From the NCBI RefSeq assembly GCF_056746865.1, contig NZ_CM163382.1: 64,000 bases of DNA; one strand, 5' to 3'. The position numbers were made by a program, and so were the translations under genes. The notes under the pieces were generated by a model. It did not search any database, was not told the origin of the DNA, and saw nothing but the letters and a program-made list of their open reading frames with translations. How positions within the stretch are numbered: position 1 is the stretch's first letter; each line of letters begins with the position of its first letter. Below are positions 1 through 64,000 of this stretch, piece by piece.

Positions 1-3000
1 GAAGCGGCAGTCTTTACTATTCACGGTTTTTGCCAGCGCATGCTCAACCTGAATGCCTTTGAATCCGGCATGCTGTTTGAGCAGCAGCTGATTGAAGATG
101 AGTCTCTGCTACGCTACCAGGCCTGCGCCGATTTCTGGCGTCGCCACTGCTACCCGCTGCCGCGTGAAATTGCCCAGGTCGTCTTTGAAACCTGGAAAGG
201 ACCGCAGGCGTTGCTGCGCGATATTAATCGTTATCTGCAAGGCGAAGCGCCGGTTATCAAAGCGCCGCCGCCCGATGATGAAACGCTGGCTTCCCGCCAC
301 GCGCAAATTGTGGCGCGTATTGATACGGTAAAACAGCAGTGGCGCGACGCGGTGGGTGAACTGGATGCGCTGATCGAATCTTCTGGTATTGATCGACGCA
401 AGTTTAACCGTAGCAATCAGGCTAAATGGATCGACAAGATCAGCGCCTGGGCAGAAGAAGAGACCAACAGTTATCAGTTACCGGAGTCGCTGGAAAAATT
501 CTCTCAGCGTTTCTTAGAAGATCGCACGAAAGCCGGGGGGGAAACCCCGCGACATCCACTGTTTGAGGCGATCGATCAACTGCTTGCAGAACCATTGTCG
601 ATCCGCGATCTGGTGATCACCCGCGCATTGGCTGAGATCCGCGAAACAGTAGCGCGTGAAAAACGCCGCCGTGGCGAATTGGGTTTTGATGACATGTTAA
701 GTCGGCTCGATTCCGCGCTGCGTAGCGAAAGCGGAGAGGTGTTGGCAGCGGCGATCCGTACGCGATTCCCGGTGGCAATGATCGATGAATTTCAGGATAC
801 CGACCCCCAGCAGTACCGAATTTTTCGCCGTATCTGGCACCATCAGCCGGAAACCGCATTGTTGCTGATTGGCGACCCGAAACAGGCCATATATGCATTC
901 CGGGGTGCGGATATCTTCACTTATATGAAGGCGCGTAGCGAAGTTCACGCCCACTACACTTTAGATACCAACTGGCGCTCCGCACCAGGAATGGTGAACA
1001 GCGTGAATAAGCTTTTCAGTCAGACTGATGACGCGTTCATGTTTCGCGAAATTCCTTTTATTCCAGTGAAATCAGCCGGGAAAAATCAGGCGTTACGTTT
1101 TGTGTTTAAAGGTGAAACGCAGCCTGCGATGAAAATGTGGCTGATGGAAGGCGAAAGCTGCGGCGTTGGCGACTATCAAAGTACCATGGCGCAGGTATGT
1201 GCTGCGCAAATCCGCGACTGGCTACAAGCCGGACAGCGGGGCGAAGCGTTGCTGATGAACGGCGACGACGCGCGTCCGGTGCGTGCTTCGGACATCAGTG
1301 TGCTGGTGCGCAGCCGCCAGGAGGCCGCTCAGGTGCGCGATGCCTTAACGCTGCTGGAAATCCCTTCCGTTTACCTTTCGAACCGCGACAGTGTTTTTGA
1401 AACTCTGGAAGCGCAGGAGATGCTTTGGCTGTTGCAGGCGGTGATGACTCCCGAACGTGAGAACACCCTGCGCAGTGCGCTGGCAACGTCAATGATGGGG
1501 CTGAATGCGCTGGATATTGAAACGCTGAATAATGACGAACATGCGTGGGATGCGGTAGTCGAAGAGTTCGATGGTTATCGGCAAATCTGGCGCAAACGTG
1601 GCGTTATGCCGATGCTGCGGGCGCTGATGTCGGCGCGTAACATTGCTGAAAACTTGCTGGCAACGGCAGGCGGTGAGCGGCGTCTTACCGATATCTTGCA
1701 TATCAGCGAACTGCTACAAGAAGCCGGAACGCAGCTGGAAAGTGAACATGCGCTGGTACGCTGGTTATCGCAACATATCCTCGAGCCAGACAGTAATGCC
1801 TCCAGCCAACAAATGCGCCTCGAAAGTGATAAACATCTGGTGCAGATTGTCACGATCCATAAATCAAAAGGGCTGGAATATCCGCTGGTCTGGTTGCCAT
1901 TTATTACCAATTTCCGCGTCCAGGATCAGGCGTTCTATCACGATCGCCACTCGTTTGAGGCTGTTCTGGATCTTAACGCTGCGCCAGAAAGTGTCGATCT
2001 CGCGGAGGCCGAACGTCTGGCGGAAGATCTGCGTTTGCTTTACGTGGCGCTGACGCGTTCGGTTTGGCATTGCAGTCTCGGCGTTGCACCGCTGGTGCGC
2101 CGTCGTGGCGATAAAAAAGGTGACACCGACGTCCACCAAAGTGCGCTCGGGCGTTTGCTGCAAAAAGGGGAACCGCAAGATGCGGCAGGACTTCGCACCT
2201 GTATTGAAGCGTTATGCGATGATGATATTGCCTGGCAAACGGCACAAACGGGTGATAACCAGCCCTGGCAGGTTAATGATGCTATAACTGCAGAACTGAA
2301 TGCGAGGACACTACAACGATTGCCCGGCGATAACTGGCGTGTCACCAGCTACTCCGGTTTGCAGCAGCGTGGTCACGGTATCGCTCAGGATCTGATGCCA
2401 CGGCTGGATGTTGATGCCGCAGGCGTGGTCAGCGTCGTTGAAGAACCGACGTTAACACCGCATCAGTTCCCGCGCGGTGCGTCACCGGGGACATTCTTGC
2501 ACAGTTTGTTTGAAGACCTCGATTTTACCCAGCCGGTTGACCCGAACTGGGTACAGGAAAAACTGGAACTCGGCGGCTTTGAATCGCAGTGGGAACCGGT
2601 GTTGACCGAGTGGATCACGGCTGTCCTCCAGGCACCTCTCAATGAAACGGGTGTTAGCCTGAGTCAGCTTTCCGACCGCGATAAACAGGTGGAGATGGAG
2701 TTTTACCTGCCGATTAGTGAACCGCTCATCGCCAGCCAGCTTGATGCACTAATTCGCCAGTTTGATCCGCTATCCGCTGGCTGCCCGCCGCTGGAGTTCA
2801 TGCAGGTACGCGGCATGTTAAAAGGCTTTATCGACCTGGTATTCCGCCACGAAGGGCGTTATTACCTGCTCGACTATAAATCCAACTGGCTGGGTGAAGA
2901 CAGTTCGGCTTACACCCAACAGGCTATGGCAGCGGCGATGCAGGCACACCGCTATGATCTGCAATATCAGCTTTATACCCTGGCGCTGCACCGTTATCTG

Positions 3001-3177
3001 CGCCATCGCATTGCTGATTACGACTATGATCGTCACTTTGGCGGCGTTATCTATCTGTTCCTGCGTGGCGTTGATAAAGAACATCCGCAACAAGGGATTT
3101 ACACAACCCGACCCAACGCCGGGTTGATTGACCTGATGGATGAGATGTTTGCCGGTATGACCCTGGAGGAGGCGTAA
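1..3177 (+). CDS. recB: RecBCD helicase/nuclease subunit RecB, 5'-truncated by the window edge (about 1045 C-terminal codons present)
   Basis: Open frame runs from position 1 (track ORF 40..3177); protein recognised as RecB; stop TAA overlaps the recD ATG by 1 nt; synteny with recD. Confidence 0.95.
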
Positions 3178-5003
3178 TGAAATTGCAAAAGCAATTACTG
3201 GAAGCTGTGGAGCACAAACAGCTACGCCCGCTGGATGTGCAATTTGCCCTGACCGTGGCGGGAGATGAACATCCTGCCGTCACCCTCGCGGCAGCCCTGT
3301 TAAGCCACGACGCCGGGGAAGGGCATGTCTGTTTACCGCTCTCACGACTGGAAAATAACGAGGAGTCACATCCGCTGTTAGCAACCTGTGTCAGTGAAAT
3401 CGGTGAGTTACAAAATTGGGAAGAATGCTTGCTGGCTTCACAAGCGGTCAGCCGGGGAGATGAACCAACGCCGATGATCCTCTGTGGTGATCGTCTTTAT
3501 TTGAATCGCATGTGGTGTAACGAGCGCACAGTGGCACGCTTTTTCAACGAAGTGAATCATGCCATTGAGGTTGATGAAGCTCTACTGGCGCAAACCCTGG
3601 ACAAACTTTTTCCAGTAAGCGATGAAATTAACTGGCAAAAAGTTGCGGCGGCAGTGGCGCTGACGCGGCGGATCTCGGTGATTTCCGGCGGCCCTGGCAC
3701 CGGTAAAACGACCACCGTAGCGAAGTTGCTGGCAGCGTTAATTCAAATGGCAGACGGCGAACGCTGCCGTATCCGTCTGGCTGCACCAACGGGTAAAGCT
3801 GCCGCGCGCTTAACCGAATCTCTCGGCAAGGCTTTGCGCCAGTTACCGCTGACCGATGAACAAAAGAAACGCATTCCGGAAGATGCCAGCACTTTGCACC
3901 GATTGCTGGGTGCGCAGCCGGGTAGCCAGCGTTTACGTCATCATGCCGGTAACCCGCTGCATCTTGATGTGCTGGTGGTAGATGAAGCGTCAATGATCGA
4001 TCTGCCTATGATGTCGAGACTGATCGACGCCTTGCCCGATCATGCGCGAGTGATCTTTCTCGGCGATCGTGATCAACTGGCTTCGGTTGAGGCTGGGGCA
4101 GTGCTGGGCGATATCTGCGCTTATGCCAATGCCGGCTTTACCGCCGAGCGTGCCGGGCAGTTGAGCCGCCTGACGGGAACTCACGTTCCGGCAGGAACTG
4201 GCACAGAAGCGGCATCTTTGCGCGACAGTCTCTGCCTGCTGCAAAAAAGCTATCGTTTCGGCAGCGATTCTGGCATTGGTCAGTTAGCTGCGGCGATCAA
4301 CCGTGGTGATAAAACGGCAGTGAAAACCGTTTTTCAGCAGGATTTTTCTGATATCGAAAAACGGCTTTTACAGAGCGGCGAAGATTATATTGCGATGCTT
4401 GAGGAAGCTCTTGCGGGTTACGGACGTTATCTGGATCTGCTGCAAGCGCGTGCCGAGCCGGATTTAATCATTCAGGCGTTCAATGAGTACCAGCTTTTGT
4501 GCGCCCTGCGGGAAGGGCCGTTTGGCGTGGCTGGACTGAATGAGCGAATTGAGCAGTTTATGCAACAGAAGCGCAAAATTCATCGTAATCCGCACTCTCG
4601 TTGGTACGAAGGCCGACCGGTGATGATTGCCCGTAATGACAGCGCGCTTGGGTTGTTTAATGGCGATATCGGTATCGCTCTGGATCGTGGGCAGGGGACG
4701 CGCGTCTGGTTTGCGATGCCGGACGGCAATATTAAGTCTGTGCAACCGAGTCGCTTGCCAGAGCACGAAACTACGTGGGCGATGACGGTACATAAATCGC
4801 AGGGATCGGAGTTCGACCATGCGGCGTTGATTTTACCGAGCCAACGCACGCCGGTAGTAACACGAGAGCTGGTTTACACCGCGGTGACCCGCGCGCGTCG
4901 CCGTCTGTCGCTGTATGCCGATGAGCGCATTTTAAGTGCGGCAATTGCCACGCGCACCGAGCGGCGCAGCGGTCTGGCGGCGTTGTTTAGTTCACGGGGA
5001 TAA
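3177..5003 (+). CDS. recD: RecBCD subunit RecD (5'-3' helicase)
   Basis: 608-aa ORF with Walker A motif GGPGTGKTT; start overlaps recB stop. Confidence 0.95.
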
Positions 5004-5011
5004 ACGTAATT

Positions 5012-5052
5012 GCCGGATGCGACGCACGAGTGTTACGCATGTCGCATCCGGC
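5012..5052. repeat. REP-like palindrome (gccggatgcgac ... gtcgcatccggc), probable bidirectional terminator between convergent recD and argA
   Basis: Perfect 12-bp inverted repeat seen directly, followed by a short T-run. Confidence 0.5.
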
Positions 5053-5064
5053 GATTTTCATCGC

Positions 5065-6396
5065 TTACCCCAAATCCGCCATCAACACTTTGGATTTACG
5101 CTGGTAGTTGTACAACTGCTTTTTGCTCTCGGGCAGTAAATCAATATCCACTGGGGTAAATCCACGTTCCTGGAACCAGTGAATACTGCGCGTGGTCAGC
5201 ACAAATAATTTGCTTAAGCCGCTCTGCTTCGCCTGAGCGGCAATGCGTTCCAGCAGAACCTCGCCCCGTGATGAACTGCGGTAATCCGGGTGAACTGCCA
5301 CACAGGCCATTTCCCCAATCTTCTCTTCCGGGAAAGGATAGAGCGCGGCGCAGGCAATAGTCGTGTTATCGCGCTGAATAATGGTGAATTTGTCGATTTC
5401 CATCTCCAGCTGCTCGCGAGAACGGCGTACCAGAATACCTTGCTGCTCCAGCGGGCGAATCAACTCCAGAATACCGCCAATATCATTGATTGTTGCGCGA
5501 CGAATCTGCTCGGCGCTTTCCATCACAATCTGCGTACCGATACCGTCGCGTGAGAACAACTCTTGCAATAGCGCGCCATCTTCCTGATAACTGATTAAAT
5601 GACAGCGACGCACGCCGCTGCGGCAGGCTTTCACTGCGCCACGCAAAAAGCGCACCGTACCGGAGTTGTAATCGCCTTTCTCTTCCTGGGCTTCTACCCG
5701 CGCTTGCGCTTCGTTAGGGAAAAGTTCGGAGACAATATCACCGTCGTCATTAGTGACGCCCTGGGAAGAGCAAAAACCAATCATCTTTTCAGCTTTCAGT
5801 TTGATGGCCAGTTGAGTGGCAATCTCTTCCGAGGTCAGATTAAAGCTCTCGCCAGTGACTGAAACAGCGACCGGCCCCATTAGCACTATTGCACCGCTGT
5901 CCAGTTGACGATGGATCGCGTCTTCATCAATCCGCCGGATACGCCCGCTATGGCAGTAATCCACGCCGTCATCGACGCCCAGCGGCTGGGCGATAATAAA
6001 ATTGCCACTGACGACGTTGATATGCGCGCCCTGTAGCGGCGTGTTATTGAGACTCATCGACAGGCGAGCAGTAATATCCAGTTGCAATGTTCCCGCAGCC
6101 TGCTTCACCAGTTCCAGTGTTTTGGCGTCGGTCACACGTATATTCTTGTGATACAGCGGTTCGTGGTGATGCGCAGCCAGATTTGCGTCGATCTGCGGAC
6201 GTGCGCCATAGACCACCACCAGACGGATGCCGAGGCTGTGCAGCAACCCGATATCATTAACGATACTGGAGAAATTCTCATGCTCAATGGCTTCACCGCC
6301 GAGCATGATGACAAACGTTTTTCCCCGGTGGGTATTGATATAGGGAACCGAATGGCGGAATCCCTCGACCAACTCGGTTTTACGTTCCTTTACCAC
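5065..6396 (-). CDS. argA: N-acetylglutamate synthase (443 aa from a GTG start; track ORF extends 22 codons further upstream)
   Basis: Protein recognised as ArgA; GTG at 6394-6396 preceded by an AGAGG Shine-Dalgarno; track ORF 5065..6462. Confidence 0.9.
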
Positions 6397-6410
6397 GGCA
6401 CACCTCTTTG

Positions 6411-6447
6411 CATGATTATTCGAAATTATTGTATTTTTATTCTGTTT
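6411..6447 (-). promoter_or_regulatory. Candidate pair of ARG boxes (ArgR operator) upstream of argA
   Basis: Minus strand reads cAGAATAAAAATAcAATaa and ttcGAATAATCATGCAaa, two adjacent 18-mers resembling the TGAAT-wwww-ATTCA ARG-box consensus; argA is a known ArgR target. Confidence 0.4.
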
Positions 6448-6627
6448 TTTCGCAGGGTGCAAGTGTAAATTTTATGCGAGAGCGACTTTTTTATCAGTAA
6501 TGCCGTGAATATAAAAAGAATGTTTACCGTTTATTAGATGACAGATTATGCGTCTTTCGCTAAAGTTTCCGGTCAAATTAGTCGTTTACTTGTTACACAG
6601 CTTAGATTTCTTTTGCTCGGGAGAGGC

Positions 6628-7881
6628 ATGTCAGGATCCAACACTGCAATCAGCCGTCGTCGTTTACTGCAAGGCGCGGGTGCCATGTGGCTATTGAGCG
6701 TAAGTCAGGTCAGTCTGGCTGCGGTCAGCCAGGTCGTGGCGGTGCGCGTCTGGCCTGCGTCCAGCTACACCCGCGTGACGGTAGAATCAAATCGTCAGCT
6801 GAAATATAAGCAGTTCGCGTTGAGTAACCCGGAACGCGTGGTGGTGGATATCGAAGATGTAAACCTGAACTCGGTACTCAAGGGGATGGCGGCACAAATT
6901 CGTGCAGACGACCCGTTCATCAAGTCGGCGCGCGTCGGGCAATTTGACCCGCAAACCGTACGCATGGTTTTTGAATTAAAGCAAAACGTAAAACCGCAGC
7001 TGTTTGCCCTTGCGCCGGTCGCCGGGTTTAAAGAGCGTCTGGTGATGGACCTCTATCCGGCTAATGCACAGGATATGCAGGACCCGCTGCTGGCGCTGCT
7101 GGAGGATTACAACAAAGGCGACCTCGAAAAGCAGGTGCCGCCAGCACAAAGTGGTCCACAACCGGGTAAAGCAGGGCGCGATCGTCCGATTGTTATTATG
7201 CTTGACCCTGGCCACGGCGGCGAAGACTCCGGTGCGGTGGGGAAATACAAAACGCGCGAAAAAGACGTGGTATTGCAAATAGCTCGCCGTTTGCGCTCTC
7301 TGATCGAGAAAGAGGGCAATATGAAGGTGTACATGACGCGCAATGAAGACATCTTCATTCCGTTGCAAGTGCGCGTAGCAAAAGCCCAGAAACAGCGTGC
7401 CGACCTGTTTGTCTCTATCCATGCCGACGCCTTTACCAGTCGCCAGCCGAGCGGTTCCTCTGTGTTTGCGCTCTCAACCAAAGGTGCAACCAGTACTGCG
7501 GCAAAATATCTGGCACAAACCCAGAACGCCTCGGACTTGATTGGTGGCGTGAGCAAAAGCGGTGACCGCTATGTCGACCACACCATGTTCGATATGGTGC
7601 AGTCGCTGACCATTGCCGACAGCCTTAAGTTTGGTAAAGCGGTGCTGAATAAGCTCGGTAAAATCAACAAGCTGCATAAAAATCAGGTTGAACAGGCCGG
7701 GTTTGCCGTGCTGAAAGCGCCTGATATTCCCTCCATTCTGGTCGAAACGGCGTTTATCAGTAACGTTGAGGAAGAGCGTAAACTGAAAACGGCGACCTTC
7801 CAGCAGGAAGTTGCGGAGTCTATTCTTGCGGGGATTAAAGCGTATTTTGCCGATGGGGCGACGCTGGCGAGAAGGGGATGA
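6628..7881 (+). CDS. amiC: N-acetylmuramoyl-L-alanine amidase AmiC (Tat signal RRRLLQGAG)
   Basis: Track ORF 6538..7881; start taken at the ATG at 6628 preceded by GGGAGAGG; twin-arginine signal and amidase_3 domain recognisable. Confidence 0.9.
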
Positions 7882-7883
7882 TA

Positions 7884-7910
7884 AAAAGGCGCTGAATGGC
7901 GCTTTTTTTA
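7884..7910 (+). terminator. Possible weak hairpin plus T-run after amiC
   Basis: ggcgctgaatggcgc followed by ttttttt; the stem is imperfect. Confidence 0.3.
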
Positions 7911-7923
7911 TGGGAGAGCAGAA

Positions 7924-7948
7924 ACAAAAAAACACCCGTTAGGGTGTT
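7924..7948 (-). terminator. Rho-independent terminator of the tRNA-fMet operon
   Basis: Minus strand reads acaccctaacgggtgt followed by ttttttt, immediately downstream of the last tRNA. Confidence 0.55.
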
Positions 7949-7955
7949 CAATAAT

Positions 7956-8032
<77 letters not shown>

Positions 8033-8064
8033 TCACCGTACTGCTTTATTTCATCAAATTTGAT

Positions 8065-8141
<77 letters not shown>

Positions 8142-8174
8142 TCACCGTACTGCTTTACTTCATCAAATTTTAAT

Positions 8175-8251
<77 letters not shown>

Positions 8252-8459
8252 TCCGTGGATGCGCACTATACTCCGCTCGCGTTTTCATGCAACCTTTTTT
8301 TTACCCCGATCACGGATTCGGCATGATTTTGAACAAAAACAAATCACTAAAGCCTATTTTTTGTGCAAAATTTGCGTCAGGGAGAGGCTGCTCATTTCAT
8401 TAAACGCGGCGGTTTGTTATCTTCGTTGCGCCTTATTTTTTAACCTGAAGAAGAGAACA

Positions 8460-9557
8460 ATGAAAGGACGTTGGGTAAAGTACCTTCTTATGGGCACGGT
8501 TGTGGCAATGCTTGCCGCCTGCTCTTCCAAACCAACCGATCGCGGACAGCAATATAAAGACGGGAAATTTACCCAGCCTTTCTCTCTGGTGAACCAGCCA
8601 GATGCCGTTGGCGCGCCGATTAACGCCGGTGATTTTGCCGAGCAAATTAACCATATCCGTAATTCGTCACCGCGTCTGTATGGCAACCAGAGTAATGTTT
8701 ATAACGCGGTGCAAGAGTGGCTGCGCGCAGGCGGTGATACCCGCAATATGCGCCAGTTCGGCATTGATGCCTGGCAGATGGAAGGTGCCGACAACTATGG
8801 TAACGTGCAGTTTACAGGCTATTACACGCCGGTAATTCAGGCGCGCCATACCCGCCAGGGCGAGTTCCAGTATCCGATTTACCGTATGCCGCCAAAACGT
8901 GGTCGTCTGCCGTCTCGTGCGGAGATCTACGCGGGGGCATTGAGTGATAAATATATTCTCGCTTACAGTAACTCCCTGATGGATAACTTCATTATGGATG
9001 TGCAGGGTAGTGGGTATATCGACTTTGGTGATGGCAGTCCGCTTAACTTTTTCAGCTATGCAGGGAAAAACGGTCATGCCTATCGCAGCATTGGTAAGGT
9101 GCTGATCGACCGTGGCGAAGTGAAAAAAGAAGATATGTCGATGCAGGCGATTCGTCACTGGGGCGAAACACACAGTGAAGCCGAGGTTCGCGAGCTGCTG
9201 GAACAGAACCCGTCTTTCGTCTTCTTTAAACCGCAATCTTTTGCACCGGTGAAAGGGGCAAGTGCGGTGCCGCTGGTTGGCCGTGCTTCTGTTGCCTCCG
9301 ATCGTTCAATTATTCCGCCAGGTACTACCTTGCTGGCAGAAGTGCCGCTGCTGGATAATAACGGCAAATTTAACGGTCAGTACGAATTGCGTCTGATGGT
9401 GGCGCTGGATGTCGGTGGCGCAATCAAAGGCCAACACTTCGATATCTATCAAGGGATCGGGCCGGAAGCCGGGCACCGCGCAGGTTGGTACAACCACTAT
9501 GGACGTGTCTGGGTGCTGAAAACGGCTCCGGGCGCAGGTAACGTCTTTAGCGGCTGA
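8460..9557 (+). CDS. mltA: Membrane-bound lytic murein transglycosylase A (lipoprotein, 365 aa)
   Basis: Track ORF 8178..9557 is over-extended across the tRNAs; true start is the ATG at 8460 (MKGRWVKYLLMGTVVAMLAACSS, lipobox LAAC). Confidence 0.9.
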   Translation: MKGRWVKYLLMGTVVAMLAACSSKPTDRGQQYKDGKFTQPFSLVNQPDAVGAPINAGDFAEQINHIRNSSPRLYGNQSNVYNAVQEWLRAGGDTRNMRQFGIDAWQMEGADNYGNVQFTGYYTPVIQARHTRQGEFQYPIYRMPPKRGRLPSRAEIYAGALSDKYILAYSNSLMDNFIMDVQGSGYIDFGDGSPLNFFSYAGKNGHAYRSIGKVLIDRGEVKKEDMSMQAIRHWGETHSEAEVRELLEQNPSFVFFKPQSFAPVKGASAVPLVGRASVASDRSIIPPGTTLLAEVPLLDNNGKFNGQYELRLMVALDVGGAIKGQHFDIYQGIGPEAGHRAGWYNHYGRVWVLKTAPGAGNVFSG

Positions 9558-9645
9558 TGTGATATTCTGTATGCCGTTTTTACGGATATGACAGGGTGAG
9601 GGGTAACCTCACATCCTGATTATTGACTAAGTGCGCGTTGTTCAT

Positions 9646-9742
9646 GCCGGATGCGGCGTGAACGCCTTATCCGGCCTACAAATCATGCAAATCCAAAATA
9701 TTGCAGGAGTTATGTAGGCCTGATAAGCGTAGCGCATCAGGC
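9646..9742. repeat. REP/BIME cluster (two REP palindromes)
   Basis: gccggatgcggcgtgaacgccttatccggcctaca and gtaggcctgataagcgtagcgcatcaggc, typical enterobacterial REP units. Confidence 0.6.
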
Positions 9743-9795
9743 ATTTATGCGTTTAGGGTGAGGGATAACCTCGCCCTTTTTAATTCTGAGGTGCT

Positions 9796-10602
9796 ATGTC
9801 TGTGGTAATTAGTGATGCATGGCGTCAGCGTTTTGGCGGCACTGCGCGTCTGTATGGTGAAAAAGCGCTGCAACTGTTTGCCGATGCACATATTTGTGTG
9901 GTGGGTATTGGCGGTGTCGGTTCCTGGGCGGCGGAAGCGCTGGCGCGCACAGGGATTGGCGCAATCACGCTTATCGATATGGATGATGTGTGCGTCACCA
10001 ATACCAATCGGCAAATTCATGCCCTGCGCGATAACGTTGGGCTGGCAAAAGCGGAAGTTATGGCGGAGCGTATTCGCCAGATTAACCCGGAGTGCCGTGT
10101 AACGGTGGTGGATGATTTCGTGACGCCGGATAACGTAGCGCAGTATATGAGCGTGGGTTATTCGTACGTGATTGATGCCATTGATAGTGTACGGCCCAAA
10201 GCGGCGCTGATTGCTTATTGTCGGCGCAATAAAATCCCGCTGGTCACGACTGGTGGCGCGGGTGGGCAGATTGACCCGACGCAGATTCAGGTTACCGATC
10301 TGGCGAAAACGATTCAGGACCCGCTGGCGGCGAAGTTGCGTGAGCGCCTGAAAAGCGATTTTGGCATAGTGAAAAACAGTAAAGGTAAGCTCGGCGTGGA
10401 TTGCGTGTTCTCTACCGAAGCATTGGTGTACCCGCAGTCAGACGGTACGGTGTGTGCTATGAAAGCCACGGCGGAAGGGCCGAAGCGGATGGATTGTGCA
10501 TCTGGATTTGGCGCGGCGACGATGGTGACCGCCACCTTTGGTTTTGTTGCGGTTTCTCATGCGCTGAAGAAGATGATGGCGAAAGCGGCCCGTCAGGGGT
10601 AA
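9796..10602 (+). CDS. tcdA: tRNA threonylcarbamoyladenosine dehydratase (E1-like, ThiF/MoeB fold)
   Basis: 268-aa ORF with GIGGVGS nucleotide-binding motif; adjacent to csdE/csdA. Confidence 0.9.
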   Translation: MSVVISDAWRQRFGGTARLYGEKALQLFADAHICVVGIGGVGSWAAEALARTGIGAITLIDMDDVCVTNTNRQIHALRDNVGLAKAEVMAERIRQINPECRVTVVDDFVTPDNVAQYMSVGYSYVIDAIDSVRPKAALIAYCRRNKIPLVTTGGAGGQIDPTQIQVTDLAKTIQDPLAAKLRERLKSDFGIVKNSKGKLGVDCVFSTEALVYPQSDGTVCAMKATAEGPKRMDCASGFGAATMVTATFGFVAVSHALKKMMAKAARQG

Positions 10603-10608
10603 ACAATC

Positions 10609-10643
10609 AGGTCGGATGCGACGCGAACGTCTTATCCGACCTG
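10609..10643. repeat. REP element
   Basis: gtcggatgcgacgcgaacgtcttatccgacc palindrome between convergent tcdA and csdE. Confidence 0.55.
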
Positions 10644-10652
10644 GTTCTGTGC

Positions 10653-11096
10653 TTAAACCTGCTTCGCCACAGCGATAATCGCCTCGCTTAACGCATTCAA
10701 CCCTTGGCTGCGTGAGGCGCTAAGCTGCGCACGCAATCCCAGCTCATCAAACAATGCCAGCGGCGACTGTGCCTGCAATTCGGCGGCGGTTTTCCCCTCA
10801 ACGGCAGTCAACAACACCGCCAGCAGGCCGCGCACAATGCGCCCTTCGCTGTCGCCAAAGAAGTGCATTTTACCGTTTTCAGCCACGGTATATCCCAGCC
10901 AGACGCGGTTTTCGCATCCGGCAATCTCTTTAGCCTGCGCTTTTAACTCGTCTGGCAAAGCCGGAAGCTGTTTCCCCAGCATGATCAACTGGCGATATTT
11001 ATCTTCCCATTGCGTCAACGGTGCGAAGGTATTGCGTAACGTTTCTGCGGTTACGGTTGTGCCGAACGGATGTCCGGCGAATTGCGGGTTCGTCAT
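10653..11096 (-). CDS. csdE: Sulfur acceptor protein CsdE (SufE-like)
   Basis: 147-aa ORF; start ATG shares 1 nt with the csdA stop. Confidence 0.9.
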
Positions 11097-12301
11097 TAAT
11101 CCACCAATAATTCCAGCGCGCGGTCAACGGCATTCACCAGCGCATCCACATCACTCTTTGTATTATATGGCGCAAAAGAGGCGCGCAGTGTGCCGGTTAC
11201 GCCTAATTCTGCCAGTAGCGGCTGAGCGCAATGTTGCCCGGCGCGCAGGGCAATACCGTACTCCGCCAGCAGCGTCACCATATCGCTGTGATGAACGCCA
11301 GCAAAATCAAAGGCCAGCAGGCTGGAATCCTGGCAGCGAAATGAGCGGAAGCCAGGACGTTTTGCCAGCGCATCTTCCGCCAGCGTTGCTAAGCTACGGC
11401 TCCAGCTTTCGGCCTGGTTGATATCGTAATCTGCCAGCCATTCCAGCGCCGCGCTTAATCCTATGACACCAGCGACATTTGGCGTTCCAGCTTCCAGTTT
11501 CCACGGCGCAGATTGAGTCGTGAAGCCGTCAAAACTCACTTCGTGAACCATTTTGCCGCCGCCCAGCCAGGGCGACATCGCTTCCAGCAGTTCTGATTTG
11601 CCATACAGCACGCCGATACCTGTCGGGCCATACAGTTTGTGACCTGAAAAAGCATAGAAATCAATATCCAGTTGCTGAACATCCGCGGGGAAATGCACTG
11701 CCCCCTGAGCACCATCAACCATCACCACCATCCCGGCTGAATGAGCAAAGGTAATCGCTCGCGCCAGATCCGGGCAACCGCCAGTGACGTTCGACATTTG
11801 TCCCAGAGCAAGAATTCGACTACGAGGTGTGATCAGTTCTGGCAACAAATCGACATCCGGCAGTCGCTGCGCATTAAGCGGCAATTTCACCACTTTGGCT
11901 CCAGTTTGTTGGGCGACCATCAGCCAGGGGACGAGGTTGGCGTGGTGTTCTGCCACGCTGGCAATAATCTCATCGCCCGGTTGCAGACGCGGACGCGCAT
12001 AGCATTGTGCCACCATGTTGATGGATTCAGTGGTGCCGCGCGTCCAGACGATAGTTTTATCATCCGGTGCATTCAGTAATTGCGCCACTTTCTCTCGTGC
12101 AGCTTCATAACGCGCGGTCAGGCATTGGGCTTCGGCAAACTGGCTGCGATGGACGTTTCCGGCGCTCAGGCTGTAAAACTGTCGAGTGGCTTCAACCACG
12201 GCTTCAGGTTTAAGCGCGGTCGCGGCGCTGTCGAGATAGACGCCCGCATCCTGTAGTGCGGGAAACTGGGCGCGAAACTGCGCGGGATTAAAAACGTTCA
12301 T
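11096..12301 (-). CDS. csdA: Cysteine sulfinate desulfinase / cysteine desulfurase CsdA (PLP-dependent)
   Basis: Track ORF 11096..12337; start taken at the ATG at 12301 ([12 protein letters not shown]); class V aminotransferase features. Confidence 0.9.
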
Positions 12302-12489
12302 GGTACTCCTCGGCTTGATGCACCGATCGTGACGCAAAATTCACTTTGATACAAGGAGAGTGCTAACCATCAGAATTATCTGGATATCCTGGCGAAGCCG
12401 CGTCAGTAACATATGCTGAATAGTGTTAGGCGTTAATTTTAGCCTGTTAATCAATACTATTAAGATTTATTAATCGCTTTAAGGAGAAG

Positions 12490-12720
12490 ATGATGAAAAA
12501 GACTGCCGCAATTATTTCTGCCTGTATGCTGACTTTTGCCCTGAGCGCCTGTTCCGGTTCGAACTATGTGATGCACACCAATGACGGACGTACCATCGTC
12601 TCTGACGGCAAGCCACAGACTGATAACGATACCGGTATGATTTCGTATAAAGACGCTAATGGCAACAAACAGCAGATCAACCGTACCGACGTGAAAGAGA
12701 TGGTCGAACTGGATCAGTAA
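12490..12720 (+). CDS. ygdI: Small lipoprotein YgdI (DUF903 family)
   Basis: 76-aa ORF with lipobox LSAC, preceded by AAGGAGAAG Shine-Dalgarno. Confidence 0.85.
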
Positions 12721-12736
12721 TTCGCGATCGCAAGGT

Positions 12737-12944
12737 AAAAAAAAAGCACCGCAATTAGGCGGTGCTACATTAATCACTATGGACAGACAGGGTAAATGTA
12801 CAGGAAGTGAAAAAAGGTAGCTTTGCTACCATGGTCTGAATCGCAGACCAATTGCAAACACAACAACACAACATCACAACCGTAAGCCAAAAGTTCACCA
12901 GAACACGCATTCCGATAAAACTTTTCGTTCCGGCTCAGGAAGTG
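12737..12944 (-). ncRNA. gcvB: GcvB small regulatory RNA
   Basis: Minus strand reads ACTTCCTGAGCCGGAACGAAAAGTTTTATCGGAATGCGTGTTCTGGTGAACTTTTGGCTTACGGTTGTGATGTTGTGTTGTTGTG... ending in hairpin GCACCGCCTAATTGCGGTGC plus T-run; GU-rich targeting region present; divergent from gcvA. Confidence 0.85.
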
Positions 12945-13071
12945 CCGCCACTATAGGTATTTGCTGGTAGAAGCTCAACGGACAATTTATAATGGCTCAG
13001 ATTAAAAAAACTAATAGGTTACACAGCGTGATCTAATTGTTAAATTCATTTAACATCAAAGTTTAAAAGCC
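12945..13071. promoter_or_regulatory. Divergent gcvB/gcvA promoter region (candidate gcvB -10 TATAGT and -35 TTGAGC on the minus strand; candidate gcvA -10 TATAAT at 12988-12993)
   Basis: Hexamers read directly from sequence; exact transcription starts not determined. Confidence 0.45.
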
Positions 13072-13989
13072 ATGTCTAAACGATTACCACCGCTAAATGC
13101 CTTACGAGTTTTTGATGCCGCAGCACGCCATTTAAGTTTCACTCGCGCAGCAGAAGAGCTTTTTGTGACCCAGGCCGCAGTAAGTCATCAAATCAAGTCT
13201 CTTGAGGATTTTTTGGGGCTAAAACTGTTCCGCCGCCGTAATCGTTCACTCCTGCTGACCGAGGAAGGGCAAAGCTATTTCCTCGATATCAAAGAGATAT
13301 TTTCGCAATTAACCGAAGCGACGCGTAAACTCCAGGCCCGTAGCGCCAAGGGGGCGTTGACGGTCAGTTTACTCCCCAGTTTCGCCATTCATTGGTTGGT
13401 TCCGCGACTTTCCAGCTTTAATTCAGCTTATCCGGGAATTGACGTTCGAATCCAGGCGGTTGATCGTCAGGAAGATAAGCTGGCGGATGATGTTGATGTG
13501 GCGATATTTTATGGTCGGGGCAACTGGCCGGGGCTACGGGTGGAAAAACTTTACGCCGAATATTTATTGCCGGTGTGTTCGCCGCTACTGCTGACTGGCG
13601 AAAAACCCTTGAAGACCCCGGAAGATCTGGCTAAACATACGTTATTACATGATGCGTCACGCCGTGACTGGCAGACATATACCCGACAGTTGGGGTTAAA
13701 TCATATCAACGTTCAGCAAGGGCCAATTTTTAGCCATAGCGCCATGGTGCTGCAAGCGGCTATCCACGGGCAGGGAGTGGCGCTGGCAAATAACGTGATG
13801 GCGCAATCTGAAATTGAGGCCGGACGTCTTGTTTGCCCGTTTAATGATGTTCTGGTCAGTAAAAACGCTTTTTATCTGGTTTGTCATGACAGCCAGGCAG
13901 AACTGGGTAAAATAGCCGCCTTTCGCCAATGGATCCTGGCGAAAGCCGCTGCTGAACAAGAAAAATTCCGCTTTCGTTATGAACAATAA
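13072..13989 (+). CDS. gcvA: LysR-family glycine cleavage system transcriptional activator
   Basis: 305-aa ORF with N-terminal LysR-type helix-turn-helix. Confidence 0.95.
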   Translation: MSKRLPPLNALRVFDAAARHLSFTRAAEELFVTQAAVSHQIKSLEDFLGLKLFRRRNRSLLLTEEGQSYFLDIKEIFSQLTEATRKLQARSAKGALTVSLLPSFAIHWLVPRLSSFNSAYPGIDVRIQAVDRQEDKLADDVDVAIFYGRGNWPGLRVEKLYAEYLLPVCSPLLLTGEKPLKTPEDLAKHTLLHDASRRDWQTYTRQLGLNHINVQQGPIFSHSAMVLQAAIHGQGVALANNVMAQSEIEAGRLVCPFNDVLVSKNAFYLVCHDSQAELGKIAAFRQWILAKAAAEQEKFRFRYEQ

Positions 13990-14007
13990 TTTACGTAGGG
14001 TACGACC

Positions 14008-14403
14008 ATGACCAGCCGTTTTATGCTGATTTTTGCCGCCATTAGCGGCTTCATTTTTGTGGCTCTGGGCGCTTTTGGCGCGCATGTGTTAAGTAAAACC
14101 ATGGGGGCCGTTGAGATGGGCTGGATCCAGACCGGTCTCGAATACCAGGCGTTCCACACGCTGGCGATCTTAGGTCTGGCGGTGGCAATGCAGCGTCGCA
14201 TCAGTATCTGGTTTTACTGGAGTAGCGTTTTCCTCGCGTTAGGCACGGTGCTGTTCAGCGGCAGCCTTTATTGCCTGGCGCTGTCCCATCTGCGTTTGTG
14301 GGCATTTGTCACACCGGTTGGCGGCGTGAGCTTCCTCGCGGGCTGGGCGTTAATGTTAGTTGGTGCTATCCGTTTAAAGCGCAAGGGCGTAAGTCATGAA
14401 TAA
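14008..14403 (+). CDS. ygdD: DUF423 inner membrane protein
   Basis: 131-aa hydrophobic ORF; stop overlaps the rlmM start by 8 nt. Confidence 0.85.
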
Positions 14404-15496
14404 GGTTGTATTGCTGTGCCGTCCGGGCTTTGAAAAAGAGTGCGCCGCAGAAATTACCGATAAAGCCGGCCAGCGGGAAATTTTCGGTTTTGCCCGCGTG
14501 AAAGAGAATGCGGGTTATGTCATTTATGAATGTTATCAACCTGATGATGGCGATAAGTTAATCCGTGAGCTGCCGTTCAGTTCATTAATTTTTGCCCGCC
14601 AGTGGTTTGTGGTGGGGGAACTCCTGCAGCATTTGCCGCCAGAAGATCGTATTACCCCCATTGTCGGCATGTTACAGGGTGTAGTAGAGAAGGGCGGTGA
14701 ACTGCGTGTTGAAGTTGCCGATACCAACGAAAGCAAAGAGTTGCTGAAATTCTGCCGTAAATTCACCGTGCCGCTACGCGCTGCCTTGCGCGATGCGGGT
14801 GTGCTGGCGAACTATGAAACGCCGAAGCGTCCGGTTGTGCATGTATTCTTTATTGCACCAGGCTGCTGCTATACCGGTTACTCATACAGCAACAATAATT
14901 CTCCGTTCTATATGGGCATTCCGCGCCTGAAATTTCCGGCAGATGCGCCGAGTCGTTCCACGCTCAAACTGGAAGAGGCATTTCATGTGTTTATTCCTGC
15001 GGATGAGTGGGATGAACGCCTGGCGAACGGGATGTGGGCGGTGGATTTAGGCGCTTGCCCAGGCGGCTGGACCTACCAACTGGTGAAGCGCAACATGTGG
15101 GTTTATTCCGTCGACAACGGCCCGATGGCGCAAAGTCTGATGGATACCGGACAGGTGACGTGGCTGCGGGAAGACGGTTTCAAATTCCGTCCGACACGCA
15201 GCAATATCTCCTGGATGGTATGCGATATGGTTGAAAAACCGGCGAAAGTTGCGGCATTGATGGCGCAGTGGCTGGTTAATGGCTGGTGCCGTGAAACCAT
15301 TTTCAACCTCAAACTGCCGATGAAAAAACGCTACGAAGAAGTGTCACACAATCTGGCGTATATTCAGGCACAGCTTGATGAACATGGCATAAATGCTCAG
15401 ATTCAGGCGCGGCAGTTGTATCACGATCGCGAAGAAGTGACGGTGCACGTCCGCCGCATCTGGGCTGCGGTGGGTGGTCGTCGCGACGAGCGATAA
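14396..15496 (+). CDS. rlmM: 23S rRNA 2'-O-ribose methyltransferase RlmM
   Basis: 366-aa ORF; synteny ygdD-rlmM-fucR. Confidence 0.9.
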
Positions 15497-15502
15497 CAGG
15501 CA

Positions 15503-15526
15503 AGGCCGGGGCGTCGTCTCCGGCCT
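15503..15526. terminator. GC-rich hairpin between convergent rlmM and fucR
   Basis: aggccgg ... ccggcct inverted repeat; no clear T-run. Confidence 0.3.
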
Positions 15527-15539
15527 GCTACCCTTTCCG

Positions 15540-16271
15540 TCAGGCTGTTACCAAAGAAGTTGCAACCTGGCGCTCATCAGAAATAATGTGCGTTACCTCA
15601 TCCAGATGCCCGATGCGGGCTTCCCCTGAACGATTAAATTTACTTTTATCAATCAATAACAACGATTGCGCGGCACGTTTTAATAGCATCGATTTGTAAT
15701 CAGCGTTGATGGCATTGGAGTCCCACAGTGCGCCGCTGCTATCGATCCCTTCACAAGAAAAAATAAACAGATCGATTTCCAGCGATTTAAGTTGGGAAAT
15801 CAGCGAGGGATTGACGTAACAGCCATATTTGCGCTCAAGTGTGCCACCGGAACTGATCAGTTGAATGCGTTCGCGTTTACCGAGTTCATGGCAAATCGGA
15901 TGGCTATTGGTGAAGACCTGAATGTTGATGTCAGGCAACTGGCGTGCCAGATACCAGCAAGTTGAACTGGCGTCTAAGGCTATCACCATCCCTTCTTCAA
16001 TCCACGCGAGCGCCTCGCGCGCGATATCTGCTTTATGCGCATAATGGCTTTTCAGCCGGATGTGAAAGGGATCGCCACTGTCTTGATTTTGACGGTGGAT
16101 ATATTTAGCGCGCCCATGATTGCGCAGAATTTTACCCTGCGTCTGTAATTCATTGAGATCGCGACGAATGGTTTCTTTACTGACCTTTAGCTGTTCAGAG
16201 AGAGCTTCCGTGGTCAGGCTGGTATGGTTCAGCAGCAGGTCGACTATCGCTTGCTGGCGTGCCGCTTTCAT
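15540..16271 (-). CDS. fucR: DeoR-family L-fucose operon activator
   Basis: Track ORF 15540..16280; start taken at MKAARQQ (243 aa); DeoR helix-turn-helix plus sugar-binding domain. Confidence 0.9.
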   Translation of the reverse strand: MKAARQQAIVDLLLNHTSLTTEALSEQLKVSKETIRRDLNELQTQGKILRNHGRAKYIHRQNQDSGDPFHIRLKSHYAHKADIAREALAWIEEGMVIALDASSTCWYLARQLPDINIQVFTNSHPICHELGKRERIQLISSGGTLERKYGCYVNPSLISQLKSLEIDLFIFSCEGIDSSGALWDSNAINADYKSMLLKRAAQSLLLIDKSKFNRSGEARIGHLDEVTHIISDERQVATSLVTA

Positions 16272-16328
16272 AATTTTCACCCCATCATTCGATAACCGCC
16301 CGCGTCATGCGGGCGTACCGGTATGAGA

Positions 16329-16751
16329 TTACGGTGTTACCCCTTTTTTTAAAAGAATATTCCCGTACTTCGCTCGTTCGCCTGTGATAACGATCGCAAA
16401 GGCTTTTTGCGCCCGTTCATAAAACGCAAAACGATTGATGCGGATGATGTCAGGACAGGGGGCTTGTAGTGAAAGCGCATTACGATAACGTCGTTCTACT
16501 TCAGGATCGAGAGTGTCACCTTCTACCGCCGCCATCATCACCAGCGGCGGGGCATAACTGTCCAGTTCAAATAACGGGATAATCGCCTGGAGCAAGTCGC
16601 TCACCAACAGGCCATCAGCGCGGATCACCTGCGGTCCCATCGAATGGGCGGGAAAGTGAGCATCGGAAAAAATAATTTCATCTCCATGTCCCATCTCTGC
16701 CAGCACTTTCAATAGTTCGGGAGAAATTAACGGCGAAATTGTTTTCAGCAT
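16329..16751 (-). CDS. fucU: L-fucose mutarotase (RbsD/FucU family)
   Basis: 140-aa ORF, conserved position in the fuc operon. Confidence 0.9.
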
Positions 16752-16752
16752 T

Positions 16753-18201
16753 TCACACTTCCTCTATAAATTCAGGTTCAGTTTGCGGGTAGAAATAACG
16801 GTACTGATAATGAATCTGTGCGCGGGCTTCTTCCGGGCTGTTAAATTCCCCTACGCCATACCAACCGAACAGCGCAGCTCCTGCGACGGTCGTTTCTGCG
16901 TCGTCGAGAACTTTTACCGGAATATCAAGCATATTGGCTTTAATCTGATTCCACAATGTGTTGCGACTTCCTCCGCCGACTAACAATAATTCAGAGGCTT
17001 TAAAGTGCCCGATTTTTTCCAGCATCTGTAGATTGCGCTGTAATTGCGCGGTTAACCCTTCCAGCGCCGCGCGGTAGAAATGCCCCCGCGTGGTATTAAG
17101 CGTCACTCCTTGCCAGCCAGCGTTCTGACACGACAATAAATCACACTGCATTTTCACGCCATCCGCGCCAGGTGCGATCAGACGAGCCTCTTCAATCAAC
17201 ATTTGCCAGGGAGTTTCAGCCGTCCAGAACAGTTTTCTCACCCATTCCAGCACGCCGGATGCCAGCCATTGCATACCTGGGTTATACAACCCTGCCTGAC
17301 TATCCAGTTCGCAGGTGGAACCGGCATACTGACTTAACAGCGAAGTATCAACCTGGGCGCTACGGACCATTAAAATTTCCCATGTACCGGAAGAGAGCAC
17401 GGGTTCATTTTGGTCGGCACCAGCGCCAAAAAGGGCGAACTGGGTATCGTGACCTGCGGAAATCACCGGTATGCCAACGGGTAAGCCGAGCATTGCTGCG
17501 GCGCTGTTCTGTAACGTACCAATCTGTTCACCCGCTTCCACCAGACGAGGGAAGAGTCGGCGTGGAATACCGGTGGCTTGTAAAATTTGCGGACTGAAAT
17601 CGCGTTGCTGGATATCCAGCATCTGGCTGGTTCCGGCCATCGTGATATCAGTAGTGAATTCGCCGGTTAAACGGTGGTTAATCAGCGACGAAATAAAGAG
17701 CCAGGCGTGCGCGCGTTCCAGCAGTTGTGGATGATTTTCTTTCAACCACACCAACTTATATAACGTATTGAAACTAAAGGCTCCGACGCCAGAAATAGCC
17801 TGCAACTGCTGTGCGGAGATCAACCGTTCAATATTGTCCATTACCGCTGCTGTTCGCGGACATTTCCAGCTAATGATCGGATAGAGCAGATTGCCTTGCT
17901 TATCTACCAGAGCGCCATCCACACCAAAGGTGGTGACGGCGATACCGCGGATGTGGCAATCAGTCAGTTCACTATTGATTTGCCGACAGCAATCAGCAAA
18001 GCGTTGCAAAATGGCGTCTAAAGACCACTGGTGCCAGGTGTTGTTTTCCATCGCGATATCGCTGGCATTAGGCGTTGAGGCGCGGGCAACAATTTTTCCC
18101 TGCCGATTAACCGCGATGGCCCTGACATTGGTCGCGCCACAGTCGAGTACCAGGATAACTTCTTGTTTCATAATCGCTCCTGCAATATAGCCGGATAACA
18201 T
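16753..18201 (-). CDS. fucK: L-fuculokinase (FGGY kinase); an alternative start at 18171 ([12 protein letters not shown]) gives 472 aa
   Basis: 482-aa track ORF; FGGY carbohydrate kinase motifs. Confidence 0.9.
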
Positions 18202-18279
18202 TGTTTATCCGGCTAACCACTCTTGCTTGTTCAGGCCCGGTAGCCGGAGCGACCGGGCATCACATCAGGGAGTAATGTA

Positions 18280-20055
18280 TTAACGCTTGTACAACGGGCC
18301 GTAGTTCTGGCAAGCGCGGTAATCCTGGCCTTCAATATCCATGCCGTGCGCGGCCCAGGCAGAAGGACGATACACTTTGGTCTCTTCAACGTTGTGCATA
18401 CATACCGGGATACGCAGCATGGAGGCAAGAGTGATAAAGTCTGCGCCAACGTGGCCGATGGTCAGAACCCCGTGGTTAGCACCCCAGTTCGCCATTACCG
18501 AGTACACATCCGTAAACGGCCCTTTACCGGTGAGGCGCGGTGCAAACCAGGTGGTTGGCCAGGTTGAGTTGGTGCGTTTGTTGAGGATGTCATGCACATC
18601 CTTCGGCAATTCCACGCTCCAGCCTTCCGCGATTTGCAGTACCGGTCCCAGGCCTTTGATGATGTTGACTCGAGTCATAGTGAACGGGACGCCGCCTTCG
18701 GTAAGGAAGCGAGAAGAGTAACCGCCGCCACGGAAGTATTCGTGGATCGCCGGGCACCATTCGGTAGCGGCGAGGCAAGCGTCAGCCTCTTGCTGAGAGA
18801 TTTCCCAGTGCGGCTTCATCGTCGGGTTACCTTCGCTGTCGCGTTGTTTACAGGAACCGTCCAGCGCAGCAGAACCGGAGTTGATCAAATGGATGATGCC
18901 GTGTTCTGCCAGTCCGTCCAGTTTATGCCCCGTTACACGCTCAATTGCTTCTGGTGACCAGTAGGTACGCACATCGGCAAATACCTGAGCGGTACCAGTG
19001 AGCTGGTGGCCCATTAGCATTGCCACGCCGTTAAGACTGTCGTTTTCGGTCGCCACGACAAAGGGTTCGCGCACGCCATTCCAGTCAAATGAACTGTTAA
19101 GGATCGCTTCGGCGGTGTCGCCATTGGGATATTGATCGGTCCAGTGACGTTGTCCCTGGAAGCCCGCAGCGATGGCGTTGTAGCCAAGTGATTCTTCCAC
19201 GCGACCAATATCGGTCAGTTTGCTGTTGCCTTGCATCATGTCGCGGATACACATCGCCATCAGTAAACTTTCGCGCAGAACTGCGCGGCTTTGCTCGGCA
19301 TTGCGTTGATACTGTTTGTTATTTTCATCTTCGCCATAGCGGAAGTTTTTATCAGCCCAGGCCAGCGCCATTTCCAGTTCGGCTTCGTCGTAAATCTTCT
19401 GATCGATACGGCGACGCAGTTCGGTCATATCCACCGCCTGGACTTTCATTCCCAGCCAGGATTCAAAGAAGTTGTGATCAACAATGGAACCGGCGATACC
19501 CATCGAAACGCCGCCCAGCGACAGATAGCTTTTACCTTTCATGCTGGCGACGGCCAAACCGGCGCGGGCAAAGCGCAGCAGTTTTTCTTCAACATCAGCA
19601 GGAATCGATGTGTCATCGGCATCCTGAACGTCATGACCGTAAATGGAGAATGCCGGGATGCCTTTCTGGCTGTGAGCTGCCAGAGCCGCTGCCAGGTAAA
19701 CAGCGCCGGGACGTTCAGTGCCGTTAAAGCCCCAAATGGCTTTCGGGCGGGTTGGATCCATGTCGATGGTTTCACTGCCATAGCACCAGCAAGGCGTTAC
19801 CGTAATGGTGAGGCCTACATTCTGACTGCTGAATTTTTCTTCGCAAGCAGCGGCTTCAGCCATACCCGCGATACAGGTATCGGAAATGACACACTCGACG
19901 GCAGCTCCGCAGGCATGGCGCAGTTTCTCGGTCAGCAGTGCGGCCGTGGCTTTCGCCATATTCATTGTTTGTTCTTCAAGCGACTCACGAACACCCATGC
20001 GACGACCGTCAATAACCGGGCGGATACCAATTTTCGGTAAGCTGATTTTTTTCAT
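18280..20055 (-). CDS. fucI: L-fucose isomerase
   Basis: 591-aa ORF recognised as FucI. Confidence 0.95.
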
Positions 20056-20087
20056 TACTGATTCCTCACTTTATTCGGAAAATATGT

Positions 20088-21404
20088 TCAGTTAGTTGCC
20101 GTTTGAGAACGGAAACGGGCAAAGATAAAGATGACTGCGAAGCAGAGTGCCGGGATCAGTTCGGCAGTGGGGATGTTGCCCGCTGCGTCACTGACAAACC
20201 CCATGACCGGAGTGACAATACCGCCGCCAATAATGGTCATAACGATGAAGGACGAACCGTATTTGGTGTCCTGGCCGAGATTTTTAATGCCCAGCGAGAA
20301 GATTGTTGGGTACTGAATCGACATAAAGGCACTGCATAAAGTCAGGGCTATTAAGCCCACATGACCGCCAGCGAAGGCTGAGATCAGGCACAGTGCCATA
20401 GCGATTAATGCGTAGGCGGCCAGGACTTTGTGTGGTGCGAAGCGACTGATGAGCCAGGTACCGGTGAAACGACCAATAAAGAAGCACACCATGGTTCCGG
20501 TTAAATAGTTAGCGGCAAAGCCTGCAGTCATACCTGGAATTTCTTCTACAGCGTAGCGAATCAAATAGCTCCAGCAGGCCGTTTGTGCGCCGACATAGCA
20601 GAATTGCGCTAATACCGCCCAGCGCCAGTGACGAATACGCGCCAGACGAGAAAGCGATGCGGAGAACGATCCTTGTTTGGCGTCACTGTGATTATCACTC
20701 TGCAATGCCGGGAATTTCGTCAGCATGATCAGCAGGGCGACCAGTAACACGATAGCCACGATGATCATATAAGGTGTCTGTACCGATAATACCAGGCTGT
20801 GTTTATACGCACTCAATTGCTCTGGAGACATTTTATCGAGAACGTCTTGCGATTGATGTGGCACGTTAGACAAAATAAGACTTTGCCCAAAGACAACCGC
20901 GATAATTGCGCCAAATGAGTTAAATGTTTGCGCAAGATTTAAGCGGAAGTGACCACTGCTTTCCGGCCCTAATACCGTAACAAAAGGGTTTGCGGCAGTT
21001 TCCAGACAACCTAATCCGGCTGCAATAATAAATAGGCCAACTAAAAATAAGGTGTAGTTCATTATTTCTGCAGCGGGCCAGAATAATGCAGCGCCCAAGG
21101 CATATAAAAATAATCCGGTAATAATCCCTGCTTTATAACTGAGTTTTTTCATCAATATCCCAGCAGGGATTGGGATAATGAAATAACCAAAGTAAAAGGC
21201 CGATTGGATCAGGCCAGCCTGGAAATTTGTCAGCGTAAAAGCCTGCTGGAATTGAGGTAATAAAATGTCGTTAAGGTTATTGGCTACCGCCCAAAGAAAA
21301 AACAGTGAGCACAGCAGCGCGAATGGAATAATGTAACTTCTGCTTTGCCCTGCATCTTTATCTACCGCACGGTAACTCTGCGTTTGTATTGATGTGTTTC
21401 CCAT
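20088..21404 (-). CDS. fucP: L-fucose:H+ symporter (MFS)
   Basis: 438-aa polytopic membrane ORF. Confidence 0.95.
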   Translation of the reverse strand: MGNTSIQTQSYRAVDKDAGQSRSYIIPFALLCSLFFLWAVANNLNDILLPQFQQAFTLTNFQAGLIQSAFYFGYFIIPIPAGILMKKLSYKAGIITGLFLYALGAALFWPAAEIMNYTLFLVGLFIIAAGLGCLETAANPFVTVLGPESSGHFRLNLAQTFNSFGAIIAVVFGQSLILSNVPHQSQDVLDKMSPEQLSAYKHSLVLSVQTPYMIIVAIVLLVALLIMLTKFPALQSDNHSDAKQGSFSASLSRLARIRHWRWAVLAQFCYVGAQTACWSYLIRYAVEEIPGMTAGFAANYLTGTMVCFFIGRFTGTWLISRFAPHKVLAAYALIAMALCLISAFAGGHVGLIALTLCSAFMSIQYPTIFSLGIKNLGQDTKYGSSFIVMTIIGGGIVTPVMGFVSDAAGNIPTAELIPALCFAVIFIFARFRSQTATN

Positions 21405-21593
21405 AGCATCCTCTTAGGTTCAGAAGCTTAAGCACGTAATCGGTTATGTTTTCAAAAGTGCAAAACCAGCGAGTTCGGGCTTCATATCAGTGAATATTTG
21501 CCTGTCAGAAATGAACTCATGGATTCATTTTCAAATAAAAAACGCTCTGTAATATGACGGCGGTCACACTTATTAGCTGGGAGGTGACTTTAT

Positions 21594-21609
21594 GTGACTA
21601 CCATCACTT
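21594..21609. promoter_or_regulatory. Candidate CRP site in the divergent fucPIKUR / fucAO control region
   Basis: TGTGActaccaTCACT matches TGTGA-N6-TCACA at 9 of 10 positions; the fuc promoters are known to be CRP-dependent. Confidence 0.35.
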
Positions 21610-21950
21610 TAATAATCGAAATTTCATGCCCGTTTCAGAAAATAAATCATAAAAAACACAAACCCGATGACCGTATTAATTGTTTGTGCCGAAAACGGGC
21701 ATTTCTGGCGAGGGGGAATGGAAAAATGACCGTTTTGATAAATATTTTTAAGAGCGGTCATTTTTAATAGGGTTATAAAAAGAGAACTTGCAGTTATTTA
21801 CTATGATTAGTTGAACCAGGTCACAAAATATAAGCTTGTGAATTTCTTTCTGGTTAATCAGGAAGAAGATGGTGGGTAATTAAACGGCTAATTCAATAGT
21901 GTGAAAGGAACAACATTATTGCCCTGTTTTGAATCAGAGAGAGGTAGCTA

Positions 21951-22598
21951 ATGGAACGAAATAAACTTGCTCGTCAGATTATTGACACTTGCCTGGAAAT
22001 GACCCGCCTGGGACTGAACCAGGGGACAGCGGGTAACGTCAGTGTACGTTATCAGGATGGGATGCTGATTACGCCTACAGGTATTCCATATGAAAAACTG
22101 ACGGAGTCGCATATTGTCTTTATTGATGGCAACGGTAAACATGAGGAAGGAAAGCTCCCCTCAAGCGAATGGCGTTTCCATATGGCGGCCTATCAAAGCA
22201 GACCGGATGCCAACGCGGTTGTTCACAATCATGCCGTTCATTGCACAGCAGTTTCCATTCTTAACCGACCGATCCCCGCTATTCACTACATGATTGCGGC
22301 GGCTGGCGGTAATTCTATTCCTTGCGCGCCTTATGCGACCTTTGGAACACGCGAACTTTCTGAACATGTTGCGCTGGCTCTCAAAAATCGTAAGGCAACT
22401 TTGTTACAACATCATGGGCTTATCGCTTGTGAGGTGAATCTGGAAAAAGCGTTATGGCTGGCGCATGAAGTTGAAGTGCTGGCGCAACTTTACCTGACGA
22501 CCCTGGCGATTACGGACCCGGTGCCAGTGCTGAGCGATGAAGAGATTGCCGTAGTGCTGGAGAAATTCAAAACCTATGGGTTACGGATTGAAGAGTAA
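21951..22598 (+). CDS. fucA: L-fuculose-phosphate aldolase (class II)
   Basis: 215-aa ORF. Confidence 0.95.
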   Translation: MERNKLARQIIDTCLEMTRLGLNQGTAGNVSVRYQDGMLITPTGIPYEKLTESHIVFIDGNGKHEEGKLPSSEWRFHMAAYQSRPDANAVVHNHAVHCTAVSILNRPIPAIHYMIAAAGGNSIPCAPYATFGTRELSEHVALALKNRKATLLQHHGLIACEVNLEKALWLAHEVEVLAQLYLTTLAITDPVPVLSDEEIAVVLEKFKTYGLRIEE

Positions 22599-22622
22599 TT
22601 TCGTAAAGCAACAAGGAGAAGG

Positions 22623-23774
22623 ATGATGGCTAACAGAATGATTCTGAACGAAACGGCATGGTTTGGTCGGGGTGCTGTTGGGGCTTTAACCGATGAGGTG
22701 AAACGCCGTGGTTATCAGAAGGCGCTGATCGTCACCGATAAAACGCTGGTGCAATGCGGCGTGGTGGCGAAAGTGACCGATAAGATGGATGCTGCAGGGC
22801 TGGCATGGGCGATTTACGACGGCGTAGTGCCCAACCCAACAATTACTGTCGTCAAAGAAGGGCTCGGTGTATTCCAGAATAGCGGCGCGGATTACCTGAT
22901 CGCTATTGGTGGTGGTTCTCCACAGGATACTTGTAAAGCGATTGGCATTATCAGCAACAACCCGGAGTTTGCCGATGTGCGTAGCCTGGAAGGACTTTCC
23001 CCGACCAATAAACCTAGTGTACCGATTCTGGCAATCCCCACCACAGCAGGCACTGCGGCAGAAGTGACCATTAACTACGTGATCACTGACGAAGAAAAAC
23101 GGCGCAAGTTTGTTTGCGTTGATCCGCATGATATCCCGCAGGTGGCGTTTATTGACGCTGACATGATGGATGGTATGCCTCCAGCGCTGAAAGCTGCGAC
23201 GGGTGTCGATGCGCTCACTCATGCTATTGAGGGGTATATTACCCGTGGCGCGTGGGCGCTAACCGATGCACTGCACATTAAAGCGATTGAAATCATTGCT
23301 GGGGCGCTGCGAGGATCGGTTGCTGGTGATAAGGATGCCGGAGAAGAAATGGCGCTCGGGCAGTATGTTGCGGGTATGGGCTTCTCGAATGTTGGGTTAG
23401 GGTTGGTGCATGGTATGGCGCATCCACTGGGCGCGTTTTATAACACTCCACACGGTGTTGCGAACGCCATCCTGTTACCGCATGTCATGCGCTATAACGC
23501 TGACTTTACCGGTGAGAAGTACCGCGATATCGCGCGCGTTATGGGCGTGAAAGTGGAAGGTATGAGCCTGGAAGAGGCGCGTAATGCCGCTGTTGAAGCG
23601 GTGTTTGCTCTCAACCGTGATGTCGGTATTCCGCCACATTTGCGTGACGTTGGTGTACGCAAGGAAGACATTCCGGCACTGGCGCAGGCGGCGCTTGATG
23701 ACGTTTGTACCGGTGGCAACCCGCGCGAAGCAACGCTTGAGGATATTGTAGAGCTTTACCATACCGCCTGGTAA
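22623..23774 (+). CDS. fucO: Lactaldehyde reductase / propanediol oxidoreductase (iron-type alcohol dehydrogenase); start could be 22623 or 22626
   Basis: 383-aa ORF; Fe-ADH family. Confidence 0.95.
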   Translation: MMANRMILNETAWFGRGAVGALTDEVKRRGYQKALIVTDKTLVQCGVVAKVTDKMDAAGLAWAIYDGVVPNPTITVVKEGLGVFQNSGADYLIAIGGGSPQDTCKAIGIISNNPEFADVRSLEGLSPTNKPSVPILAIPTTAGTAAEVTINYVITDEEKRRKFVCVDPHDIPQVAFIDADMMDGMPPALKAATGVDALTHAIEGYITRGAWALTDALHIKAIEIIAGALRGSVAGDKDAGEEMALGQYVAGMGFSNVGLGLVHGMAHPLGAFYNTPHGVANAILLPHVMRYNADFTGEKYRDIARVMGVKVEGMSLEEARNAAVEAVFALNRDVGIPPHLRDVGVRKEDIPALAQAALDDVCTGGNPREATLEDIVELYHTAW

Positions 23775-23792
23775 ATGCGCTGATGTGATAAT

Positions 23793-23826
23793 GCCGGATG
23801 CGACGCTAGCTGCGTCTTATCCGGCG
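23793..23826. repeat. REP element
   Basis: gccggatgcgacgctagctgcgtcttatccggcg palindrome between fucO and xni. Confidence 0.5.
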
Positions 23827-23878
23827 TATAAGTTCATTAAATTCAATGTGTTGATAATCGTTTGCATCCGGCACGCCG

Positions 23879-26112
<2,234 letters not shown>

Positions 26113-26169
26113 AGGAAATACATCGCGTTAAAACGGAGGAAGCGCCGCCCGAAAGCGGCGCGAAAGGAC

Positions 26170-27459
26170 TTAGCTGAACAGAGAGTAGAAGATTGCGGAG
26201 ATTGCAATCAGACCCATCACGACAACGAATACGTTGCTGATGTGACCGCTGTACTTACGCATTGCCGGTACTTTCTGAATTGCGTACATCGGCATCAGGA
26301 ACAGGATCATCGCGATGATTGGGCCGCCCAGGGTTTCAATCATACCCAGGATGCTCGGGTTCAGGGTGGCAACAATCCAGGTCGTTACCAGCATGAACAG
26401 CGCAGTGATACGGTTCAGCTTGTTGATTTCGATAGACTTACCTTTACCACGCAGAGATTTAATCACCATACCGTTGAAGCCTTCACGTGCGCCCAGGTAG
26501 TGGCCGAGGAAGGATTTGGTGATAGCGATAATCGCGATAATCGGAGCCATCCACGCGATAACCGGTGCGTTAAAGTGGTTAGCCAGGTAAGACAGAATCG
26601 AGATGTTCTGCTCTTTAGCCGCAGCCAGGTCTGCCGGAGTCAGGCTCAGTACGCAGCTGAATACGAAGAACATTACGGTCAGCACCATCATGATGTGTGC
26701 GAATGCCAGGATCTTCGAGCATTTCTGTTCTGCCATATCGCCGTACTCTTCACGCTTCGCAACAGCGAAAGAAGAGATGATCGGAGAGTGGTTGAACGAG
26801 AACACCATTACTGGAATTGCCAGCCACAGGGTCATCCACAGACCGTTTCCGGTTGCCGATGCAGTGTCCAGAGACAGCGTTTCCAGTGCTGCGCCGTTCC
26901 ACTGCGGGATCAGGTACAGAGCCAGCAGCATCAGTACGCCAACAAACGGGAATACCAGAATACTCATCGCTTTAACGATCATCTGCTCACCGAAGCGAAC
27001 GATGGTCATCATACCCACGATCAGGATCAGCGACAGAATCGCACGCGGCGGTGGTGTCATACCCAGCTGGTGAGACATGAAGCTTTCAACTGTATTGGTG
27101 ATTGCCACGCTATAAACCAGCAGGATCGGGTAGATAGCGAAGAAGTAGAGCAGGGTAATCAGTTTACCTGCGCCAATACCAAAGTGTTCTTCTACAACCT
27201 CGGTGATGTCTTCGCCTGGGTTTTTACCAGACAGTACGAAGCGAGTCAGGCCGCGGTGAGCAAAAAATGTCATCGGGAACGCAAGGATAGCCATGATGAT
27301 CAGCGGGATCATACCGCCAACACCGGCGTTGATTGGCAGGAACAGCACGCCCGCGCCGATTGCCGTGCCGTAAAGGCCCAGCATCCACATGGTGTCTGTC
27401 TTGCGCCAGGCACTACGAGAGTCTTTCGACGCAATCGTGCTGGTTTGAGTCGTTTCCAT
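26170..27459 (-). CDS. sdaC: Serine:H+ symporter (HAAAP family)
   Basis: 429-aa polytopic membrane ORF. Confidence 0.95.
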
Positions 27460-28015
27460 CTATTTCTCCTGGAGGAATGCAAATAATTCAGCTTTTAGCC
27501 AGTTCAGCCCGGGAAGGTGCCTGACCGTAAAAATGAAATCTGTCTATCGGCGATGGCTTAATCATTTACCGCCGTAATAATTTGAGGGCGGAAAGATACA
27601 CACAAGTTATGTATCTATCAGTGATCTTGATCCCAAATACAATAATCTACTTGGAAGATAGATTATCCCAACGCTTTACTCTGTAAATCAAAAGTAAAAG
27701 AGAATTTAAGGGCAATATTTGCCCATTAAACGACATCTGACTTCTTCCGGGGCGCGCAATATATGTAGGTTGAACTGAAAAAATCAATACTTTTAGTTAA
27801 TCATGGCGATAATTTCTTTTTCATAGCGATAAAATGTGGTTTATGAAAATAGGGAAACGTTTGCGTTGCAATATAAATTGTATGACATATTAACTGTGAT
27901 GATATTTGTTGCGTGAGGGTGGTAAGAAACATTCATATAACAAATGAAATGAGTTGATGAGTAAGTGACCAAAAACGAGAAAACCCGGCAACAAACGTCA
28001 CCGGGGGAGGGGAGA

Positions 28016-29380
28016 TTACGTGCAGATTTCGTAGCAAGGGATGTAGGCTGAGCCTGGCAACTTCATACGATGCTGGGCAACAAAACCCTGTAGCAGGTCA
28101 TCCATACGACGCATAATCTCTTTATCGCCGTTGATTTTATAAGGACCAAACTCTTCAATGGCGCGAATACCGACTTCTTTTACGTTACCCGCCACAATAC
28201 CGGAGAACGCACGGCGCAGGTCGGCAGCCAGCACTTCAACGGGTTGATCCGGGTAAAGCTTCAGATTAGCCATATTCTCGTGAGACGGCTCAAACGGCAT
28301 TTGCAAATCTGGCGCAATGCGCATTGACCAGTTAAAGCTGTAGGCATCGCCTGTGTCGCGGCGATTTTCTTTCACCAGCGGCATCGATTTTTTCATCTGA
28401 CGAGCGACTTCAGCGGCGTCATCAATGATGATGCGGTAATGGCGGCGCGCGTTTTCACCCAACGTATGCACGACAAACTCGTCCAGTACGCGGAAGTAGT
28501 CGGCGCTCTCTTTCGGGCCGGTGAGGATCAATGGTAAAACCTGATCTTTGTTGGCCGGGTTCATTAAAATTCCCAGCAAATACAGCAACTCTTCTGCCGT
28601 ACCCACACCGCCAGGGAAGATAATGATACCGTGAGCGATACGGACAAACGCTTCCAGACGTTTTTCGATATCCGGCATGATGATCAATTCGTTGACCAGC
28701 GGGTTAGGCGGTTCAGCGGCGATAATCGACGGCTCTGTCATACCAATAAAACGACTGTCTTTGTAACGCTGCTGTGCGTGTCCGACCGCAGCGCCTTTCA
28801 TCGGCGCTTCCATCGCTCCCGGACCACAGCCGGTGCAGATATTCAGCTCACGCAGGCCCAGCTGATTCCCTACGCGACGGGCATACAAATACTCGTTTTC
28901 GTTAATTGAGTGCCCGCCCCAGCAGACCACCATATTTGGCGCTTCACCAACATGCAGCGCGCGAGCGTTACGCAAGATGGAAAAGACCAGGTTAGTGATG
29001 TGGACGGAGTTGTCGAGATTCAGGTTGGGAAAACGAACGGTGTTATGGATTTGCCCGTAAACGAAGAGAATGTCACGCAGAACCGCGAACAAGTTGGCCT
29101 GCAAAGCGCGAATAATTCGCCCATCGACAAAAGCCTCTTCCGGGGGATTAATCAGTTCCAGCTTTACGCCGCGTTCACGGCGCAGGACGTTAATATCGAA
29201 ATTTTCAAAACGAGACAGCAATTCTTTGCTGTTATCGGTCAAACTACCGGAGTTCAGTACGGCAAGTGAACAGTTGCGAAACAGTTGATAGAGGTCGCTG
29301 CTGGCGGTGCGTTTAAGCATATCCACTTCCAGCTGCGACAACATATCCATGGAGCCAAGCGGGCTAATATGTGTAATCAA
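28016..29380 (-). CDS. ppnN: Nucleotide 5'-monophosphate nucleosidase PpnN (LOG family; formerly YgdH)
   Basis: 454-aa ORF with LOG-type PGGxGTxEE motif ([10 protein letters not shown]). Confidence 0.9.
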
Positions 29381-29491
29381 GAAAAACTCCTTATGGGACG
29401 AATATCGTCATTCCCTTTGATTACAATAGCCCTGCCTGATGACCTTTCACAACCTTCTGCGTGAATCCAGCACGCAAAATTGAGAAAAAAT

Positions 29492-30340
29492 TTATTGCCG
29501 AACCAGTCTTGTGGTCGATGGGACAAAATCGCTATTACTGCGCCACGGGTTAATGTCCAGACCGCCACGACGGGTATAACGTGCGTAAACGCTCAATTTC
29601 TCTGGCTGGCAGAAGCGTAACAGGTCATTAAAGATGCGTTCCACGCACTGTTCGTGGAACTCGTTGTGATGACGGAAAGAAACCAGGTAACGCAGCAGTT
29701 TTTCTCTGTCAATTTGGCGTCCACGATACTGAATTTGGATCGATCCCCAATCTGGTTGATGGGTGATCAGGCAATTTGATTTCAGCAGGTGGCTGACGAG
29801 CGTCTCTTCTACTACTTTTTCTCCACTGGTGGCATTCTCCAGATAGTCAGTAGTGAATTCATAGTTATCGATAGTGATATCCTGGTCATCAATGCAAGTG
29901 CCATTGAAATGACCTATCGGTTGGCCTTCCAGTTCATCAAGACGATATAACGCCACGCTAACCTTACCCTGAGCGCAAGTGCTTAAGTCGCGCTCCAGCG
30001 TCTGGCGCACCTCATCCCAGTTATTAAAACGCGTCTGGTTAAAACTGTTGAGATAGAGCTTAAAACTCTTCGACTCAATCAGATTTGCGCTGGTGTAATC
30101 AAGTTCAACATGACCGACGGCGACCTGCGGCAAACCTTTCGCATTCAGCCAGGAAAGTTCATATAGCGTCCAGATATCCGTACCGTGAAAAGGCAGGTTA
30201 TCCGCTTTCAGACCCAGCGGATCGCGATTCAGACTACGCGGAACGCCTTGCAGTAGGCTGGCGTCATAGGTATCCCGGTAATCGGTTGATTTTCCAAGAG
30301 TCAGGCCCGCAAGTACCTGATGGTTTGCATAAGAAGACAT
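29492..30340 (-). CDS. queF: NADPH-dependent 7-cyano-7-deazaguanine (preQ0) reductase
   Basis: 282-aa ORF, two-domain QueF type. Confidence 0.9.
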
Positions 30341-30407
30341 GTTTCACCGTCATAAACCAGATAAACTAAACGACAAGTGTATCTGGTTTAAGTGAAGAGA
30401 GAAATTA

Positions 30408-30953
30408 GTGGACGATTTGACCGCACAAGCCCTGAAAGATTTTACTGCACGCTACTGCGATGCGTGGCATGAAGAGCATAAAAGCTGGCCGTTGAGTGAG
30501 GAACTGTACGGCGTTCCTTCACCGTGCATTATTTCAACCACCGAAGACGCCGTATACTGGCAACCCCAGCCGTTTACCGGGGAACAAAATGTAAACGCGG
30601 TTGAACGCGCTTTTGATATTGTGATACAACCCACAATTCATACCTTTTATACGACTCAGTTTGCCGGGGATATGCACGCGCAGTTTGGCGATATTAAACT
30701 GACATTGCTGCAAACCTGGAGTGAAGACGACTTCCGTCGGGTGCAGGAAAATCTGATTGGTCATCTGGTGACTCAGAAAAGGCTAAAATTGCCGCCCACG
30801 CTATTTATCGCGACGCTGGAAGAAGAGTTAGAGGTGATCTCGGTGTGTAATCTCTCCGGTGAAGTGTGTAAAGAGACGCTGGGAACACGTAAACGGGCGC
30901 ATTTAGCCTCAAATCTTGCGGAATTCCTTAATCAACTTAAGCCTCTTCTGTAA
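30408..30953 (+). CDS. syd: SecY-interacting protein Syd
   Basis: 181-aa ORF. Confidence 0.9.
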
Positions 30954-30972
30954 TCCAAATACCCCATTTGGT

Positions 30973-30990
30973 TGTGAGAGATCTCTTACA
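30973..30990. promoter_or_regulatory. UvrY (BarA/UvrY two-component) binding box upstream of csrB
   Basis: Perfect 18-bp palindrome TGTGAGAGATCTCTTACA about 175 bp upstream of the csrB 5' end. Confidence 0.6.
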
Positions 30991-31163
30991 GACTCTGTAG
31001 GAGATCGCCAGGAAATAAGCGAATACTTAAAAAGATAAGAATCGTTATTTTCATTTAAAATCAATATATTGCTTGTTAATCCTTAACTTTCATATGAAAT
31101 TTTCCTTAAGGCATTGTCTGTAAGCGCCTTGTAAGACTTCGCGAAAAAGACGATTCTATCTTC

Positions 31164-31530
31164 GTCGACAGGGAGTCAGACAACGAAGTGAACATCAGGA
31201 TGATGACACTTCTGAAGGACACACCAGGATGGTGTTTCAGGGAAAGGCTTCTGGATGAAGCGAAGAGGATGACGCAGGACGCGTTAAAGGACACCTCCAG
31301 GATGGAGAATGAGAACCGGTCAGGATGATTCGGTGGGTCAGGAAGGCCAGGGACACTTCAGGATGAAGTATCACATCGGGGTGGTGTGAGCAGGAAGCAA
31401 TAGTTCAGGATGAACGATTGGCCGCAAGGCCAGAGGAAAAGTTGTCAAGGATGAGCAGGGAGCAACAAAAGTAGCTGGAATGCTGCGAAACGAACCGGGA
31501 GCACTGTGAATACAGTGCTCCCTTTTTTTA
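31164..31530 (+). ncRNA. csrB: CsrB sRNA (CsrA-sequestering RNA)
   Basis: Begins GTCGACAGGGAGTCAGACAACGAAGTGAACATCAGGATGATG; many CAGGAUG/AGGA-type CsrA-binding motifs throughout; ends with a rho-independent terminator. Confidence 0.9.
31497..31529 (+). terminator. csrB rho-independent terminator
   Basis: gggagcactg-tgaata-cagtgctccc hairpin followed by TTTTTTT. Confidence 0.85.
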
Positions 31531-31574
31531 TTCCTGCTATTCTTCGCGGCAGTTTTTCTTATTGAGGTTGCTTT

Positions 31575-31904
31575 ATGACCACTCATGACCGCGTTCGTCT
31601 CCAGTTGCAGGCGCTTGAAGCGTTACTGCGTGAACATCAGCACTGGCGAAACGATGAACCCCAGCCGCATCAATTTAATAGTACCCAACCGTTCTTTATG
31701 GACACCATGGAACCACTGGAGTGGTTGCAGTGGGTGCTGATCCCGCGAATGCACGATTTGTTAGAAAACAACCAGCCGTTACCGGGCGCTTTTGCCGTTG
31801 CTCCCTATTATGAAATGGCGCTGGCGACGGACCACCCGCAACGCGCGCTTATTCTGGCTGAGCTGGAAAAACTGGATGCTCTTTTTGCGGATGATGCGAG
31901 CTAA
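31575..31904 (+). CDS. yqcC: DUF446 family protein
   Basis: 109-aa ORF; stop overlaps the truC start. Confidence 0.85.
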   Translation: MTTHDRVRLQLQALEALLREHQHWRNDEPQPHQFNSTQPFFMDTMEPLEWLQWVLIPRMHDLLENNQPLPGAFAVAPYYEMALATDHPQRALILAELEKLDALFADDAS

Positions 31905-32686
31905 TGCTGGAAATACTCTATCAGGATGAATGGCTGGTTGCGGTAAATAAACCCTCCGGCTGGCTGGTTCACCGCAGCTGGCTGGATCGCGACGAGAAAG
32001 TAGTGGTCATGCAAACCGTGCGTGACCAGATAGGCCAGCATGTGTTTACTGCTCATCGTCTGGACCGACCAACTTCTGGTGTGTTGTTGATGGGATTATC
32101 CAGCGAGGCCGGACGGCTGCTGGCACAACAGTTTGAACAGCACCAAATCCAGAAACGTTACCATGCGATTGTGCGCGGCTGGTTGATGGAAGAAGCAGTT
32201 CTGGATTATCCACTGGTGGAAGAACTGGACAAAATCGCTGATAAATTTGCCCGCGAAGATAAAGGCCCACAGCCAGCAGTGACGCATTATCGCGGTCTGG
32301 CGACCGTAGAAATGCCGGTAGCGACCGGACGTTACCCGACCACGCGCTACGGCCTGGTGGAACTGGAGCCGAAAACCGGACGCAAGCACCAGCTCCGTCG
32401 CCATCTTGCCCATTTGCGCCACCCGATTATTGGCGACAGCAAACATGGTGATTTACGCCAGAATCGCAGCGGTGCTGAACATTTTGGCCTTCAGCGGTTA
32501 ATGTTGCATGCCAGTCAGTTGTCATTGACGCATCCTTTTACTGGCGAGCCGCTGACTATTCACGCGGGCCTGGACGACACCTGGATGCAGGCGTTATCAC
32601 AATTTGGCTGGCGCGGTCTGCTTCCTGAAAATGAAAGGGTTGAGTTCAGTGCGCCATCGGGTCAGGATGGAGAGATAAGTTCCTAA
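31904..32686 (+). CDS. truC: tRNA pseudouridine(65) synthase
   Basis: 260-aa ORF, RluA-family pseudouridine synthase. Confidence 0.9.
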
Positions 32687-32703
32687 TCCAGGGAGAAAAC
32701 GGT

Positions 32704-33153
32704 ATGGCGGAAATTGGTATTTTTGTCGGCACCATGTACGGAAATTCGCTGTTAGTGGCGGAAGAAGCAGAAGCAATTCTGACCGCACAGGGCCACAAAG
32801 CAACGGTATTTGAAGATCCTGAATTAAGCGACTGGCTGCCCTATCAGGATAAGTATGTTCTGGTGGTTACGTCCACGACCGGGCAGGGCGACCTTCCTGA
32901 TAGCATTGTGCCGCTCTTTCAGGGAATCAAAGATACCCTGGGCTTCCAGCCGAATCTGCGTTATGGCGTGATTGCGCTCGGCGACAGTAGTTATGTGAAT
33001 TTCTGCAATGGCGGCAAACAGTTCGATGCCTTGTTGCAGGAACAGAGCGCTCAGCGAGTGGGAGAAATGCTGTTGATTGACGCCAGTGAGAACCCGGAAC
33101 CGGAAACGGAATCAAATCCGTGGGTCGAACATTGGGGCACGCTGTTGTCCTGA
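32704..33153 (+). CDS. yqcA: Flavodoxin-like protein
   Basis: 149-aa ORF with flavodoxin motif TSTTGQG. Confidence 0.9.
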
Positions 33154-33162
33154 TACGTTCAG

Positions 33163-33228
33163 CGAGCGGTAAATGCCGTTTTAGCGGTGTAAATGCCGTT
33201 TTAGCGGTGTAAATGCCGTTTTAGCGGT
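33163..33228. repeat. Tandem direct repeat, 20-bp unit gtaaatgccgttttagcggt, 3 full copies plus a partial
   Basis: Exact copies at 33169-33188, 33189-33208 and 33209-33228, preceded by a partial agcggt. Confidence 0.85.
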
Positions 33229-33627
33229 GCTGAATCGAATCTTTTCAGGCAAATGCCAGTAAAAACTGCTTCATAGCGCGGATTTTTACTGGCGTTTGCC
33301 TGGAGTCAAGCGATCCATTTCATACTCTTCTTTATTTCTTCGTTTTAACCCTTCCTTTCTTGTTCTTGTTTTCATTTCCGTGAAGTGGATTCCACCGTCC
33401 AGGGCTAATGCCAAAATTGGGCCTCATTGAACGCATTAATGTTGTGTTGTTGCACGGTGAGCCGCTATGGCGCGCTTTTTATACTGCTATTGCCAGATAT
33501 AAACACGCGCCGTATTCGGCGAACGACCTATAAAAACGGCAAAAAACACCCTACGTCACCTCTGATTTCCTGGCGATGTCGCAGTCCAGAGTGAGCGTGG
33601 CTAACGCGAATTTTCAGGAGTGCAACA

Positions 33628-34980
33628 ATGAGTTCTTTAAGTCAGGCTGCGAGCAGTGTGGAAAAACGCACGAATGCTCGTTACTGGATAGTGGTGATGT
33701 TGTTTATCGTCACATCCTTCAACTACGGCGACCGCGCTACGCTTTCTATTGCCGGTTCGGAAATGGCCAAAGATATCGGCCTTGATCCCGTGGGAATGGG
33801 CTATGTGTTCTCTGCCTTCTCATGGGCTTATGTTATCGGGCAGATCCCTGGTGGTTGGTTGCTGGATCGTTTTGGTTCAAAACGCGTCTACTTCTGGTCG
33901 ATCTTTATCTGGTCGATGTTTACCTTGCTGCAAGGCTTCGTCGATATCTTTAGTGGATTCGGCATTATCGTTGCCCTGTTTACGCTGCGCTTCCTGGTCG
34001 GGCTTGCTGAAGCGCCATCTTTCCCCGGCAACAGTCGCATTGTTGCGGCCTGGTTTCCGGCGCAGGAAAGGGGAACGGCGGTGTCGATTTTTAACTCCGC
34101 TCAATACTTCGCAACGGTGATCTTCGCGCCGATTATGGGCTGGCTGACGCATGAAGTGGGCTGGTCACACGTCTTCTTCTTTATGGGCGGTCTGGGGATT
34201 GTCATCAGCTTTATCTGGTTGAAAGTCATCCACGAGCCAAATCAACATCCGGGGGTAAATCAGAAAGAGCTGGAGTACATCGCCGCGGGTGGCGCGCTGA
34301 TCAATATGGATCAGCAAAACACCAAAGTTAAAGTGCCGTTCAGCGTGAAGTGGGGGCAGATCAAACAACTGCTCGGGTCACGGATGATGATCGGCGTTTA
34401 TATCGGTCAGTACTGTATCAACGCCCTGACTTACTTCTTTATTACCTGGTTCCCGGTTTATCTGGTGCAGGCGCGTGGGATGTCGATTCTGAAAGCGGGC
34501 TTTGTGGCTTCCGTTCCGGCGGTTTGCGGTTTTATCGGCGGTGTGCTGGGTGGGATTATTTCCGACTGGCTGATGCGCCGCACGGGATCGCTGAACATTG
34601 CGCGTAAAACACCGATCGTAATGGGCATGTTGCTGTCGATGGTGATGGTGTTCTGCAACTACGTCAACGTTGAGTGGATGATCATCGGCTTTATGGCGCT
34701 GGCCTTCTTCGGTAAGGGCATCGGGGCGCTGGGTTGGGCAGTAATGGCAGATACCGCGCCAAAAGAGATCAGCGGTCTTTCCGGTGGCCTGTTCAACATG
34801 TTCGGTAACATTTCTGGCATCGTCACGCCAATCGCAATTGGTTATATCGTTGGCACGACTGGCTCCTTTAATGGGGCGCTGATTTATGTTGGTGTTCATG
34901 CCTTAATCGCGGTACTGAGCTACCTGGTGCTGGTGGGCGATATCAAGCGTATCGAGCTGAAACCTGTCGCGGGGCAATAA
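33628..34980 (+). CDS. gudP: Glucarate/galactarate transporter (MFS)
   Basis: 450-aa polytopic membrane ORF. Confidence 0.9.
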
Positions 34981-34981
34981 G

Positions 34982-36322
34982 ATGACGACACAATCCAGTC
35001 CTGTTATTACTGATATGAAAGTCATTCCGGTCGCCGGGCACGATAGCATGTTGCTTAATATTGGTGGGGCGCATAACGCATATTTCACTCGCAATATTGT
35101 GGTACTCACCGATAACGCCGGGCATACCGGCATTGGTGAAGCGCCAGGCGGAGAGGTGATTTATCAGACATTGGTCGATGCTATTCCGATGGTGCTGGGC
35201 CAGGAAGTTGCGCGCCTGAATAAAGTGGTTCAGCAGGTGCATAAAGGTAATCAGGCAGCCGATTTTGATACCTTCGGCAAAGGTGCCTGGACTTTTGAAT
35301 TGCGCGTTAATGCCGTGGCGGCGCTGGAAGCCGCCTTGCTTGACCTGCTAGGTAAGGCGCTGAATGTTCCGGTCTGCGAACTGTTGGGGCCAGGCAAGCA
35401 ACGCGAGGCTATTACCGTCCTCGGTTATCTGTTTTATATCGGTGATCGGACCAAAACCGATCTTCCTTATCTGGAAAATACGCCGGGCAACCATGAGTGG
35501 TATCAATTGCGGCATCAGAAAGCGATGAACAGCGAAGCCGTTGTGCGTCTGGCGGAAGCTTCACAGGATCGCTATGGCTTTAAAGATTTCAAACTTAAGG
35601 GCGGGGTGTTACCTGGCGAGCAAGAAATCGACACTGTTCGTGCATTGAAGAAACGCTTCCCGGATGCGCGAATTACCGTTGATCCCAACGGTGCATGGCT
35701 GCTTGATGAAGCAATTTCTCTGTGCAAAGGGCTGAATGATGTTCTCACCTATGCTGAAGATCCATGCGGCGCTGAGCAGGGTTTCTCCGGTCGTGAAGTG
35801 ATGGCTGAGTTTCGACGGGCGACCGGCCTGCCCGTCGCGACCAACATGATTGCCACCAACTGGCGCGAAATGGGCCATGCGGTAATGCTTAATGCGGTGG
35901 ATATTCCACTTGCCGATCCGCATTTCTGGACGCTTTCCGGTGCAGTCCGCGTAGCGCAGCTTTGCGACGACTGGGGGCTGACCTGGGGCTGCCATTCCAA
36001 TAACCACTTTGATATCTCTCTGGCGATGTTTACCCATGTGGGTGCGGCGGCACCGGGTAATCCTACCGCTATCGATACCCACTGGATTTGGCAGGAGGGC
36101 GATTGTCGCCTGACCAAAAATCCGCTGGAGATTAAAAACGGAAAAATTGCCGTTCCTGATGCGCCCGGTCTGGGCGTGGAACTGGACTGGGAGCAGGTAC
36201 AAAAGGCGCATGAGGCCTATAAACGTCTGCCTGGCGGTGCGCGTAACGACGCGGGCCCGATGCAGTACCTGATCCCCGGCTGGACCTTTGACCGTAAACG
36301 TCCCGTTTTCGGCCGTCATTGA
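34982..36322 (+). CDS. gudX: Glucarate dehydratase-related protein (enolase superfamily)
   Basis: 446-aa ORF, paralogous to the downstream gudD. Confidence 0.9.
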
Positions 36323-36342
36323 TTTTGAAAAAGGACATAAAT

Positions 36343-37683
36343 ATGAGTTCTCAATTTACGACGCCTGTTGTTACTGAAATGCAGGTCATCCCGGTGGCGG
36401 GCCATGACAGTATGCTGATGAATCTGAGTGGTGCACACGCACCGTTCTTCACGCGTAATATTGTGATTATCAAAGATAATTCTGGTCACACTGGCGTAGG
36501 GGAAATTCCCGGCGGCGAGAAAATCCGTAAAACGCTGGAAGATGCGATTCCGCTGGTGGTGGGTAAAACGCTGGGTGAATACAAAAACGTTCTGACGCTG
36601 GTGCGTAATACATTTGCCGATCGTGATGCCGGCGGGCGCGGTTTGCAGACATTTGACCTGCGGACCACTATTCATGTGGTTACCGGGATAGAAGCGGCAA
36701 TGCTGGATCTGCTGGGGCAGCATCTGGGGGTTAACGTGGCATCGCTGCTGGGCGATGGTCAACAGCGTAGCGAAGTCGAAATGCTCGGTTATCTGTTCTT
36801 CGTCGGTAATCGCAAAGCCACACCGCTGCCGTATCAAAGCCAGCCGGATGATAAATGTGACTGGTATCGCCTGCGTCACGAAGAAGCGATGACGCCGGAT
36901 GCGGTGGTGCGCCTGGCGGAAGCGGCATATGAAAAATATGGCTTCAACGATTTCAAACTGAAGGGCGGTGTACTGGCCGGGGAAGAAGAAGCAGAATCTA
37001 TTGTGGCACTGGCGCAACGCTTCCCACAGGCGCGTATTACCCTCGATCCTAACGGTGCCTGGTCGCTGAACGAGGCGATTAAAATTGGTAAATACCTGAA
37101 AGGTTCGCTGGCTTATGCAGAAGATCCGTGTGGTGCGGAGCAAGGTTTCTCCGGGCGTGAAGTGATGGCAGAGTTCCGTCGCGCGACAGGTCTGCCGACT
37201 GCAACCAATATGATCGCCACCGACTGGCGGCAGATGGGCCATACGCTCTCCCTGCAATCCGTTGATATCCCGCTGGCGGATCCGCATTTCTGGACGATGC
37301 AAGGTTCGGTACGTGTGGCGCAAATGTGCCATGAATTTGGCCTGACCTGGGGTTCACACTCTAACAATCATTTCGATATTTCCCTGGCGATGTTTACCCA
37401 CGTTGCCGCTGCTGCACCGGGTAAAATTACTGCTATTGATACGCACTGGATCTGGCAGGAAGGCAATCAGCGTCTGACCAAAGAACCGTTTGAGATCAAA
37501 GGCGGGCTGGTACAGGTGCCGCAAAAACCAGGATTGGGCGTAGAAATCGATATGGATCAGGTGATGAAAGCCCACGAGCTGTATCAGAAACATGGGCTTG
37601 GTGCGCGTGACGATGCGATGGGAATGCAGTACCTGATTCCTGGCTGGACGTTTGATAACAAGCGCCCGTGCATGGTGCGTTAA
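36343..37683 (+). CDS. gudD: Glucarate dehydratase
   Basis: Track ORF 36319..37683; start taken at the ATG at 36343 ([15 protein letters not shown]). Confidence 0.9.
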
Positions 37684-37694
37684 GACAGAAAACC

Positions 37695-37721
37695 AAAACC
37701 GGCTCTTTCAGGAGCCGGTTT
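37695..37721. terminator. Hairpin terminator between convergent gudD and barA
   Basis: aaaa-ccggctc-tttcag-gagccgg-ttt. Confidence 0.5.
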
Positions 37722-37805
37722 GAGACTGATGCCAAACGCAAAATTGCCTGTTGCGCTACGTATCAGGCCAACATACTTTTTAATTCATTGAATTTAATTG
37801 GTTTT

Positions 37806-37840
37806 GTAGGCCGGATAAGGCGTTAACGCCGCATCCGGCA
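37806..37840. repeat. REP element
   Basis: gtaggccggataaggcgttaacgccgcatccggca palindrome. Confidence 0.5.
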
Positions 37841-37913
37841 TAAACACAGGCACCTTGTCACCAATCTGAAACCAGCGTCATAAAAAGCCGATTGCTACTC
37901 GACAAGACGTCCA

Positions 37914-40670
37914 TTACCCGAGAATTTTGCTGGCTTCGCGCGCTACATTATCCATCTCGTCCAACAGTTCCAGCAGCTCCGGCTCCAAATCTTCTTCTTT
38001 AGTACCGCTACGTAGCTGTTGTTCGATCAGTTGGCAGAGATTCTTCATACGCGGCACACCGCTATAGCCGCAACTGCCATGCAGTTTATGAATCAAATCA
38101 ACCAGGCCTTCCGGGTTTTCTCCAACCAGCTGTTCCTCAACTTTGTTGCGAACTTCAGGCAGGAAATCGAGTAACATTTGCAGCATATCGCGCGCTAAAT
38201 CGGTTTTTCCTGCTGCCTGGCGTAGTGCCAGTTGCCAGTCGAGGGTCGCATTCGGGTTCACCACAATTTCGTTGACTTCGGGCGTCACGACGCGAGAGGA
38301 AATACCGCTGCCAGGCTTGTAGCGCAACAGCAAATTATGCAATCGTTCTTCTTCAATCGGTTTCGCCAGATAATCGCTCATCCCTGCGCCAAGCAGCTTC
38401 TCTTTTTGCCCGGCCATTGCATGCGCCGTTACCGCGATAACTGGCGTTTGTTGCTGATGGGGGAGCTGGTGGATGAGTTCGCAGGCCCGAATGCCGTCCA
38501 TGTCCGGCATTTGAATATCCATTAAGATCAAATCGAACGGCATCTGTTTCGCCCGTTCAACCGCCTGATGCCCGCTATCGCAAAGTTCCACATGTTGCAC
38601 CATATCTTCCAGCAATGCGCCGATAAGTTTCAGGTTAGCGGGGTTGTCATCAACCGCCATGACTGTCATTGCCAGCTTACTTTCATCGGTTACAGGCAAA
38701 AGCGTGTTTTGTTTGTGATGACAAAATTCCGTCAGGGCAGGTAACAGGCGCGTAGGTGTTAATGGTTTCAGCAGACACGCGCCGATACCATCTTGCTTAA
38801 GTTTTTCAGCATTGACTTGTGCATGGCAAGGAAGTGCCAGCATCAGAAAATCGGTCATCGATACCGCTTTCGCTAATCGCTCATGTTGCATTGTTAGCGG
38901 CTCGCGGAAGGTCACCGCAATGCCTAATAACATCATGTCGTAATGCGCGGGAGGCAGCGCGGAGAACGTTGGGCTATAAACCACTTCCAGCGGCGTTTCA
39001 CTTAAAATATCCAGCGTGCATTGCGCTGCTGCGGAGTTTGGTTCGACATAGGCCAGGCGCTTGCCGGCGAGGCATTGGGTGGATGGCCCTTCGATAATAA
39101 TGTTCGGATTCAGATCGAGATTAATGTGGAACCAGAAAGTTGAACCGCGATTCGGCTGGCTATGGAACGAAATATCGCCGCCCATTTCATTAACCAGTTT
39201 TTGTGTAATCACCAGCCCCAGCCCGGTGCCACCATGACGGCGGGAAATACTGGCATCAGCCTGTCGGAAGGCCTGGAATAAGCGCGATTGATCGCGTTCC
39301 GGAATACCAATGCCGGTATCCCGAATCTGCACTTCAATCTGCACTTTGGTATTACTCAGCGCACGTTTTTCTACCAGAATATCAATGTTGCCATTCTCGG
39401 TGAATTTAATTGCATTCCCTACCAGGTTAGTGATGATTTGCTGTAATCGTAGTGGGTCGCCGATAACGTTATCAGGCACGTCGCTTTTAATATTGAGCGT
39501 CAGTTCCAGCCCTTTATCGTGAGAAGAATGTGCCAGCAGGGTAACGACTTCATCCAGCGTGCTGCGTAGTGGGAATGGAATACTTTCCAGAATCAGCTTA
39601 CCTGCTTCCAGTTTCGAGAAGTCGAGAACATCATTAATAATTGCCAGCAAATTATTTGCCGAACGTTCAATCGTATTCAGGTGATCGCGCTGCGTTGGTG
39701 TTAATTCTGTTTTCAGCGTCAGGCGGGTAAAGCCAATAACACCATTCAGTGGTGTACGCAGTTCGTGTGACATATTTGCCAGAAACTCGGATTTAATACG
39801 CGCCGCTTCCTGGGCGCGCTTTTTCGCCAGATCCAACTCAACGTTCTGAATTTCCATCTGCTCCAGCGTTTCACGCAGATCGGACGTCGCCTGGTCGATA
39901 TTGTGCTGCATCTCTTCGTGATAAGCAGCCAGCGACATTGCCATCGAGTTGATACCGTTTTTCAGCATATCCAGCTCACCAAGCATAAATCCTTCCACCC
40001 GGCTGTCGAGTTGCCCGCGACGGATGCGGTCGACGGTATTCACCATGTTGCGAATCGGACCGGTTACATCGCGCATTAAGCGCCAGCCAAAAATAAGCGC
40101 AATACCGATACAAAACAGCATCATCACGCTGGAAATAAAGATCTCTTTATATTGCTGCAAGCGAACCGATTTAAGATCCAGCTCCAGCGCAATATATCCC
40201 AGCATATTTTGACTATTTTTGGCATCGCTACTGGGCGATTCGTCGGGGGAGTAACTCTCAGAAATAATCGGCGTGCGGAGGATCATAATATCGCCGTCAC
40301 GAGTGACAGTGAGCTGGCGAGGAAACGGCACGTTGCTGCCGAGCTGCATTGATGAGGGATCAAGATGAAAATTGGAAGTGACAAAGAGTCGGTTATTTTC
40401 ATCATAAACCGAAATCGCGCGAACAATATCGGAATGGCGACGATGCAGTACGCTTATTAACTGACCGATAGATTCGCGATTTTGCAGGCTCATGCCATAT
40501 TCAGTAGAAACTGCAAGCGGCTCAATAATGCTGGCTCCGGCATCTTCCAGTTGACGCTGCAAGTCGTTATAGCGATGCACAACGAAAAAGATACTCAGCA
40601 ATAAACCAATAAGGACGGTCGGTGCCAGGATCAGAATCATCATGCGTGCGCGCAGGCTGTAGTTGGTCAT
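37914..40670 (-). CDS. barA: Hybrid sensor histidine kinase BarA (HAMP-HisKA-HATPase-REC-HPt)
   Basis: 918-aa ORF; cognate regulator UvrY controls csrB, also present in this window. Confidence 0.95.
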
Positions 40671-40726
40671 GGAGTTCCGTTATGGGACAATTAAGGTCAC
40701 ACTGTTAAATTGAGAAAGTCTCGCCA

Positions 40727-42028
40727 ATGGCGCAATTCTACTCTGCAAAACGACGCACGACGACGCGTCAGATCATAACTGTTTCAGTCAACGACCTCGA
40801 CTCTTTTGGTCAGGGCGTGGCACGACATAACGGCAAAGCGTTATTTATTCCTGGATTACTGCCACAGGAAAACGCGGAAGTTACTGTTACTGAAGATAAA
40901 AAACAATACGCCCGCGCTAAAGTCGTACGCCGGTTAAGCGATAGCCCGGAACGCGAAACGCCACGCTGCCCTCATTTTGGCGTATGCGGCGGCTGTCAGC
41001 AACAACACGCCAGCGAGGATTTACAGCAGCGAAGCAAAAGTGCGGCACTCGCCCGATTAATGAAACACGAGGTCTCTGAAGTGATCGCCGATGTTCCCTG
41101 GGGCTATCGCCGTCGCGCGCGTTTAAGTTTGAACTACTTACCGAAAACACAGCAACTTCAGATGGGGTTTCGCAAAGCGGGCTCCAGTGACATTGTCGAC
41201 GTTAAACAATGTCCCATTTTAGTGCCCCAACTTGAAGCATTGCTGCCCAAAGTCAGGGCATGCCTGGGCAGCTTACAAGCTATGCGCCATCTTGGTCATG
41301 TTGAACTGGTACAGGCAACCAGCGGCACGCTGATGATTTTGCGCCATACCGCACCGCTAAGTTCGGCAGATCGCGAAAAACTGGAACGCTTTTCGCATTC
41401 TGAAGGCCTGGATCTGTATCTCGCCCCCGATAGTGAGATACTCGAAACCGTCTCTGGTGAGATGCCCTGGTATGACTCAAACGGGTTGCGCTTAACTTTT
41501 AGCCCGCGCGATTTTATTCAGGTCAATGCGGGTGTGAACCAAAAAATGGTAGCGCGTGCGTTGGAATGGCTGGATGTGCAACCTGAAGATCGCGTACTGG
41601 ATCTGTTCTGCGGTATGGGCAACTTTACACTGCCATTGGCGACACAAGCTGCCAGTGTGGTGGGTGTAGAAGGTGTTCCGGCGCTGGTGGAAAAAGGCCA
41701 GCAGAATGCGCGTCTTAATGGCTTACACAATGTGACGTTTTATCACGAAAATCTTGAAGAAGATGTCACAAAGCAGCCGTGGGCGAAAAACGGCTTCGAT
41801 AAAGTGTTGCTGGACCCGGCGCGAGCAGGTGCCGCAGGAGTTATGCAGCAAATTATAAAACTGGAACCTATTCGTATAGTTTATGTATCCTGTAACCCTG
41901 CAACGCTGGCTCGGGATAGCGAAGCGTTATTAAAAGCAGGATATACCATTGCGCGACTGGCGATGCTGGATATGTTCCCACACACGGGACATCTGGAATC
42001 GATGGTACTTTTCTCGCGCGTTAAATAG
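40727..42028 (+). CDS. rlmD: 23S rRNA m5U1939 methyltransferase (TRAM plus Fe-S cluster)
   Basis: 433-aa ORF with Cys cluster [10 protein letters not shown]. Confidence 0.9.
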
Positions 42029-42075
42029 TTACGATTTGCCGATTTCGGCAGGTCTGGTCCCTAAAGGAGAGGACG

Positions 42076-44310
42076 ATGGTTGCGGTAAGAAGTGCACATA
42101 TCAATAAGGCTGGTGAATTTGATCCGGAAAAATGGATCGCAAGTCTGGGTATTACCAGCCAGAAGTCGTGTGAGTGCTTAGCCGAAACCTGGGCGTATTG
42201 TCTGCAACAGACGCAGGGGCATCCGGATGCCAGTCTGTTATTGTGGCGTGGTGTTGAGATGGTGGAGATCCTCTCGACATTAAGTATGGACATTGACACG
42301 CTGCGGGCGGCGCTGCTGTTCCCTCTGGCGGATGCCAACGTAGTCAGCGAAGATGTGCTGCGTGAGAGCGTCGGTAAGTCGGTCGTTAACCTTATTCACG
42401 GCGTGCGTGATATGGCGGCGATCCGCCAGCTGAAAGCGACGCATACCGATTCTGTTTCCTCCGAGCAGGTCGATAACGTTCGCCGGATGTTATTGGCGAT
42501 GGTCGATGATTTTCGCTGCGTGGTCATCAAACTGGCAGAGCGTATTGCTCATCTGCGCGAAGTAAAAGACGCGCCGGAAGATGAACGCGTACTGGCGGCA
42601 AAAGAGTGCACCAATATCTACGCGCCGTTGGCGAACCGTCTTGGGATTGGACAACTGAAATGGGAGCTGGAAGATTACTGCTTCCGTTATCTCCACCCGA
42701 CCGAATACAAACGCATCGCAAAACTGCTGCATGAACGCCGTCTCGACCGCGAACACTATATCGAAGAGTTTGTCGGCCATCTGCGCGCTGAGATGAAAGC
42801 TGAAGGCGTTAAAGCTGAAGTGTATGGTCGACCGAAACACATCTACAGCATCTGGCGCAAAATGCAGAAAAAGAACCTCGCCTTCGATGAGCTGTTTGAT
42901 GTGCGTGCGGTACGTATTGTCGCCGAGCGTTTACAGGATTGTTATGCCGCACTGGGGATAGTGCACACTCACTATCGCCACCTGCCGGATGAGTTTGACG
43001 ATTACGTCGCTAACCCGAAACCAAACGGTTATCAGTCTATTCATACCGTGGTTCTGGGGCCGGGTGGAAAAACCGTTGAGATCCAAATCCGCACCAAACA
43101 GATGCATGAAGATGCAGAGTTGGGGGTTGCTGCGCACTGGAAATATAAAGAAGGCGCGGCAGCTGGCGGCGCACGTTCGGGACATGAAGACCGAATTGCC
43201 TGGCTGCGTAAACTGATTGCGTGGCAGGAAGAGATGGCTGATTCCGGCGAAATGCTCGACGAAGTACGCAGCCAGGTCTTTGACGACCGGGTGTACGTCT
43301 TTACGCCGAAAGGTGACGTCGTTGATTTGCCTGCGGGATCAACGCCGCTGGACTTCGCTTACCACATCCACAGTGATGTCGGGCACCGCTGCATCGGGGC
43401 AAAAATTGGCGGGCGCATTGTGCCGTTCACCTACCAGCTGCAGATGGGCGACCAGATTGAAATTATCACCCAGAAACAGCCGAACCCCAGCCGTGACTGG
43501 TTAAACCCAAACCTCGGTTACGTCACAACCAGCCGTGGGCGTTCGAAAATTCACGCCTGGTTCCGTAAACAGGACCGTGACAAAAACATTCTGGCTGGGC
43601 GGCAAATCCTTGACGACGAGCTGGAACATCTGGGGATCAGCCTGAAAGAAGCAGAAAAACATCTGCTGCCGCGTTACAACTTCAATGATGTCGACGAGTT
43701 GCTGGCGGCGATTGGTGGCGGGGATATCCGTCTCAATCAGATGGTGAACTTCCTGCAATCGCAATTTAATAAGCCGAGTGCCGAAGAGCAGGATGCCGCC
43801 GCGCTGAAGCAACTTCAGCAAAAAAGCTATACGCCGCAAAACCGCAGTAAAGATAACGGTCGTGTGGTGGTTGAAGGTGTCGGTAACCTGATGCACCACA
43901 TCGCGCGCTGCTGCCAGCCGATTCCTGGAGATGAGATTGTCGGCTTCATTACCCAGGGACGCGGTATTTCAGTACACCGCGCCGATTGCGAACAACTGGC
44001 GGAACTGCGCTCCCATGCGCCAGAACGTATTGTTGATGCGGTATGGGGCGAGAGCTACTCCGCCGGATATTCGCTGGTGGTCCGCGTGGTGGCTAATGAT
44101 CGTAGTGGGTTGTTACGTGATATCACGACCATTCTCGCCAACGAGAAGGTGAACGTACTTGGCGTTGCCAGCCGTAGCGACACCAAACAGCAACTGGCGA
44201 CCATCGACATGACCATTGAGATTTACAACCTGCAAGTGCTGGGCCGCGTGCTGGGTAAACTCAACCAGGTGCCGGATGTTATCGACGCGCGTCGGTTGCA
44301 CGGGAGTTAG
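42076..44310 (+). CDS. relA: GTP pyrophosphokinase, (p)ppGpp synthetase I
   Basis: 744-aa ORF ending ...VIDARRLHGS. Confidence 0.95.
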   Translation: MVAVRSAHINKAGEFDPEKWIASLGITSQKSCECLAETWAYCLQQTQGHPDASLLLWRGVEMVEILSTLSMDIDTLRAALLFPLADANVVSEDVLRESVGKSVVNLIHGVRDMAAIRQLKATHTDSVSSEQVDNVRRMLLAMVDDFRCVVIKLAERIAHLREVKDAPEDERVLAAKECTNIYAPLANRLGIGQLKWELEDYCFRYLHPTEYKRIAKLLHERRLDREHYIEEFVGHLRAEMKAEGVKAEVYGRPKHIYSIWRKMQKKNLAFDELFDVRAVRIVAERLQDCYAALGIVHTHYRHLPDEFDDYVANPKPNGYQSIHTVVLGPGGKTVEIQIRTKQMHEDAELGVAAHWKYKEGAAAGGARSGHEDRIAWLRKLIAWQEEMADSGEMLDEVRSQVFDDRVYVFTPKGDVVDLPAGSTPLDFAYHIHSDVGHRCIGAKIGGRIVPFTYQLQMGDQIEIITQKQPNPSRDWLNPNLGYVTTSRGRSKIHAWFRKQDRDKNILAGRQILDDELEHLGISLKEAEKHLLPRYNFNDVDELLAAIGGGDIRLNQMVNFLQSQFNKPSAEEQDAAALKQLQQKSYTPQNRSKDNGRVVVEGVGNLMHHIARCCQPIPGDEIVGFITQGRGISVHRADCEQLAELRSHAPERIVDAVWGESYSAGYSLVVRVVANDRSGLLRDITTILANEKVNVLGVASRSDTKQQLATIDMTIEIYNLQVLGRVLGKLNQVPDVIDARRLHGS

Positions 44311-44319
44311 TCTTACATA

Positions 44320-44347
44320 GCTGGATATGGCGTCAGCCGTATCCAGC
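44320..44347 (+). terminator. Hairpin downstream of relA
   Basis: gctggata ... tatccagc, 8-bp stem with 12-nt loop, followed by gatatctttt. Confidence 0.4.
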
Positions 44348-44405
44348 GATATCTTTTACTCGAAGGTATTACACCTGACAGACCCGCAATTTTCAGGACA
44401 TTCTA

Positions 44406-45197
44406 ATGAATCAAATCGACCGTTTGCTCACTATTATGCAGCGCCTGCGCGATCCGGAAAACGGCTGCCCGTGGGATAAAGAGCAGACATTTGCCACCAT
44501 TGCGCCTTACACCCTTGAAGAAACCTACGAGGTGCTGGACGCCATCGCCCGTGAAGATTTTGACGATCTTCGCGGTGAACTGGGCGATCTGCTGTTCCAG
44601 GTGGTGTTTTACGCACAAATGGCTCAGGAAGAAGGGCGCTTTGACTTTAATGATATATGCGCCGCGATCAGCGATAAATTAGAACGTCGCCATCCGCATG
44701 TTTTTGCTGACAGTTCTGCCGAAAATAGTAGTGAAGTGCTTGCCCGTTGGGAGCAAATCAAAACCGAAGAGCGCGCGCAGAAAGCGCAGCATTCGGCGCT
44801 GGACGATATTCCTCGTAGTTTACCGGCTTTAATGCGTGCGCAAAAAATCCAGAAACGTTGCGCCAACGTTGGTTTTGACTGGACGACGCTTGGTCCGGTA
44901 GTCGATAAAGTCTACGAAGAGATCGACGAGGTGATGTACGAGGCACGGCAGGCTGTTATCGACCAGGCTAAACTGGAGGAGGAAATGGGCGACCTGCTGT
45001 TTGCCACGGTCAATCTGGCTCGTCATTTAGGGACAAAAGCGGAAATCGCATTGCAAAAAGCGAACGAAAAATTCGAGCGTCGTTTTCGCGAAGTGGAGCG
45101 TATTGTTGCCGCGCGTGGACTGGAAATGACAGGTGTTGACCTCGAAACAATGGAAGAAGTCTGGCAACAGGTAAAACGGCAGGAAATTGATCTCTAA
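44406..45197 (+). CDS. mazG: Nucleoside triphosphate pyrophosphohydrolase MazG
   Basis: 263-aa ORF with tandem MazG domains; lies directly after relA with no mazE/mazF between. Confidence 0.9.
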   Translation: MNQIDRLLTIMQRLRDPENGCPWDKEQTFATIAPYTLEETYEVLDAIAREDFDDLRGELGDLLFQVVFYAQMAQEEGRFDFNDICAAISDKLERRHPHVFADSSAENSSEVLARWEQIKTEERAQKAQHSALDDIPRSLPALMRAQKIQKRCANVGFDWTTLGPVVDKVYEEIDEVMYEARQAVIDQAKLEEEMGDLLFATVNLARHLGTKAEIALQKANEKFERRFREVERIVAARGLEMTGVDLETMEEVWQQVKRQEIDL

Positions 45198-45409
45198 GGG
45201 AATTACGTGGTCAAGCGCGATTTGTGTCATTTTTTAAATGACAAGCGCTTGATTTGCGTCAAAAACATTTACCCCAAAGGGGCTATTTTCTCACTCCTGA
45301 TTTCAATAGTGCGCTGGCGAAGAGGAGGGATAATGAAAGTTTGTGGCACAGGTCATGTTCGGGTATACTGCTTTCCCGTCCTGGTTATTCCATCGTCTTT
45401 TCAACCTAA

Positions 45410-47062
<1,653 letters not shown>

Positions 47063-47133
47063 GAAAAAAGTTAGAACGGCAACGCGTACCCTGGGTACGC
47101 GTTGTTTGTCTGGAGTTTCAGTTTAACTAGTGA

Positions 47134-48447
<1,314 letters not shown>

Positions 48448-48465
48448 GTCTGACTTTATCTGATT

Positions 48466-48498
48466 TAAAAATGCCAGCCTTCGGGCTGGCATTTTTTA
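48466..48498. terminator. Bidirectional rho-independent terminator between eno and the TPM gene cluster
   Basis: aaaaa-tgccagcc-ttcg-ggctggca-tttttt; A-run before and T-run after a perfect 8-bp stem. Confidence 0.8.
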
Positions 48499-48506
48499 TG
48501 GTTGAG

Positions 48507-49424
48507 TTACCAGCGACCGGACGCGCCGCCACCGCCAGAAGAACCGCCCCCGCCGCTAAAGCCACCGCCTGAGCCTCCGCCACTTGAGCCGCCACCGGAA
48601 GAGGATGAAGAAGAACCTTTTCTTGAAGCTCTTTCTTTACCGAGCTTCTTGTATTTAGCGCGTAGCTTTTTATTAACGATAAGCCAAAAAATAAGCAGTG
48701 GTACGATGGCAAAAGGCGTGAGCATACCGCAGGCAACGATTAAATTGGTCCATGGTCCTGGCTCGGCAACATAGAGGAATACCATCCCGTAAATGGCGCC
48801 AGTGAGAGTGATCCAGGGTAAATTCGACGGATCGGTAAAAACAATAAAATATGAAAGTACCGCCAGCAATATAATTACAGCAAGCGATAATGGAATAAAG
48901 GGATTGATACTGTAATAATCCCCCCTGTCTTCCGATAATTCACCATTCAACAGAAGCGCGCCGATATTTTCGCTTGCCAGTGTTAATCCACCCATCAGGT
49001 CATCACTTTTGAAGGCAGGGATCAAAATATCTCTGATAATCTTCGCCGCTTGCAGGTCGGTAACCACCCCTTCCAGCCCGTAGCCAACCTCAATACGAAC
49101 AGCATGCTCCTCCCAGGCAACCAGAAGTAAAATACCATCGTTTCTCTGCTTATCTCCCAGTTTCCAGCTATCAAAAACGCGTGCTGCATATTGTTCAATG
49201 GAATCGTCTCCGGTGGACGGCACTACTAATACAGCGACCTGCGCCCGTGTTTTATGTGTAATATCCTGCAGCTGCTGCGTTAGCGATTGCTGTTCAGACG
49301 TGCTTAACGTACCAGTAATATCAGTCACTTGTTGGCGCAGCTCCGGCACAGCAATTTGCTGGGCAAGCCCGGGAAGGCTCCACAAAGCAAGTAGAATAAA
49401 GATTAAGCGCATTACGATCACCAA
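48507..49424 (-). CDS. TPM-domain (TLP18.3/Psb32/MOLO-1 family) membrane protein, paralog 1; ends in a Gly/Ser tail ...GGGGSSGGGGASGRW. Track start at 49424 is a TTG; the first ATG at 49412 (MRLIFILLALWSLPGLA) is the likelier start
   Basis: 305-aa track ORF: signal peptide, TPM domain, hydrophobic segments, low-complexity tail; adjacent to eno, the position of ygcG in K-12 as I recall it. Confidence 0.85.
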   Translation of the reverse strand: MVIVMRLIFILLALWSLPGLAQQIAVPELRQQVTDITGTLSTSEQQSLTQQLQDITHKTRAQVAVLVVPSTGDDSIEQYAARVFDSWKLGDKQRNDGILLLVAWEEHAVRIEVGYGLEGVVTDLQAAKIIRDILIPAFKSDDLMGGLTLASENIGALLLNGELSEDRGDYYSINPFIPLSLAVIILLAVLSYFIVFTDPSNLPWITLTGAIYGMVFLYVAEPGPWTNLIVACGMLTPFAIVPLLIFWLIVNKKLRAKYKKLGKERASRKGSSSSSSGGGSSGGGSGGGFSGGGGSSGGGGASGRW

Positions 49425-50566
49425 CGGCCGGATGAACCGCCGCCTCCTGAAGAACCGCCACCACCGCGGAAAGAATTTCTCGACGAAGAGCGAGAATGAG
49501 CATTACGATTCCCCGTTTTCCTGTTGCTTTTTTCTCCTGATCCCAGCTTAAGATTGCCAGTAAATTTGGCCACAATGATCAGCAGAACGATGCCAGCAAT
49601 GGTTATTGGGCCGATAAAATGATCAATTAACCCAATAATTGTTGAGATGAATGCAATATCTTTATTACTGGCGAACACCAGGCACCATCCCACAATAATT
49701 ATCAGCATCACGACAAACAATGAATTTCGTCCTGATTCACGAACCTGCGGAGTCTTCTTTTGTTTTTTCACTTTAGCGTTTTTATTTTTTGGGGTCAGCA
49801 TCATAGGAAATACGCGGCACATATTAAAAACTACCGCGAGACGCTGCTTGCAGGTTGTTGCTAACAATAAACTAAAACAAACGACCGATACCCGCCGAAT
49901 GATGACATCGTCCTGAAAGGAGAAAAACCAGACCATAGGGGTAATCATCGATATCATCCATATGCCACGCCCTGGGCGGCTGGCAAATCGCCAGAGGACA
50001 ACGATGGCAACGATCATCAGCAGTGTCCAGGCAAGACAAGGCAGCGAACGTTGCGGATTAGCAAACAGATGATTGGCTAAAGCATCCAAAGGGCTAAGGT
50101 TCGCTTTGATATGGGTAAACTGTGCGATGCTTTCAATTCCGCCCGTTAATCCAGCAAAGAGATTGTTTTTTTCGAATTCTGGCTGCATATGGTAACGAAC
50201 AATTTGCGAAGCTTGTTCCGGCGGCAACATCTGTTCCAGTCCATGTCCAATCTTCATTGACGCCAGCCCTTCCGGCCATACGACGAGAATTAAGATACCT
50301 TCGCCATATCGCTTCTCTCCAACGGGTTTCCAGTGATATACCCCGTATCTCTGCGAGGCTGCAAGTTTAATGTTTTTGCCCCCTGTGGTCGGCGTGACCA
50401 ACACGGCCACCTGGAAGTGGTTTTGCTGCTCGAGAGTCTGTAATTGTTGAGTTAAAGCAGTTTGTTCTTCTGTCGTTAATGTCCCGGTTAAGTCAGTTAC
50501 TGAAGGCAATTGTTCAGCGAATACCTGAAAACCGCATAGCATCAGAAGTAAGAGAAAAATACGCAT
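49418..50566 (-). CDS. TPM-domain-like membrane protein, paralog 2 (divergent, longer membrane region); ends ...GGGGSSGGGGSSGRW
   Basis: 382-aa ORF: signal peptide MRIFLLLLMLCGFQVFA, several hydrophobic segments, Lys-rich linker, Gly/Ser tail; stop lies 5 nt before the paralog 1 ATG. Confidence 0.8.
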   Translation of the reverse strand: MRIFLLLLMLCGFQVFAEQLPSVTDLTGTLTTEEQTALTQQLQTLEQQNHFQVAVLVTPTTGGKNIKLAASQRYGVYHWKPVGEKRYGEGILILVVWPEGLASMKIGHGLEQMLPPEQASQIVRYHMQPEFEKNNLFAGLTGGIESIAQFTHIKANLSPLDALANHLFANPQRSLPCLAWTLLMIVAIVVLWRFASRPGRGIWMISMITPMVWFFSFQDDVIIRRVSVVCFSLLLATTCKQRLAVVFNMCRVFPMMLTPKNKNAKVKKQKKTPQVRESGRNSLFVVMLIIIVGWCLVFASNKDIAFISTIIGLIDHFIGPITIAGIVLLIIVAKFTGNLKLGSGEKSNRKTGNRNAHSRSSSRNSFRGGGGSSGGGGSSGRW

Positions 50567-50580
50567 ATCAATTCCTTTTG

Positions 50581-51474
50581 TTACCAGCGCCCGGAAGCGC
50601 CACCGCCACCAGATGAACCGCCACCACCGCTGAAATTGTCATTGTTGAATGAAGAGGATGACGATGATGAATAGTGGGAGGAAGAATTGCTTCTTGTATG
50701 GCGTGATGGCTGGTTGGCATCACGCATCGAATCCCGAACCTTTTTGCCGAAGGGGGTAAAAGCGATGGCGACAGCCAGGAACGGTGTGGCGAAGCAGAGT
50801 AATGTTGCGAGTACTCCCCAGCTTCCGCTGAAGCCTGCTATAGGTAAAACAAAGGCCAGTACAATAGCTGCGAAGCAAATTACTCCCAGCGTTTTGATAT
50901 ATCCTCTGGCAGAAATAAACGTCAGTACTATCGCCCAGACTAACAAAGCCCACCAACCGCTAAAAGGCAAAGGGTGATCGGTCGGTGTTATCGTTGCTAA
51001 ATTATTCCCCGTCAGACGACTTTCAATATCGCTGATTCCCTTTTGCAAACCACCAGCCAGGTCCCCTTTTTTAAATGCCGGAATAATACTGTTGCGAATA
51101 ATTTTCCCGGACTGTGCATCCGTAATAATACCTTCCAGTCCGTAACCGATTTCAATACGCACGGTATGATCCTGCCAGGCGACTAACAGTAGAACGCCAT
51201 CATCGTGGTCTTTATCACCCGGTTTCCAGCTATCGAATACCCGCGTTGCGTACTGCTCGATGGTTTCATCGCCAGTTGTTTCAACCACTAACACGACCAA
51301 CTGTGCGTAGTTTTTTTGCGTCAGGGCTTTAATCTGGTTGGTCAGGGTGTTTACTTCGCTGTTTGTTAATGTGCCGGTTAAGTCATTCACATACTTGGGT
51401 GATTCAGGTACTGGAATTTGTGTGGCAAACACAGATGAACAGAAGAAAGCCATAAGGAAGATAAAATTTCGCAT
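50581..51474 (-). CDS. TPM-domain membrane protein, paralog 3; ends ...GGGGSSGGGGASGRW
   Basis: Track ORF 50581..51504; start taken at the ATG at 51474 (MRNFIFLMAFFCSSVFA), 13 nt after the LemA stop with a GGGGAAG Shine-Dalgarno-like sequence. Confidence 0.8.
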   Translation of the reverse strand: MRNFIFLMAFFCSSVFATQIPVPESPKYVNDLTGTLTNSEVNTLTNQIKALTQKNYAQLVVLVVETTGDETIEQYATRVFDSWKPGDKDHDDGVLLLVAWQDHTVRIEIGYGLEGIITDAQSGKIIRNSIIPAFKKGDLAGGLQKGISDIESRLTGNNLATITPTDHPLPFSGWWALLVWAIVLTFISARGYIKTLGVICFAAIVLAFVLPIAGFSGSWGVLATLLCFATPFLAVAIAFTPFGKKVRDSMRDANQPSRHTRSNSSSHYSSSSSSSFNNDNFSGGGGSSGGGGASGRW

Positions 51475-51487
51475 AGAACTTCCCCGC

Positions 51488-52090
51488 TTAATGAGCATTA
51501 GCATTCTGGCTAAAATCTATTGTTGGGGCTTTACTTACTGCGGCGACATCATCCGGCAAATAATTTTTCTTTGGTGTGTAATCCATGACCTTTGCGGTTA
51601 ACACAGCGGGGAATTTGCGGATAGTGACATTATATTGTTCAATGGCTTTAATATATCTTCCTCGCGCAACGGCAATCCGATTTTCACTTCCTTCAAGCTG
51701 TACCATTAAATTTTGATAGAGTTCCTGAGATTTTAACTCAGGGTAACGCTCACTAATTATCGTTAACTGACCGAGAGTGCGAGTCACCTGCGCTTGAGCC
51801 TGTTGCCAGGCTTGTAATTTTTGTTCATCGCCCGGAGTTTGCTGAAGATCGCTACTGGCGCGATTAGCCTGGCTACGAGCCAATGTTACGGCTTCCAGTA
51901 CATCTCGTTCATGGCTGGAATAACCTTTAATGCTGGCGACAAGATTAGGAATAAGATCGGCGCGACGTTGATATTGATTCAATACCTCAGACCAGGAGGC
52001 GTTAACCTGCTCATCATAGGTTTGAATATCGTTATATCCACAGCCTGATAAATTGAAAATAAATATAATTACGATGAATATTCTGAGCAT
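51488..52090 (-). CDS. LemA-family lipoprotein
   Basis: 200-aa ORF; N-terminus MLRIFIVIIFIFNLSGC has a lipobox (LSGC); LemA-like coiled region; first gene of the apparent LemA-TPM operon. Confidence 0.85.
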   Translation of the reverse strand: MLRIFIVIIFIFNLSGCGYNDIQTYDEQVNASWSEVLNQYQRRADLIPNLVASIKGYSSHERDVLEAVTLARSQANRASSDLQQTPGDEQKLQAWQQAQAQVTRTLGQLTIISERYPELKSQELYQNLMVQLEGSENRIAVARGRYIKAIEQYNVTIRKFPAVLTAKVMDYTPKKNYLPDDVAAVSKAPTIDFSQNANAH

Positions 52091-52262
52091 GTTTAAATCC
52101 CTTTTAATTAATTCCTTAAAACATAATACTCTGCTTCATTTTATTCTTTATGATCTAATCCACTTTTTGCCTTAAAACTGCCTGTAACAGAATGTTAATA
52201 AGACATGATTGTTGTGGCAGGATCTGCAATAATTAACAATTATCCACTTCACAGAGAATGCT

Positions 52263-52934
52263 ATGCAGTACCCGATTAACGAGATGTTCCAGACCCTGCA
52301 AGGTGAGGGTTACTTTACCGGCGTCCCCGCCATTTTTATTCGTTTACAGGGATGCCCGGTTGGCTGTGCCTGGTGCGACACCAAACACACCTGGGAAAAG
52401 CTTGAGGATCGGGAAGTCTCCCTTTTCAGCATTCTGGCGAAGACCAAAGAGAGTGATAAGTGGGGGGCGGCGAGCAGTGAAGACTTGCTGGCTGTCATTG
52501 GTCGCCAGGGATACACCGCGCGGCATGTGGTGATTACGGGTGGTGAGCCTTGCATTCATGATTTGCTGCCACTGACTGACCTGCTCGAAAAGAACGGTTT
52601 TAGCTGCCAGATCGAAACCAGTGGTACTCATGAGGTACGCTGCACACCGAATACCTGGGTTACCGTATCGCCAAAGCTGAACATGCGCGGCGGCTATGAA
52701 GTGTTGTCACAGGCACTGGAGCGAGCCAACGAAATCAAGCATCCAGTGGGACGCGTACGTGATATTGAAGCACTGGATGAACTTTTGGCGACGCTGACCG
52801 ATGATAAACCGCGAGTCATTGCACTGCAGCCGATTAGCCAAAAGGATGATGCCACACGATTGTGCATTGAAACCTGCATTGCTCGTAATTGGCGTTTGTC
52901 GATGCAAACACATAAATATCTAAATATTGCCTGA
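52263..52934 (+). CDS. queE: 7-carboxy-7-deazaguanine synthase (radical SAM)
   Basis: 223-aa ORF with Cys motif CPVGCAWCDT. Confidence 0.9.
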   Translation: MQYPINEMFQTLQGEGYFTGVPAIFIRLQGCPVGCAWCDTKHTWEKLEDREVSLFSILAKTKESDKWGAASSEDLLAVIGRQGYTARHVVITGGEPCIHDLLPLTDLLEKNGFSCQIETSGTHEVRCTPNTWVTVSPKLNMRGGYEVLSQALERANEIKHPVGRVRDIEALDELLATLTDDKPRVIALQPISQKDDATRLCIETCIARNWRLSMQTHKYLNIA

Positions 52935-53159
52935 TTAAACATTTATAAGCGTTATAAATGGGTGGAACCTGTAAAGATTTCTACTCATTTATATTGTTTG
53001 TCGCCTCTGAAAACTCCTCCATTTTACCCATCCAGGGCTAATCATTAGCATTCTCTACAAATTCTGCGGCATTAATTTTTCGCTGGAGTGAAAATTATTG
53101 CGGTAAAGTTTGGTAGATTTTAGTCGGTATAGGATTACTTTAAATATTTAGCTTTTCAA

Positions 53160-53273
53160 TCAATGGATTAAGTGCTCTTTAACATAATGGATGTGTTGTT
53201 TGTGTGATACTATAAAGTTGGTAGATTGTGACTGACTTAAAAAATCAATAATTAATAATAGGTTATGTTTAGT
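53160..53273 (+). promoter_or_regulatory. AT-rich CRISPR leader
   Basis: AT-rich tract immediately upstream of the first repeat, on the side opposite the degenerate terminal repeat. Confidence 0.5.
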
Positions 53274-53851
53274 GAGTTCCCCGCGCCAGCGGGGATAAAC
53301 CGTCTGGGCCGGATTCGATCCCGCGCGTACCGGAGAGTTCCCCGCGCCAGCGGGGATAAACCGTACAATCCCGCATCGAAACTGAATACCCCGATGAGTT
53401 CCCCGCGCCAGCGGGGATAAACCGTTGCCCAGGCTTTTGCGAAAATTTGTGATTTGGAGTTCCCCGCGCCAGCGGGGATAAACCGACACGGGGCAGATTG
53501 AGCAGGACTGCGACCTCGAGTTCCCCGCGCCAGCGGGGATAAACCGGCAGCAGATTTACAAACAGATCGGAGATTACTGAGTTCCCCGCGCCAGCGGGGA
53601 TAAACCGCGCGGCCTGCGCTCGCGTAAAATCAGTTGCAGGAGTTCCCCGCGCCAGCGGGGATAAACCGTCCGCGCAAGCCTATATAAACCAGATTGATCA
53701 GAGTTCCCCGCGCCAGCGGGGATAAACCGCGAAATCGCACGCGCTTCCCGCATGGGGGAAAGAGTTCCCCGCGCCAGCGGGGATAAACCGTGTAAAAGTC
53801 TTGGTTTTGGCGCATCATTTGTGAGTTCCCCGCGCCAGCGGGGATAAACCA
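53274..53851 (+). CRISPR. Type I-E CRISPR array: 10 repeats of 29 bp (GAGTTCCCCGCGCCAGCGGGGATAAACCG) and 9 spacers of 32 bp; the last repeat is degenerate at its 3' end
   Basis: Exact 61-bp periodicity; repeats start at 53274, 53335, 53396, 53457, 53518, 53579, 53640, 53701, 53762, 53823; no cas genes in the window. Confidence 0.95.
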
Positions 53852-54379
53852 CCATATAACCCGTTATCTCTTTCTCAAGTTTTTATATTAGCAGTACTCG
53901 TATTAAGCAATATATCCACGTAACACCTCATGTTCAAAATAGCTCTCCATATATGAGAAGTTCACAATTATCGATACAAAAAATCAAATTTAATTAAAGT
54001 GTTAGTTGTATGATACTTAAATCATTAAGAAATTATCATATATTATTTTTTTAATATTGAATTGATGTTTGTTAATTTTTTCTTTAGGATAGTAGTTTGT
54101 TTTTTAAGCTTATTATTCATTGATTAAGTAATAAATCTGGAAATTTGTCTTTGTTTTGAGGCTAATGAGTGGTTTTACATAATCGCCTCTATACGCTGTT
54201 GATGAATAGTTCTTATGAATAAAGATATCCAGTTCATACTTTAAGTGAAAATTGATAAAGTGCGATTCGTATTGTCTTTTATTCTAAATAGACTGGCCCC
54301 CTGAATCTCCAGACAACCAATATCACTTAAATAAGTGATAGTCTTAATACTAGTTTTTAGACTAGTCATTGGAGAGCAG

Positions 54380-54745
54380 ATGATTGATGTCTTAGGACCG
54401 GAGAAACGCAGACGGCGTACTACACAGGAAAAGATCGCTATTGTTCAGCAGAGTTTTGAACCGGGAATGACGGTCTCCCTTGTTGCCCGGCAACACGGTG
54501 TGGCAGCCAGCCAGTTATTTCTCTGGCGCAAGCAATACCAGGAGGGAAGTCTTACTGCTGTGGCCGCAGGAGAGCAGGTCGTTCCTGCCTCTGAACTTGC
54601 TGCTGCCATGAAGCAGATTAAAGAACTCCAGCGCCTGCTCGGCAAAAAAACGATGGAAAATGAACTCCTTAAAGAAGCCGTTGAATACGGGCGTGCAAAA
54701 AAGTGGATAGCGCACGCGCCCTTATTGCCCGGGGATGGGGAGTAA
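54380..54745 (+). CDS. insC: IS2 transposase OrfA (InsC), helix-turn-helix
   Basis: Track ORF 54335..54745; start taken at [13 protein letters not shown] (121 aa). Confidence 0.9.
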
Positions 54746-55608
54746 GCTTAGTCAGCCGTTGTCTCCGGGTGTCGCGTGCGCAGTTGCACGTCATTCTCAG
54801 ACGAACCGATGACTGGAAAGATGGTCGCCGCAGCCGTCACTCAGATGATACGGATGTGCTTCTCCGTATACACCATGTTATCGGAGAGCTGCCCACGTAT
54901 GGTTATCGTCGGGTATGGGCGCTGCTTCGCAGACAGGCCGAACTTGATGGTATGCCTGCGATCAATGCCAAACGTGTTTACCGGATCATGCGCCAGAATG
55001 CGCTGTTGCTTGAGCGAAAAACCGCTGTACCGCCATCGAAACGGGCACATACTGGCAAAGTGGCCGTGAAAGAAAGCAATCAACGATGGTGCTCTGACGG
55101 GTTCGAGTTCCGCTGTGATAACGGAGAAAAACTGCGAGTCACGTTCGCGCTGGACTGCTGTGACCGTGAGGCACTGCACTGGGCAGTCACTACGGGCGGC
55201 TTCGACAGTGAAACAGTACAGGACGTAATGCTGGGAGCGGTGGAACGCCGCTTCGGCAACGAGCTTCCGGCGTCTCCAGTAGAGTGGCTGACGGATAATG
55301 GTTCATGCTACCGGGCTAATGAAACACGGCAGTTTGCCCGGATGTTGGGGCTTGAACCGAAGAACACGGCGGTGCGGAGTCCGGAGAGTAACGGCATAGC
55401 AGAGAGCTTCGTGAAAACGATAAAGCGTGACTACATCAGTATCATGCCTAAACCAGACGGGTTAACGGCAGCAAAGAACCTTGCAGAGGCGTTCGAGCAT
55501 TATAACGAATGGCATCCGCATAGTGCACTGGGTTATCGCTCGCCACGGGAATATCTACGGCAGCGGGCCAGTAATGGGTTAAGTGATAACAGGTGTCTGG
55601 AAATATAG
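54703..55608 (+). CDS. insD: IS2 transposase OrfB (InsD), DDE catalytic domain; overlaps OrfA in the -1 frame (programmed frameshift arrangement)
   Basis: 301-aa ORF recognised as IS2 InsD. Confidence 0.9.
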
Positions 55609-55641
55609 GGGCAAATCCACTAAAGACATCGAGTGTAGTTA

Positions 55642-55780
55642 ATATTCCTTGTAAAAACAGGGATAAACCGAACTAGTTAAAGTTTTTATTATGTTCCCTG
55701 CATCAGCGGGGATAAACCGGACTTGTTATCATTTTTTAAGTTGTCGAACTTATGTTCCCCGCGTCAGCGGGGATAACCAT
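55642..55780 (+). CRISPR. Degenerate CRISPR array remnant (about 3 diverged type I-E repeats, 2 spacers)
   Basis: atattccttgtaaaaacagggataaaccg, atgttccctgcatcagcggggataaaccg and atgttccccgcgtcagcggggataaccat, in the same orientation as the main array. Confidence 0.6.
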
Positions 55781-55825
55781 TCAGGTACGTTCATGCCGGG
55801 CAGTTTCCCGCCCGGCCTTCCTCAC

Positions 55826-57304
55826 TTACGCATTCGACCAGCTCTGGATCGAATCCGCATTCCCCAATTCCCCATGCATCACTTCATACGATTTTTTCAG
55901 GATTACATCAGTATGTTTGGTTAACTCCTTGAAAATGCCTTTATTCATCGCGTCGTAGCGTTTGGCATTGTTCTCAACAGGCATAAAGATATCTTTCACG
56001 CGAACCATTTTGTCGACAGCCGTTGCGTAATCCGGGTATAGCCCCAGACCTACCGCCGTATTGATCGCTGCCCCCAGACTTGCACAACCATTAATGGCGT
56101 TACGGCGTGCCGGAAGGTTGAACACGTCGGCAAAAATCTGCATAAACAGATCGCTGTTCGAACCGCCGCCAGTAATGATCACATGTTTGGCAAAGTGATT
56201 CATTTCATTACACATATTGTCGTAATTGTTCTTCAGCGTCAGCGCCACGCTTTCCAGTATCGAACGATATATCCATGCGTAATCCATGCTGGAATCAAAG
56301 CCGATCATAATCCCGCGTTTGTACGGTTCCCACGGATTGGTCAGCCAGTCCAGCACCGTCATCAGACCATTACAGCCAGGCGGCACACAAGACGCTTTCT
56401 TGTTGAGTAAATCTTCCGGTGAAAGATCCTGTGCTTTGGCATCCTGAATTAACGACTCGCCTAACATGTCGCGCAGCCAGCTCACTGTCCACATGCCTTT
56501 GCGGATACCGTAACCTTCATACAGCAATGTTTGCGGAATAGAAGACATAATTGGCCAGTACGCCACCGGATCTTTCGGCAGTGCTTTGCCGTTCATCATC
56601 AATGCGATGTAAGTGCCAAGAGAAATTACCGCAGTTTCATTATCCAGTAATCCGGCCCCCAGAGCTTCTACCGGTTTATCACTGGTGGTACAAACAACCG
56701 GCAGTCCTGCCGGGAAATGTGTCGCCAGTGCGGCTTGTGGTGTGATATGTCCGAGGACGGTGCCAGGCATTTGCACATCAAAAAGCATATGACGGGGGAT
56801 ATTAAACTTCTCCATGACTGCGGCATCTTCACTCCATGCCCAGGTCTTATAATCCACCGGCCACTGACCAAAATAGTTGGCGATATTGTCTTTAAACTCG
56901 CCGGTTAAGCGATGCGTCAGATAACCTGAAAAAGAGGTGACATATGCCACGTCAGGATTCGTATGTTCGTAAGGGCGTGTAACGCGTGCATCCTGCCAGC
57001 TAATCAACGGCGCAGCTGGCGTGCCATCGGCTTTCAATAACGCACGGCAGCAACGGATGGATCCCAGACCAATACCGACAATATCTTCTTTATTCCCGGC
57101 AAACTGACTCATCAAATCGTGACCGGCAAAACATAATGATGCCCATAAATCGTCGTCAGGATGTTCTGCGGTATCGGCATCTGGCGTGTGCATCGGCTGC
57201 AATAAGCCTTTGCCTTCGCAAACCACATTACCTTCCAGATCATACATCACCACTTTTGTGCTCTGACTTCCGCCATCAATCCCTATGATGTATTTTTTCG
57301 ACAT
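55826..57304 (-). CDS. ygcE: FGGY-family carbohydrate kinase, substrate unknown
   Basis: 492-aa ORF with FGGY kinase N- and C-terminal domains. Confidence 0.9.
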   Translation of the reverse strand: MSKKYIIGIDGGSQSTKVVMYDLEGNVVCEGKGLLQPMHTPDADTAEHPDDDLWASLCFAGHDLMSQFAGNKEDIVGIGLGSIRCCRALLKADGTPAAPLISWQDARVTRPYEHTNPDVAYVTSFSGYLTHRLTGEFKDNIANYFGQWPVDYKTWAWSEDAAVMEKFNIPRHMLFDVQMPGTVLGHITPQAALATHFPAGLPVVCTTSDKPVEALGAGLLDNETAVISLGTYIALMMNGKALPKDPVAYWPIMSSIPQTLLYEGYGIRKGMWTVSWLRDMLGESLIQDAKAQDLSPEDLLNKKASCVPPGCNGLMTVLDWLTNPWEPYKRGIMIGFDSSMDYAWIYRSILESVALTLKNNYDNMCNEMNHFAKHVIITGGGSNSDLFMQIFADVFNLPARRNAINGCASLGAAINTAVGLGLYPDYATAVDKMVRVKDIFMPVENNAKRYDAMNKGIFKELTKHTDVILKKSYEVMHGELGNADSIQSWSNA

Positions 57305-57330
57305 GATTTTTCTCCTGTAATTTTCTGGAC

Positions 57331-58608
57331 TTACTTGCTGCTAGCCATAGCAGGGGCGCTATCAGCAGTACGAATTTTTTGGAACAGCAAAAAGGTAAAG
57401 ACGATCACCATGGCAAGCGCCGCCATGCCCATCAGCCACATATTGCGGTAGGCTTCTGCAGCGGGCAGGGTGTCTTGCCAGTAGCCGATAATCGGGTAAA
57501 CGAAGACATCCGGCAGGAATCCAATCACCGAACAAATACCTACCGTGGTGCCCATAATGTAAGACGGTGTTCTCGCTTCGCCAGGGCAGGCCCAGTACAG
57601 CCCGCGTGAGGCGTAACAGGTGAATCCCAGCAGTAAAATCAGGCCAATCCCCATCGCGACCGATTGCGGGTTAGAGTTCGTGACGAGCAGGGCAGTTAAC
57701 GCCAGCAAGCCGAGTACGGAAAGGATTTGGATCACGCGGGTAGGGGATTTCACTTTGCTGTAGGTGGTGATAATGCCACCAAGTGGGCCGCACAGTGCGC
57801 GGAAGATTTTGTTGATCACAATCCCCATGTAGCTCGCCGCCACCAGCGACATGCCGTACATTTCGGTCAGATAGTTGGTGGAGTAACTCAGAATGGCGTA
57901 GATGGTGAAGACACCAAAAATCACCATGCTGCAATACCAGGTGGTGCTGATGCGCAAAACAGCCAGGATGTCGCTAAGCTGGAATGACTGTTTTTCTTCG
58001 TTATTGGTATTGCGCAGGTTGTTGTTATCGCTAACAAAAAACCAACACAAAATGCCCAGCAGAATGTAAACCACACTATAGATAATAATGACCGTTTTCA
58101 GGCTGGCGCTGTCATCCGGTGCAAAGCGAGAAAAGACCCACATGGTAAACACCGCCAGCGACATTACACCGACGCCGCGCAGCCCTTCCATCCAGCCCAT
58201 AATTTTCCCTTGCTCGCTATGATCGCCCAGCAACGAGGCGGCTTTAATCGACACCGACCACAGCATTAAAATCGTCGTTATCGCAAAGGCGACCTGAATA
58301 CAGAGCATTACCCACAGCGGTGGATATGTTGCCATTAACAGACCCAGTAATCCGGTAATGATCATCGCGGAAGTAATCATTTTGCGGTGTGAAAATTTAT
58401 CGGCAATAACGCCGCTGGGGGCATAAAGAATAATAGCCGCAATACCAAAGGTACTCATTATTAAACCTATCTCGGTATTGCTGAATCCCATAAATTTCGC
58501 CATGGGAATTTGATAAATATAACGTAAATAAGCCAGGTCGAAACTAACGCCGCCGCTAAAACTAATTATCGCGAGGGTTATCCAACGGCGATATGAGTTG
58601 TGTTGCAT
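57331..58608 (-). CDS. yqcE: MFS transporter
   Basis: 425-aa polytopic membrane ORF. Confidence 0.9.
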   Translation of the reverse strand: MQHNSYRRWITLAIISFSGGVSFDLAYLRYIYQIPMAKFMGFSNTEIGLIMSTFGIAAIILYAPSGVIADKFSHRKMITSAMIITGLLGLLMATYPPLWVMLCIQVAFAITTILMLWSVSIKAASLLGDHSEQGKIMGWMEGLRGVGVMSLAVFTMWVFSRFAPDDSASLKTVIIIYSVVYILLGILCWFFVSDNNNLRNTNNEEKQSFQLSDILAVLRISTTWYCSMVIFGVFTIYAILSYSTNYLTEMYGMSLVAASYMGIVINKIFRALCGPLGGIITTYSKVKSPTRVIQILSVLGLLALTALLVTNSNPQSVAMGIGLILLLGFTCYASRGLYWACPGEARTPSYIMGTTVGICSVIGFLPDVFVYPIIGYWQDTLPAAEAYRNMWLMGMAALAMVIVFTFLLFQKIRTADSAPAMASSK

Positions 58609-58926
58609 ATCGTATTCCCATTTGTAATAGACAAAAAAAAGAGAAAAGTAAGCCGCCCTTTCAGGTGGATTACTTTTCTCAGGTCTCTAGTAATTGCAAT
58701 AAGAAATAACATGGAAAGCAGTGGTGTTGTGTGAGAGTAATCACGCTTCTGCTTTTTAAAATTATTTGACAATTCGAATATAACACTGTGATTACGATCA
58801 CATTAGCGATTATGCCCTTATGATAAAAATTATCTCCAGTTACCAGAGATAATGAGAAAGGTAACTTCCCTCTCGCGGGGGAAGTTACCTTTCTTTTTTT
58901 TTGCCTTACGGAAATTGGAGCTAACT

Positions 58927-59712
58927 ATGTCAATCGAATCTCTCAATGCGTTCTCAATGGATTTTTTCTCCCTGAAAGGTAAAACCGCAATTGTTACCGG
59001 CGGGAATAGCGGTTTAGGCCAGGCATTTGCCATGGCGCTGGCCAAAGCAGGCGCAAATATCTTTATTCCAAGCTTCGTTAAAGATAACGGCGAAACAAAG
59101 GAAATGATTGAAAAACAGGGTGTTGAGGTGGACTTCATGCAGGTGGATATCACCGCAGAAGGCGCGCCGCAGAAGATAATCGCCGCCTGTTGCGAACGTT
59201 TCGGTACCGTCGATATTCTGATTAACAATGCCGGTATTTGTAAGCTGAATAAGGTGCTGGACTTCGGTCGTGCCGACTGGGACCCGATGATTGATGTGAA
59301 CCTGACCGCCGCATTCGAGTTAAGCTATGAAGCTGCAAAAATTATGATCCCGCAGAAAAGCGGTAAAATCATTAATATCTGTTCATTATTCTCTTACTTA
59401 GGTGGACAATGGTCACCTGCATATTCTGCCACTAAACATGCTCTTGCCGGATTCACCAAAGCTTACTGTGATGAACTAGGTCAATATAATATTCAGGTAA
59501 ATGGTATTGCCCCTGGCTATTATGCAACAGATATTACGCTGGCGACACGCAGTAATCCAGAAACCAATCAGCGCGTTCTTGATCATATTCCGGCAAACCG
59601 TTGGGGCGATACTCAGGATTTAATGGGCGCAGCCGTATTCCTCGCAAGTCCGGCATCGAATTATGTCAACGGACATTTATTAGTGGTTGATGGTGGTTAT
59701 TTAGTGCGCTAA
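58927..59712 (+). CDS. ygcW: Short-chain dehydrogenase/reductase (SDR)
   Basis: Track ORF 58852..59712; start taken at the ATG at 58927 (MSIESLNAF); TGGNSGLG Rossmann motif and YSATK catalytic motif. Confidence 0.85.
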   Translation: MSIESLNAFSMDFFSLKGKTAIVTGGNSGLGQAFAMALAKAGANIFIPSFVKDNGETKEMIEKQGVEVDFMQVDITAEGAPQKIIAACCERFGTVDILINNAGICKLNKVLDFGRADWDPMIDVNLTAAFELSYEAAKIMIPQKSGKIINICSLFSYLGGQWSPAYSATKHALAGFTKAYCDELGQYNIQVNGIAPGYYATDITLATRSNPETNQRVLDHIPANRWGDTQDLMGAAVFLASPASNYVNGHLLVVDGGYLVR

Positions 59713-59781
59713 TCCATAACGGTGGTTTCTGTTTTCTCTTATTAATGATTATTCCATTTTTATTATCAGGAAGGAATTACT

Positions 59782-61236
59782 ATGTCTTTATCTCGCGCAG
59801 CGATTGTCGACCAGCTAAAGGAAATTGTTGGTGCAGATCGCGTAATTACCGATGAAACAGTATTAAAGAAGAACAGTATTGACCGTTTTCGCAAATTTCC
59901 GGATATTCATGGCATTTATACTTTGCCGATTCCGGCAGCGGTCGTAAAACTCGGTTCCACAGAACAAGTATCCCGTGTGCTGAATTTTATGAATGCGCAC
60001 AAAATTAACGGTGTGCCGCGTACCGGTGCTTCCGCTACCGAAGGTGGGCTGGAAACCGTTGTGGAAAACTCGGTGGTGCTCGACGGCTCTGCCATGAATC
60101 AAATCATTAATATTGATATTGAGAATATGCAGGCCACGGCGCAATGCGGAGTTCCGCTGGAAGTGCTGGAAAACGCGTTGCGTGAAAAAGGTTACACCAC
60201 GGGGCATTCTCCGCAGTCAAAGCCGCTGGCGCAGATGGGCGGCCTGGTAGCAACCCGCAGTATCGGGCAGTTCTCCACACTCTACGGCGCAATCGAAGAT
60301 ATGGTCGTTGGTCTGGAAGCAGTATTGGCTGATGGCACCGTAACACGCATTAAAAACGTACCACGCCGCGCGGCAGGCCCGGACATTCGTCACATCATCA
60401 TCGGCAACGAAGGTGCATTGTGCTATATCACTGAAGTAACTGTGAAAATCTTTAAGTTCACCCCGGAAAACAACCTCTTCTACGGCTATATCCTGGAAGA
60501 CATGAAAACCGGCTTCAACATCCTGCGTGAAATCATGGTGGAAGGGTATCGTCCGTCGATCGCTCGTTTGTATGACGCTGAAGATGGCACCCAACACTTC
60601 ACCCATTTTGCTGACGGAAAATGCGTGCTGATCTTTATGGCTGAAGGTAACCCTCGCATTGCGAAGGCGACGGGCGAAGGGATTGCTGAAATCGTGGCAC
60701 GTTACCCGCAATGCCAGCGAGTGGACAGCAAGCTGATCGAAACCTGGTTTAACAACCTGAACTGGGGACCGGATAAAGTAGCTGCCGAACGTGTGCAGAT
60801 CCTCAAAACCGGCAACATGGGCTTTACCACCGAAGTGTCCGGCTGCTGGAGCTGCATTCACGAAATCTACGAAAGCGTTATTAACCGTATTCGTACCGAG
60901 TTCCCGCACGCCGACGACATCACCATGCTGGGCGGTCACTCCTCTCACAGCTACCAGAACGGCACCAACATGTACTTCGTTTACGACTACAACGTTGTTG
61001 ACTGTAAGCCGGAAGAGGAAATCGACAAGTACCACAATCCGCTCAACAAAATCATCTGCGAAGAAACCATTCGCCTCGGTGGTTCGATGGTGCACCACCA
61101 CGGCATTGGTAAACATCGCGTTCACTGGAGCAAGCTGGAACACGGCAGCGCGTGGACGTTGCTGGAAGGTCTGAAAAAGCAGTTCGATCCTAACGGCATT
61201 ATGAATACGGGTACTATCTATCCGATTGAAAAATAA
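59782..61236 (+). CDS. ygcU: FAD-linked oxidase (FAD-binding PCMH-type, glycolate-oxidase/D-lactate-dehydrogenase-like)
   Basis: 484-aa ORF. Confidence 0.9.
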   Translation: MSLSRAAIVDQLKEIVGADRVITDETVLKKNSIDRFRKFPDIHGIYTLPIPAAVVKLGSTEQVSRVLNFMNAHKINGVPRTGASATEGGLETVVENSVVLDGSAMNQIINIDIENMQATAQCGVPLEVLENALREKGYTTGHSPQSKPLAQMGGLVATRSIGQFSTLYGAIEDMVVGLEAVLADGTVTRIKNVPRRAAGPDIRHIIIGNEGALCYITEVTVKIFKFTPENNLFYGYILEDMKTGFNILREIMVEGYRPSIARLYDAEDGTQHFTHFADGKCVLIFMAEGNPRIAKATGEGIAEIVARYPQCQRVDSKLIETWFNNLNWGPDKVAAERVQILKTGNMGFTTEVSGCWSCIHEIYESVINRIRTEFPHADDITMLGGHSSHSYQNGTNMYFVYDYNVVDCKPEEEIDKYHNPLNKIICEETIRLGGSMVHHHGIGKHRVHWSKLEHGSAWTLLEGLKKQFDPNGIMNTGTIYPIEK

Positions 61237-61329
61237 TGTGTCAGGCAGCGTTCCGCGATGACGGGGCGTTGCCTTTTCGGCTTCTCAGGCGAGAAGCCGT
61301 TCTTATTACCGGACAATGAAGGGATAAAG

Positions 61330-62667
61330 ATGAACACTTCACCGGTGCGAATGGATGATTTACCACTTAACCGTTTTCACTGCCGCATTGCTGCGCTCAC
61401 TTTCGGCGCACACCTGACCGACGGTTATGTCCTCGGCGTCATTGGTTACGCCATTATTCAGCTTACGCCCGCCATGCAACTGACGCCGTTTATGGCGGGA
61501 ATGATTGGCGGCTCAGCACTCCTTGGTTTGTTTCTTGGCAGCCTGGTTCTGGGCTGGATCTCCGACCATATTGGGCGACAAAAAATCTTCACCTTCAGCT
61601 TTTTGCTGATTACGCTTGCTTCGTTTTTACAATTTTTTGCCACCACGCCAGAGCATCTTATTGGACTGCGCATTTTGATTGGCATTGGTCTGGGAGGCGA
61701 TTACTCAGTCGGTCACACCTTGCTGGCTGAATTTTCCCCGCGCCGCCACCGCGGTATTTTGCTGGGCGCGTTCAGCGTGGTGTGGACTGTAGGCTATGTG
61801 CTGGCAAGTATTGCCGGACATCACTTTATTAGCGAAAGCCCGGAGGCCTGGCGCTGGCTGCTGGCATCGGCAGCTCTGCCCGCATTGTTGATTACGTTAT
61901 TACGCTGGGGAACGCCAGAATCGCCACGCTGGCTACTGCGCCAGGGGCGTTTTGCAGAAGCTCACGCTATCGTGCATCGCTATTTTGGTCCCCATGTTTT
62001 ACTGGGCGATGAAGTGGCAACGGCGACCCATAAACACATCAAAACCTTGTTCTCTTCGCGCTACTGGCGGCGCACAGCGTTTAACAGCGTCTTCTTTGTC
62101 TGCCTCGTAATCCCATGGTTTGTGATTTATACCTGGCTGCCAACTATCGCCCAGACTATTGGTCTGGAAGATGCGTTGACCGCTAGCCTGATGCTTAATG
62201 CGTTGTTAATTGTGGGTGCGCTGCTGGGATTAGTTCTGACGCACCTGCTGGCACATCGCAAATTTTTGCTGGGAAGTTTTTTGCTGCTGGCGGCAACGCT
62301 GGTAGTGATGGCTTGTTTGCCTTCCGGCAGTTCATTAACGCTGCTGCTTTTTGTTCTCTTCAGCACCACCATTTCGGCAGTCAGTAATCTGGTGGGCATT
62401 TTGCCTGCGGAAAGTTTTCCTACTGACATTCGCTCGCTGGGCGTCGGTTTTGCCACCGCCATGAGTCGGTTGGGCGCGGCGGTAAGTACTGGCCTGCTGC
62501 CGTGGGTGCTGGCGCAGTGGGGAATGCAAGTCACCTTATTGCTCCTGGCGGCAGTGTTGTTGGTTGGTTTTGTCGTGACCTGGCTATGGGCACCAGAAAC
62601 CAAAGCACTCCCGCTGGTGGCGGCGGGAAATGTTGGAGGTGCGAATGAACATTCTGTTAGCGTTTAA
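61330..62667 (+). CDS. ygcS: MFS sugar-type transporter
   Basis: Track ORF 61258..62667; start taken at MNTSPVRMDD at 61330. Confidence 0.85.
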   Translation: MNTSPVRMDDLPLNRFHCRIAALTFGAHLTDGYVLGVIGYAIIQLTPAMQLTPFMAGMIGGSALLGLFLGSLVLGWISDHIGRQKIFTFSFLLITLASFLQFFATTPEHLIGLRILIGIGLGGDYSVGHTLLAEFSPRRHRGILLGAFSVVWTVGYVLASIAGHHFISESPEAWRWLLASAALPALLITLLRWGTPESPRWLLRQGRFAEAHAIVHRYFGPHVLLGDEVATATHKHIKTLFSSRYWRRTAFNSVFFVCLVIPWFVIYTWLPTIAQTIGLEDALTASLMLNALLIVGALLGLVLTHLLAHRKFLLGSFLLLAATLVVMACLPSGSSLTLLLFVLFSTTISAVSNLVGILPAESFPTDIRSLGVGFATAMSRLGAAVSTGLLPWVLAQWGMQVTLLLLAAVLLVGFVVTWLWAPETKALPLVAAGNVGGANEHSVSV

Positions 62668-63424
62668 AGCCGAACCGGATGCCGGAATGCTGGCGGAAAA
62701 AGAGTGGCAGGCGGCGGCTCAGGGTAATAGCGGACCGGATGTTTCGCTTCTGCGAAGTTTGCTCGGTGCTGATGAACAGGCTGCCGCCGCGCTGCTGTTG
62801 GCGCAGAGAAAAAACGGTACGTCGATGTCTTTAACCGCGTTGAGCATGGGGGATGAACGGGCGTTGCACTGGCTGCGCTATCTTATGGCTCTTGGGTTTG
62901 AGGAAGCTGTATTGCTGGAGACGGCGGCAGATCTGCGCTTTGCGCCGGAATTTGTCGCTCGCCATATTGCCGAATGGCAGTACCAGAATCCGCTGGAGCT
63001 GATAATTACTGGCTGCCAAAGCAGCGAAGGGCAGAATGGGCAAACGCCATTTTTGCTGGCGGAAATGCTGGGCTGGCCCTGCTTCACCCAGGTGGAGCGT
63101 TTTACTCTCGACGCGCCGTTTATCACCCTTGAACAGCGTACTGAAAACGGGCTGCGCTGTTGCCGGGTTCGCTTGCCTGCGGTGATTGCCGTGCGTCAGT
63201 GTGGTGAAGTGGCCTTGCCAGTACCGGGAATGCGCCAGCGAATGGCTGCGGGGAAAGCAGCAATTATCCGTAAAACTGTTGCTGCCGAATCGCCAGCGAT
63301 GCAGTGTCGGCAACTGGCAAGAGCAGAGCAACGACGCGGAGCGACGCTGATTGATGGGCAAACGGTAGCAGAAAAAGCGCAAAAGCTATGGCAGGACTAT
63401 TTACGCCAAAGGATGCAGCCATGA
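62645..63424 (+). CDS. ygcR: Electron transfer flavoprotein beta-subunit-like protein (FixA-like)
   Basis: Track ORF 62630..63424; start taken at MNILLAFKAEPD at 62645. Confidence 0.85.
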   Translation: MNILLAFKAEPDAGMLAEKEWQAAAQGNSGPDVSLLRSLLGADEQAAAALLLAQRKNGTSMSLTALSMGDERALHWLRYLMALGFEEAVLLETAADLRFAPEFVARHIAEWQYQNPLELIITGCQSSEGQNGQTPFLLAEMLGWPCFTQVERFTLDAPFITLEQRTENGLRCCRVRLPAVIAVRQCGEVALPVPGMRQRMAAGKAAIIRKTVAAESPAMQCRQLARAEQRRGATLIDGQTVAEKAQKLWQDYLRQRMQP

Positions 63425-64000
63425 ATATCGCAATTGTGACAATAAATCAGGAGAATGCCGCAATAGCGAGCTGGCAGGCGGCGCAGGATTTCAGCGGTTG
63501 TACCCTGGCGCACTGGAAGATTGAACCTCAGCCCGCTGTGGCGGAACAGGTGCTGGATGCGCTGGTGGAACAGTGGCAGCGAACGCCTGCGGACGTTGTT
63601 CTCTTTCCGCCGGGAACGTTTGGCGATGAACTGTCGACCCGGCTGGCCTGGCGTTTACATGGTGCAAGCATCTGCCAGGTGACTTCGTTAGATATTCCAA
63701 CCGTAAGCGTGCGCAAATCCCACTGGGGAAATGCGCTAACGGCGACGCTGCAAACAGAAAAACGCCCGCTATGCCTTTCCCTGGCGCGTCAGGCGGGAGC
63801 AGCGAAAAACGCCACGTTGCCCTCTGGTATGCAGCAACTGAACATTGTCCCAGGTGCGCTTCCCGACTGGCTGGTTAGCACAGAGGATCTGAAAAATGTT
63901 ACCCGTGACCCATTAGCTGAGGCCAGACGGGTGCTGGTGGTGGGGCAGGGCGGAGAGGCAGATAACCAGGAAATCGCTATGCTGGCAGAAAAGCTGGGAG
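63421..64000 (+). CDS. ygcQ: Electron transfer flavoprotein alpha-subunit-like protein (FixB-like), 3'-truncated by the window edge
   Basis: ATG at 63421 overlaps the ygcR stop; frame stays open to the window end (MNIAIVTINQENAAIASWQ...); absent from the ORF track because no stop is reached. Confidence 0.8.
   Translation, partial: MNIAIVTINQENAAIASWQAAQDFSGCTLAHWKIEPQPAVAEQVLDALVEQWQRTPADVVLFPPGTFGDELSTRLAWRLHGASICQVTSLDIPTVSVRKSHWGNALTATLQTEKRPLCLSLARQAGAAKNATLPSGMQQLNIVPGALPDWLVSTEDLKNVTRDPLAEARRVLVVGQGGEADNQEIAMLAEKLG

Follow-up and report, generated by a model that had tools for sequence, protein, structure and literature searches.

Organization of the locus

The window analysed here is a stretch of 64,000 nucleotides from contig NZ_CM163382.1 of NCBI RefSeq assembly GCF_056746865.1. 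At positions 48507-52090, its minus strand carries lemA and three genes coding for TPM-domain proteins, with eno on one side and queE on the other. The features of the locus are the following:

47149-48447, plus strand: eno, flanking gene
48467-48500, both strands: bidirectional intrinsic terminator, common to eno (plus) and the TPM operon (minus)
48507-49412, minus strand: TPM3, 301 aa from ATG; alternative GTG/TTG starts up to 49424
49418-50566, minus strand: TPM2, 382 aa
50581-51474, minus strand: TPM1, 297 aa from ATG with Shine-Dalgarno sequence GGGGAAG; the longest ORF extends to 51504 (307 aa)
51488-52090, minus strand: lemA, 200 aa
52091-52262, no strand assigned: divergent queE/lemA intergenic region, homologous to the K-12 queE-yqcG region; presumed operon promoter
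52263-52934, plus strand: queE, flanking gene

TPM1 starts 13 nt past the lemA stop codon, and TPM2 and TPM3 come next in the same tight array. The successive spacers measure 13, 14 and about 5 nt, with short overlaps if the longer ORFs are considered. These coordinates bear out the operon-like packing of four co-directional genes that the preliminary description had proposed. PGAP annotation already names the genes "LemA family" and "TPM domain-containing". The neighbours of the locus are eno, pyrG, queE and a CRISPR array, which is of type I-E and lies about 1.2 kb past queE.

The cluster had also been described as closed by a strong bidirectional terminator, and its folding agrees with this. 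The hairpin GCCAGCC-TTCG-GGCTGGC, with A and T runs on either side, has a folding energy of -20.7 kcal/mol on one strand (z = -5.0) and -20.3 kcal/mol on the other (z = -6.3); none of 200 shuffled sequences was equally stable. The hairpin at 48467-48500 is missing from the output of a simple terminator scan. At the opposite end of the operon, K-12 sequence is colinear with window positions 52280-52056 (85% identity over 225 nt), from the 5' end of queE to lemA codon 12, and the queE-proximal portion of the alignment is nearly identical. PhoP-P binds DNA upstream of queE in K-12 (PMC4974570). A PhoP-box-like match at 52090-52106 of the window is no better than expected by chance.

LemA is a predicted lipoprotein

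The lemA product matches the entire Pfam LemA model (PF04011, E=5.6e-48, model positions 1-149 of 149) and PDB 2ETD (E=7.7e-32). Its signal peptide contains the lipobox L-S-G-C, with Cys17 and glycine at position +2; the L(S/T)GC pattern is invariant in 17 proteobacterial homologues. The earlier designation of this protein as a LemA lipoprotein is therefore well founded. Mature LemA is predicted to be helical: in an AF2 model of a LemA-linker-TPM1 fusion, it forms three long helices (2-67, 72-104 and 106-152) with pLDDT of only 58-80. Because of the lipoprotein signal peptide, this helical domain is predicted to be tethered to the membrane and to face the periplasm.

Three divergent TPM paralogs

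Profile search recovers the whole TPM domain (PF04536) in each of the three remaining proteins, with E=3.8e-40 for TPM1, 2.3e-21 for TPM2 and 1.2e-37 for TPM3. All domain assignments of the preliminary description, LemA as well as the three TPMs, thus hold. The common architecture of signal peptide, TPM domain and membrane segments is likewise corroborated by Pfam, hydropathy and the AF2 model of TPM1.

TPM1 begins with a signal peptide (predicted cleavage after VFA17), followed by a TPM domain and about three transmembrane helices; a Ser-rich linker then leads to the C-terminal sequence GGGGSSGGGGASGRW. The TPM domain, predicted to be periplasmic, extends approximately from residue 29 to residue 151 in the 297-aa protein, and Pfam places it at 39-161 in the 307-aa ORF. 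It is modelled with pLDDT >93 and is followed by helices 174-189, 194-209 and 218-239. By Foldseek, the separate model, made for TPM1, reaches target TM-scores of 0.75-0.90 against 5ANP, 7TBR, 2KW7, 4OA3 and 3PTJ, the score against BA41 (5ANP) being 0.89-0.90. Its fold matches include Psb32 and a subunit of the mycobacterial CIII2CIV2 supercomplex.

The order of parts is the same in TPM3, where the transmembrane segments, about three in number, are followed by a basic segment, then by a Gly/Ser stretch and the identical terminus GGGGSSGGGGASGRW. TPM3 is the nearest of the three paralogs to the single TPM of K. quasipneumoniae (48% identity, including the transmembrane region). In TPM2, the signal peptide precedes a TPM domain that is degenerate; about 3+2 transmembrane segments, separated by a Lys-rich loop, come next, and the tail is GGGGSSGGGGSSGRW.

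Degeneration of TPM2 was assessed at 31 positions that are at least 90% conserved in LemA-linked TPMs, with TPM1 as the reference row. TPM2 keeps 16 of them, TPM3 and K-12 YgcG 25 each, and the compared TPMs other than TPM2 keep 24-28. TPM2 is devoid of the conserved D92, G115 and D119, whereas TPM1 and TPM3 retain the conserved Asp and Gly positions. The middle paralog is thus indeed divergent, as had been noticed. Full-length TPM2 homologues were found in Escherichia only.

Comparison of E. coli and E. albertii gave dN/dS of 0.04-0.14 for lemA, 0.10-0.20 for TPM1, 0.25-0.46 for TPM2 and 0.14-0.17 for TPM3. These values, all below 0.5, indicate that the four genes are under purifying selection, relaxed in TPM2.

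Conserved C-terminal motif and predicted topology

All three TPM proteins terminate with GGGGSSGGGG(A/S)SGRW. Each of the three genes ends in a 55-nt direct repeat that includes the coding sequence of this motif, and the repeats are 75-84% identical to each other:

48510-48554, minus strand: TPM3 motif
49421-49465, minus strand: TPM2 motif
50584-50628, minus strand: TPM1 motif

The tails were previously regarded as Ser/Gly low-complexity sequence. They end, however, in a strongly conserved motif and are not low complexity of the drift type: GGGGxxGGGGASGxW is invariant in 62 of 62 surveyed LemA-linked long TPMs, and it forms the C-terminal end in approximately 139 of the 149 top family representatives.

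Since each TPM protein carries a Sec-type signal peptide, the TPM domains are predicted to be periplasmic. Three transmembrane equivalents are present in 72 of 77 family members, and five in TPM2. With an odd number of helices (three, or five in TPM2) followed by a basic segment and then the tail, the tail should be cytoplasmic. The supposed low-complexity tail is thus a near-invariant terminal peptide predicted to lie on the membrane face opposite to the TPM domain. In the AF2 model of TPM1, the tail adopts a beta-strand (pLDDT about 96 over the last seven residues), probably placed on the TPM sheet; this placement is at odds with the predicted location of tail and TPM domain on opposite faces.

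Distribution in Escherichia and Klebsiella

The preliminary description had given a single TPM gene at this position in K-12 and had suggested strain variability. Both points agree with our data. K-12 carries only ygcG and the 46-aa yqcG, whose product is annotated as an envelope-stress protein, between eno and queE. Among 5,426 complete E. coli genomes, three haplotype classes were distinguished: the four-gene form (1,102 genomes), lemA with one TPM gene (340) and the K-12-like form (3,923). In total, lemA is absent from 72% of these genomes. All E. coli matches are chromosomal, the "plasmid" ones being chromosome-sized records.

E. albertii has the same four genes as the window. At the queE-eno junction, K. 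quasipneumoniae carries lemA with a TPM3-like gene, and K. spallanzanii carries lemA with a TPM1-like and a TPM2-like gene, the latter without TPM domain. K. spallanzanii also has a CRISPR array between its TPM genes and eno. As E. albertii and Klebsiella have lemA-TPM genes at the same junction, we infer that this organization is ancestral and that K-12 represents a derived, degraded form.

Hence the strain-variable region is not an accessory locus, as it had been called. Recent acquisition of an island between eno and queE would agree with absence of the genes from K-12 and from most E. coli genomes, and with GC content of 38-51% over the locus, which is below that of the flanks and reaches its minimum at the lemA end. 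Such acquisition is nevertheless largely refuted, and we consider it most improbable: besides the junction shared with E. albertii and Klebsiella, the locus showed neither an integrase, nor mobility genes, nor repeats resembling att sites, and lemA leader and signal-peptide sequence persists in K-12. There, the colinear alignment described above ends at lemA codon 12, which corresponds to yqcG codon 23, and similarity of the LemA and YqcG peptides was equalled in 4 of 5000 shuffles. This indicates that yqcG begins with a remnant of lemA: its first approximately 23 codons go back to the 5' UTR of lemA and to its signal-peptide codons, but no longer encode the lipobox. YqcG, the small "envelope stress" protein of K-12, arose as a by-product when lemA decayed.

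YgcG of K-12 shares only about 41% identity with TPM3 and 37% with TPM1. By sequence it is orthologous to none of the three TPMs; by position it is allelic to TPM3, because CFT073 contains a TPM3/YgcG chimera there.

Presence of three long TPMs after lemA is unusual, since none of 57 surveyed LemA loci outside Escherichia contains more than one. Threefold amplification, as the arrangement had been interpreted, did not stand: the paralogs share only 36-42% pairwise identity and each type has a Klebsiella counterpart, which argues that the set is old and survived in one haplotype, and that it is not a recent triplication.

The set does show signs of erosion. One exact TPM1 allele, for which O157:H7 DEC4E is the example shown, has a nonsense codon and recurs in 300 genomes; IS elements are found inside the locus in several genomes. 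Given this allele and the frequent absence of lemA, the system is dispensable. These observations, together with the relaxed constraint and lost residues of TPM2, the missing TPM domain in K. spallanzanii TPM2 and the mere lemA relic in K-12-type strains, could mean that the array is decaying and functionally redundant, with one TPM or none being of importance and the extra paralogs on the way to loss. We regard this as quite unlikely, for dN/dS is low in all four genes, the three tails are all intact and conserved, and both CFT073 and the window strain retain full-length ORFs.

E. coli thus offers a natural allelic series, from lemA with three TPMs through one TPM down to a lemA fossil. These haplotypes are a ready genetic system for two widespread uncharacterised families, LemA (PF04011) and the YgcG-type TPMs.

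Possible function

The lemA-TPM pair is widespread among Proteobacteria; with TPM1 as query, 13,659 representatives were retrieved (50% clustering, E<=1e-10). In agreement with the earlier statement that LemA-TPM function is not established, we found in the literature no published function for the operon and no experiment tying LemA or a YgcG-family protein to a function. TPM domains have been described as accessory subunits of membrane complexes (PMC11237479, PMC8267372, bioRxiv 10.1101/2024.10.28.620569), and LemA-like domains as membrane scaffolds (bioRxiv 10.64898/2026.07.15.738315).

In the explanation that we favour as probable, the locus represents an ancestral envelope operon of enterobacteria in its full-length form. 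LemA would serve as the membrane-proximal scaffold of a membrane-associated LemA/TPM assembly. By analogy with other TPM proteins, the periplasmic TPM domains would support membrane complexes, as accessory factors or in assembly or maintenance; they may have a putative weak divalent-cation-dependent phosphatase or nucleotidase activity, and the predicted cytoplasmic tail may dock onto a conserved partner. Expression is probably coupled to stress of the envelope or PhoPQ type, via the promoter region common to queE and yqcG: in K-12, the relic bears an envelope-stress annotation and this region is bound by PhoP-P. The old three-paralog set would have been kept in about 20% of E. coli, with other lineages having lost one, two or, as in K-12, nearly all of its genes. 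Several observations count against this explanation: the system is dispensable, AF2 puts the tail of TPM1 probably on the TPM sheet, the PhoP-box-like match does not exceed chance, and the LemA-linker-TPM1 fusion (AF2, paired alignment of 34 sequences) reached pTM of 0.50 and displayed no confident interface.

More tentatively, LemA and a tail-bearing TPM might constitute a conserved trans-membrane module, in which the tail, a beta-strand in the AF2 model, would dock onto a TPM fold or onto some other conserved partner in the cytoplasm and so couple the periplasmic TPM/LemA assembly to the cytoplasm. We regard this as unlikely; if true, the E. coli haplotypes are a ready-made genetic series for both families. 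The small TPM without signal peptide found in canonical operons would, under the docking-strand reading, be an available partner in trans.

Alternatively, the TPMs might mainly be putative periplasmic metal-dependent phosphatases or nucleotidases acting on a periplasmic phosphorylated substrate, with LemA being incidental. TPM1 is nearest to BA41 in both sequence and fold, TPM1 and TPM3 retain the conserved Asp and Gly positions, and the literature credits TLP18.3, BA42 and BA41 with activity as phosphatases or ATPases (ATPase/ADPase is reported for BA41). However, the literature states no consensus function for TPM domains, and TPM2 is constrained despite lacking D92, G115 and D119. Strict linkage to lemA and conservation of the transmembrane region and tail point to more than a soluble enzyme, which makes this alternative unlikely.

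A role in phage defence had been raised earlier as speculation, and an anti-phage or abortive-infection module in a variable hotspot would suit the presence/absence polymorphism with deep allelic divergence, the CRISPR arrays here and in K. spallanzanii, and the occurrence of LemA homologues in some phages (LemA matches PHROG 1383). Yet none of the four proteins has a counterpart among the PADLOC-DB 2.0 families (E<=0.1), and Pfam reveals in them no domain typical of effectors, such as a nuclease, NTPase or protease. The locus is syntenic and ancestral in Escherichia and Klebsiella, its gene pair is widespread among Proteobacteria and belongs to a large family, the genes are under purifying selection, and no copy was found on a genuine plasmid in E. 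coli. We therefore consider defence very unlikely. The preferred reading remains that of a LemA/TPM envelope assembly.

Comparison with known systems

The canonical proteobacterial module, found in 46-50 of the 57 surveyed loci, consists of one lemA and one tail-bearing TPM. In the operon lemA - ygcG-family TPM - small TPM, two TPM types occur, represented by Bizionia argentinensis BA41 (5ANP) and BA42 (4OA3). The window locus shares with it lemA followed directly by a TPM with signal peptide, about three transmembrane helices and GGGGxxGGGGASGxW. It differs in having three tail-bearing TPMs instead of one and a middle paralog whose TPM domain is degenerate and whose membrane part is expanded to five helices. 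The small TPM (about 165 aa, cytoplasmic, without signal peptide), present in approximately half of the other loci, is absent from the window locus. K-12 yqcG-ygcG has the same chromosomal position, promoter-proximal sequence, terminator and tail motif on YgcG, but no lemA.

B. subtilis YdjH belongs to the pspA-ydjGHI operon. In the window, there are no pspA, band-7 or zinc-ribbon genes nearby and the partner is LemA; a Psp-associated TPM of the YdjH type was rejected with regard to the neighbours of the locus.

Psb32 and TLP18.3, involved in photosystem II repair and assembly, are membrane-anchored TPM folds on the lumenal (extracytoplasmic) face (8C7I, 3PTJ). They have no lemA partner, and E. 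coli is without photosystem. The Psb32 model NF047379 (NCBIfam) scores only 33.7 and 31.2 bits, as compared to its 160-bit cut-off, and has no match to TPM2. Psb32 and TLP18.3 possess only one anchor, at the C terminus, and are not known to carry a Gly/Trp tail.

The TPM subunit of the mycobacterial CIII2CIV2 supercomplex and Campylobacter CcoZ are TPM folds located periplasmically on respiratory complexes, whose activity they influence. Identity is merely 13-17%, and the window operon is unlinked to oxidase genes. MamQ (magnetosome membrane biogenesis) and ML0451c (PimA-EphE scaffold) have a LemA-type helical-bundle domain at the membrane surface, as is predicted for the window protein. LemA scores 89.9 bits with the MamQ model NF040966 (NCBIfam; cut-off 250 bits). 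ML0451c is on the cytoplasmic face, whereas E. coli LemA is a predicted periplasm-facing lipoprotein. No new kind of system is revealed: the three tail-bearing TPMs are a variant of the known, uncharacterised lemA-TPM module.

Organization of the lemA-TPM locus

Four co-directional minus-strand ORFs lie between eno and queE, exactly where the preliminary description of this DNA had placed them, and its assignment of their products to the LemA (PF04011) and TPM (PF04536) families is backed by Pfam in all cases. The LemA match (E=5.6e-48) covers the entire model; TPM matches reach E=3.8e-40 (TPM1), 2.3e-21 (TPM2) and 1.2e-37 (TPM3). Intergenic spacers in the array lemA-TPM1-TPM2-TPM3 measure 13, 14 and ~5 nt.

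Genes and terminator of the locus in the window
47149-48447, plus strand: eno (flank)
48467-48500: terminator hairpin
48507-49412, minus strand: TPM3, 301 aa; alternative starts up to 49424
49418-50566, minus strand: TPM2, 382 aa
50581-51474, minus strand: TPM1, 297 aa from ATG, which is preceded by GGGGAAG
51488-52090, minus strand: lemA, 200 aa
52263-52934, plus strand: queE (flank)

Gly at +2 of LemA would predict its sorting to the outer membrane. The nearest solved structure to LemA is TM0961 (2ETD), and those nearest to the TPM domains are 7TBR, BA41 (5ANP) and PG0361; on superposition, the AF2 model of TPM1 and BA41 give a TM-score of 0.89-0.90. The hairpin next to eno (-20.7 / -20.3 kcal/mol, z = -5.0 / -6.3) is a convincing bidirectional terminator, as had been proposed. 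It was not listed by a consensus promoter/terminator scan, which returned fewer promoter-like sites than expected by chance, and an Rfam scan of window positions 47000-56000 gave no match at gathering score.

Downstream of queE, a CRISPR array occupies 53274-53854, its 29-nt repeat GAGTTCCCCGCGCCAGCGGGGATAAACCG occurring at least 10 times with a 61-nt period. Directly after it, an ORF at 54335-54745 resembles frame 1 of an IS3-family transposase; the corresponding position in strain GCM74-1-1 carries an IS3 element in the RefSeq annotation.

Haplotypes in E. coli

The flanks of the locus are present in 5,425 of the 5,426 complete E. coli genomes searched, and all E. coli copies of the four genes are chromosomal. 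Carriers of the four-gene block include O157:H7, O55:H7, O145 and CFT073. K-12 has ygcG and the 46-aa yqcG alone at this locus, which agrees with the single TPM gene initially noted for this strain.

Occupancy of the locus in complete E. coli genomes
Four-gene block (at least 80% covered): 1,102 genomes, 20%
lemA, one TPM1-like gene and an unrelated 120-aa ORF: 340 genomes, 6%
K-12-type yqcG-ygcG: 3,923 genomes, 72%
lemA in any form: 1,454 genomes, 27%

In the haplotype with one TPM gene, TPM2 and TPM3 are replaced by a 120-aa hydrophobic hypothetical protein (3104-3466 of the GCM74-1-1 locus) that has no similarity to TPM proteins. Several genomes have IS4 and IS1 insertions within the lemA/TPM or yqcG/ygcG locus or next to it; one of these genomes otherwise matches the window sequence at 100% identity.

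Haplotypes are not tied to clonal background: all four genes are present in CFT073 while one ST131 genome is K-12-like, and both of these lineages belong to phylogroup B2. The third TPM gene of CFT073 (547-1431 of its locus) is a chimera whose first ~85 residues are of TPM3 type and the remainder of K-12 YgcG type, which shows that ygcG is allelic to TPM3 and that haplotypes recombine inside the gene.

Ancestry of the locus and the K-12 remnant

Escherichia albertii carries the same four genes at the queE-eno junction. Klebsiella quasipneumoniae has lemA and one TPM gene, closest to TPM3 (48% identity, membrane region included), and in Klebsiella spallanzanii lemA is accompanied by a TPM1-like gene and by one of TPM2 type that has lost its TPM domain, followed by a CRISPR array before eno. 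The repeat-like sequence in the latter (~5850-7130 of its locus, between TPM genes and eno) is of the same kind as that downstream of queE in the window. Pairwise identity among TPM1, TPM2 and TPM3 is only 36-42%, and, given the counterparts in E. albertii and Klebsiella, the three paralog types are older than Escherichia.

K-12 sequence running from queE to 68 nt into yqcG is colinear with the queE-lemA region of the window and a further 35 nt at the start of lemA (85% identity over 225 nt, E=2e-70); the part aligned with yqcG is window 52056-52123, and yqcG lies at 3994-4134 of the K-12 locus. After a 1-bp indel, ...TKIIFIF... of YqcG aligns with ...IVIIFIF... of LemA, IIFIF being in frame in both, and the lipobox is lost in YqcG. 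The yqcG gene begins at an upstream ATG, after which a stop codon follows in the window strain. Judged from this alignment, the 5' UTR and signal-peptide codons of lemA survive as a relic in the 5' part of yqcG, whose product is annotated as "cell envelope stress response protein". Homology past lemA codon 12 was also considered and dropped; since the DNA local score there does not exceed that of shuffled sequences, the relic claim is limited to the 5' part.

On the eno side, K-12 and the window are homologous again over the final ~75 nt of ygcG/TPM3, which encode the C-terminal motif, and in the terminator. The idea that ygcG arose as a TPM1-TPM3 recombinant by inter-paralog deletion was ruled out, because YgcG is ~40% identical to all three paralogs; confinement of the DNA homology to the lemA 5' end and the tail and terminator also speaks against it. 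Search for YgcG homologues retrieved E. coli alleles only (81-98% identity) and carries no information on ygcG origin.

By comparison of these sequences, the lemA-TPM locus is ancestral and its K-12 form a decayed state. The preliminary description of a strain-variable accessory locus thus holds for the variability only: since the same junction is occupied in E. albertii and Klebsiella and a lemA remnant persists in K-12, the locus is not accessory, and what varies is an old operon that has been differentially lost and allelically replaced.

TPM paralogs, selection and decay

To place the three TPM genes among other LemA loci, 80 loci from one-genome-per-species collections were scanned with TPM and LemA profiles. 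The 57 non-Escherichia loci with at least 3.5 kb of downstream sequence include none with two or three long TPMs, so the three-fold set is as unusual as first supposed. Exactly one long TPM gene accompanies lemA in 46 of them, or ~50 after correction for ORF-calling artefacts and TPM-lemA gene order. About half of other proteobacterial LemA loci encode, as their third gene, a second TPM of ~165 aa without signal peptide or hydrophobic/transmembrane segment, ending in ...NELPDxPVVL (e.g. 8675-9172 in locus L035 and 8414-8923 in L016); this small TPM is absent from Escherichia and Klebsiella loci. Full-length TPM2 homologues were found only in Escherichia.

dN/dS of the locus genes and flanks
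lemA: 0.04-0.14
TPM1: 0.10-0.20
TPM3: 0.14-0.17
TPM2: 0.25-0.46
eno, queE: about 0-0.06

Thirty-one positions are at least 90% conserved among LemA-linked TPM domains. TPM3, K-12 YgcG, haplotype-B TPM1 and the Klebsiella and Brenneria TPMs retain 24-28 of these. TPM2, already noted as a divergent middle paralog, retains only 16, having lost D92, G115 and D119, and its domain would be expected to lack enzymatic activity; moreover, between TPM domain and tail it has five transmembrane-equivalents, where 72 of 77 members have ~3 followed by a basic segment.

In O157:H7 strain DEC4E, a TTA-to-TGA nonsense codon interrupts TPM1 at residue 225 of 297 (5401-5403 of its locus; window ~50800). The exact 61-mer of this allele occurs in 300 of the 5,426 genomes, other O157:H7 strains being among the sampled exact matches. 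In CFT073 (2594-3517 of its locus) and GCM74-1-1 (3502-4437), TPM1 bears the RefSeq/PGAP label "partial, missing C-terminus". Both ORFs are intact (307 and 311 aa, upstream start included), and the label is probably an artefact of alignment to the truncated O157 protein.

Conserved C-terminal tail

What had been taken for a Ser/Gly low-complexity tail is instead a conserved terminal motif, present in 62 of 62 long LemA-linked TPMs with the consensus [GF][FW][SG]GGGG[GSD][FS]GGGGASG[SRDG]W-COOH. Seven Gly positions are invariant, and Ala-Ser-Gly and terminal Trp nearly so.

Coding copies of the tail motif in the window, minus strand
50584-50628: TPM1
49421-49465: TPM2
48510-48554: TPM3

Among 4,029 ORFs of the surveyed loci, the motif is found on 65, all of them TPM ORFs. 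The family comprises 22,366 representatives at E<=1e-3 (13,659 at E<=1e-10), and the motif is terminal in ~139 of the top 149.

With the TPM domain exported to the periplasm by a Sec signal peptide, the count of transmembrane segments predicts that the tail should be cytoplasmic. The AF2 model of full-length TPM1 (77 homologues; mean pLDDT 79, pTM 0.62) shows a disordered Ser-rich linker (residues 252-280) and, for the tail, a beta-strand (residues 288-296) with pLDDT ~96 over the last seven residues. Because the only other strands of the model lie in the TPM domain, the tail strand is probably docked on its sheet. This conflicts with the predicted topology, as the three-helix layout should put the tail across the membrane from the TPM domain. 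One resolution might be docking in trans on the small cytoplasmic TPM of canonical operons; yet enterobacterial loci lack the small TPM gene and their tail is perfectly conserved.

Possible function

A defence system as leading idea was rejected, no PADLOC family matching any of the four proteins. LemA alone has a PHROG match (PHROG 1383, "virion structural protein"). LemA homologues occur in 40 phage records, mostly of Enterococcus and Listeria phages, with 28-48% identity among matches listed. NCBIfam gave similarity to MamQ and Psb32 below threshold only.

Function was said at the outset not to be established, and literature searches turned up no work on the function of LemA-TPM, ygcG, yqcG or the cluster; TPM domains have no consensus function according to a recent preprint. 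TPM proteins that have been characterised work on the extracytoplasmic side, as accessory or assembly factors for membrane complexes: Psb32/TLP18.3, CcoZ, a mycobacterial supercomplex subunit and YdjH with PspA (PMC11237479, PMC8267372, bioRxiv 10.1101/2024.10.28.620569). The mycobacterial subunit was also recovered by our fold search. LemA-like domains have been described as membrane-proximal scaffolds, e.g. MamQ and ML0451c (bioRxiv 10.64898/2026.07.15.738315).

In K-12, PhoP-P binds upstream of queE in the region including yqcG, and yqcG deletion raises queE expression (PMC4974570). This promoter-proximal sequence has a conserved homologue in the window, where a PhoP-box-like direct repeat TGTTTAAATCCCTTTTA (52090-52106, 2 mismatches) overlaps the lemA start; as such matches are as numerous window-wide as expected by chance, the site is only a lead.

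By analogy alone, periplasmic TPM accessory domains would sit on a LemA scaffold, and the assembly might connect through the membrane to the conserved cytoplasmic terminal peptide. AF2 modelling of a LemA-TPM1 linker fusion (paired alignment of 34 operons, pTM 0.50) was uninformative on the interface.

The best-supported reading is that the locus represents a retained full-length, ancient envelope operon of the lemA/ygcG family to which two further old TPM paralogs belong, one being degenerate. It is of value chiefly for the allelic series that E. coli strains naturally provide, for the conserved tail motif and for the new reading of yqcG. As a variant of the already known, uncharacterised lemA/TPM type, it is of moderate interest.

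Follow-up and report, generated by a model that had tools for sequence, protein, structure and literature searches.

Architecture of the CRISPR array and its flanks

The window (the whole 64-kb stretch of DNA that was analysed) carries a CRISPR array on its plus strand at 53274–53851, flanked on the leader side by queE (ygcF; 52263–52934, plus strand) and on the trailer side by ygcE (55826–57304, minus strand). Both flanking genes are open reading frames in the window; the first is annotated as queE at the syntenic site in E. coli 118UI and in K-12, and the second as ygcE in 118UI. Based on direct reading, a repeat finder, and an exhaustive Hamming scan of both strands over the whole window, the array comprises ten repeats of GAGTTCCCCGCGCCAGCGGGGATAAACCG, the first beginning at 53274, the second at 53335, and the last at 53823, with a start-to-start period of exactly 61 nt. 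Repeats 1–9 are identical 29-mers, and repeat 10 (53823–53851, plus strand) differs from them by one substitution, its final base being A instead of G. The nine spacers, from 53303–53334 through 53791–53822, are each exactly 32 nt long, giving a total array length of 578 bp, and the PGAP annotation marks a 'CRISPR' at the matching place in 118UI. Nine perfect 29-mers in an exact 61-nt register cannot be of chance origin.

A preliminary description of this stretch, made from its letters alone, had proposed a type I-E array with nine spacers, and the three approaches bear this out, including its ten 29-bp repeats (nine of them identical) and 32-bp spacers; the spacers that it listed agree with ours letter for letter. 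Its span of 53160–53851 has the correct end, but 53160 lies inside the leader and the array proper begins at 53274. Likewise, the terminal repeat is indeed changed, but to call it degenerate overstates a single substitution, and the K-12 CRISPR-II array ends in a repeat of this very sequence. The predicted fold of the array's repeat has a 4-nt loop on a 7-bp stem (-15.1 kcal/mol, z = -3.6) and leaves the 3' tail AUAAACC-G unpaired; the shape of this plus-strand hairpin is the one expected for a type I-E repeat read in the crRNA sense. A search against Rfam returned no match at gathering thresholds and no CRISPR repeat family, only two chance-level matches at E up to 1.

The E. coli CRISPR-II locus is the one between ygcE and ygcF, where the arrays CRISPR2.2 and CRISPR2.3 stand 0.5 kb apart (PMC3903273). 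The array in the window has the features of CRISPR2.3: a 29-nt repeat of 'type 2' whose core is palindromic, spacers about 32 nt long that recur in a regular 61-nt register, and a position between ygcE and ygcF (queE).

Leader region

The intergenic region between queE and the first repeat (52935–53273, plus strand) is AT-rich, as the preliminary description had reported for the queE side, with a GC content of 31% (27% in its final 100 nt) compared to 51% for the window. It aligns to the K-12 CRISPR-II leader with 97% identity over 386 columns, and this identity, together with its AT-richness, marks it as the leader 2.3 upstream of repeat 1. Promoters reside in the leaders adjoining CRISPR2.1 and CRISPR2.3 (PMC3903273). 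A consensus scan predicted a candidate promoter at 53232–53259 on the plus strand (CTGACT, a 16-nt spacer, and AATAAT), 15 nt upstream of repeat 1; the scanned region held eight such sites against 3.8 expected from shuffles, so this candidate is weak evidence when taken alone. The leader also contains an imperfect direct repeat, with copies at 53103–53125 (TAAAGTTTGGTAGATT) and 53213–53234 (TAAAGTTGGTAGATT), about 110 bp apart, and both copies are kept in the K-12 leader.

CRISPR2.2 remnant and IS2 insertion

Downstream of the last repeat lies an AT-rich region (26% GC) that runs from 53852 to 54288 and resumes at 55620–55641, beyond an insertion sequence. Leaving the insertion aside, the last CRISPR2.3 repeat and the first clear CRISPR2.2 repeat lie 503 bp apart, as they do in K-12, and a '0.5-kb AT-rich sequence' is reported for this gap in the literature (PMC10910852). 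The region ends at a degenerate mini-array adjoining ygcE (55642–55780, plus strand), which corresponds to the remnant named CRISPR2.2 (PMC3903273). Its three repeats, at 55642–55670 (18/29, counted by eye), 55691–55719 (24/29), and 55752–55780 (23/29), are spaced by 49 nt and then 61 nt, and the latter two are identical to those of K-12 and occupy the same relative position.

The insertion is an IS2 element of 1,331 bp (54289–55619, plus strand) with a 5-bp target duplication, CTAAA, at 54284–54288 and 55620–55624; this length and duplication are standard for IS2. Both of its ORFs are intact and match the NCBIfam models for IS2 TnpA (276 bits; cut-off 229) and IS2 TnpB (708 bits; cut-off 597), so that length, duplication, and gene content all agree with an IS2 of the IS3 family. 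None of 5,426 complete E. coli genomes carries IS2 at this junction, and its absence from the site in these genomes means that the insertion marks the strain or a sub-lineage. The element is separate from the CRISPR system; it begins 437 bp after the last repeat, and an effect on leader or array is not expected. Sporadic IS elements are known in the CRISPR-II locus, without apparent impact (PMC3903273).

Distribution of the array among E. coli genomes

The window is of E. coli origin: a 4-kb query around the array found matches in 5,425 of the 5,426 complete E. coli genomes, the best of them 100% identical apart from lacking about 1.3 kb. When the 578-bp array itself was used, 122 of these genomes matched at ≥99% identity, and a query of the nine concatenated spacers was covered completely in 115, with about 30 more carrying subsets. 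The nine-spacer array is thus present, in the same order, in about 115–122 of the 5,426 genomes, which represent ST69 and its relatives: AGR6137 (PMC9676056) and EF5-18-41 (PMC8350485), both with the identical array, belong to ST69 and phylogroup D, and EcPF15 is listed as ST394 (PMC7427188). Variants of the array are internal deletions. For example, DG343-1 retains only S7–S9, and the array of 2021CK-01784 consists of S1, S2, S7, one extra spacer, and S9.

The suggestion in the preliminary description that spacer content is strain-specific was therefore inexact, since more than 100 genomes, sampled on several continents and from several hosts, share the identical array; the content is specific to the clone. 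The comparison of spacer order that it had proposed likewise gave an order shared across the clone, with DG343-1 and 2021CK-01784 as deletion variants. The nine-spacer array and its deletion variants can serve as a typing marker for the ST69-related lineage.

Origins of the spacers

All nine spacers were compared by blastn (E up to 10) with 50,697 phage records, 72,556 plasmid records, and the 5,426 E. coli genomes, as the preliminary description had advised, and two of them found a counterpart. Spacer 1 (53303–53334, plus strand), the leader-adjacent and newest one, matches at 32/32 positions the terminase large-subunit gene of a P2-type prophage that lies beside tRNA-Leu in E. coli N1420. 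The protospacer is preceded by AAG, the type I-E PAM, with its G aligned to the last G of the repeat, and it is the sole exact protospacer among the matches listed. Compared to any isolated phage in the collection, the N1420 terminase gene reaches about 65% DNA identity at most; the prophage represents a P2-like group that has been poorly sampled. In an unrelated strain, 2017-02-2CC, spacer 14 of the 23 in the CRISPR-I array agrees with spacer 1 at 31/32 positions, which implies that this P2-like terminase site was captured independently. At least spacer 1 is of phage origin, and it records that a P2-like phage was met in the past, one whose terminase gene is not closely related to that of any isolated phage.

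Spacer 4 (53486–53517, plus strand) is similar to the gene for a DnaB-like replicative helicase that lambdoid and temperate siphophages carry. Its best full-length match (29/32) is in a lambdoid prophage of E. coli EC21Z-063, and matches of 26–29 bases occur in helicase genes of Klebsiella, Enterobacter, Citrobacter, and Vibrio phages and also in plasmids. These repeated matches within one gene family argue for a real homology, with a true donor that is absent from the databases searched. The EC21Z-063 homolog is preceded by GCG; with three mismatches it is not the true donor, and its PAM is uninformative.

For the remaining seven spacers (2, 3, and 5–9), the matches listed in the phage, plasmid, and E. 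coli searches included none outside CRISPR arrays. In the phage and plasmid searches spacer 4 alone was matched, except for NZ_CP141089.1, a 4.9-Mb E. coli chromosome that carries the array and is filed among the plasmids, giving a misleading full-length 'plasmid' match. Scans of viral contigs with spacers 1–8 (spacers 2 and 4 at full length, the others as their first 23 nt, with N at every sixth position) returned zero matches, a result of low weight because the positive control, spacer 1, also returned zero. The check for self-targeting that had been proposed was likewise negative: no spacer has a match beyond 16 nt elsewhere in the window, and the array-bearing genomes among the matches listed show the array match only. 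E. coli spacers mostly target prophages, and the pattern found here agrees with this (PMC10910852).

Probable location of the cas operon

No cas gene was found in the 64-kb window, as had been noted before: tblastn of the eight Cas proteins of a near-identical strain produced two spurious matches (E = 0.05 over 71 aa, and E = 0.87). The preliminary description left two readings for this, an array served by a distant cas operon or an orphan. The latter was suggested by a window that stops short of the operon. According to published work, the E. coli type I-E system occupies two separate places, and its cas operon adjoins the other array about 20 kb away; the operon normally lies about 17 kb past the CRISPR-II array, and the window ends about 10 kb past it. 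In 118UI, cas3 starts 8,232 bp past the position that matches base 64000 of the window. The genes following ygcE in that genome are, in order, yqcE, ygcW, ygcU, ygcS, ygcR, ygcQ, ygcP, ygcO, ygcN, queD, cysJIH, and hok/gef, after which come cas3, casA, casB, cas7e, cas5e, cas6e, cas1e, cas2e, CRISPR-I, and iap.

The two genomes are nearly identical over the window. Positions 1–32264 show no mismatch to 118UI and positions 32000–64000 show one in about 30.7 kb, plus the IS2, so that overall there is one mismatch in about 62 kb besides the IS2 and a difference in tRNA-Met copy number. Shigella, which the IS had brought to mind as a possible source, need not be invoked given so close a match to an E. 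coli strain. Based on collinearity with near-identical genomes, we infer that cas3 of the source strain is to be expected about 8.2 kb beyond the end of the window and about 17 kb from the array. The type I-E operon is present in all five members of the clone examined (118UI, M7424, EF5-18-41, EcPF15, and DG343-1).

If the source strain had lost its cas operon, for instance through an IS-mediated deletion, the array would be a true orphan and a non-functional relic. The 64 kb lacking cas genes fit this idea, and so does the recent arrival of at least one IS2 copy in the locus, since an IS2 active in the strain could have caused such a deletion; IS elements drove CRISPR-I/cas deletions in some strains, and some strains have a CRISPR2.3 leader but lack the cas-E genes (PMC3903273). 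However, the operon would fall outside the window even if present, the 10 kb past the array are collinear with 118UI up to the end of the window, the divergence from this clone member is minimal, and the operon is kept whole in 5/5 members. We consider loss of the operon a slim prospect, and the array is, judged by its relatives, very probably not an orphan. Thus, the part of the earlier alternative that invoked a distant operon is favoured, both by the 118UI collinearity and because CRISPR-II has no adjacent cas genes by design.

We therefore read the feature, with a probability of roughly 85%, as CRISPR2.3 at the CRISPR-II locus of E. coli, the second array of a chromosomal type I-E system, which has no cas genes beside it and is served in trans, here in an ST69-related (phylogroup D) extraintestinal pathogenic clone. 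Its identity as CRISPR2.3 follows from the anatomy of the array, its position between queE and ygcE, the K-12-like leader (97%), and the CRISPR2.2 remnant 0.5 kb downstream. The literature already describes this type of locus, where it lies, how it is separated from the cas genes, and how static it is in evolution.

State of the cas genes in the clone

In the clone, cas1e is interrupted by a nonsense codon, TAA at codon 200 (Y200), seen by translation in 118UI, M7424, and EF5-18-41 and annotated by PGAP as an internal stop in EcPF15 and DG343-1 (5/5). Compared to K-12 Cas1 (84% identity), the stop replaces Y200, and H208 and D221 are lost; these are two of the three active-site residues of Cas1. 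An exact 61-mer centred on the stop was found in 141 of the 5,426 genomes, and 2,075 other cas1e-bearing genomes differ from it by at least one base. Compared as totals, the genomes with the TAA allele (141) are close in number to those of the array family (about 145). The remaining genes, cas3, casA, casB, cas7, cas5, cas6e, and cas2, are intact in all five genomes, with identical protein accessions.

As the nonsense codon precedes both H208 and D221, we predict that spacer acquisition has been abolished and that the array can change by deletion only; the clone is thus predicted to be unable to gain new spacers, and potentially still capable of interference. This bears on the idea, implied by the preliminary description, of a fully active adaptive locus that still gains spacers and records recent strain-specific infections. 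In its favour stand the intact leader and first repeat and the perfect match of spacer 1 beside a canonical PAM. However, the same nine spacers stand in one order in about 115–122 genomes, 141 genomes carry a cas1 truncated before both residues, and spacer 1, being common to another, more distant lineage, is older than the clone. The idea is largely refuted, and we regard it as extremely improbable.

In the related and more divergent 2021CK-01784, cas1e is intact and cas3 is frameshifted. The leader end of its array begins with the shared S1 and S2, and no newer spacer precedes them. The cas1 nonsense codon was therefore rejected as the whole cause of the frozen array, as 2021CK-01784 is static with an intact cas1; its stasis fits the slow change known for E. 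coli arrays (PMC10910852). Two different cas genes have been inactivated independently in these related lineages, cas1e in the clone and cas3 in 2021CK-01784.

Proposed mechanism and activity

According to established type I-E biology, the leader promoter would drive transcription of a plus-strand pre-crRNA (references in PMC3903273 and PMC10910852). Cas6e would bind the 7-bp hairpin and cut at its 3' base, releasing 61-nt crRNAs that each consist of an 8-nt 5' handle (AUAAACCG), the 32-nt spacer, and a 21-nt 3' hairpin. Loaded into Cascade, these crRNAs would direct it to AAG-flanked protospacers, where Cas3 would be recruited and the DNA degraded. Acquisition at the leader-repeat junction would require Cas1–Cas2, of which the clone is predicted to lack a functional Cas1. 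The cas promoter is normally silenced by H-NS in E. coli, so that immunity would be conditional and may in practice give no protection (references in PMC10910852).

This silencing leads to a further possibility, namely a locus that has its cas genes but at present serves no immune purpose and persists as an H-NS-silenced, frozen relic, never usefully expressed and kept because it costs nothing. Over 100 genomes, of diverse hosts and several continents, have identical copies of the array, its variation is by deletion only, cas1 is inactivated, and the frameshifted cas3 of the related lineage suggests relaxed selection; moreover, activity in natural isolates is undemonstrated and arrays are stable over very long times (PMC10910852). 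However, the five clone genomes all have intact genes for Cas3 and the five Cascade subunits (Cas6e among them), with identical products, the nine non-terminal repeats are perfectly conserved, and no array-bearing genome among the matches listed harbours the target of spacer 1 or spacer 4 as a resident prophage. The missing resident targets fit the anti-prophage role proposed in PMC10910852. Given this evidence on both sides, a relic without function is the less probable outcome, with perhaps one chance in four.

A locus that keeps its interference genes and has lost its means of writing would instead act as a 'read-only' memory. The type I-E system of the globally spread ST69-related clone, with a fixed Y200 stop in cas1 and intact Cas3, Cascade, and Cas6e, may be of this kind, with exclusion of P2-like and lambdoid prophages potentially retained; we put the chances for and against this at about even. 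If it holds, both arrays would be stable barcodes of the clone. Within a narrow search, we found no mention of the cas1 Y200 defect in the literature, and PGAP flags the pseudogene in public RefSeq records. The nonsense codon is the only mildly new point here: although it lies outside the window, it provides a small, testable footnote, clone-wide in extent, on arrays that are able only to shrink. Beyond its correct annotation the locus is of little consequence, the exact array being public in more than 100 genomes.

Comparison with known CRISPR systems

Within ST69, the arrays of 118UI, AGR6137, EF5-18-41, and M7424 are 100% identical to that of the window over the 578 bp. The minus strand of the window at 7956–8251 carries tRNA-Met(CAT) genes in three tandem copies spaced by about 110 bp, whereas the 118UI assembly has one, which reflects either a real difference in copy number or a collapsed repeat in that assembly. 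Between relA (42076–44310) and mazG (44406–45197) there is a gap of 95 bp, and mazEF is absent both here and in 118UI; in K-12, this toxin-antitoxin pair sits between the two genes.

The K-12 CRISPR-II locus resembles that of the window in its flanking genes, orientation, 29-nt repeats, 32-nt spacers, and terminal repeat. However, K-12 has six spacers compared to nine in the window, with none in common, and position 2 of its internal repeats is T (GTGTTCC...) instead of A, leaving 28/29 identity. The AT-rich gap, occupied by IS2 in the window, is uninterrupted by it in K-12. The cas operon of the window's clone is a non-K-12 variant, with gene lengths of 2700, 1563, 537, 1056, 747, 651, 924, and 294 bp that match 'var. 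B-8552' (PMC12736100).

CRISPR-I (CRISPR2.1), located by iap and cas2, has its repeat family and Cas proteins in common with CRISPR-II; it adjoins the cas operon, whereas CRISPR-II does not. The leaders of the two loci also differ: that of CRISPR-I changes together with the cas variant, and that of CRISPR2.3 is uniform across strains (PMC3903273).

Follow-up and report, generated by a model that had tools for sequence, protein, structure and literature searches.

A complete copy of IS2 occupies the CRISPR-II locus in the window, the 64,000-nucleotide stretch of DNA analysed here. It very probably results from a strain-specific event of very recent date, in which a functional IS2 isoform inserted itself by the copy-out-paste-in route into the non-coding, AT-rich DNA between the main array CRISPR2.3 and the fossil array CRISPR2.2. 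The insertion is taken to be real, clean and very recent because the empty site is common, the occupied site is absent from the genomes compared, and strain 118UI, which has the empty site, is nearly identical to the window. The element itself is known, as is the kind of event.

Structure of the IS2 copy and its junctions

The element belongs to the IS2 group of the IS3 family, lies on the + strand and is complete with 1331 bp (Table 1). Its termini, TAGACTGGCCCCCTGAATCTCCAGACAACC... at the left end and ...GGTGTCTGGAAATATAGGGGCAAATCCA at the right end, form imperfect inverted repeats; a computational search detected an inverted repeat at 54298-54330 and 55579-55611, inside the IS2 ends. The lengths assigned to IRL and IRR, 42 bp and 41 bp, follow the published anatomy of IS2, according to which the IRL stretch contains the binding site of OrfA as well as the start of PIRL, a weak promoter, and in which the A6G frameshift site is also described (PMC3299598). 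The reading frames of orfA and orfB overlap (54703-54745), and on an identical plasmid copy PGAP assigns the label IS3 family transposase with programmed frameshift. The NCBIfam models of IS2 TnpB (NF006918, 704 bits at a cut-off of 597), IS2 TnpA (NF006928, 239 bits at a cut-off of 229) and the IS3 transposase (NF033516, 284 bits at a cut-off of 160) were all matched, and the Pfam domains rve, rve_3, HTH_Tnp_1 and HTH_21 were found in the proteins.

Comparison with IS2A of K-12 (insC1/insD1, NC_000913.3 381260-382590) revealed the same length and the same boundaries. The two elements have in common IRL, the first 87 bp, the OrfA protein, A6G, the DD(35)E motif and a 5-bp duplication, whereas 56 nucleotide substitutions separate them, with 10 amino acids altered in OrfB and one position in IRR. 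OrfA is 100% identical to InsC1, all 20 of its nucleotide differences being synonymous and at third codon positions. OrfB shares 96.7% of its amino acids with InsD1; none of the 10 substitutions affects a DDE residue, and 35 residues lie between the second D and E. The single difference in IRR, A to G at IS position 1305, is also found in the copy on plasmid p573-1. Isoforms in the sense of ISfinder have a nucleotide identity of approximately 95% or more. With 95.8% identity to K-12 IS2A, near this threshold, the copy is therefore regarded as an IS2 isoform, namely that of the 1,780 records with at least 99% identity, among them IncHI2A plasmids, and not the K-12 type. Near-identical copies (99.9-100%) occupy many different sites and replicons, which, together with the silent nature of all substitutions in orfA, lends indirect support to transposition competence. 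Judged by its sequence, the copy in the window is apparently active and is predicted to be a functional isoform.

Table 1. Features of the CRISPR-II locus and of the inserted IS2 (window coordinates)
Feature	Position	Strand	Remarks
leader2.3, AT-rich leader of main array	52935..53274	+	queE side; untouched by IS2
CRISPR2.3, main type I-E array	53275..53852	+	10 repeats, 9 spacers, 61-bp period; last repeat ends ...ACCA
AT-rich spacer between arrays	53853..54283		53893-54132 hypervariable in E. coli; low diversity from ~54133
Target-site duplication CTAAA, left copy	54284..54288		single copy in 118UI empty site
IS2, IS3 family	54289..55619	+	indel-free position-by-position alignment to K-12 IS2A, 95.8% identity
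IRL, 42 bp	54289..54330	+	left inverted repeat; IS positions 1-87 same as K-12 IS2A
PIRL promoter start	54327-54339 (IS bp 39-51)		anatomy per PMC3299598
orfA, 121 aa	54380..54745	+	HTH_Tnp_1 (Pfam PF01527); repressor and N-terminal transposase part
A6G (AAAAAAG), programmed -1 frameshift site	54697..54703	+	joins orfA to orfB
orfB, 301 aa	54703..55608	+	HTH_21 and rve integrase core; DDE = D132, D198, E234
IRR, 41 bp	55579..55619	+	right inverted repeat, ends ...CA-3'
Target-site duplication CTAAA, right copy	55620..55624		perfect match to left copy
CRISPR2.2	55642..55780	+	three degenerate repeats: 55642-55670, 55691-55719, 55752-55780
ygcE, FGGY-family kinase	55826..57304	-	convergent with IS2; 3' end 207 bp past IS2 end
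Occupied junction sequence			…TTATTCTAAA / TAGACTGGCC…
Junction 28-mers of occupied site			GTCTTTTATTCTAAATAGACTGGCCCCC and GGGGCAAATCCACTAAAGACATCGAGTG

Both insertion junctions coincide exactly with the IS2 termini. In 118UI the sequences that flank IS2 adjoin each other, and their BLAST alignments have exactly five bases in common, CTAAA, which rules out a chance match as the origin of the duplication. The eight other IS2 copies inspected (8/8) each possess a perfect 5-bp duplication of their own. A shared target motif was considered when the BLAST alignments of some copies ran into the flanks, but the eight sites revealed no consensus beyond the 5-bp duplication. As a curiosity, the IS2 site in melB resembles the right flank of the insertion in the window (GACATCG.GTGTAGT).

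Empty site and age of the insertion

In at least 25 complete E. coli genomes, the empty site obtained by joining the flanks had a match of 100% identity over 639 bp, and 4,121 of the 5,426 complete genomes contained the empty site at a coverage of at least 80%. A further 421 genomes matched below 80% coverage, typically from repeat 3 of CRISPR2.2 onward only; a fused form, CRISPR2.2-3, in which the spacer between the arrays is missing, occurs in many strains (see also PMC3903273). The occupied site was found in none of the 5,426 genomes, a collection that does not contain the source genome of the window. In 118UI the empty site is collinear with the window and 100% identical over 6.6 kb; across approximately 62.5 kb, the two differ by a single SNP, in addition to IS2 and a difference in tRNA copy number. 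A copy with 100% identity to this IS2 resides on p573-1, a conjugative IncHI2A plasmid, and is the sole identical copy within the complete-genome collection; the match is compatible with transfer between plasmid and chromosome in either direction. The original prediction of a complete 1331-bp IS2 with both inverted repeats, overlapping OrfA and OrfB and a CTAAA duplication was thus correct in each of its elements. The coordinates place the element, as predicted, in the AT-rich spacer between the main and the degenerate array, and the comparison with empty sites that had been proposed as a check upheld a relatively recent and clean transposition.

By analogy with the established pathway of IS2 and the IS3 family, OrfAB would be synthesized by -1 frameshifting at A6G and would generate an IS2 minicircle, with another copy in the cell as donor. 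The abutted IS2 ends would then attack the target at CTAAA with a 5-bp stagger, and repair would duplicate the five CTAAA bases. It is hardly conceivable that IS2 is not really there, be it that the assembly misplaced a repeat or that an old insertion was precisely excised elsewhere. Multicopy repeats commonly cause misassembly, and IS2 has a median of 4 matching places per genome and up to 41. However, a misjoin would not perfectly duplicate five bases that occur only once in the empty site, nor would it yield junctions located exactly at the IS2 termini, and excision would have had to be precise in thousands of genomes from every lineage.

The insertion site and the DNA upstream of CRISPR2.2

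The locus corresponds to the known CRISPR-II region, in which queE, leader2.3, CRISPR2.3, the AT-rich spacer (0.43 kb), CRISPR2.2 and ygcE follow one another. The insertion site is bordered by two units that converge on it, queE to CRISPR2.3 and ygcE. Leaders of CRISPR-II have been described (PMC3903273), and leader2.3 shares the block AGTTGGTAGATTGT with leader2.1 of 118UI. On the + strand the CRISPR2.3 repeats read GAGTTCCCCGCGCCAGCGGGGATAAACCG; 118UI contains the same 578-bp array, where it is annotated as CRISPR. The GC content of 53853-54288 ranges from 0.23 to 0.33. CRISPR2.2 is known as three repeats with two invariable spacers (PMC4489801). In the window these spacers comprise 20 nt and 32 nt, and the array is 100% identical to that of K-12 and nearly invariant in 10 genomes. 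All three repeats (3/3) have kept the repeat hairpin, with a 7-bp stem and a 4-nt loop, repeat 1 by means of two compensatory changes.

IS2 splits a block of approximately 290 bp with unusually low diversity among E. coli, composed of the 156 bp upstream of the site, 17 bp, repeat 1, spacer 1, repeat 2 and spacer 2. In 10 diverse genomes the 156 bp (54133-54288) contain 3 variable sites, compared with 54 in the 431 bp of the spacer (Fisher p = 3e-5) and 60 in 605 bp of ygcE (p = 5e-4); together with the 17 bp up to repeat 1 the number rises to 7. Something in this block may therefore be under constraint. Scans with Rfam gave no matches in the window between 50000 and 58000 (E <= 1) and only chance-level matches in the emptied locus of 118UI (E <= 10), which indicates that no known RNA family extends across the insertion site. 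A search among phages and plasmids for a protospacer of the invariable 32-nt CRISPR2.2 spacer yielded, besides E. coli chromosomes listed as plasmids in PLSDB, only chance matches. CRISPR2.2 signatures were also sought in the GTDB species representatives, with 0 matches in one scan and 3 chance matches lacking homology to the locus in the other; these results are uninformative with regard to conservation outside E. coli. An open reading frame of 31 codons with a GTG start that spans the empty site was rejected as a gene, as nothing supports it.

Since all repeats have the same sense (+), the AT-rich DNA is located upstream of CRISPR2.2. Before the insertion, 17 bp separated its end from the 5' side of repeat 1; IS2 now stands 17 bp upstream of repeat 1 in sense orientation. 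To this extent the geometry agrees with the original prediction that IS2 probably disrupts the leader or promoter of the second array, but the evidence collected speaks against a working leader at this place. That the AT-rich DNA is the leader or promoter of CRISPR2.2, and that IS2 severs it and thereby silences transcription of the array or the uptake of spacers, is considered unlikely. The idea is kept alive by the low-diversity block that IS2 splits, in which the 156 bp before the site are joined to CRISPR2.2, and it gains from the hairpin retained in the three degenerate repeats. The upstream block also fits the operational definition of a leader as AT-rich, conserved and situated on one side of an array (PMC2886076). 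Yet leaders have been described only beside CRISPR2.1 and CRISPR2.3 (PMC3903273, PMC3737337), which leaves CRISPR2.2 without a leader in the literature. Its two invariable spacers (PMC4489801) imply that CRISPR2.2 is not a site of acquisition, and the invariance between the window and K-12 and the near-invariance in the 10 genomes contradict polarized acquisition at this array. Nor did alignment reveal a specific resemblance of the upstream DNA to leader2.3 or leader2.1. Its alignment with leader2.3 gave z = 0.7 and that with leader2.1 a score of 9, within the range of arbitrary windows from the same spacer (maximum 10), a comparison of little power because the positive control, leader2.1 against leader2.3, itself scored only 13. 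Promoter-like sites were not clearly more frequent than in shuffled sequences, neither in the first count (8 against an expected 5.5 +/- 2.5) nor in the emptied locus (6 against 3.0 +/- 1.7). The sole + strand candidate near CRISPR2.2, at 54156-54183, has CATAAC instead of CATAAT in 7 of the 10 genomes, K-12 included, so that the critical T of the -10 element is replaced by C. Finally, the many strains with the fused CRISPR2.2-3 have no such spacer at all, and cas1e is a pseudogene in the near-identical 118UI.

A broader reading takes the block of approximately 290 bp as a functional unit, for example an orphan mini-array that has a leader-like control region of its own and gives rise to a conserved RNA that Cas6e can process, and IS2 as a natural knock-out that parts the control region from the repeats. 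The probability of this reading is rated as low. If it were true, a non-immune function of the "fossil" CRISPR2.2 would be conserved in E. coli, and the window strain and its IS2-free near-twin 118UI would form a ready isogenic pair. Should the conservation of the block reflect function, the window strain would be a natural mutant for it.

IS2 might also activate rather than interrupt, in that read-through from its right end, or a hybrid promoter at IRR, would drive CRISPR2.2 and continue antisense into the 3' end of ygcE. IS2 is a classical gene-activating insertion and creates hybrid promoters, as at gal and ampC, which serve as precedents. The orientation of the element would permit such activity, as orfA and orfB are co-directional with CRISPR2.2 and no terminator-like site was found between them and the array. 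The junction promoter Pjunc has its -35 half in IRR (PMC3299598), and this outward -35 faces CRISPR2.2. In this respect the insertion is like those at gal and ampC, but its flank lacks a usable -10. At the 17-bp spacing required by Pjunc the flank offers TAAAGA as the -10, a match at 3 of 6 positions in which the essential T at the end is absent. No + strand site spanning the right junction was detected in the promoter scan. The hybrid promoter at the right end was rejected on this sequence. PIRL, for its part, is weak and repressed by OrfA (PMC3299598). Activation of CRISPR2.2 by IS2 is accordingly judged very improbable, and a recent insertion into non-coding DNA remains the preferred explanation.

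Consequences and relation to known insertions

No gene is interrupted by IS2. Leader2.3, the region with the leader and promoter of the active array, is intact and lies 1 kb away on the far side of CRISPR2.3, and the active array is not impaired. As IS2 breaks neither a gene nor a known CRISPR control region, the insertion is an ordinary strain-specific event, and we infer that it is selectively neutral or nearly so. The low diversity at the insertion point and the constraint that it may reflect mean that the insertion may not be neutral. The only local effect would be that CRISPR2.2 has been shifted by 1,336 bp relative to the conserved 156 bp that normally stand before it. The transposase genes of IS2 would now also lie in the path of any read-through from CRISPR2.3. 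IS2 provides a good strain-specific marker that separates the isolate from the near-identical 118UI.

Insertions that inactivate CRISPR-Cas have been reported, with IS2 among the elements that enter the type I-E loci of E. coli (Sheng et al. 2023, PMC10359306). Those insertions are located in cas genes and abolish interference, whereas the IS2 in the window has struck no cas gene, active array or leader. A closer parallel is found in the sporadic insertion elements in CRISPR-II (ygcE-ygcF) of E. coli and Shigella, which are reported to have "no apparent impact" (Almendros et al. 2014, PMC3903273). Locus and kind of event are the same; here, however, the element is IS2 and the exact site is not occupied in any of the 5,426 genomes. 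The insertion is one more instance of an IS entering the AT-rich and non-essential DNA of CRISPR-II and is of small practical importance. The same spacer contains IS1 in strains RIVM_C037791 and LR-24.

Structure and identity of the IS2 element

The IS2 element (Table) separates CRISPR2.3, the main array, from CRISPR2.2, the degenerate array of three repeats. It is intact, as claimed in the original prediction: both inverted repeats, the overlapping orfA and orfB and a perfect CTAAA duplication are present, and an alignment with the annotated IS2A of K-12 MG1655 revealed equal length, no indels and 56 substitutions (95.8% identity). The terminal inverted repeat was picked up by a repeat finder; no further IS2 copy was found within the window. 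The first 87 bp are identical to those of K-12 IS2A, a stretch that contains the left inverted repeat (IRL) and the OrfA operator and in which the weak PIRL promoter begins (PMC3299598). The amino acid sequence of OrfA is that of K-12, with all 20 nucleotide differences in orfA located at third codon positions. None of the 10 substitutions in OrfB affects D132, D198 or E234, and the D-to-E spacing of 35 residues is canonical. An OrfAB fusion reconstructed across the frameshift scores above the NCBI curated cut-offs of the models for IS2 TnpB (704 bits, cut-off 597 bits), IS2 TnpA (239 bits, cut-off 229 bits) and the IS3-family transposase (284 bits, cut-off 160 bits); it contains the Pfam domains HTH_Tnp_1, HTH_21, rve and rve_3.

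Table. Features of the window around the IS2 insertion; variable sites are from the ten-genome alignment
Feature	Position	Strand	Remarks
queE	52263-52934	+	
leader2.3 (leader of CRISPR2.3)	52935-53274		AT-rich
CRISPR2.3	53275-53852	+	10 repeats
AT-rich spacer between arrays	53853-54288		GC 0.23-0.33
Whole spacer, diversity	53853-54283		54 variable sites in 431 bp; Fisher p = 3e-5 vs 55625-55780
Distal spacer	53893-54132		hypervariable, mean pairwise difference 5-10%
CTAAA duplication, left copy	54284-54288		directly before IS2
IS2	54289-55619	+	1331 bp; starts TAGACTGGCCCCCTGAATCTCCAGACAACC, ends GGTGTCTGGAAATATAGGGGCAAATCCA
orfA	54380-54745	+	121 aa; ATG start at 54380; overlaps orfB
Slippery heptamer AAAAAAG	54697	+	
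orfB	54703-55608	+	301 aa; overlaps orfA
CTAAA duplication, right copy	55620-55624		directly after IS2
Insertion site to end of repeat 3	55625-55780		3 variable sites in 156 bp
Intervening DNA, IS2 to CRISPR2.2			17 bp
CRISPR2.2	55642-55780	+	three degenerate repeats
ygcE	55826-57304	-	
ygcE 3' part	55826-56430		60 variable sites in 605 bp; Fisher p = 5e-4 vs 55625-55780

At ≥99% identity the isoform occurs in 1,780 records at many different sites, which would indirectly indicate that it transposes. The only 100% identical copy among 5,426 complete genomes resides on the conjugative IncHI2A plasmid p573-1 (NZ_CP102854.1, 222386-223716), where it is flanked by its own duplication, TCTGA. Several plasmids of 230-290 kb have a 99.9% identical copy at one and the same relative position, which makes a plasmid a plausible carrier of the isoform. 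In strain CP131_Sichuan the right flank of an independent IS2 insertion in melB, CGACATCGGTGTAGTAATA, is similar to that of the window IS2, GACATCGAGTGTAGTTAATA; no such likeness was seen at six other inspected IS2 sites. The resemblance could be due to chance or to a weak target preference.

Empty site and age of the insertion

The predicted insertion is confirmed, and the claims that it is intact, clean and recent are supported. A 639-bp query from which IS2 and one CTAAA had been taken out, such that the flanks were joined at a single CTAAA, found an uninterrupted single match at 100% identity in at least 25 complete E. coli genomes and matched at ≥80% coverage in 4,121 of 5,426 genomes. 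A 1,975-bp query of the occupied configuration gave coverage beyond IS2 alone in none of the 5,426. The two IS2 flanks align with 118UI, a near-identical E. coli strain with an empty site, at 100% identity over 3,433 and 3,211 bp, and on 118UI the alignments overlap by exactly 5 bases, the single CTAAA. Over the whole window the differences from 118UI are one SNP in ~62.5 kb, the IS2 and 219 extra bases, which constitute two additional tandem tRNA-fMet genes. The insertion therefore postdates the divergence of these two almost identical isolates.

Three tandem tRNA-fMet (CAT) genes are present at 7956-8251, and one, with 219 bp fewer, in the 118UI assembly; either the copy number truly differs or the repeat has been collapsed in the 118UI assembly.

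Consequences for the CRISPR-II locus

On the + strand the CRISPR2.3 repeats read GAGTTCCCCGCGCCAGCGGGGATAAACCG, which is the type I-E repeat in the crRNA sense. The locus is the CRISPR-II locus, in which two arrays lie 0.5 kb apart and leaders adjoin CRISPR2.1 and CRISPR2.3 only (PMC3903273). Leader2.3 is on the opposite side of CRISPR2.3 from IS2 and is untouched, and no coding sequence is interrupted. According to the original prediction, IS2 probably disrupts the leader or promoter of the degenerate array. The layout agrees, with AT-rich DNA on the 5' side of CRISPR2.2 (sense orientation) and IS2 close to repeat 1, and conservation provides a hint, but functional evidence is weak and the disruption is not supported beyond these two points. 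In alignments of little power, DNA upstream of CRISPR2.2 gave no specific match to leader2.3 (z = 0.7), and against leader2.1, the leader of CRISPR2.1, it scored no higher than windows taken arbitrarily from that spacer; as a positive control, the block AGTTGGTAGATTGT is common to leader2.3 and the leader2.1 of 118UI. Sigma-70-like sites were not clearly above shuffles (8 vs 5.5 ± 2.5 expected), nor were they clearly commoner in the locus emptied of IS2 and one CTAAA (6 vs 3.0 ± 1.7). The sole + strand promoter candidate of the proximal region, TTGAGG-16-CATAAT (54156-54183), has CATAAC as its -10 in seven of ten genomes, including K-12. The CRISPR2.2 spacers are invariant in the K-12 comparison and in the ten-genome alignment, so no acquisition occurs there. 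The invariable 32-nt spacer matched no phage or plasmid, and many genomes have neither the AT-rich spacer nor the first two CRISPR2.2 repeats.

The conservation hint derives from an alignment of the emptied locus from ten diverse E. coli genomes, a small sample. A block from ~54133 to ~55760 across the insertion point (54133-54288 plus 55625-55760), comprising the proximal spacer and most of CRISPR2.2, contains 8 variable sites in ~290 bp, far below the variability of the distal spacer or ygcE, and IS2 lies within it. CRISPR2.2 and the preceding 17 bp are 100% identical to K-12, the adjacent spacer 93.3%. The predicted hairpin of the canonical repeat (7-bp stem, 4-nt loop) is kept by all three CRISPR2.2 repeats, in repeat 1 by two compensatory changes from C-G to U-A. 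Given the quiet block and the kept hairpins, IS2 may split something functional, although this is unlikely; it is likewise improbable that CRISPR2.2 works as a unit together with the conserved DNA upstream of it, in which case this strain would be a natural knock-out. The low diversity could also stem from the haplotype structure of a locus prone to recombination.

IS2 and both arrays point the same way. Transcription continuing past CRISPR2.3 would therefore traverse IS2 in sense, and no terminator-like site came up between CRISPR2.3 and IS2. The right end of IS2 holds the outward -35 half of a junction promoter (PMC3299598). The flank has TAAAGA at the 17-bp distance that this promoter needs, but the final T, which is essential, is missing there, and a promoter scan across the right junction found no site. 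Activation of CRISPR2.2 or transcription antisense to ygcE is possible only by read-through from the weak, OrfA-repressed PIRL.

Precedents and neighbouring differences

Sporadic IS elements have been reported in the CRISPR-II locus (PMC3903273); the insertion is already known in kind and the element is a textbook IS2. Unlike IS insertions into cas genes, which abolish immunity (PMC10359306), it touches no demonstrated working part of the system. The same spacer carries an IS1 in RIVM_C037791, ~85 bp left of the IS2 site (L007 ~1850-2612, a sequence of that strain). In LR-24 (NZ_AP027494.1, L006 ~3230-4000) the end of an IS1 abuts GACATCGAG at the same phosphodiester as IS2 (CTAAA/GACATC), accompanied by deletion of CRISPR2.3 and the spacer. 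The spacer is possibly a local hotspot for insertions.

The type I-E cas operon of 118UI is complete, but its annotation lists cas1e, interrupted by an internal stop, as a pseudogene (L008 10098-11021, the 118UI cas region, outside the window); adaptation may already be defective in the lineage of 118UI and the window. The gap between relA and mazG is 95 bp (~44311-44405, from the annotation of the identical 118UI sequence), where K-12 carries the mazE-mazF toxin-antitoxin pair; mazE-mazF is therefore absent in this lineage. Positions 49418-52090, reported as downstream of queE, hold a LemA-family gene and, after it, several TPM-domain genes; the part of the K-12 region compared shows only yqcG and the start of ygcG.

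Follow-up and report, generated by a model that had tools for sequence, protein, structure and literature searches.

CRISPR2.2 of Escherichia coli: a conserved three-repeat mini-array at the ygcE end of the CRISPR-II locus, with a recent IS2 insertion beside it

The nomenclature under which one of the arrays of Escherichia coli is called CRISPR2.2 reportedly goes back to Diez-Villasenor et al. in 2010. The CRISPR-II locus sits between ygcE and ygcF (queE), and CRISPR2.2 has been described there (PMC4489801, PMC3903273, PMC3737337) as three type-2 (I-E) repeats with "two invariable spacers," located about 0.5 kb from CRISPR2.3. Some strains have one fused array, CRISPR2.2-3. Leaders have been assigned only next to CRISPR2.1 and CRISPR2.3, and sporadic insertion sequences at the CRISPR-II locus are mentioned in the literature. 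The name "CRISPR2.2" has also been applied to another array (PMC4524480), and a literature search under the "CRISPR2b" nomenclature gave no match.

Elements of other kinds resemble CRISPR2.2 in part. Anchor, or trailer, repeats, exemplified by the iap-proximal degenerate repeat and fixed spacer of CRISPR2.1 (PMC3903273), are the oldest and leader-distal repeats of an array, are degenerate at their 3' end and are near-universal whatever the cas variant. The crRNA-like mini-arrays, such as CreA of the CreTA system, CreR and the I-E cas3-cas8e element, have two or three degenerate repeats in which hairpin and handle are intact, enclose fixed and conserved spacers, and lie in or next to the cas operon. 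The mini-array located between cas3 and casA has been predicted to act as a crRNA-like repressor of Pcas (Shmakov et al., PMC10120712).

The window analyzed here, a stretch of 64 kb (64,000 nt of contig NZ_CM163382.1, RefSeq assembly GCF_056746865.1), contains a CRISPR-II locus bordered by queE and ygcE (Table 1). An earlier note, made from the sequence alone, had claimed that three degenerate type I-E repeats lie beside ygcE at 55642-55780, oriented like the main array and with irregular spacers of 20-22 and 32 bp, and had described them as a decaying second array whose leader region contains IS2. The repeats are indeed present, all three on the + strand, as is the main array, and about 1.8 kb beyond it, and their spacers measure 20 and 32 nt; PGAP annotates only the main array and skips the mini-array. 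Alignment to other E. coli genomes leads to CRISPR2.2, a locus that the earlier note had named for comparison: K-12 is identical to the window from S1 through R3 and over the whole block (100% in MG1655), and its CRISPR2.2 differs from the mini-array neither in sequence nor in position. Based on the location between queE and ygcE, the three repeats, the 0.45-kb separator and the match to K-12, we are confident that the mini-array is CRISPR2.2, fixed and frozen at the ygcE (trailer) end of the CRISPR-II locus, and that the IS2 beside it was acquired recently by a strain close to 118UI. CRISPR2.2 is already known, and the finding is thus a correct rediscovery.

Table 1. Features of the CRISPR-II locus in the 64-kb window.
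Feature	Position	Strand	Remarks
queE (ygcF)	52263-52934	+	Left border of the CRISPR-II locus; open reading frame, annotated queE at the matching position of K-12 and 118UI
Leader 2.3 of the active array	52935-53273	+	339 nt, AT-rich, between the queE stop and the first repeat
CRISPR2.3 main array	53274-53851	+	10 repeats, 9 spacers, 61-nt period
AT-rich separator between CRISPR2.3 and CRISPR2.2	53852-54288 and 55625-55641		454 nt in total without IS2, 27% G+C
Conserved zone 5' of R1	54203-54288, resuming at 55625-55641		Low per-20-nt diversity
Target-site duplication CTAAA, left copy	54284-54288		
IS2, intact	54289-55619	+	1331 bp
Target-site duplication CTAAA, right copy	55620-55624		
R1 ATATTCCTTGTAAAAACAGGGATAAACCG	55642-55670	+	Most degenerate repeat, 18/29 to the consensus
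S1 AACTAGTTAAAGTTTTTATT	55671-55690	+	20-nt spacer
R2 ATGTTCCCTGCATCAGCGGGGATAAACCG	55691-55719	+	24/29 to the consensus
S2 GACTTGTTATCATTTTTTAAGTTGTCGAACTT	55720-55751	+	32-nt spacer
R3 ATGTTCCCCGCGTCAGCGGGGATAACCAT	55752-55780	+	Terminal (trailer) repeat, 23/29; 3' end degenerate
G+C-rich inverted repeat GCCGGGCAGTTTCCCGCCCGGC	55795-55816		Directly past the ygcE stop; read from the sequence
ygcE, FGGY-family carbohydrate kinase	55826-57304	-	Right border; open reading frame and annotation

In its position, its repeats, its two fixed spacers and its distance to CRISPR2.3, the mini-array agrees with the published CRISPR2.2; the window strain differs from the published descriptions in having an IS2 in the separator, a configuration found in none of 5426 complete E. 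coli genomes. When the insertion sequence and one copy of the duplication were removed, the resulting IS-free locus was 100% identical in 118UI and was recovered with at least 80% coverage in 4122 of the 5426 genomes. In addition, queE of the window is 100% identical to that of 118UI, as are all nine spacers of CRISPR2.3, which PGAP labels "CRISPR" in that strain. As expected of a type I-E array, at least two direct repeats on one strand match the 29-nt consensus, and cas genes, which fall outside the window, lie in 118UI about 20 kb beyond ygcE as a type I-E operon, cas3-casABCDE-cas1(pseudogene)-cas2. About three in four complete E. coli genomes carry CRISPR2.2, which matters little as a catalogued feature; its wider interest lies in a signature of strong constraint on a supposedly dead array, which is described below.

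Ungapped matches to the consensus repeat of the main array, GAGTTCCCCGCGCCAGCGGGGATAAACCG (10 copies), were scored on both strands of the 64 kb, and a repeat-family search found R1-R3 independently. The best match outside the arrays on either strand reached 19/29, so that R2 (24/29) and R3 (23/29) are both far above chance. R1 by itself is within the background, 10 sites of the window scoring at least 18/29; a better-than-background alignment to the type I-E repeat was thus obtained for R2 and R3 and not for R1 taken alone. Placed in its context, R1 is nevertheless credible, since only about 0.008 sites of its quality are expected on the same strand in the 100 nt 5' of R2, since its 3' 11-mer, GGGATAAACCG, which includes the 8-nt crRNA 5' handle, is exact, since it shares the hairpin of the other repeats, and since published descriptions count it as the third repeat of CRISPR2.2. 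The start-to-start distances are 49 nt for R1-R2 and 61 nt for R2-R3, the latter being the regular I-E period. The score of R1 alone would be compatible with a chance resemblance of elements that are not CRISPR-derived, but the scores of R2 and R3, the 61-nt period, the shared hairpin and the orthology to the terminal repeats of true Escherichia arrays (see below) already refute this explanation, to which we attach practically no probability.

R1, R2 and R3 all fold as the canonical repeat does, into a 7-bp stem closed by a 4-nt loop, with energies of -7.9, -12.1 and -15.1 kcal/mol, respectively, R3 forming a perfect hairpin. The structure is of the Cas6e type, and recognition by this enzyme is predicted. 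In R1, the stem is kept through two double (compensatory) changes from C-G to U-A, plus one G-U; 98.6% of the stem-pair cells are standard, with two compensatory pairs, and the T9-to-A change found in R2 of one lineage breaks a stem pair. The 8-nt 5' handle AUAAACCG is kept in R1 and in R2, and severe degeneration is confined to the opening bases of R1 and the closing bases of R3, which are precisely the ends that, judging from the layout, would not be needed for any crRNA. An Rfam search of positions 52900-56000 in E-value mode yielded chance matches only and no CRISPR-repeat family, and a search of the whole window at gathering thresholds reported only CsrB, GcvB, three tRNAs and ES036, with nothing at the mini-array.

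The earlier note was right to place IS2 in the DNA immediately 5' of the mini-array. The element is flanked at both ends by the 5-bp duplication CTAAA and has imperfect terminal inverted repeats; its open reading frames at 54335-54745 and 54703-55608 score 275.8 bits against the NCBIfam model of IS2 TnpA (cut-off, 229) and 707.8 bits against that of IS2 TnpB (cut-off, 597). Its length of 1331 bp, the 5-bp duplication, the two overlapping transposase open reading frames and the imperfect inverted repeats all match IS2 of the IS3 family, and no difference was noted: this is an ordinary copy at a new site. The sequence is at least 99% identical to IS copies of thousands of genomes, and in 118UI the empty site contains CTAAA once, seen as a 5-nt overlap of two alignments. 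Both sides of the element are 100.000% identical to 118UI over 11.3 kb, including the nine CRISPR2.3 spacers, and this identity, together with the intact ends and duplication and with the absence of the insertion from all 5426 complete genomes, shows that IS2 arrived very recently and is private to the strain. The allele is therefore new but ordinary, and is a private strain marker.

The diversity of the locus was assessed on an alignment of 14 loci sampled evenly along the similarity rankings, and was compared both with the deep lineage E69 and without it. The diversities were computed from the 11 to 12 strains with an intact ygcE, whereas the segregating sites of the noncoding segments come from a 13-strain set, the smaller set giving identical counts (Table 2). 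Diversity in the R1-R3 block is 4 to 8 times below that of the separator, of the flank and of the four-fold sites of ygcE. Block and separator differ with a p value of 0.002 in Fisher's test, and of 1e-10 once E69 is added; from the flanks, 16.2 segregating sites would be expected in the block under a Poisson model, against 4 observed (p = 0.0003). Of the 84 bases of the block that align with E69, 2 differ, as against 48 of 163 four-fold sites of ygcE (29%; p = 1e-10). The functional leader 2.3, with a diversity of 0.040 overall and of 0.023 in its last 100 nt, also lies above the block. The spacers S1 and S2 are as invariant as the repeats in the aligned strains that have them.

Table 2. Nucleotide diversity and segregating sites across the locus.
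Segment	Diversity without E69	Diversity with E69	Segregating sites (without E69)
R1-R3 block, 139 nt	0.012	0.015	4/139
Separator	0.045	0.077	51/452
R3-to-ygcE-stop segment, 62 nt	0.068	0.082	9/62
ygcE four-fold sites	0.094	0.130	42/162
ygcE codon positions 1 and 2	0.0076	0.0095	16/730

A sliding profile delimits a quiet zone that runs from about 100 nt 5' of R1 to R3, next to a hypervariable center of the separator: per-20-nt diversity is 0.000-0.019 in the conserved zone 5' of R1 versus 0.02-0.19 in the middle of the separator. The block and the 100 nt preceding it thus evolve about as slowly as codon positions 1 and 2 of ygcE, while the DNA on both sides is near the synonymous rate. The same picture emerges at the scale of the population, where the figures are identities to one allele and are not tree-aware: the block was detected in 4158 of the 5426 complete E. 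coli genomes, 3869 of which carry it with at most one mismatch, and a 156-nt query spanning it found at least 99% identity in the same number of genomes (3869/4158), versus 144 genomes for a query of equal length from the center of the separator, for which 1029 genomes showed 80-90% identity. CRISPR2.2 is therefore frozen and not decaying, since it evolves much more slowly than the nearby noncoding DNA and synonymous sites. Comparison of the aligned sequences suggests that the decay of R1 and the shortening of S1 predate the diversification of E. coli and that both have remained nearly constant since then. This pattern points to purifying selection, as read from diversity, on an array that was supposed to be dead.

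These results bear directly on the proposal that the mini-array is a second array in its own right, equipped with a leader that IS2 has disrupted, and that it is now decaying neutrally. Such a history would account for repeats that match the consensus at only 18-24 of 29 positions, for the one short spacer, for the AT-rich DNA in the position of a leader, the last 100 nt or so of which are conserved, and for an IS2 located 22 nt from R1. However, the description as decaying, which we owe to the earlier note, did not survive the comparison of genomes: the 139-nt block is among the most conserved noncoding DNA of the locus and does not drift, and its spacers never vary. Moreover, IS2, being private and recent, cannot explain an ancient degeneracy.

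The leader assigned to the mini-array by the earlier note is not supported either. Searches with nhmmer in both directions revealed no significant similarity (E values of 5 or higher) of the separator to leader 2.3 or to the leader 2.1 of K-12, and no IHF consensus occurs within 120 nt of R1, the sole match in the locus falling in leader 2.3; hence an AT-rich leader with an IHF site and a relationship to known leaders, as in type I-E arrays, was not found. A Smith-Waterman alignment of leader 2.3 with the separator gave a weak likeness, equaled by 3 of 300 mononucleotide shuffles, which would favor the independent array but was not confirmed by nhmmer, and the idea that the separator is a copy of a leader was dropped on account of these E values. 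An origin of the separator as mobile DNA was likewise discarded, with no phage match and with matches in the plasmid set that turned out to be three mislabelled chromosomes. No credible open reading frame exists in the separator: a 31-codon frame across R1 (GTG start at 54245) lacks a Shine-Dalgarno sequence and shows in E69 seven amino acid changes versus one silent change, and frames of 77 and 68 amino acids, opened by the ATG of R2 and of R3, extend into the variable flank antisense to ygcE. Weak promoter-like matches are present in the separator. The last 100 nt or so before R1 are conserved and may thus contain some upstream signal.

The variants that we observed also argue against an array with a life of its own. 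None of the sampled genomes contains extra spacers in the mini-array, every full-length match having the span of the query, and the strain-to-strain spacer variation typical of type I-E arrays is absent, the spacers being invariant. A strain with a functional array at CRISPR2.2, the existence of which the earlier note had left open, was not seen among the sampled genomes, in which variants consist of unit deletions or of a fusion with CRISPR2.3 and nothing else. Deletion of a 61-nt unit fused R2 and R3 in RMDEC332 and in strain 141, a 61-nt deletion is also found in O145 strains, and E69 has a split form reduced to R1-S2-R3 by a 49-nt deletion; in strains N53 and 22KM0354, where the array is single or reduced to a lone repeat, the last repeat is an R3 hybrid. 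The mini-array thus takes up no spacers, and strains differ only by the loss of whole units. Deletions between repeats are evidently frequent, and single arrays are easily recreated by them.

Further insight into the origin of the mini-array came from the ygcE loci fetched from other species. Escherichia albertii has one array, composed of leader 2.3, two ordinary units and a terminal repeat ending in GGGGATAACCATTTAGG, with the same ygcE flank as R3. Escherichia whittamii has a single repeat with the same 3' junction as R3, and Escherichia sp. MOD1-EC7003, a member of a cryptic clade, has a truncated copy of this junction. The 3' junction of R3, GGGGATAACCATT(C/T)AG followed by the flank, is thus common to E. 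albertii, E. whittamii, MOD1-EC7003 and the single-array E. coli strains, whereas Citrobacter, Enterobacter and other genera have ygcE with no repeats beside it. The presence of the junction in other Escherichia identifies R3 as the trailer repeat with which the queE-side array ended ancestrally in this genus, so that this part at least of the mini-array is not independent. Taken together with the invariance of the block and the lack of support for a leader, this makes the independent, decaying array an improbable explanation.

R3 is therefore a trailer repeat, across Escherichia species, of the same kind as the anchor repeats of CRISPR2.1. Unlike the latter, the units of CRISPR2.2 do not adjoin the active array: in most E. 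coli, R1-S1-R2-S2-R3 and the spacer-acquiring CRISPR2.3 have between them the 454-nt AT-rich separator, the DNA of which is unrelated. The internally degenerate R1 and a 20-nt spacer are further differences. Adaptation may have been lost because no functional leader adjoins the mini-array, and its persistence may be due to the fact that divergent repeats seldom recombine with canonical ones, according to the "anchor" idea of Almendros et al., as well as to some function that would constrain its sequence.

One such function could be exerted in cis by a structural element: its three stable hairpins would either terminate or insulate transcription where the CRISPR2.3 and ygcE units converge, or offer a binding site to a protein. 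The block lies between these convergent units and beside the inverted repeat GCCGGGCAGTTTCCCGCCCGGC, which is likely, judging from its sequence, to be a terminator hairpin common to both; the region folds very stably on both strands (z scores of -5.6 and -6.5), conservation of the block reaches into 100 nt of nonrepeat DNA upstream, and the ygcE-ygcF intergenic region has been reported to bind RNA polymerase as a "promoter island" and to contain a predicted sRNA. Nevertheless, no T-run terminator was called on either strand in or after the mini-array (the scan also missed GCCGGGCAGTTTCCCGCCCGGC, which forms a stem in the folds of both strands), the nonstructural spacers are as invariant as the stems, and the actual ygcE terminator and its flank are variable. 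We consider that such a cis-acting role is improbable.

The explanation that we favor extends to the transcripts of the mini-array. Transcription could come from read-through of CRISPR2.3 or from a start inside the separator, and the most likely activity, should the mini-array be transcribed, is that Cas6e would release a canonical crRNA with the 32-nt spacer S2 and a short crRNA with the 20-nt spacer S1, a proposal that is based on the retention of all parts required for two crRNAs, namely the hairpin kept in all three repeats and the 8-nt 5' handle of R1 and R2. According to PMC5159557, processing and assembly into a smaller Cascade still take place with spacers of 20 nt, and interference requires more than 20 nt. 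A further, tentative suggestion is that CRISPR2.2 and the 100 nt or so 5' of it form a domesticated mini-array under selection, which would provide a canonical and a 20-nt guide for nonimmune uses of Cascade, e.g., binding without cleavage, although we regard this as rather unlikely.

A related and more specific explanation is that CRISPR2.2 is a domesticated regulatory mini-array, the crRNA-like guides of which would direct Cascade to repress partially matching chromosomal sites in the manner of CreA and CreR. The strong constraint, which includes the spacers, the fact that degeneration has left precisely the crRNA handles and the hairpin base untouched, and the assembly of 20-nt spacers into Cascade are all in line with this possibility, as is the occurrence of the same design in the repeat of the K-12 cas3-casA intergenic mini-array, ACCTTCCCTACTTAAGTAGGGATAAACCG, the one predicted to repress Pcas: its 3' 11-mer and the base of its stem are intact and its upper stem co-varies, such that R1 parallels it closely in the positions kept. 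Like the described mini-arrays, CRISPR2.2 has degenerate repeats around fixed spacers that are conserved in relatives. In contrast to them, it does not lie in or beside a cas operon or a regulated gene, the cas genes being 20 kb or more away, and its spacers have no partial PAM-flanked target in the DNA scanned. Indeed, full-length and seed-plus-PAM scans of S1 and S2 over the window and the cas regions of K-12 and 118UI (about 150 kb, including both cas promoters) remained at chance level, with no seed-plus-PAM or extended partial match above shuffled spacers. BLAST searches of the two spacers against phages and plasmids returned chance matches or the mini-array locus itself. In IMG/VR, the S2 pattern gave two chance matches without a PAM in addition to the E. 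coli locus itself, and the S1 pattern, which is too AT-rich to be informative, gave at least 120 matches. Finally, BL21 and other strains devoid of cas genes keep CRISPR2.2, which weakens any explanation of the constraint that depends on Cascade. For these reasons we see repression of this kind as a possibility, albeit an unlikely one. Separately, S1 was considered as a diverged duplicate of S2, and this was rejected: the 12/20 match has a p value of 0.02 in a fixed register but of 0.24 over all registers.

The recent insertion gives the frozen CRISPR2.2 of this strain a particular setting. With IS2 in place, most of the conserved upstream zone no longer adjoins the mini-array. The transposase genes point towards the mini-array, and the right end of the element is 22 nt 5' of R1, so that IS2 may feed read-through transcription into the repeats. 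If CRISPR2.2 is a domesticated guide unit, then the IS2 allele would represent a natural knock-out or rewiring of the mini-array. The point at which IS2 inserted is a small hairpin, GTCTTTTATTCTAAAGAC.

The IS2 upstream of CRISPR2.2, the type I-E mini-array beside ygcE, has its target in a small inverted repeat (see the table), whose loop and 3' arm make up that target. The inverted repeat falls within the conserved zone upstream of the first CRISPR2.2 repeat, R1.

Another degenerate mini-array lies in K-12 BW25113, where a first repeat, ACCTTCCCTACTTAAGTAGGGATAAACCG, is followed by a 31-nt spacer and a second repeat, TCATTCCCGAAGTTATTTGGGATTTGCAG. The 3' 11-mer survives in the first of these, and only the hairpin in the second; R1 and R3 of CRISPR2.2 have degenerated by the same logic. 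The BW25113 mini-array probably corresponds to that of Shmakov et al. 2023. No counterpart was seen in the casA-cas3 gap of 118UI, the closest relative strain, where that gap is far shorter. In 118UI, cas1e is annotated as a pseudogene with an internal stop (8098-9021 of L099, its cas-region record), and therefore spacer acquisition may have been lost altogether in this lineage. A Hok/Gef toxin gene lies between cas3 and cysH of the same strain (L099 16564-16716).

Some strains carry sugar-utilization genes next to ygcE in place of the whole CRISPR-II locus and the queE side, as in CCUG 73778 (1-2500 of its record, L005); these include genes for an aminoimidazole riboside kinase and a carbohydrate porin, and the common sequence is limited to the last 80 nt before ygcE. 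Klebsiella spallanzanii has a large I-E-type array of at least 22 repeats about 3.2 kb downstream of its ygcE homolog (10730-12040 of its record, L035), with repeats that match the E. coli consensus at 27-28 of 29 positions; the remaining ygcE-bearing non-Escherichia genera showed no repeats near ygcE. Among the database records, the "viral" contig IMGVR_UViG_2531839665_000019 contains the chromosomal E. coli CRISPR2.2 locus (L103 11797-11868), and the PLSDB "plasmids" NZ_CP141089.1, NZ_CP134663.1, and NZ_OL790696.1 (4.8-4.9 Mb) are chromosomes; all four look like database contamination.

Features located in the window and in comparison records
Feature	Record	Coordinates	Strand	Remarks
tRNA-Met(CAT), three in tandem	window	7956-8251	minus	metZWV-type cluster; 109-110-nt period
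ES036 (CssrF)	window	9679-9721		known sRNA gene; Rfam gathering score
GcvB	window	12738-12943		known sRNA gene; Rfam gathering score
CsrB	window	31173-31532		known sRNA gene; Rfam gathering score
relA	window	42076-44310
mazG	window	44406-45197
Inverted repeat GTCTTT-TATTCT-AAAGAC	window	54273-54288 + 55620-55627		uninterrupted at L002 2934-2951
Degenerate mini-array	L098	1417-1505		K-12 BW25113, cas3-casA intergenic region

At the metZWV-type cluster, the 118UI annotation gives a single tRNA-Met, whereas the window has three; either the copy number differs or that annotation is incomplete. Only 95 nt separate relA from mazG (44311-44405): the mazEF toxin-antitoxin pair, which K-12 carries there, is missing in this lineage, and the 118UI annotation concurs. 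Three adjoining genes share a Gly-rich coding repeat of 55 nt that resembles GGCGGTGGCGGTTCTTCTGG on the coding strand (48506-48560, 49417-49471, and 50580-50634); they are annotated in 118UI as encoding TPM-domain proteins beside a LemA-family gene. In K-12, ygcG and yqcG are the only genes here. In the gudP-yqcA intergenic region (33169-33229), the 20-nt unit GTAAATGCCGTTTTAGCGGTG occurs three times in tandem, the copies being perfect.

Follow-up and report, generated by a model that had tools for sequence, protein, structure and literature searches.

Which compound do the ygc genes of Escherichia coli consume, and by what chemistry? The window analysed here, a stretch of 64,000 nt (assembly GCF_056746865.1, contig NZ_CM163382.1), closes with a cluster at 55,826-64,000, which the original prediction had described as a cryptic catabolic island holding a complete pathway for a sugar or polyol. 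A literature search for a ygc pathway assignment found none, and a search of NCBIfam equivalogs placed none of the ygc proteins at or above its cutoff, in agreement with the earlier view that the function is unassigned. The best overall explanation that we can offer, and one that we advance tentatively, is that two operons under the joint control of CRP and a leader RNA convert a substituted glycerol to DHAP.

Gene content and surroundings

The cluster and the elements next to it are as follows:

53265-53854: ten type I-E CRISPR repeats, 61-bp spacing
54335-55608: ORFs (HTH_Tnp_1; rve) of an IS3-family (IS2-like) element between the two repeat sets
55682-55783: two degenerate CRISPR repeats
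55826-57304, minus strand: ygcE, 492 aa, Pfam FGGY_N and FGGY_C; second gene of the yqcE-ygcE operon
57331-58608, minus strand: yqcE, 425 aa, Pfam MFS_1
58927-59712, plus strand: ygcW, 261 aa, Pfam adh_short
59782-61236, plus strand: ygcU, 484 aa, Pfam FAD_binding_4 and FAD-oxidase_C
61258-62667, plus strand: ygcS, 469 aa, Pfam Sugar_tr
62645-63424, plus strand: ygcR, 259 aa, Pfam ETF; ETF beta-like subunit
63421-64000 (window end), plus strand: ygcQ, first 193 of 286 codons, Pfam ETF and ETF_alpha; ETF alpha-like subunit

All cluster ORFs are intact, and RefSeq E. coli genomes with 100% identical matches give the seven the same names. Position, names and gene families are thus as first proposed, and so is the adjacency to the CRISPR/IS2 region, as the cluster lies next to a type I-E array that is split by the insertion element. 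Gaps of 26, 69 and 21 nt separate yqcE-ygcE, ygcW-ygcU and ygcU-ygcS, respectively, while ygcS-ygcR overlap by 23 nt and ygcR-ygcQ by 4 nt (ATGA). The locus is best explained as two divergent catabolic operons under common regulation, yqcE-ygcE and ygcW-ygcU-ygcS-ygcR-ygcQ.

Past the window end, where the original prediction had advised looking for the remainder of the operon, lie the rest of ygcQ and then the convergent genes ygcP, ygcO and ygcN, best explained as a third unit. They code for a GlpP-type antiterminator (PF04309, 1.4e-62), a FixX-like protein (84 bits on FixX) and a FixC/ETF-QO-like protein (361-378 bits on FixC-type models), the latter two under the equivalog cutoffs. The dedicated ETF relay does belong to the cluster; the pathway is not complete inside the window. 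Nor is the cluster an “island”: of 5426 complete E. coli genomes, 5049-5063 (about 93%) contain it, its GC content is normal (0.42-0.57 per kilobase vs about 0.50 overall), and it is syntenic beside cysJI in Citrobacter and Klebsiella.

CRP sites and a shared leader RNA

The divergent intergenic region harbours four elements, of which the CRP sites were found by pattern search and are given unstranded:

58633-58704, minus strand: yqcE leader RNA; box AATTACT at 58695-58689, terminator stem-loop at 58680-58641, U8 at 58640-58633
58730-58745: second CRP-like site, TGTGAGAGTAATCACG, one mismatch
58787-58802: perfect CRP site, TGTGATTACGATCACA
58829-58903, plus strand: ygcW leader RNA; box AGTTACC at 58838-58844, GGTAACT at 58860-58866 in a 19-bp terminator stem (58854-58895), then U9

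The perfect CRP site is the sole zero-mismatch consensus match in the window. In ETEC, the identical sequence forms a CRP ChIP peak at ygcW/yqcE (PMC4287617), and its estimated Kd for binding in vitro is 1.7 nM (PMC12871828); a further source lists yqcE-ygcE as activated by Crp (PMC8085971). Binding in vivo and in vitro underpins the catabolic character attributed to the genes. The second site would lie about 41.5 bp upstream of the yqcE transcription start, judging from its spacing to an extended -10 element and the leader box.

Both leaders contain terminator hairpins that share sequence, and a 5' box, AGTTACY, complementary to and covarying with RGTAACT within the strong intrinsic terminator. 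The yqcE leader matches the R1 covariance model with 66.3 bits (E 2.9e-11), folds at -23.3 kcal/mol (z -3.3) and occurs, without annotation, as a single copy in 5063 of 5426 E. coli genomes. The ygcW leader (73.2 bits, E 8e-13; -42.4 kcal/mol, z -6.4) was also seen by a terminator scan, and because it is located between divergent genes, its hairpin is not a 3'-end terminator. These two are the only sense copies in 64 kb plus 32 kb of E. coli DNA, and one leader type at the head of both operons bears out their predicted co-regulation. All searched DNA yielded 64 sense copies, ranging from Enterobacterales to Clostridia and Bacilli. The first gene downstream is ygcW in 30 cases, yqcE in 20 and ygcU in 4, and two copies precede unclassified ORFs; outside Enterobacterales the leader also precedes betaine-type transporters (BCCT, 6; OpuC-type ABC, 1) and an MttB methyltransferase (1).

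Compensatory changes affect 7 of 15 pairs of the terminator stem. In the antiterminator helix 92.9% of cells are paired and 5 of 7 pairs show compensatory changes; none of 500 shuffles equalled it, and slid controls collapsed. This terminator/antiterminator was previously unannotated and is new here, and control of the ygc operons by CRP plus the leader is very probable. Leader and YgcP-family (PF04309) protein were found together 32 times, neither 19 times, the motif only 5 times and the protein only once (Fisher p = 1e-9). From this co-occurrence and from family membership we infer that YgcP binds the leader and senses a ligand; it is probably the trans-acting factor. Each operon would have a CRP-dependent promoter, and the leader would by default fold into an intrinsic terminator at the start of the transcript. 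In the alternative fold AGTTACY would pair with RGTAACT in the 5' arm of the terminator, and YgcP would stabilise this structure upon binding a phosphorylated pathway intermediate. If so, expression would require cAMP-CRP and substrate together.

The closest regulatory paradigm is Bacillus subtilis GlpP (glpD-glpFK-glpTQ), which comprises a promoter, a GlpP site, a 5'UTR terminator and G3P as the ligand. Both systems feature a PF04309 protein, an intrinsic terminator directly after the promoter, overlying catabolite control, a similar 5' box (glpD AGTTAATAAGAACGG vs ygc AGTTACTAGAGACGA, 10 of 15 positions identical) and, within the pathway, an FGGY kinase whose product is presumably the phosphorylated inducer. 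However, the ygc host is Gram-negative and relies on CRP in place of CcpA, the terminators differ in sequence, and the glpD leader has no evident counterpart of the covarying helix between box and terminator arm. Moreover, the ygc regulon comprises an SDR, an AGPS-like flavoenzyme, ETF and MFS/BCCT/OpuC/MttB genes instead of glpD, glpFK and glpTQ.

The very strong ygcW leader terminator might suggest that the E. coli cluster is a silent, decaying remnant without current substrate, maintained by drift; the literature also records no phenotype, including a ygcU deletion without effect in the one study found, and some truncated YgcU protein clusters (P0009, P0028) exist in databases. Yet, intact ORFs are found both here and in about 93% of complete genomes, protein identity to Citrobacter and Klebsiella is 87-98%, and the joint conservation of leader, covarying box and CRP site indicates purifying selection, which renders such “cryptic” status very unlikely.

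Enzyme families and the proposed chemistry

YgcU resembles the eukaryotic ether-lipid enzyme AGPS/ADPS (EC 2.5.1.26), its best and only full-length match among solved structures (7.4e-56). Both proteins combine a VAO-type FAD domain with a cap domain, and the C-terminal cap (substrate) domain of YgcU aligns, among solved structures, with AGPS only. The catalytic AGPS residues Arg419, Tyr578 and His615-617 correspond to R262, Y398 and H438-440, which are invariant in alignment A1. Unlike AGPS (658 aa), YgcU is without the N-terminal region, as the alignment begins at AGPS residue 179, and presumably without the fatty-alcohol tunnel; it would be a cytoplasmic, catabolic, ETF-linked and CRP-controlled enzyme. 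The predicted YgcU structure model is of poor quality (pLDDT 64).

The YgcU FAD domain also matches glycolate oxidase (2.1e-36), LctD (7qh2_C, 2.5e-25) and, more weakly, LDHD and D2HGDH. YgcU might accordingly be an ETF-coupled D-2-hydroxy-acid dehydrogenase (lactate, glycolate or 2-hydroxyglutarate type), with kinase and SDR on a separate branch of the same substrate. LctBCD of Acetobacterium woodii and other ETF-dependent GlcD-family dehydrogenases likewise pair a VAO/GlcD-fold flavoprotein gene with EtfB/EtfA; ETF genes follow ygcU at most loci, and anaerobes harbour an additional VAO-type flavoprotein as well as an ETF alpha with a ferredoxin domain, the latter in Photobacterium. We consider this improbable, since all these matches end at residue 269 or before, the cap domain with its HHH loop, Tyr and Arg is not GlcD-like, and the GlcD equivalog scores 144 bits vs a cutoff of 568. 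There is no sign of a 2-hydroxy-acid substrate, this reading would not explain why an FGGY kinase, an SDR and a GlpP-type regulator are so strictly linked to YgcU, and the E. coli version, unlike LctBCD, passes electrons to a FixCX-like quinone reductase.

YgcE best matches XylB (142.6 bits) and LsrK (141.5 bits) in NCBIfam, both far under cutoff, and among solved structures LsrK (1.4e-29), followed by glycerol kinases. YgcW is a KduD-like SDR oxidoreductase (350.1 bits vs a cutoff of 369). YgcS (Sugar_tr, 1.3e-52) is an MFS carrier of the sugar-porter/aromatic-acid symporter type, and YqcE weakly matches the D-galactonate (ACS) transporter family in NCBIfam. These families would also suit an ordinary pathway, in which YgcS/YqcE import a neutral sugar alcohol, a KduD- or gluconate-5-dehydrogenase-like YgcW forms a ketose, YgcE phosphorylates it, and YgcU, ETF and YgcNO together oxidise the phosphorylated polyol as a respiratory dehydrogenase of the GlpD kind. 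CRP control and a GlpP-type regulator, apt for a glycerol-phosphate-like inducer, fit this scheme, and an ETF-to-quinone relay suits a true dehydrogenase at least as well as the chemistry that we favour. Even so, we regard it as unlikely: the locus has no isomerase, epimerase or aldolase for entry into central metabolism, and the substrate domain of YgcU is AGPS-like rather than GlcD- or GlpD-like. The kinase-oxidase systems for glycerol (GlpK-GlpD) and Brucella erythritol (EryA-EryB) likewise lead from an FGGY kinase through a flavin-dependent step into the respiratory chain, with product entry at the triose- or tetrose-phosphate level; their flavoenzymes belong to the DAO/GlpD family, in contrast to the VAO/AGPS-like fold of YgcU, and ygc has an extra SDR and no isomerases. 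The call for an unspecified “sugar or polyol” was therefore probably too generic, although the kinase and flavoenzyme families themselves stand.

The conserved enzyme core, judged from sequence, looks made for splitting a substituted glycerol to DHAP rather than burning an ordinary sugar, a route that we consider possible, if somewhat short of an even chance. A glycerol-like compound substituted at C1 (X-CH2-CHOH-CH2OH) would be imported and phosphorylated by YgcE to a 1-substituted glycerol-3-phosphate, the likely YgcP ligand, and YgcW would oxidise C2 to yield a substituted DHAP. AGPS acts on C1 of its DHAP ester, with a Tyr as the base and an adduct at flavin N5; the flavin must be oxidised, and the chemistry is redox-neutral. 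By analogous flavin-N5 chemistry YgcU would expel the alcohol X-H and free DHAP, i.e., reverse ether-lipid biosynthesis on a soluble substrate, by cleavage with water. YgcE and YgcW are presumably functional analogues of eukaryotic alkylglycerol kinase and the SDR-type alkyl-DHAP reductase. The order of kinase before SDR is a guess, as the W-E-U gene order in Bacillota fits SDR first too. YgcRQ (ETF) and YgcNO (FixCX-like) would link the YgcU flavin to the quinone pool, keeping it oxidised without O2, or removing electrons if cleavage is oxidative; since AGPS chemistry is redox-neutral, the model does not require a tightly linked ETF.

Distribution across phyla and the substituent

The cross-phylum core consists of YgcW, YgcE and YgcU, which in Bacillota and Actinomycetes are 63-81%, 42-58% and 65-75% identical to the E. 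coli proteins, respectively. YgcW orthologues always adjoin YgcU, and YgcE orthologues sit beside both. Of 37 non-enterobacterial loci, 27 have an ETF pair after YgcU; dedicated ETF genes are present in the anaerobes sampled and were found in none of the sampled lineages that are aerobic (Halobacillus, Virgibacillus, Thalassobacillus, Alkalihalobacillus, Saccharopolyspora), a distribution that counts for the proposed chemistry and against a polyol dehydrogenase. A further point against it is the association of these highly conserved enzymes, behind the same leader, with betaine/choline-type transporters or MttB: among the 22 non-enterobacterial loci that span 15 kb or more, 18 contain BCCT, OpuAC or MttB genes. 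A quaternary-amine substrate is thus probable outside Enterobacterales. X would bear the amine there; the leading candidate, itself doubtful, is a deacylated betaine lipid, e.g., glyceryl-homoserine betaine. This reading may not carry over to E. coli, because none of the 46 enterobacterial loci has BCCT, OpuC or MttB genes; they have MFS carriers instead, one of the sugar-porter family.

Recurrent neighbours include ADH or AKR, ALDH (BADH- or SSADH-like) or AOR, two orthologous aspartase-like lyases, MttB, a corrinoid protein and a methyl-THF methyltransferase. Such neighbours would process the released alcohol and were counted in favour of the substituted-glycerol route; the alcohol- and aldehyde-oxidising ones are common genes, represented here by only about 4-6 independent lineages. 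The transporter gene ygcS (43 of 46 enterobacterial loci) is confined to Enterobacterales. In Erwinia, Pantoea and Serratia it is the first gene of an operon of its own, followed by Fae-like, AKR and SSADH-like genes, of which the Fae-like gene has no explanation in the proposed model. yqcE (44 of 46) also occurs in Photobacterium and Saccharopolyspora, where the leader motif precedes it.

Within E. coli, the electron relay has counterparts in FixABCX (carnitine) and YdiQRST, which likewise consist of ETF beta, ETF alpha, a FixC-like flavoprotein and a FixX-like ferredoxin. The ygc version differs in its short YgcQ (286 aa), in the sub-cutoff scores of YgcN and YgcO and in its partner enzyme, a VAO-fold flavoprotein instead of an acyl-CoA dehydrogenase; FixABCX itself serves a quaternary-amine pathway.

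Control region and leader RNA of the ygc operons

The ygc cluster of this E. coli chromosome consists of two divergent operons, yqcE-ygcE and ygcW-ygcU-ygcS-ygcR-ygcQ, and a third unit, ygcN-ygcO-ygcP, lies just outside the window. Gene families, names and places proved to be as described in the original prediction.

Genes of the ygc cluster within the window (open reading frame, RefSeq name and Pfam; for ygcQ, translation and Pfam)
55826-57304, minus strand: ygcE, FGGY kinase
57331-58608, minus strand: yqcE, MFS transporter
58927-59712, plus strand: ygcW, SDR
59782-61236, plus strand: ygcU, FAD_binding_4 and FAD-oxidase_C domains
61258-62667, plus strand: ygcS, MFS transporter
62645-63424, plus strand: ygcR, ETF beta
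63421 to the window end (193 of 286 codons), plus strand: ygcQ, ETF alpha

The 318-bp spacer between yqcE and ygcW harbours the perfect CRP consensus TGTGATTACGATCACA at 58787-58802, the sole such match in the 64-kb window, and a pattern search located a second CRP-like site with one mismatch at 58730-58745. In ETEC the perfect site coincides with a CRP ChIP peak (PMC4287617), and in vitro it ranks among the tightest CRP sites (estimated Kd 1.7 nM; PMC12871828); a list of Crp-activated genes includes yqcE-ygcE (PMC8085971). Binding of this perfect site in vivo and in vitro supports the catabolic character ascribed to the cluster.

Both operons are preceded by a leader RNA, composed of a 5' box and a terminator hairpin.

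Terminators of the two leaders
58854-58895, plus strand: 19-bp stem of the ygcW leader, followed by U9 (terminator span 58854-58904; fold -42.4 kcal/mol, z = -6.4)
58680-58633, minus strand: terminator hairpin and U-run of the yqcE leader

Because the genes diverge, these hairpins sit in 5'UTRs and cannot end an upstream gene. The leaders have the sequence GAGAAARGTAA…TTACYTTTCT-U8/9 in common, which upholds the assumed co-regulation of the two operons. The same element is found 5' of ygcW orthologues in Enterobacterales, Photobacterium, Geosporobacter, Halobacillus, Thalassobacillus, Sporomusa and uncultured Clostridia. It starts with a promoter (-35/-10 in Bacillota, CRP site and extended -10 in Enterobacterales), directly followed by the box (A/G)TTACTAGAG, 4-6 nt, GAGAAAAGTAACTTCC…GGAAG..GCTTTTCTC and a U-run.

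A covariance model of the leader (R1), made from 29 copies and run against 1.08 Mb, retrieved 64 sense-strand copies; for the window and a 32-kb E. coli locus its hits were exactly the two leaders. The first gene downstream was ygcW (30 copies), yqcE (20), a BCCT transporter (6), ygcU (4), an OpuC-type ABC gene (1), MttB (1) or an unclassified ORF (2). A search of metagenomes for the exact leader pattern gave for the most part yqcE leaders of E. coli and only a few additional copies before MttB and ABC genes. BLAST with the 72-nt leader misses the paralogous leader, and such a search gives no per-genome copy number in E. coli. In three clostridial loci (L063:9843-9911, L066:9824-9912 and L068:8708-8797) a second copy lies inside the operon, after the kinase gene and directly 5' of ygcU; in these bacteria ygcW-ygcE and ygcU-ETF would be gated separately.

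The terminator stem carries compensatory changes at 7 of 15 pairs. Moreover, the 5' box is complementary to the 5' arm of the terminator, and among 61 parsed copies the two covary without exception.

Box and terminator-arm types in the parsed leader copies
box GTTAC, arm GTAAC: 33 copies
box ATTAC, arm GTAAT: 19 copies
G·U wobble variants of box and arm: 6 copies
box GTTGC, arm GCGAC: 1 copy
box TCTAC, arm GTAGC: 1 copy
mis-parsed box: 1 copy

In a formal count of the box:arm helix 92.9% of the cells are paired, with double changes at 5 of 7 pairs; none of 500 shuffles equalled this, and slid registers fell to 4-55%. Both types coexist in E. coli, with G-C in the leader of ygcW and A-U in that of yqcE, so that the covariation goes beyond shared ancestry. 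Judged from its sequence, the leader is built like a terminator/antiterminator switch. No curated Rfam family matches it, the only hit being rliE at chance level (25 bits versus a gathering score of 90, E 0.97), and RefSeq annotates no feature at its position.

A candidate for the cognate regulator is YgcP, which matches the G3P_antiterm domain (PF04309) over its full length (1.4e-62). Among enterobacterial loci its gene adjoins the cluster in 40 of 46, among the other loci in 15 of 37. The leader motif and a PF04309 gene were jointly present in 32 cases and jointly absent in 19, while the motif stood alone in five and the gene in one (p = 1e-9). In the GlpP paradigm of Bacillus subtilis, a promoter and a GlpP site precede a 5'UTR terminator, which is disrupted by G3P-bound GlpP (PMC9604022). 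The ygc system likewise combines a PF04309 regulator beside its putative targets with an intrinsic terminator in the 5'UTR. The 5'UTR of B. subtilis glpD even opens with a box akin to that of the ygc leader (AGTTAATAAGAACGG versus AGTTACTAGAGACGA), whereas the terminators are unrelated. From the co-occurrence we infer that YgcP binds the leader and senses a pathway intermediate.

Control of the ygc operons by CRP and a GlpP-family terminator/antiterminator leader is thus a well-supported prediction, and a description of it was not found in the literature searched. Whatever the substrate, the leader represents a clean example of a predicted GlpP-family riboregulator in Gram-negatives, kept from Enterobacterales to Clostridia, and the ygcW leader is a ready-made reporter.

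The exact 20-base leader pattern also occurs on seven TARA and other marine contigs (L107, L110, L115, L118, L140, L147, L158), 5' of a conserved set of genes for 182-aa, 97-aa and 125-aa proteins. These contigs were rejected as leader carriers: the pattern lacks a following terminator and a match to R1, and is therefore probably a chance occurrence.

YgcU and the other Ygc proteins

YgcU is 71-73% identical in Sporomusa, Alkalihalobacillus, Desulfobacula and Photobacterium, and relatives are encoded in at least 553 species genomes. Compared with solved structures, the family profile aligns with AGPS, the eukaryotic alkyl-DHAP synthase of ether lipid formation (4bby; 7.4e-56), over AGPS residues 179-426 and 521-652, and thus comprises a VAO-type FAD domain together with an AGPS-type cap domain. 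Glycolate oxidase, LctD, LDHD and D2HGDH score 2e-36 to 1e-19 with alignments that stop by residue 269; among solved structures, the C-terminal substrate domain aligns with AGPS only. YgcU shows neither a GlcD-type cap nor a full-length GlcD score (144.3 bits with the equivalog model, cutoff 567.9), and shares with LctD-type enzymes the adjacent EtfB/EtfA genes (ygcR and ygcQ in the ygcU operon). In the guinea-pig enzyme the catalytic elements are Arg419, Tyr578 and the HHH loop His615-617; they align with R262, Y398 and H438-440 of YgcU, which are invariant in 12 orthologues. In AGPS, the Tyr takes the C1 proton of acyl-DHAP, a flavin-N5 adduct is formed, the C1 substituent is expelled and an alcohol is added; the reaction has zero net redox change and needs oxidised flavin (PMC3509576). 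AGPS counts 658 aa and YgcU 484 aa, and judged by this length and the start of the alignment at AGPS residue 179, YgcU lacks the N-terminal extension and the gating helix and presumably also the C16 hydrophobic tunnel. Without the AGPS N-terminal region, YgcU is termed AGPS-like rather than an AGPS.

An AlphaFold model of YgcU from a 12-sequence alignment reached a pLDDT of 64, too low for use, the FAD and C-terminal regions being disordered. In the sole targeted test found, D-serine induced ygcU 1.69-fold in EHEC, and a ygcU deletion was without phenotype. YgcU copies 100% and 89% identical to enterobacterial ones, in a Planctomycetota MAG (L005) and a Chryseobacterium assembly (L028), respectively, are likely contaminations of those assemblies.

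None of the ten Ygc proteins reaches an NCBIfam/Pfam equivalog cutoff. YgcW scores 350 bits with the KduD model (cutoff 369), and YgcE stays below the cutoffs for XylB, GlpK, LsrK, GntK, AraB and FucK, the best being XylB with 142.6 versus 380 bits. A FixABCX-type set of both ETF subunits, a FixC-like flavoprotein and a FixX-like ferredoxin is present (Pfam ETF, ETF_alpha and ETFQO_UQ-bd; FixC-type models 361-378 bits, FixX 84 bits), yet its likeness is at the family level only, as all scores lie below equivalog cutoffs. Literature searches across 8 million papers with gene names and family combinations found ygc genes only in regulon lists and screens, in agreement with the original view that the cluster has no assigned pathway. 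About ten E. coli genes, carried by nearly every strain, are still without function.

Conserved partners and the proposed pathway

Across 80 genomic loci the invariant partners of YgcU are the SDR (63-81% identity) and the FGGY kinase (42-58%), and usually also the antiterminator protein. ETF pairs follow ygcU in 27 of 37 non-enterobacterial loci. Such genes stand behind ygcU in anaerobes and many facultative anaerobes; Halobacillus, Virgibacillus, Thalassobacillus, Alkalihalobacillus, Saccharopolyspora and the Erwinia/Pantoea group lack them. YgcN and YgcO are confined to Enterobacterales. Enterobacterial loci encode YqcE (44 of 46) and YgcS (43 of 46), and a betaine-type transporter in none of the 46. 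Among the 22 loci from outside Enterobacterales with 15 kb or more of sequence, 18 have BCCT, OpuAC-type ABC or MttB-family genes, several of which lie directly 3' of the leader motif.

Gene orders observed (W, U, R, Q, E and P, the respective ygc genes; FAD2, second VAO-type flavoprotein)
MttB-W-U-R-Q-FAD2-E, with three MttB copies in the locus
P-OpuC ABC-W-E-U-R-Q-FAD2
P-W-U-R-Q-FAD2-E-BCCT
W-U-R-Q-FAD2-E-MttB-AOR-PrpD-like-Fe-ADH

Recurrent accessory genes encode a Zn-ADH, Fe-ADH or AKR, then a BADH-like or SSADH-like ALDH or an aldehyde:ferredoxin oxidoreductase, enzymes predicted to take an alcohol to the acid. Genes for a corrinoid protein and a methyl-THF methyltransferase lie beside some loci. 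Orthologous aspartase-like lyases, 41% identical and below the AspA cutoff, adjoin the core in the distant Alkalihalobacillus and Desulfopila loci (L003:1932-3281, Bacillota; L051:16412-17773, Desulfobacterota) and are candidates for amine elimination from an aspartate-skeleton betaine.

As a reasoned hypothesis, we propose the simplest scheme that uses every conserved part. The starting compound would be a 1-substituted glycerol, X-CH2-CHOH-CH2OH, which YgcE would phosphorylate to a 1-substituted glycerol-3-phosphate, a compound that GlpP-family proteins would naturally bind. YgcW would oxidise this compound to X-CH2-CO-CH2OP, and YgcU, by AGPS-type chemistry with water as the nucleophile, would release DHAP and X-H. 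The kinase-before-SDR order is tentative. In essence, the scheme is that of alkylglycerol kinase, alkyl-DHAP reductase and AGPS run in reverse.

The tight association of the ETF genes with ygcU in anaerobes does not match this scheme, since AGPS chemistry takes no electron acceptor. One possibility is that the ETF re-oxidises a YgcU flavin that has to stay oxidised, a role that fits the absence of ETF from aerobes; the other is that YgcU catalyses an oxidative cleavage or is a plain dehydrogenase. Reductive C-X cleavage by the ETF was discarded, as it would produce acetol phosphate, which is not a central metabolite.

An ordinary sugar is probably not the substrate, and the unidentified sugar or polyol of the original prediction gives way to a short list of testable candidates, 1-substituted glycerols and above all glyceryl ethers with betaine groups. 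With AGPS-type cleavage by YgcU as the working scheme, the neighbouring genes suggest that X-H is an alcohol with a quaternary amine, later oxidised to the acid, and from the SSADH-like and aspartase-like enzymes one would expect a C4 aspartate/succinate skeleton. Such a skeleton would suit homoserine betaine, which DGTS carries as its ether-linked head group; betaine lipids are abundant in marine algae. That X-H is homoserine betaine (from DGTS) or, alternatively, choline (from DGCC) is a speculation of rather low probability. GCC, the deacylated DGCC head group, is reported to occur in a marine animal (PMC10362313). E. coli has another set of transporters and may also handle another substituent X.

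Glycerophosphocholine was considered and discarded as a substrate. Its breakdown would yield phosphocholine, the MthB substrate; this route explains neither the ADH, ALDH and lyase neighbours nor why the simple GlpQ route would not do. 3-Trimethylammonio-propanediol was also discarded, as it would leave the accessory oxidoreductases idle.

Taken together, ygcW-ygcE-ygcU may constitute a widespread, undescribed glyceryl-ether cleavage module, which acts on deacylated betaine-lipid heads (DGTS, DGCC, DGTA) under a new phylum-spanning antiterminator RNA recognised by GlpP-family proteins, while the ETF keeps a non-redox flavin oxidised in anaerobes. The products would be DHAP and homoserine betaine or choline, the latter two then being oxidised, demethylated by MttB-family enzymes or deaminated by the aspartase-like lyase. 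In its entirety this joint reading is unlikely. Were the chemistry true, AGPS-type flavin chemistry would for the first time be seen in a catabolic role, and bacteria would have a route for betaine-lipid turnover, which would matter for the cycling of quaternary amines and trimethylamine in gut and sea. The hypothesis makes the function of an orphan E. coli cluster directly testable.

Several neighbours fall outside the scheme. FAD2, a divergent VAO-type protein of ~470-540 aa, is encoded right after the ETF genes in anaerobes (L004, L063, L066, L068, L204-L207 and others) and is not accounted for by the proposed pathway. FAD2 loci often contain an additional ETF pair, whose EtfA bears a ferredoxin domain at its N-terminus in Photobacterium (L004); E. 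coli lacks all three features. In Erwinia, Pantoea and Serratia, YgcS is first in an operon under LysR control, which also encodes a Fae-like protein, an AKR and an SSADH-family ALDH. A Fae homologue (PF08714, 5.6e-50), an aldo-keto reductase and an SSADH-like ALDH lie beside the core in the Erwinia/Pantoea group (L034, L039, L048), and a Fae homologue and an aldo-keto reductase in SAR324 (L050), where the ALDH is only a 218-aa Aldedh ORF. The Fae homologue thus adjoins the core in two unrelated lineages and is left without a role by the scheme; its presence is surprising, as these organisms are not known to employ tetrahydromethanopterin. Opp/Dpp-type ABC genes after ygcW-ygcU in Erwinia and Pantoea were rejected as members of the system, as they resemble the unrelated operon iaaA-gsiABCD, a likeness we assume from E. 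coli gene order.

Chromosomal setting

As predicted, the cluster abuts a CRISPR/IS2 region, with repeats and the IS element at 53265-55783.

Features left of the cluster
53265-53854: ten intact type I-E CRISPR repeats
54335-55608 (ORFs), between the CRISPR repeat groups: IS3-family (IS2-like) element
55682-55783, right of the IS element: two degenerate CRISPR repeats

The IS element interrupts the CRISPR array rather than bordering the cluster. In an IS-free strain one CRISPR array is annotated between queE and ygcE, and in strain 118UI it is uninterrupted. Past position 64000, where the original prediction had advised to look for the remainder of the operon, follow the rest of ygcQ, the convergent ygcP (PF04309), ygcO (FixX-like), ygcN (FixC/ETF-QO-like), queD and cysJIH. 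With ygcP, ygcO and ygcN outside it, the window does not hold the complete pathway that had been proposed.

The designation as an island has to be abandoned. A 9-kb query (55000-64000) was 100% identical to RefSeq E. coli genomes over query positions 621-9001 and at least 80% covered in 5049 of 5426 complete E. coli genomes; cluster and leader are present in about 93% of these. The GC content is typical, at 0.42-0.57 per kilobase and devoid of a foreign signature, and the same arrangement adjoins cysJI in Citrobacter, Klebsiella spallanzanii and relatives. Strain-variable presence, atypical composition and flanking mobility genes, the marks of a genomic island, were not found for the ygc cluster.

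Further to the left (48507-52090, minus strand), four genes between eno and queE encode LemA and three TPM-domain proteins according to the annotation of the E. coli locus (L001), presumably a strain-variable replacement of the K-12 ygcG region. Finally, a 9-bp GC-rich hairpin (CGGCTTCTC…GAGAAGCCG) at 61278-61299 lies 20 nt inside the annotated start of ygcS, whose real start may be located downstream; in K-12, YgcS is listed as 445 aa.
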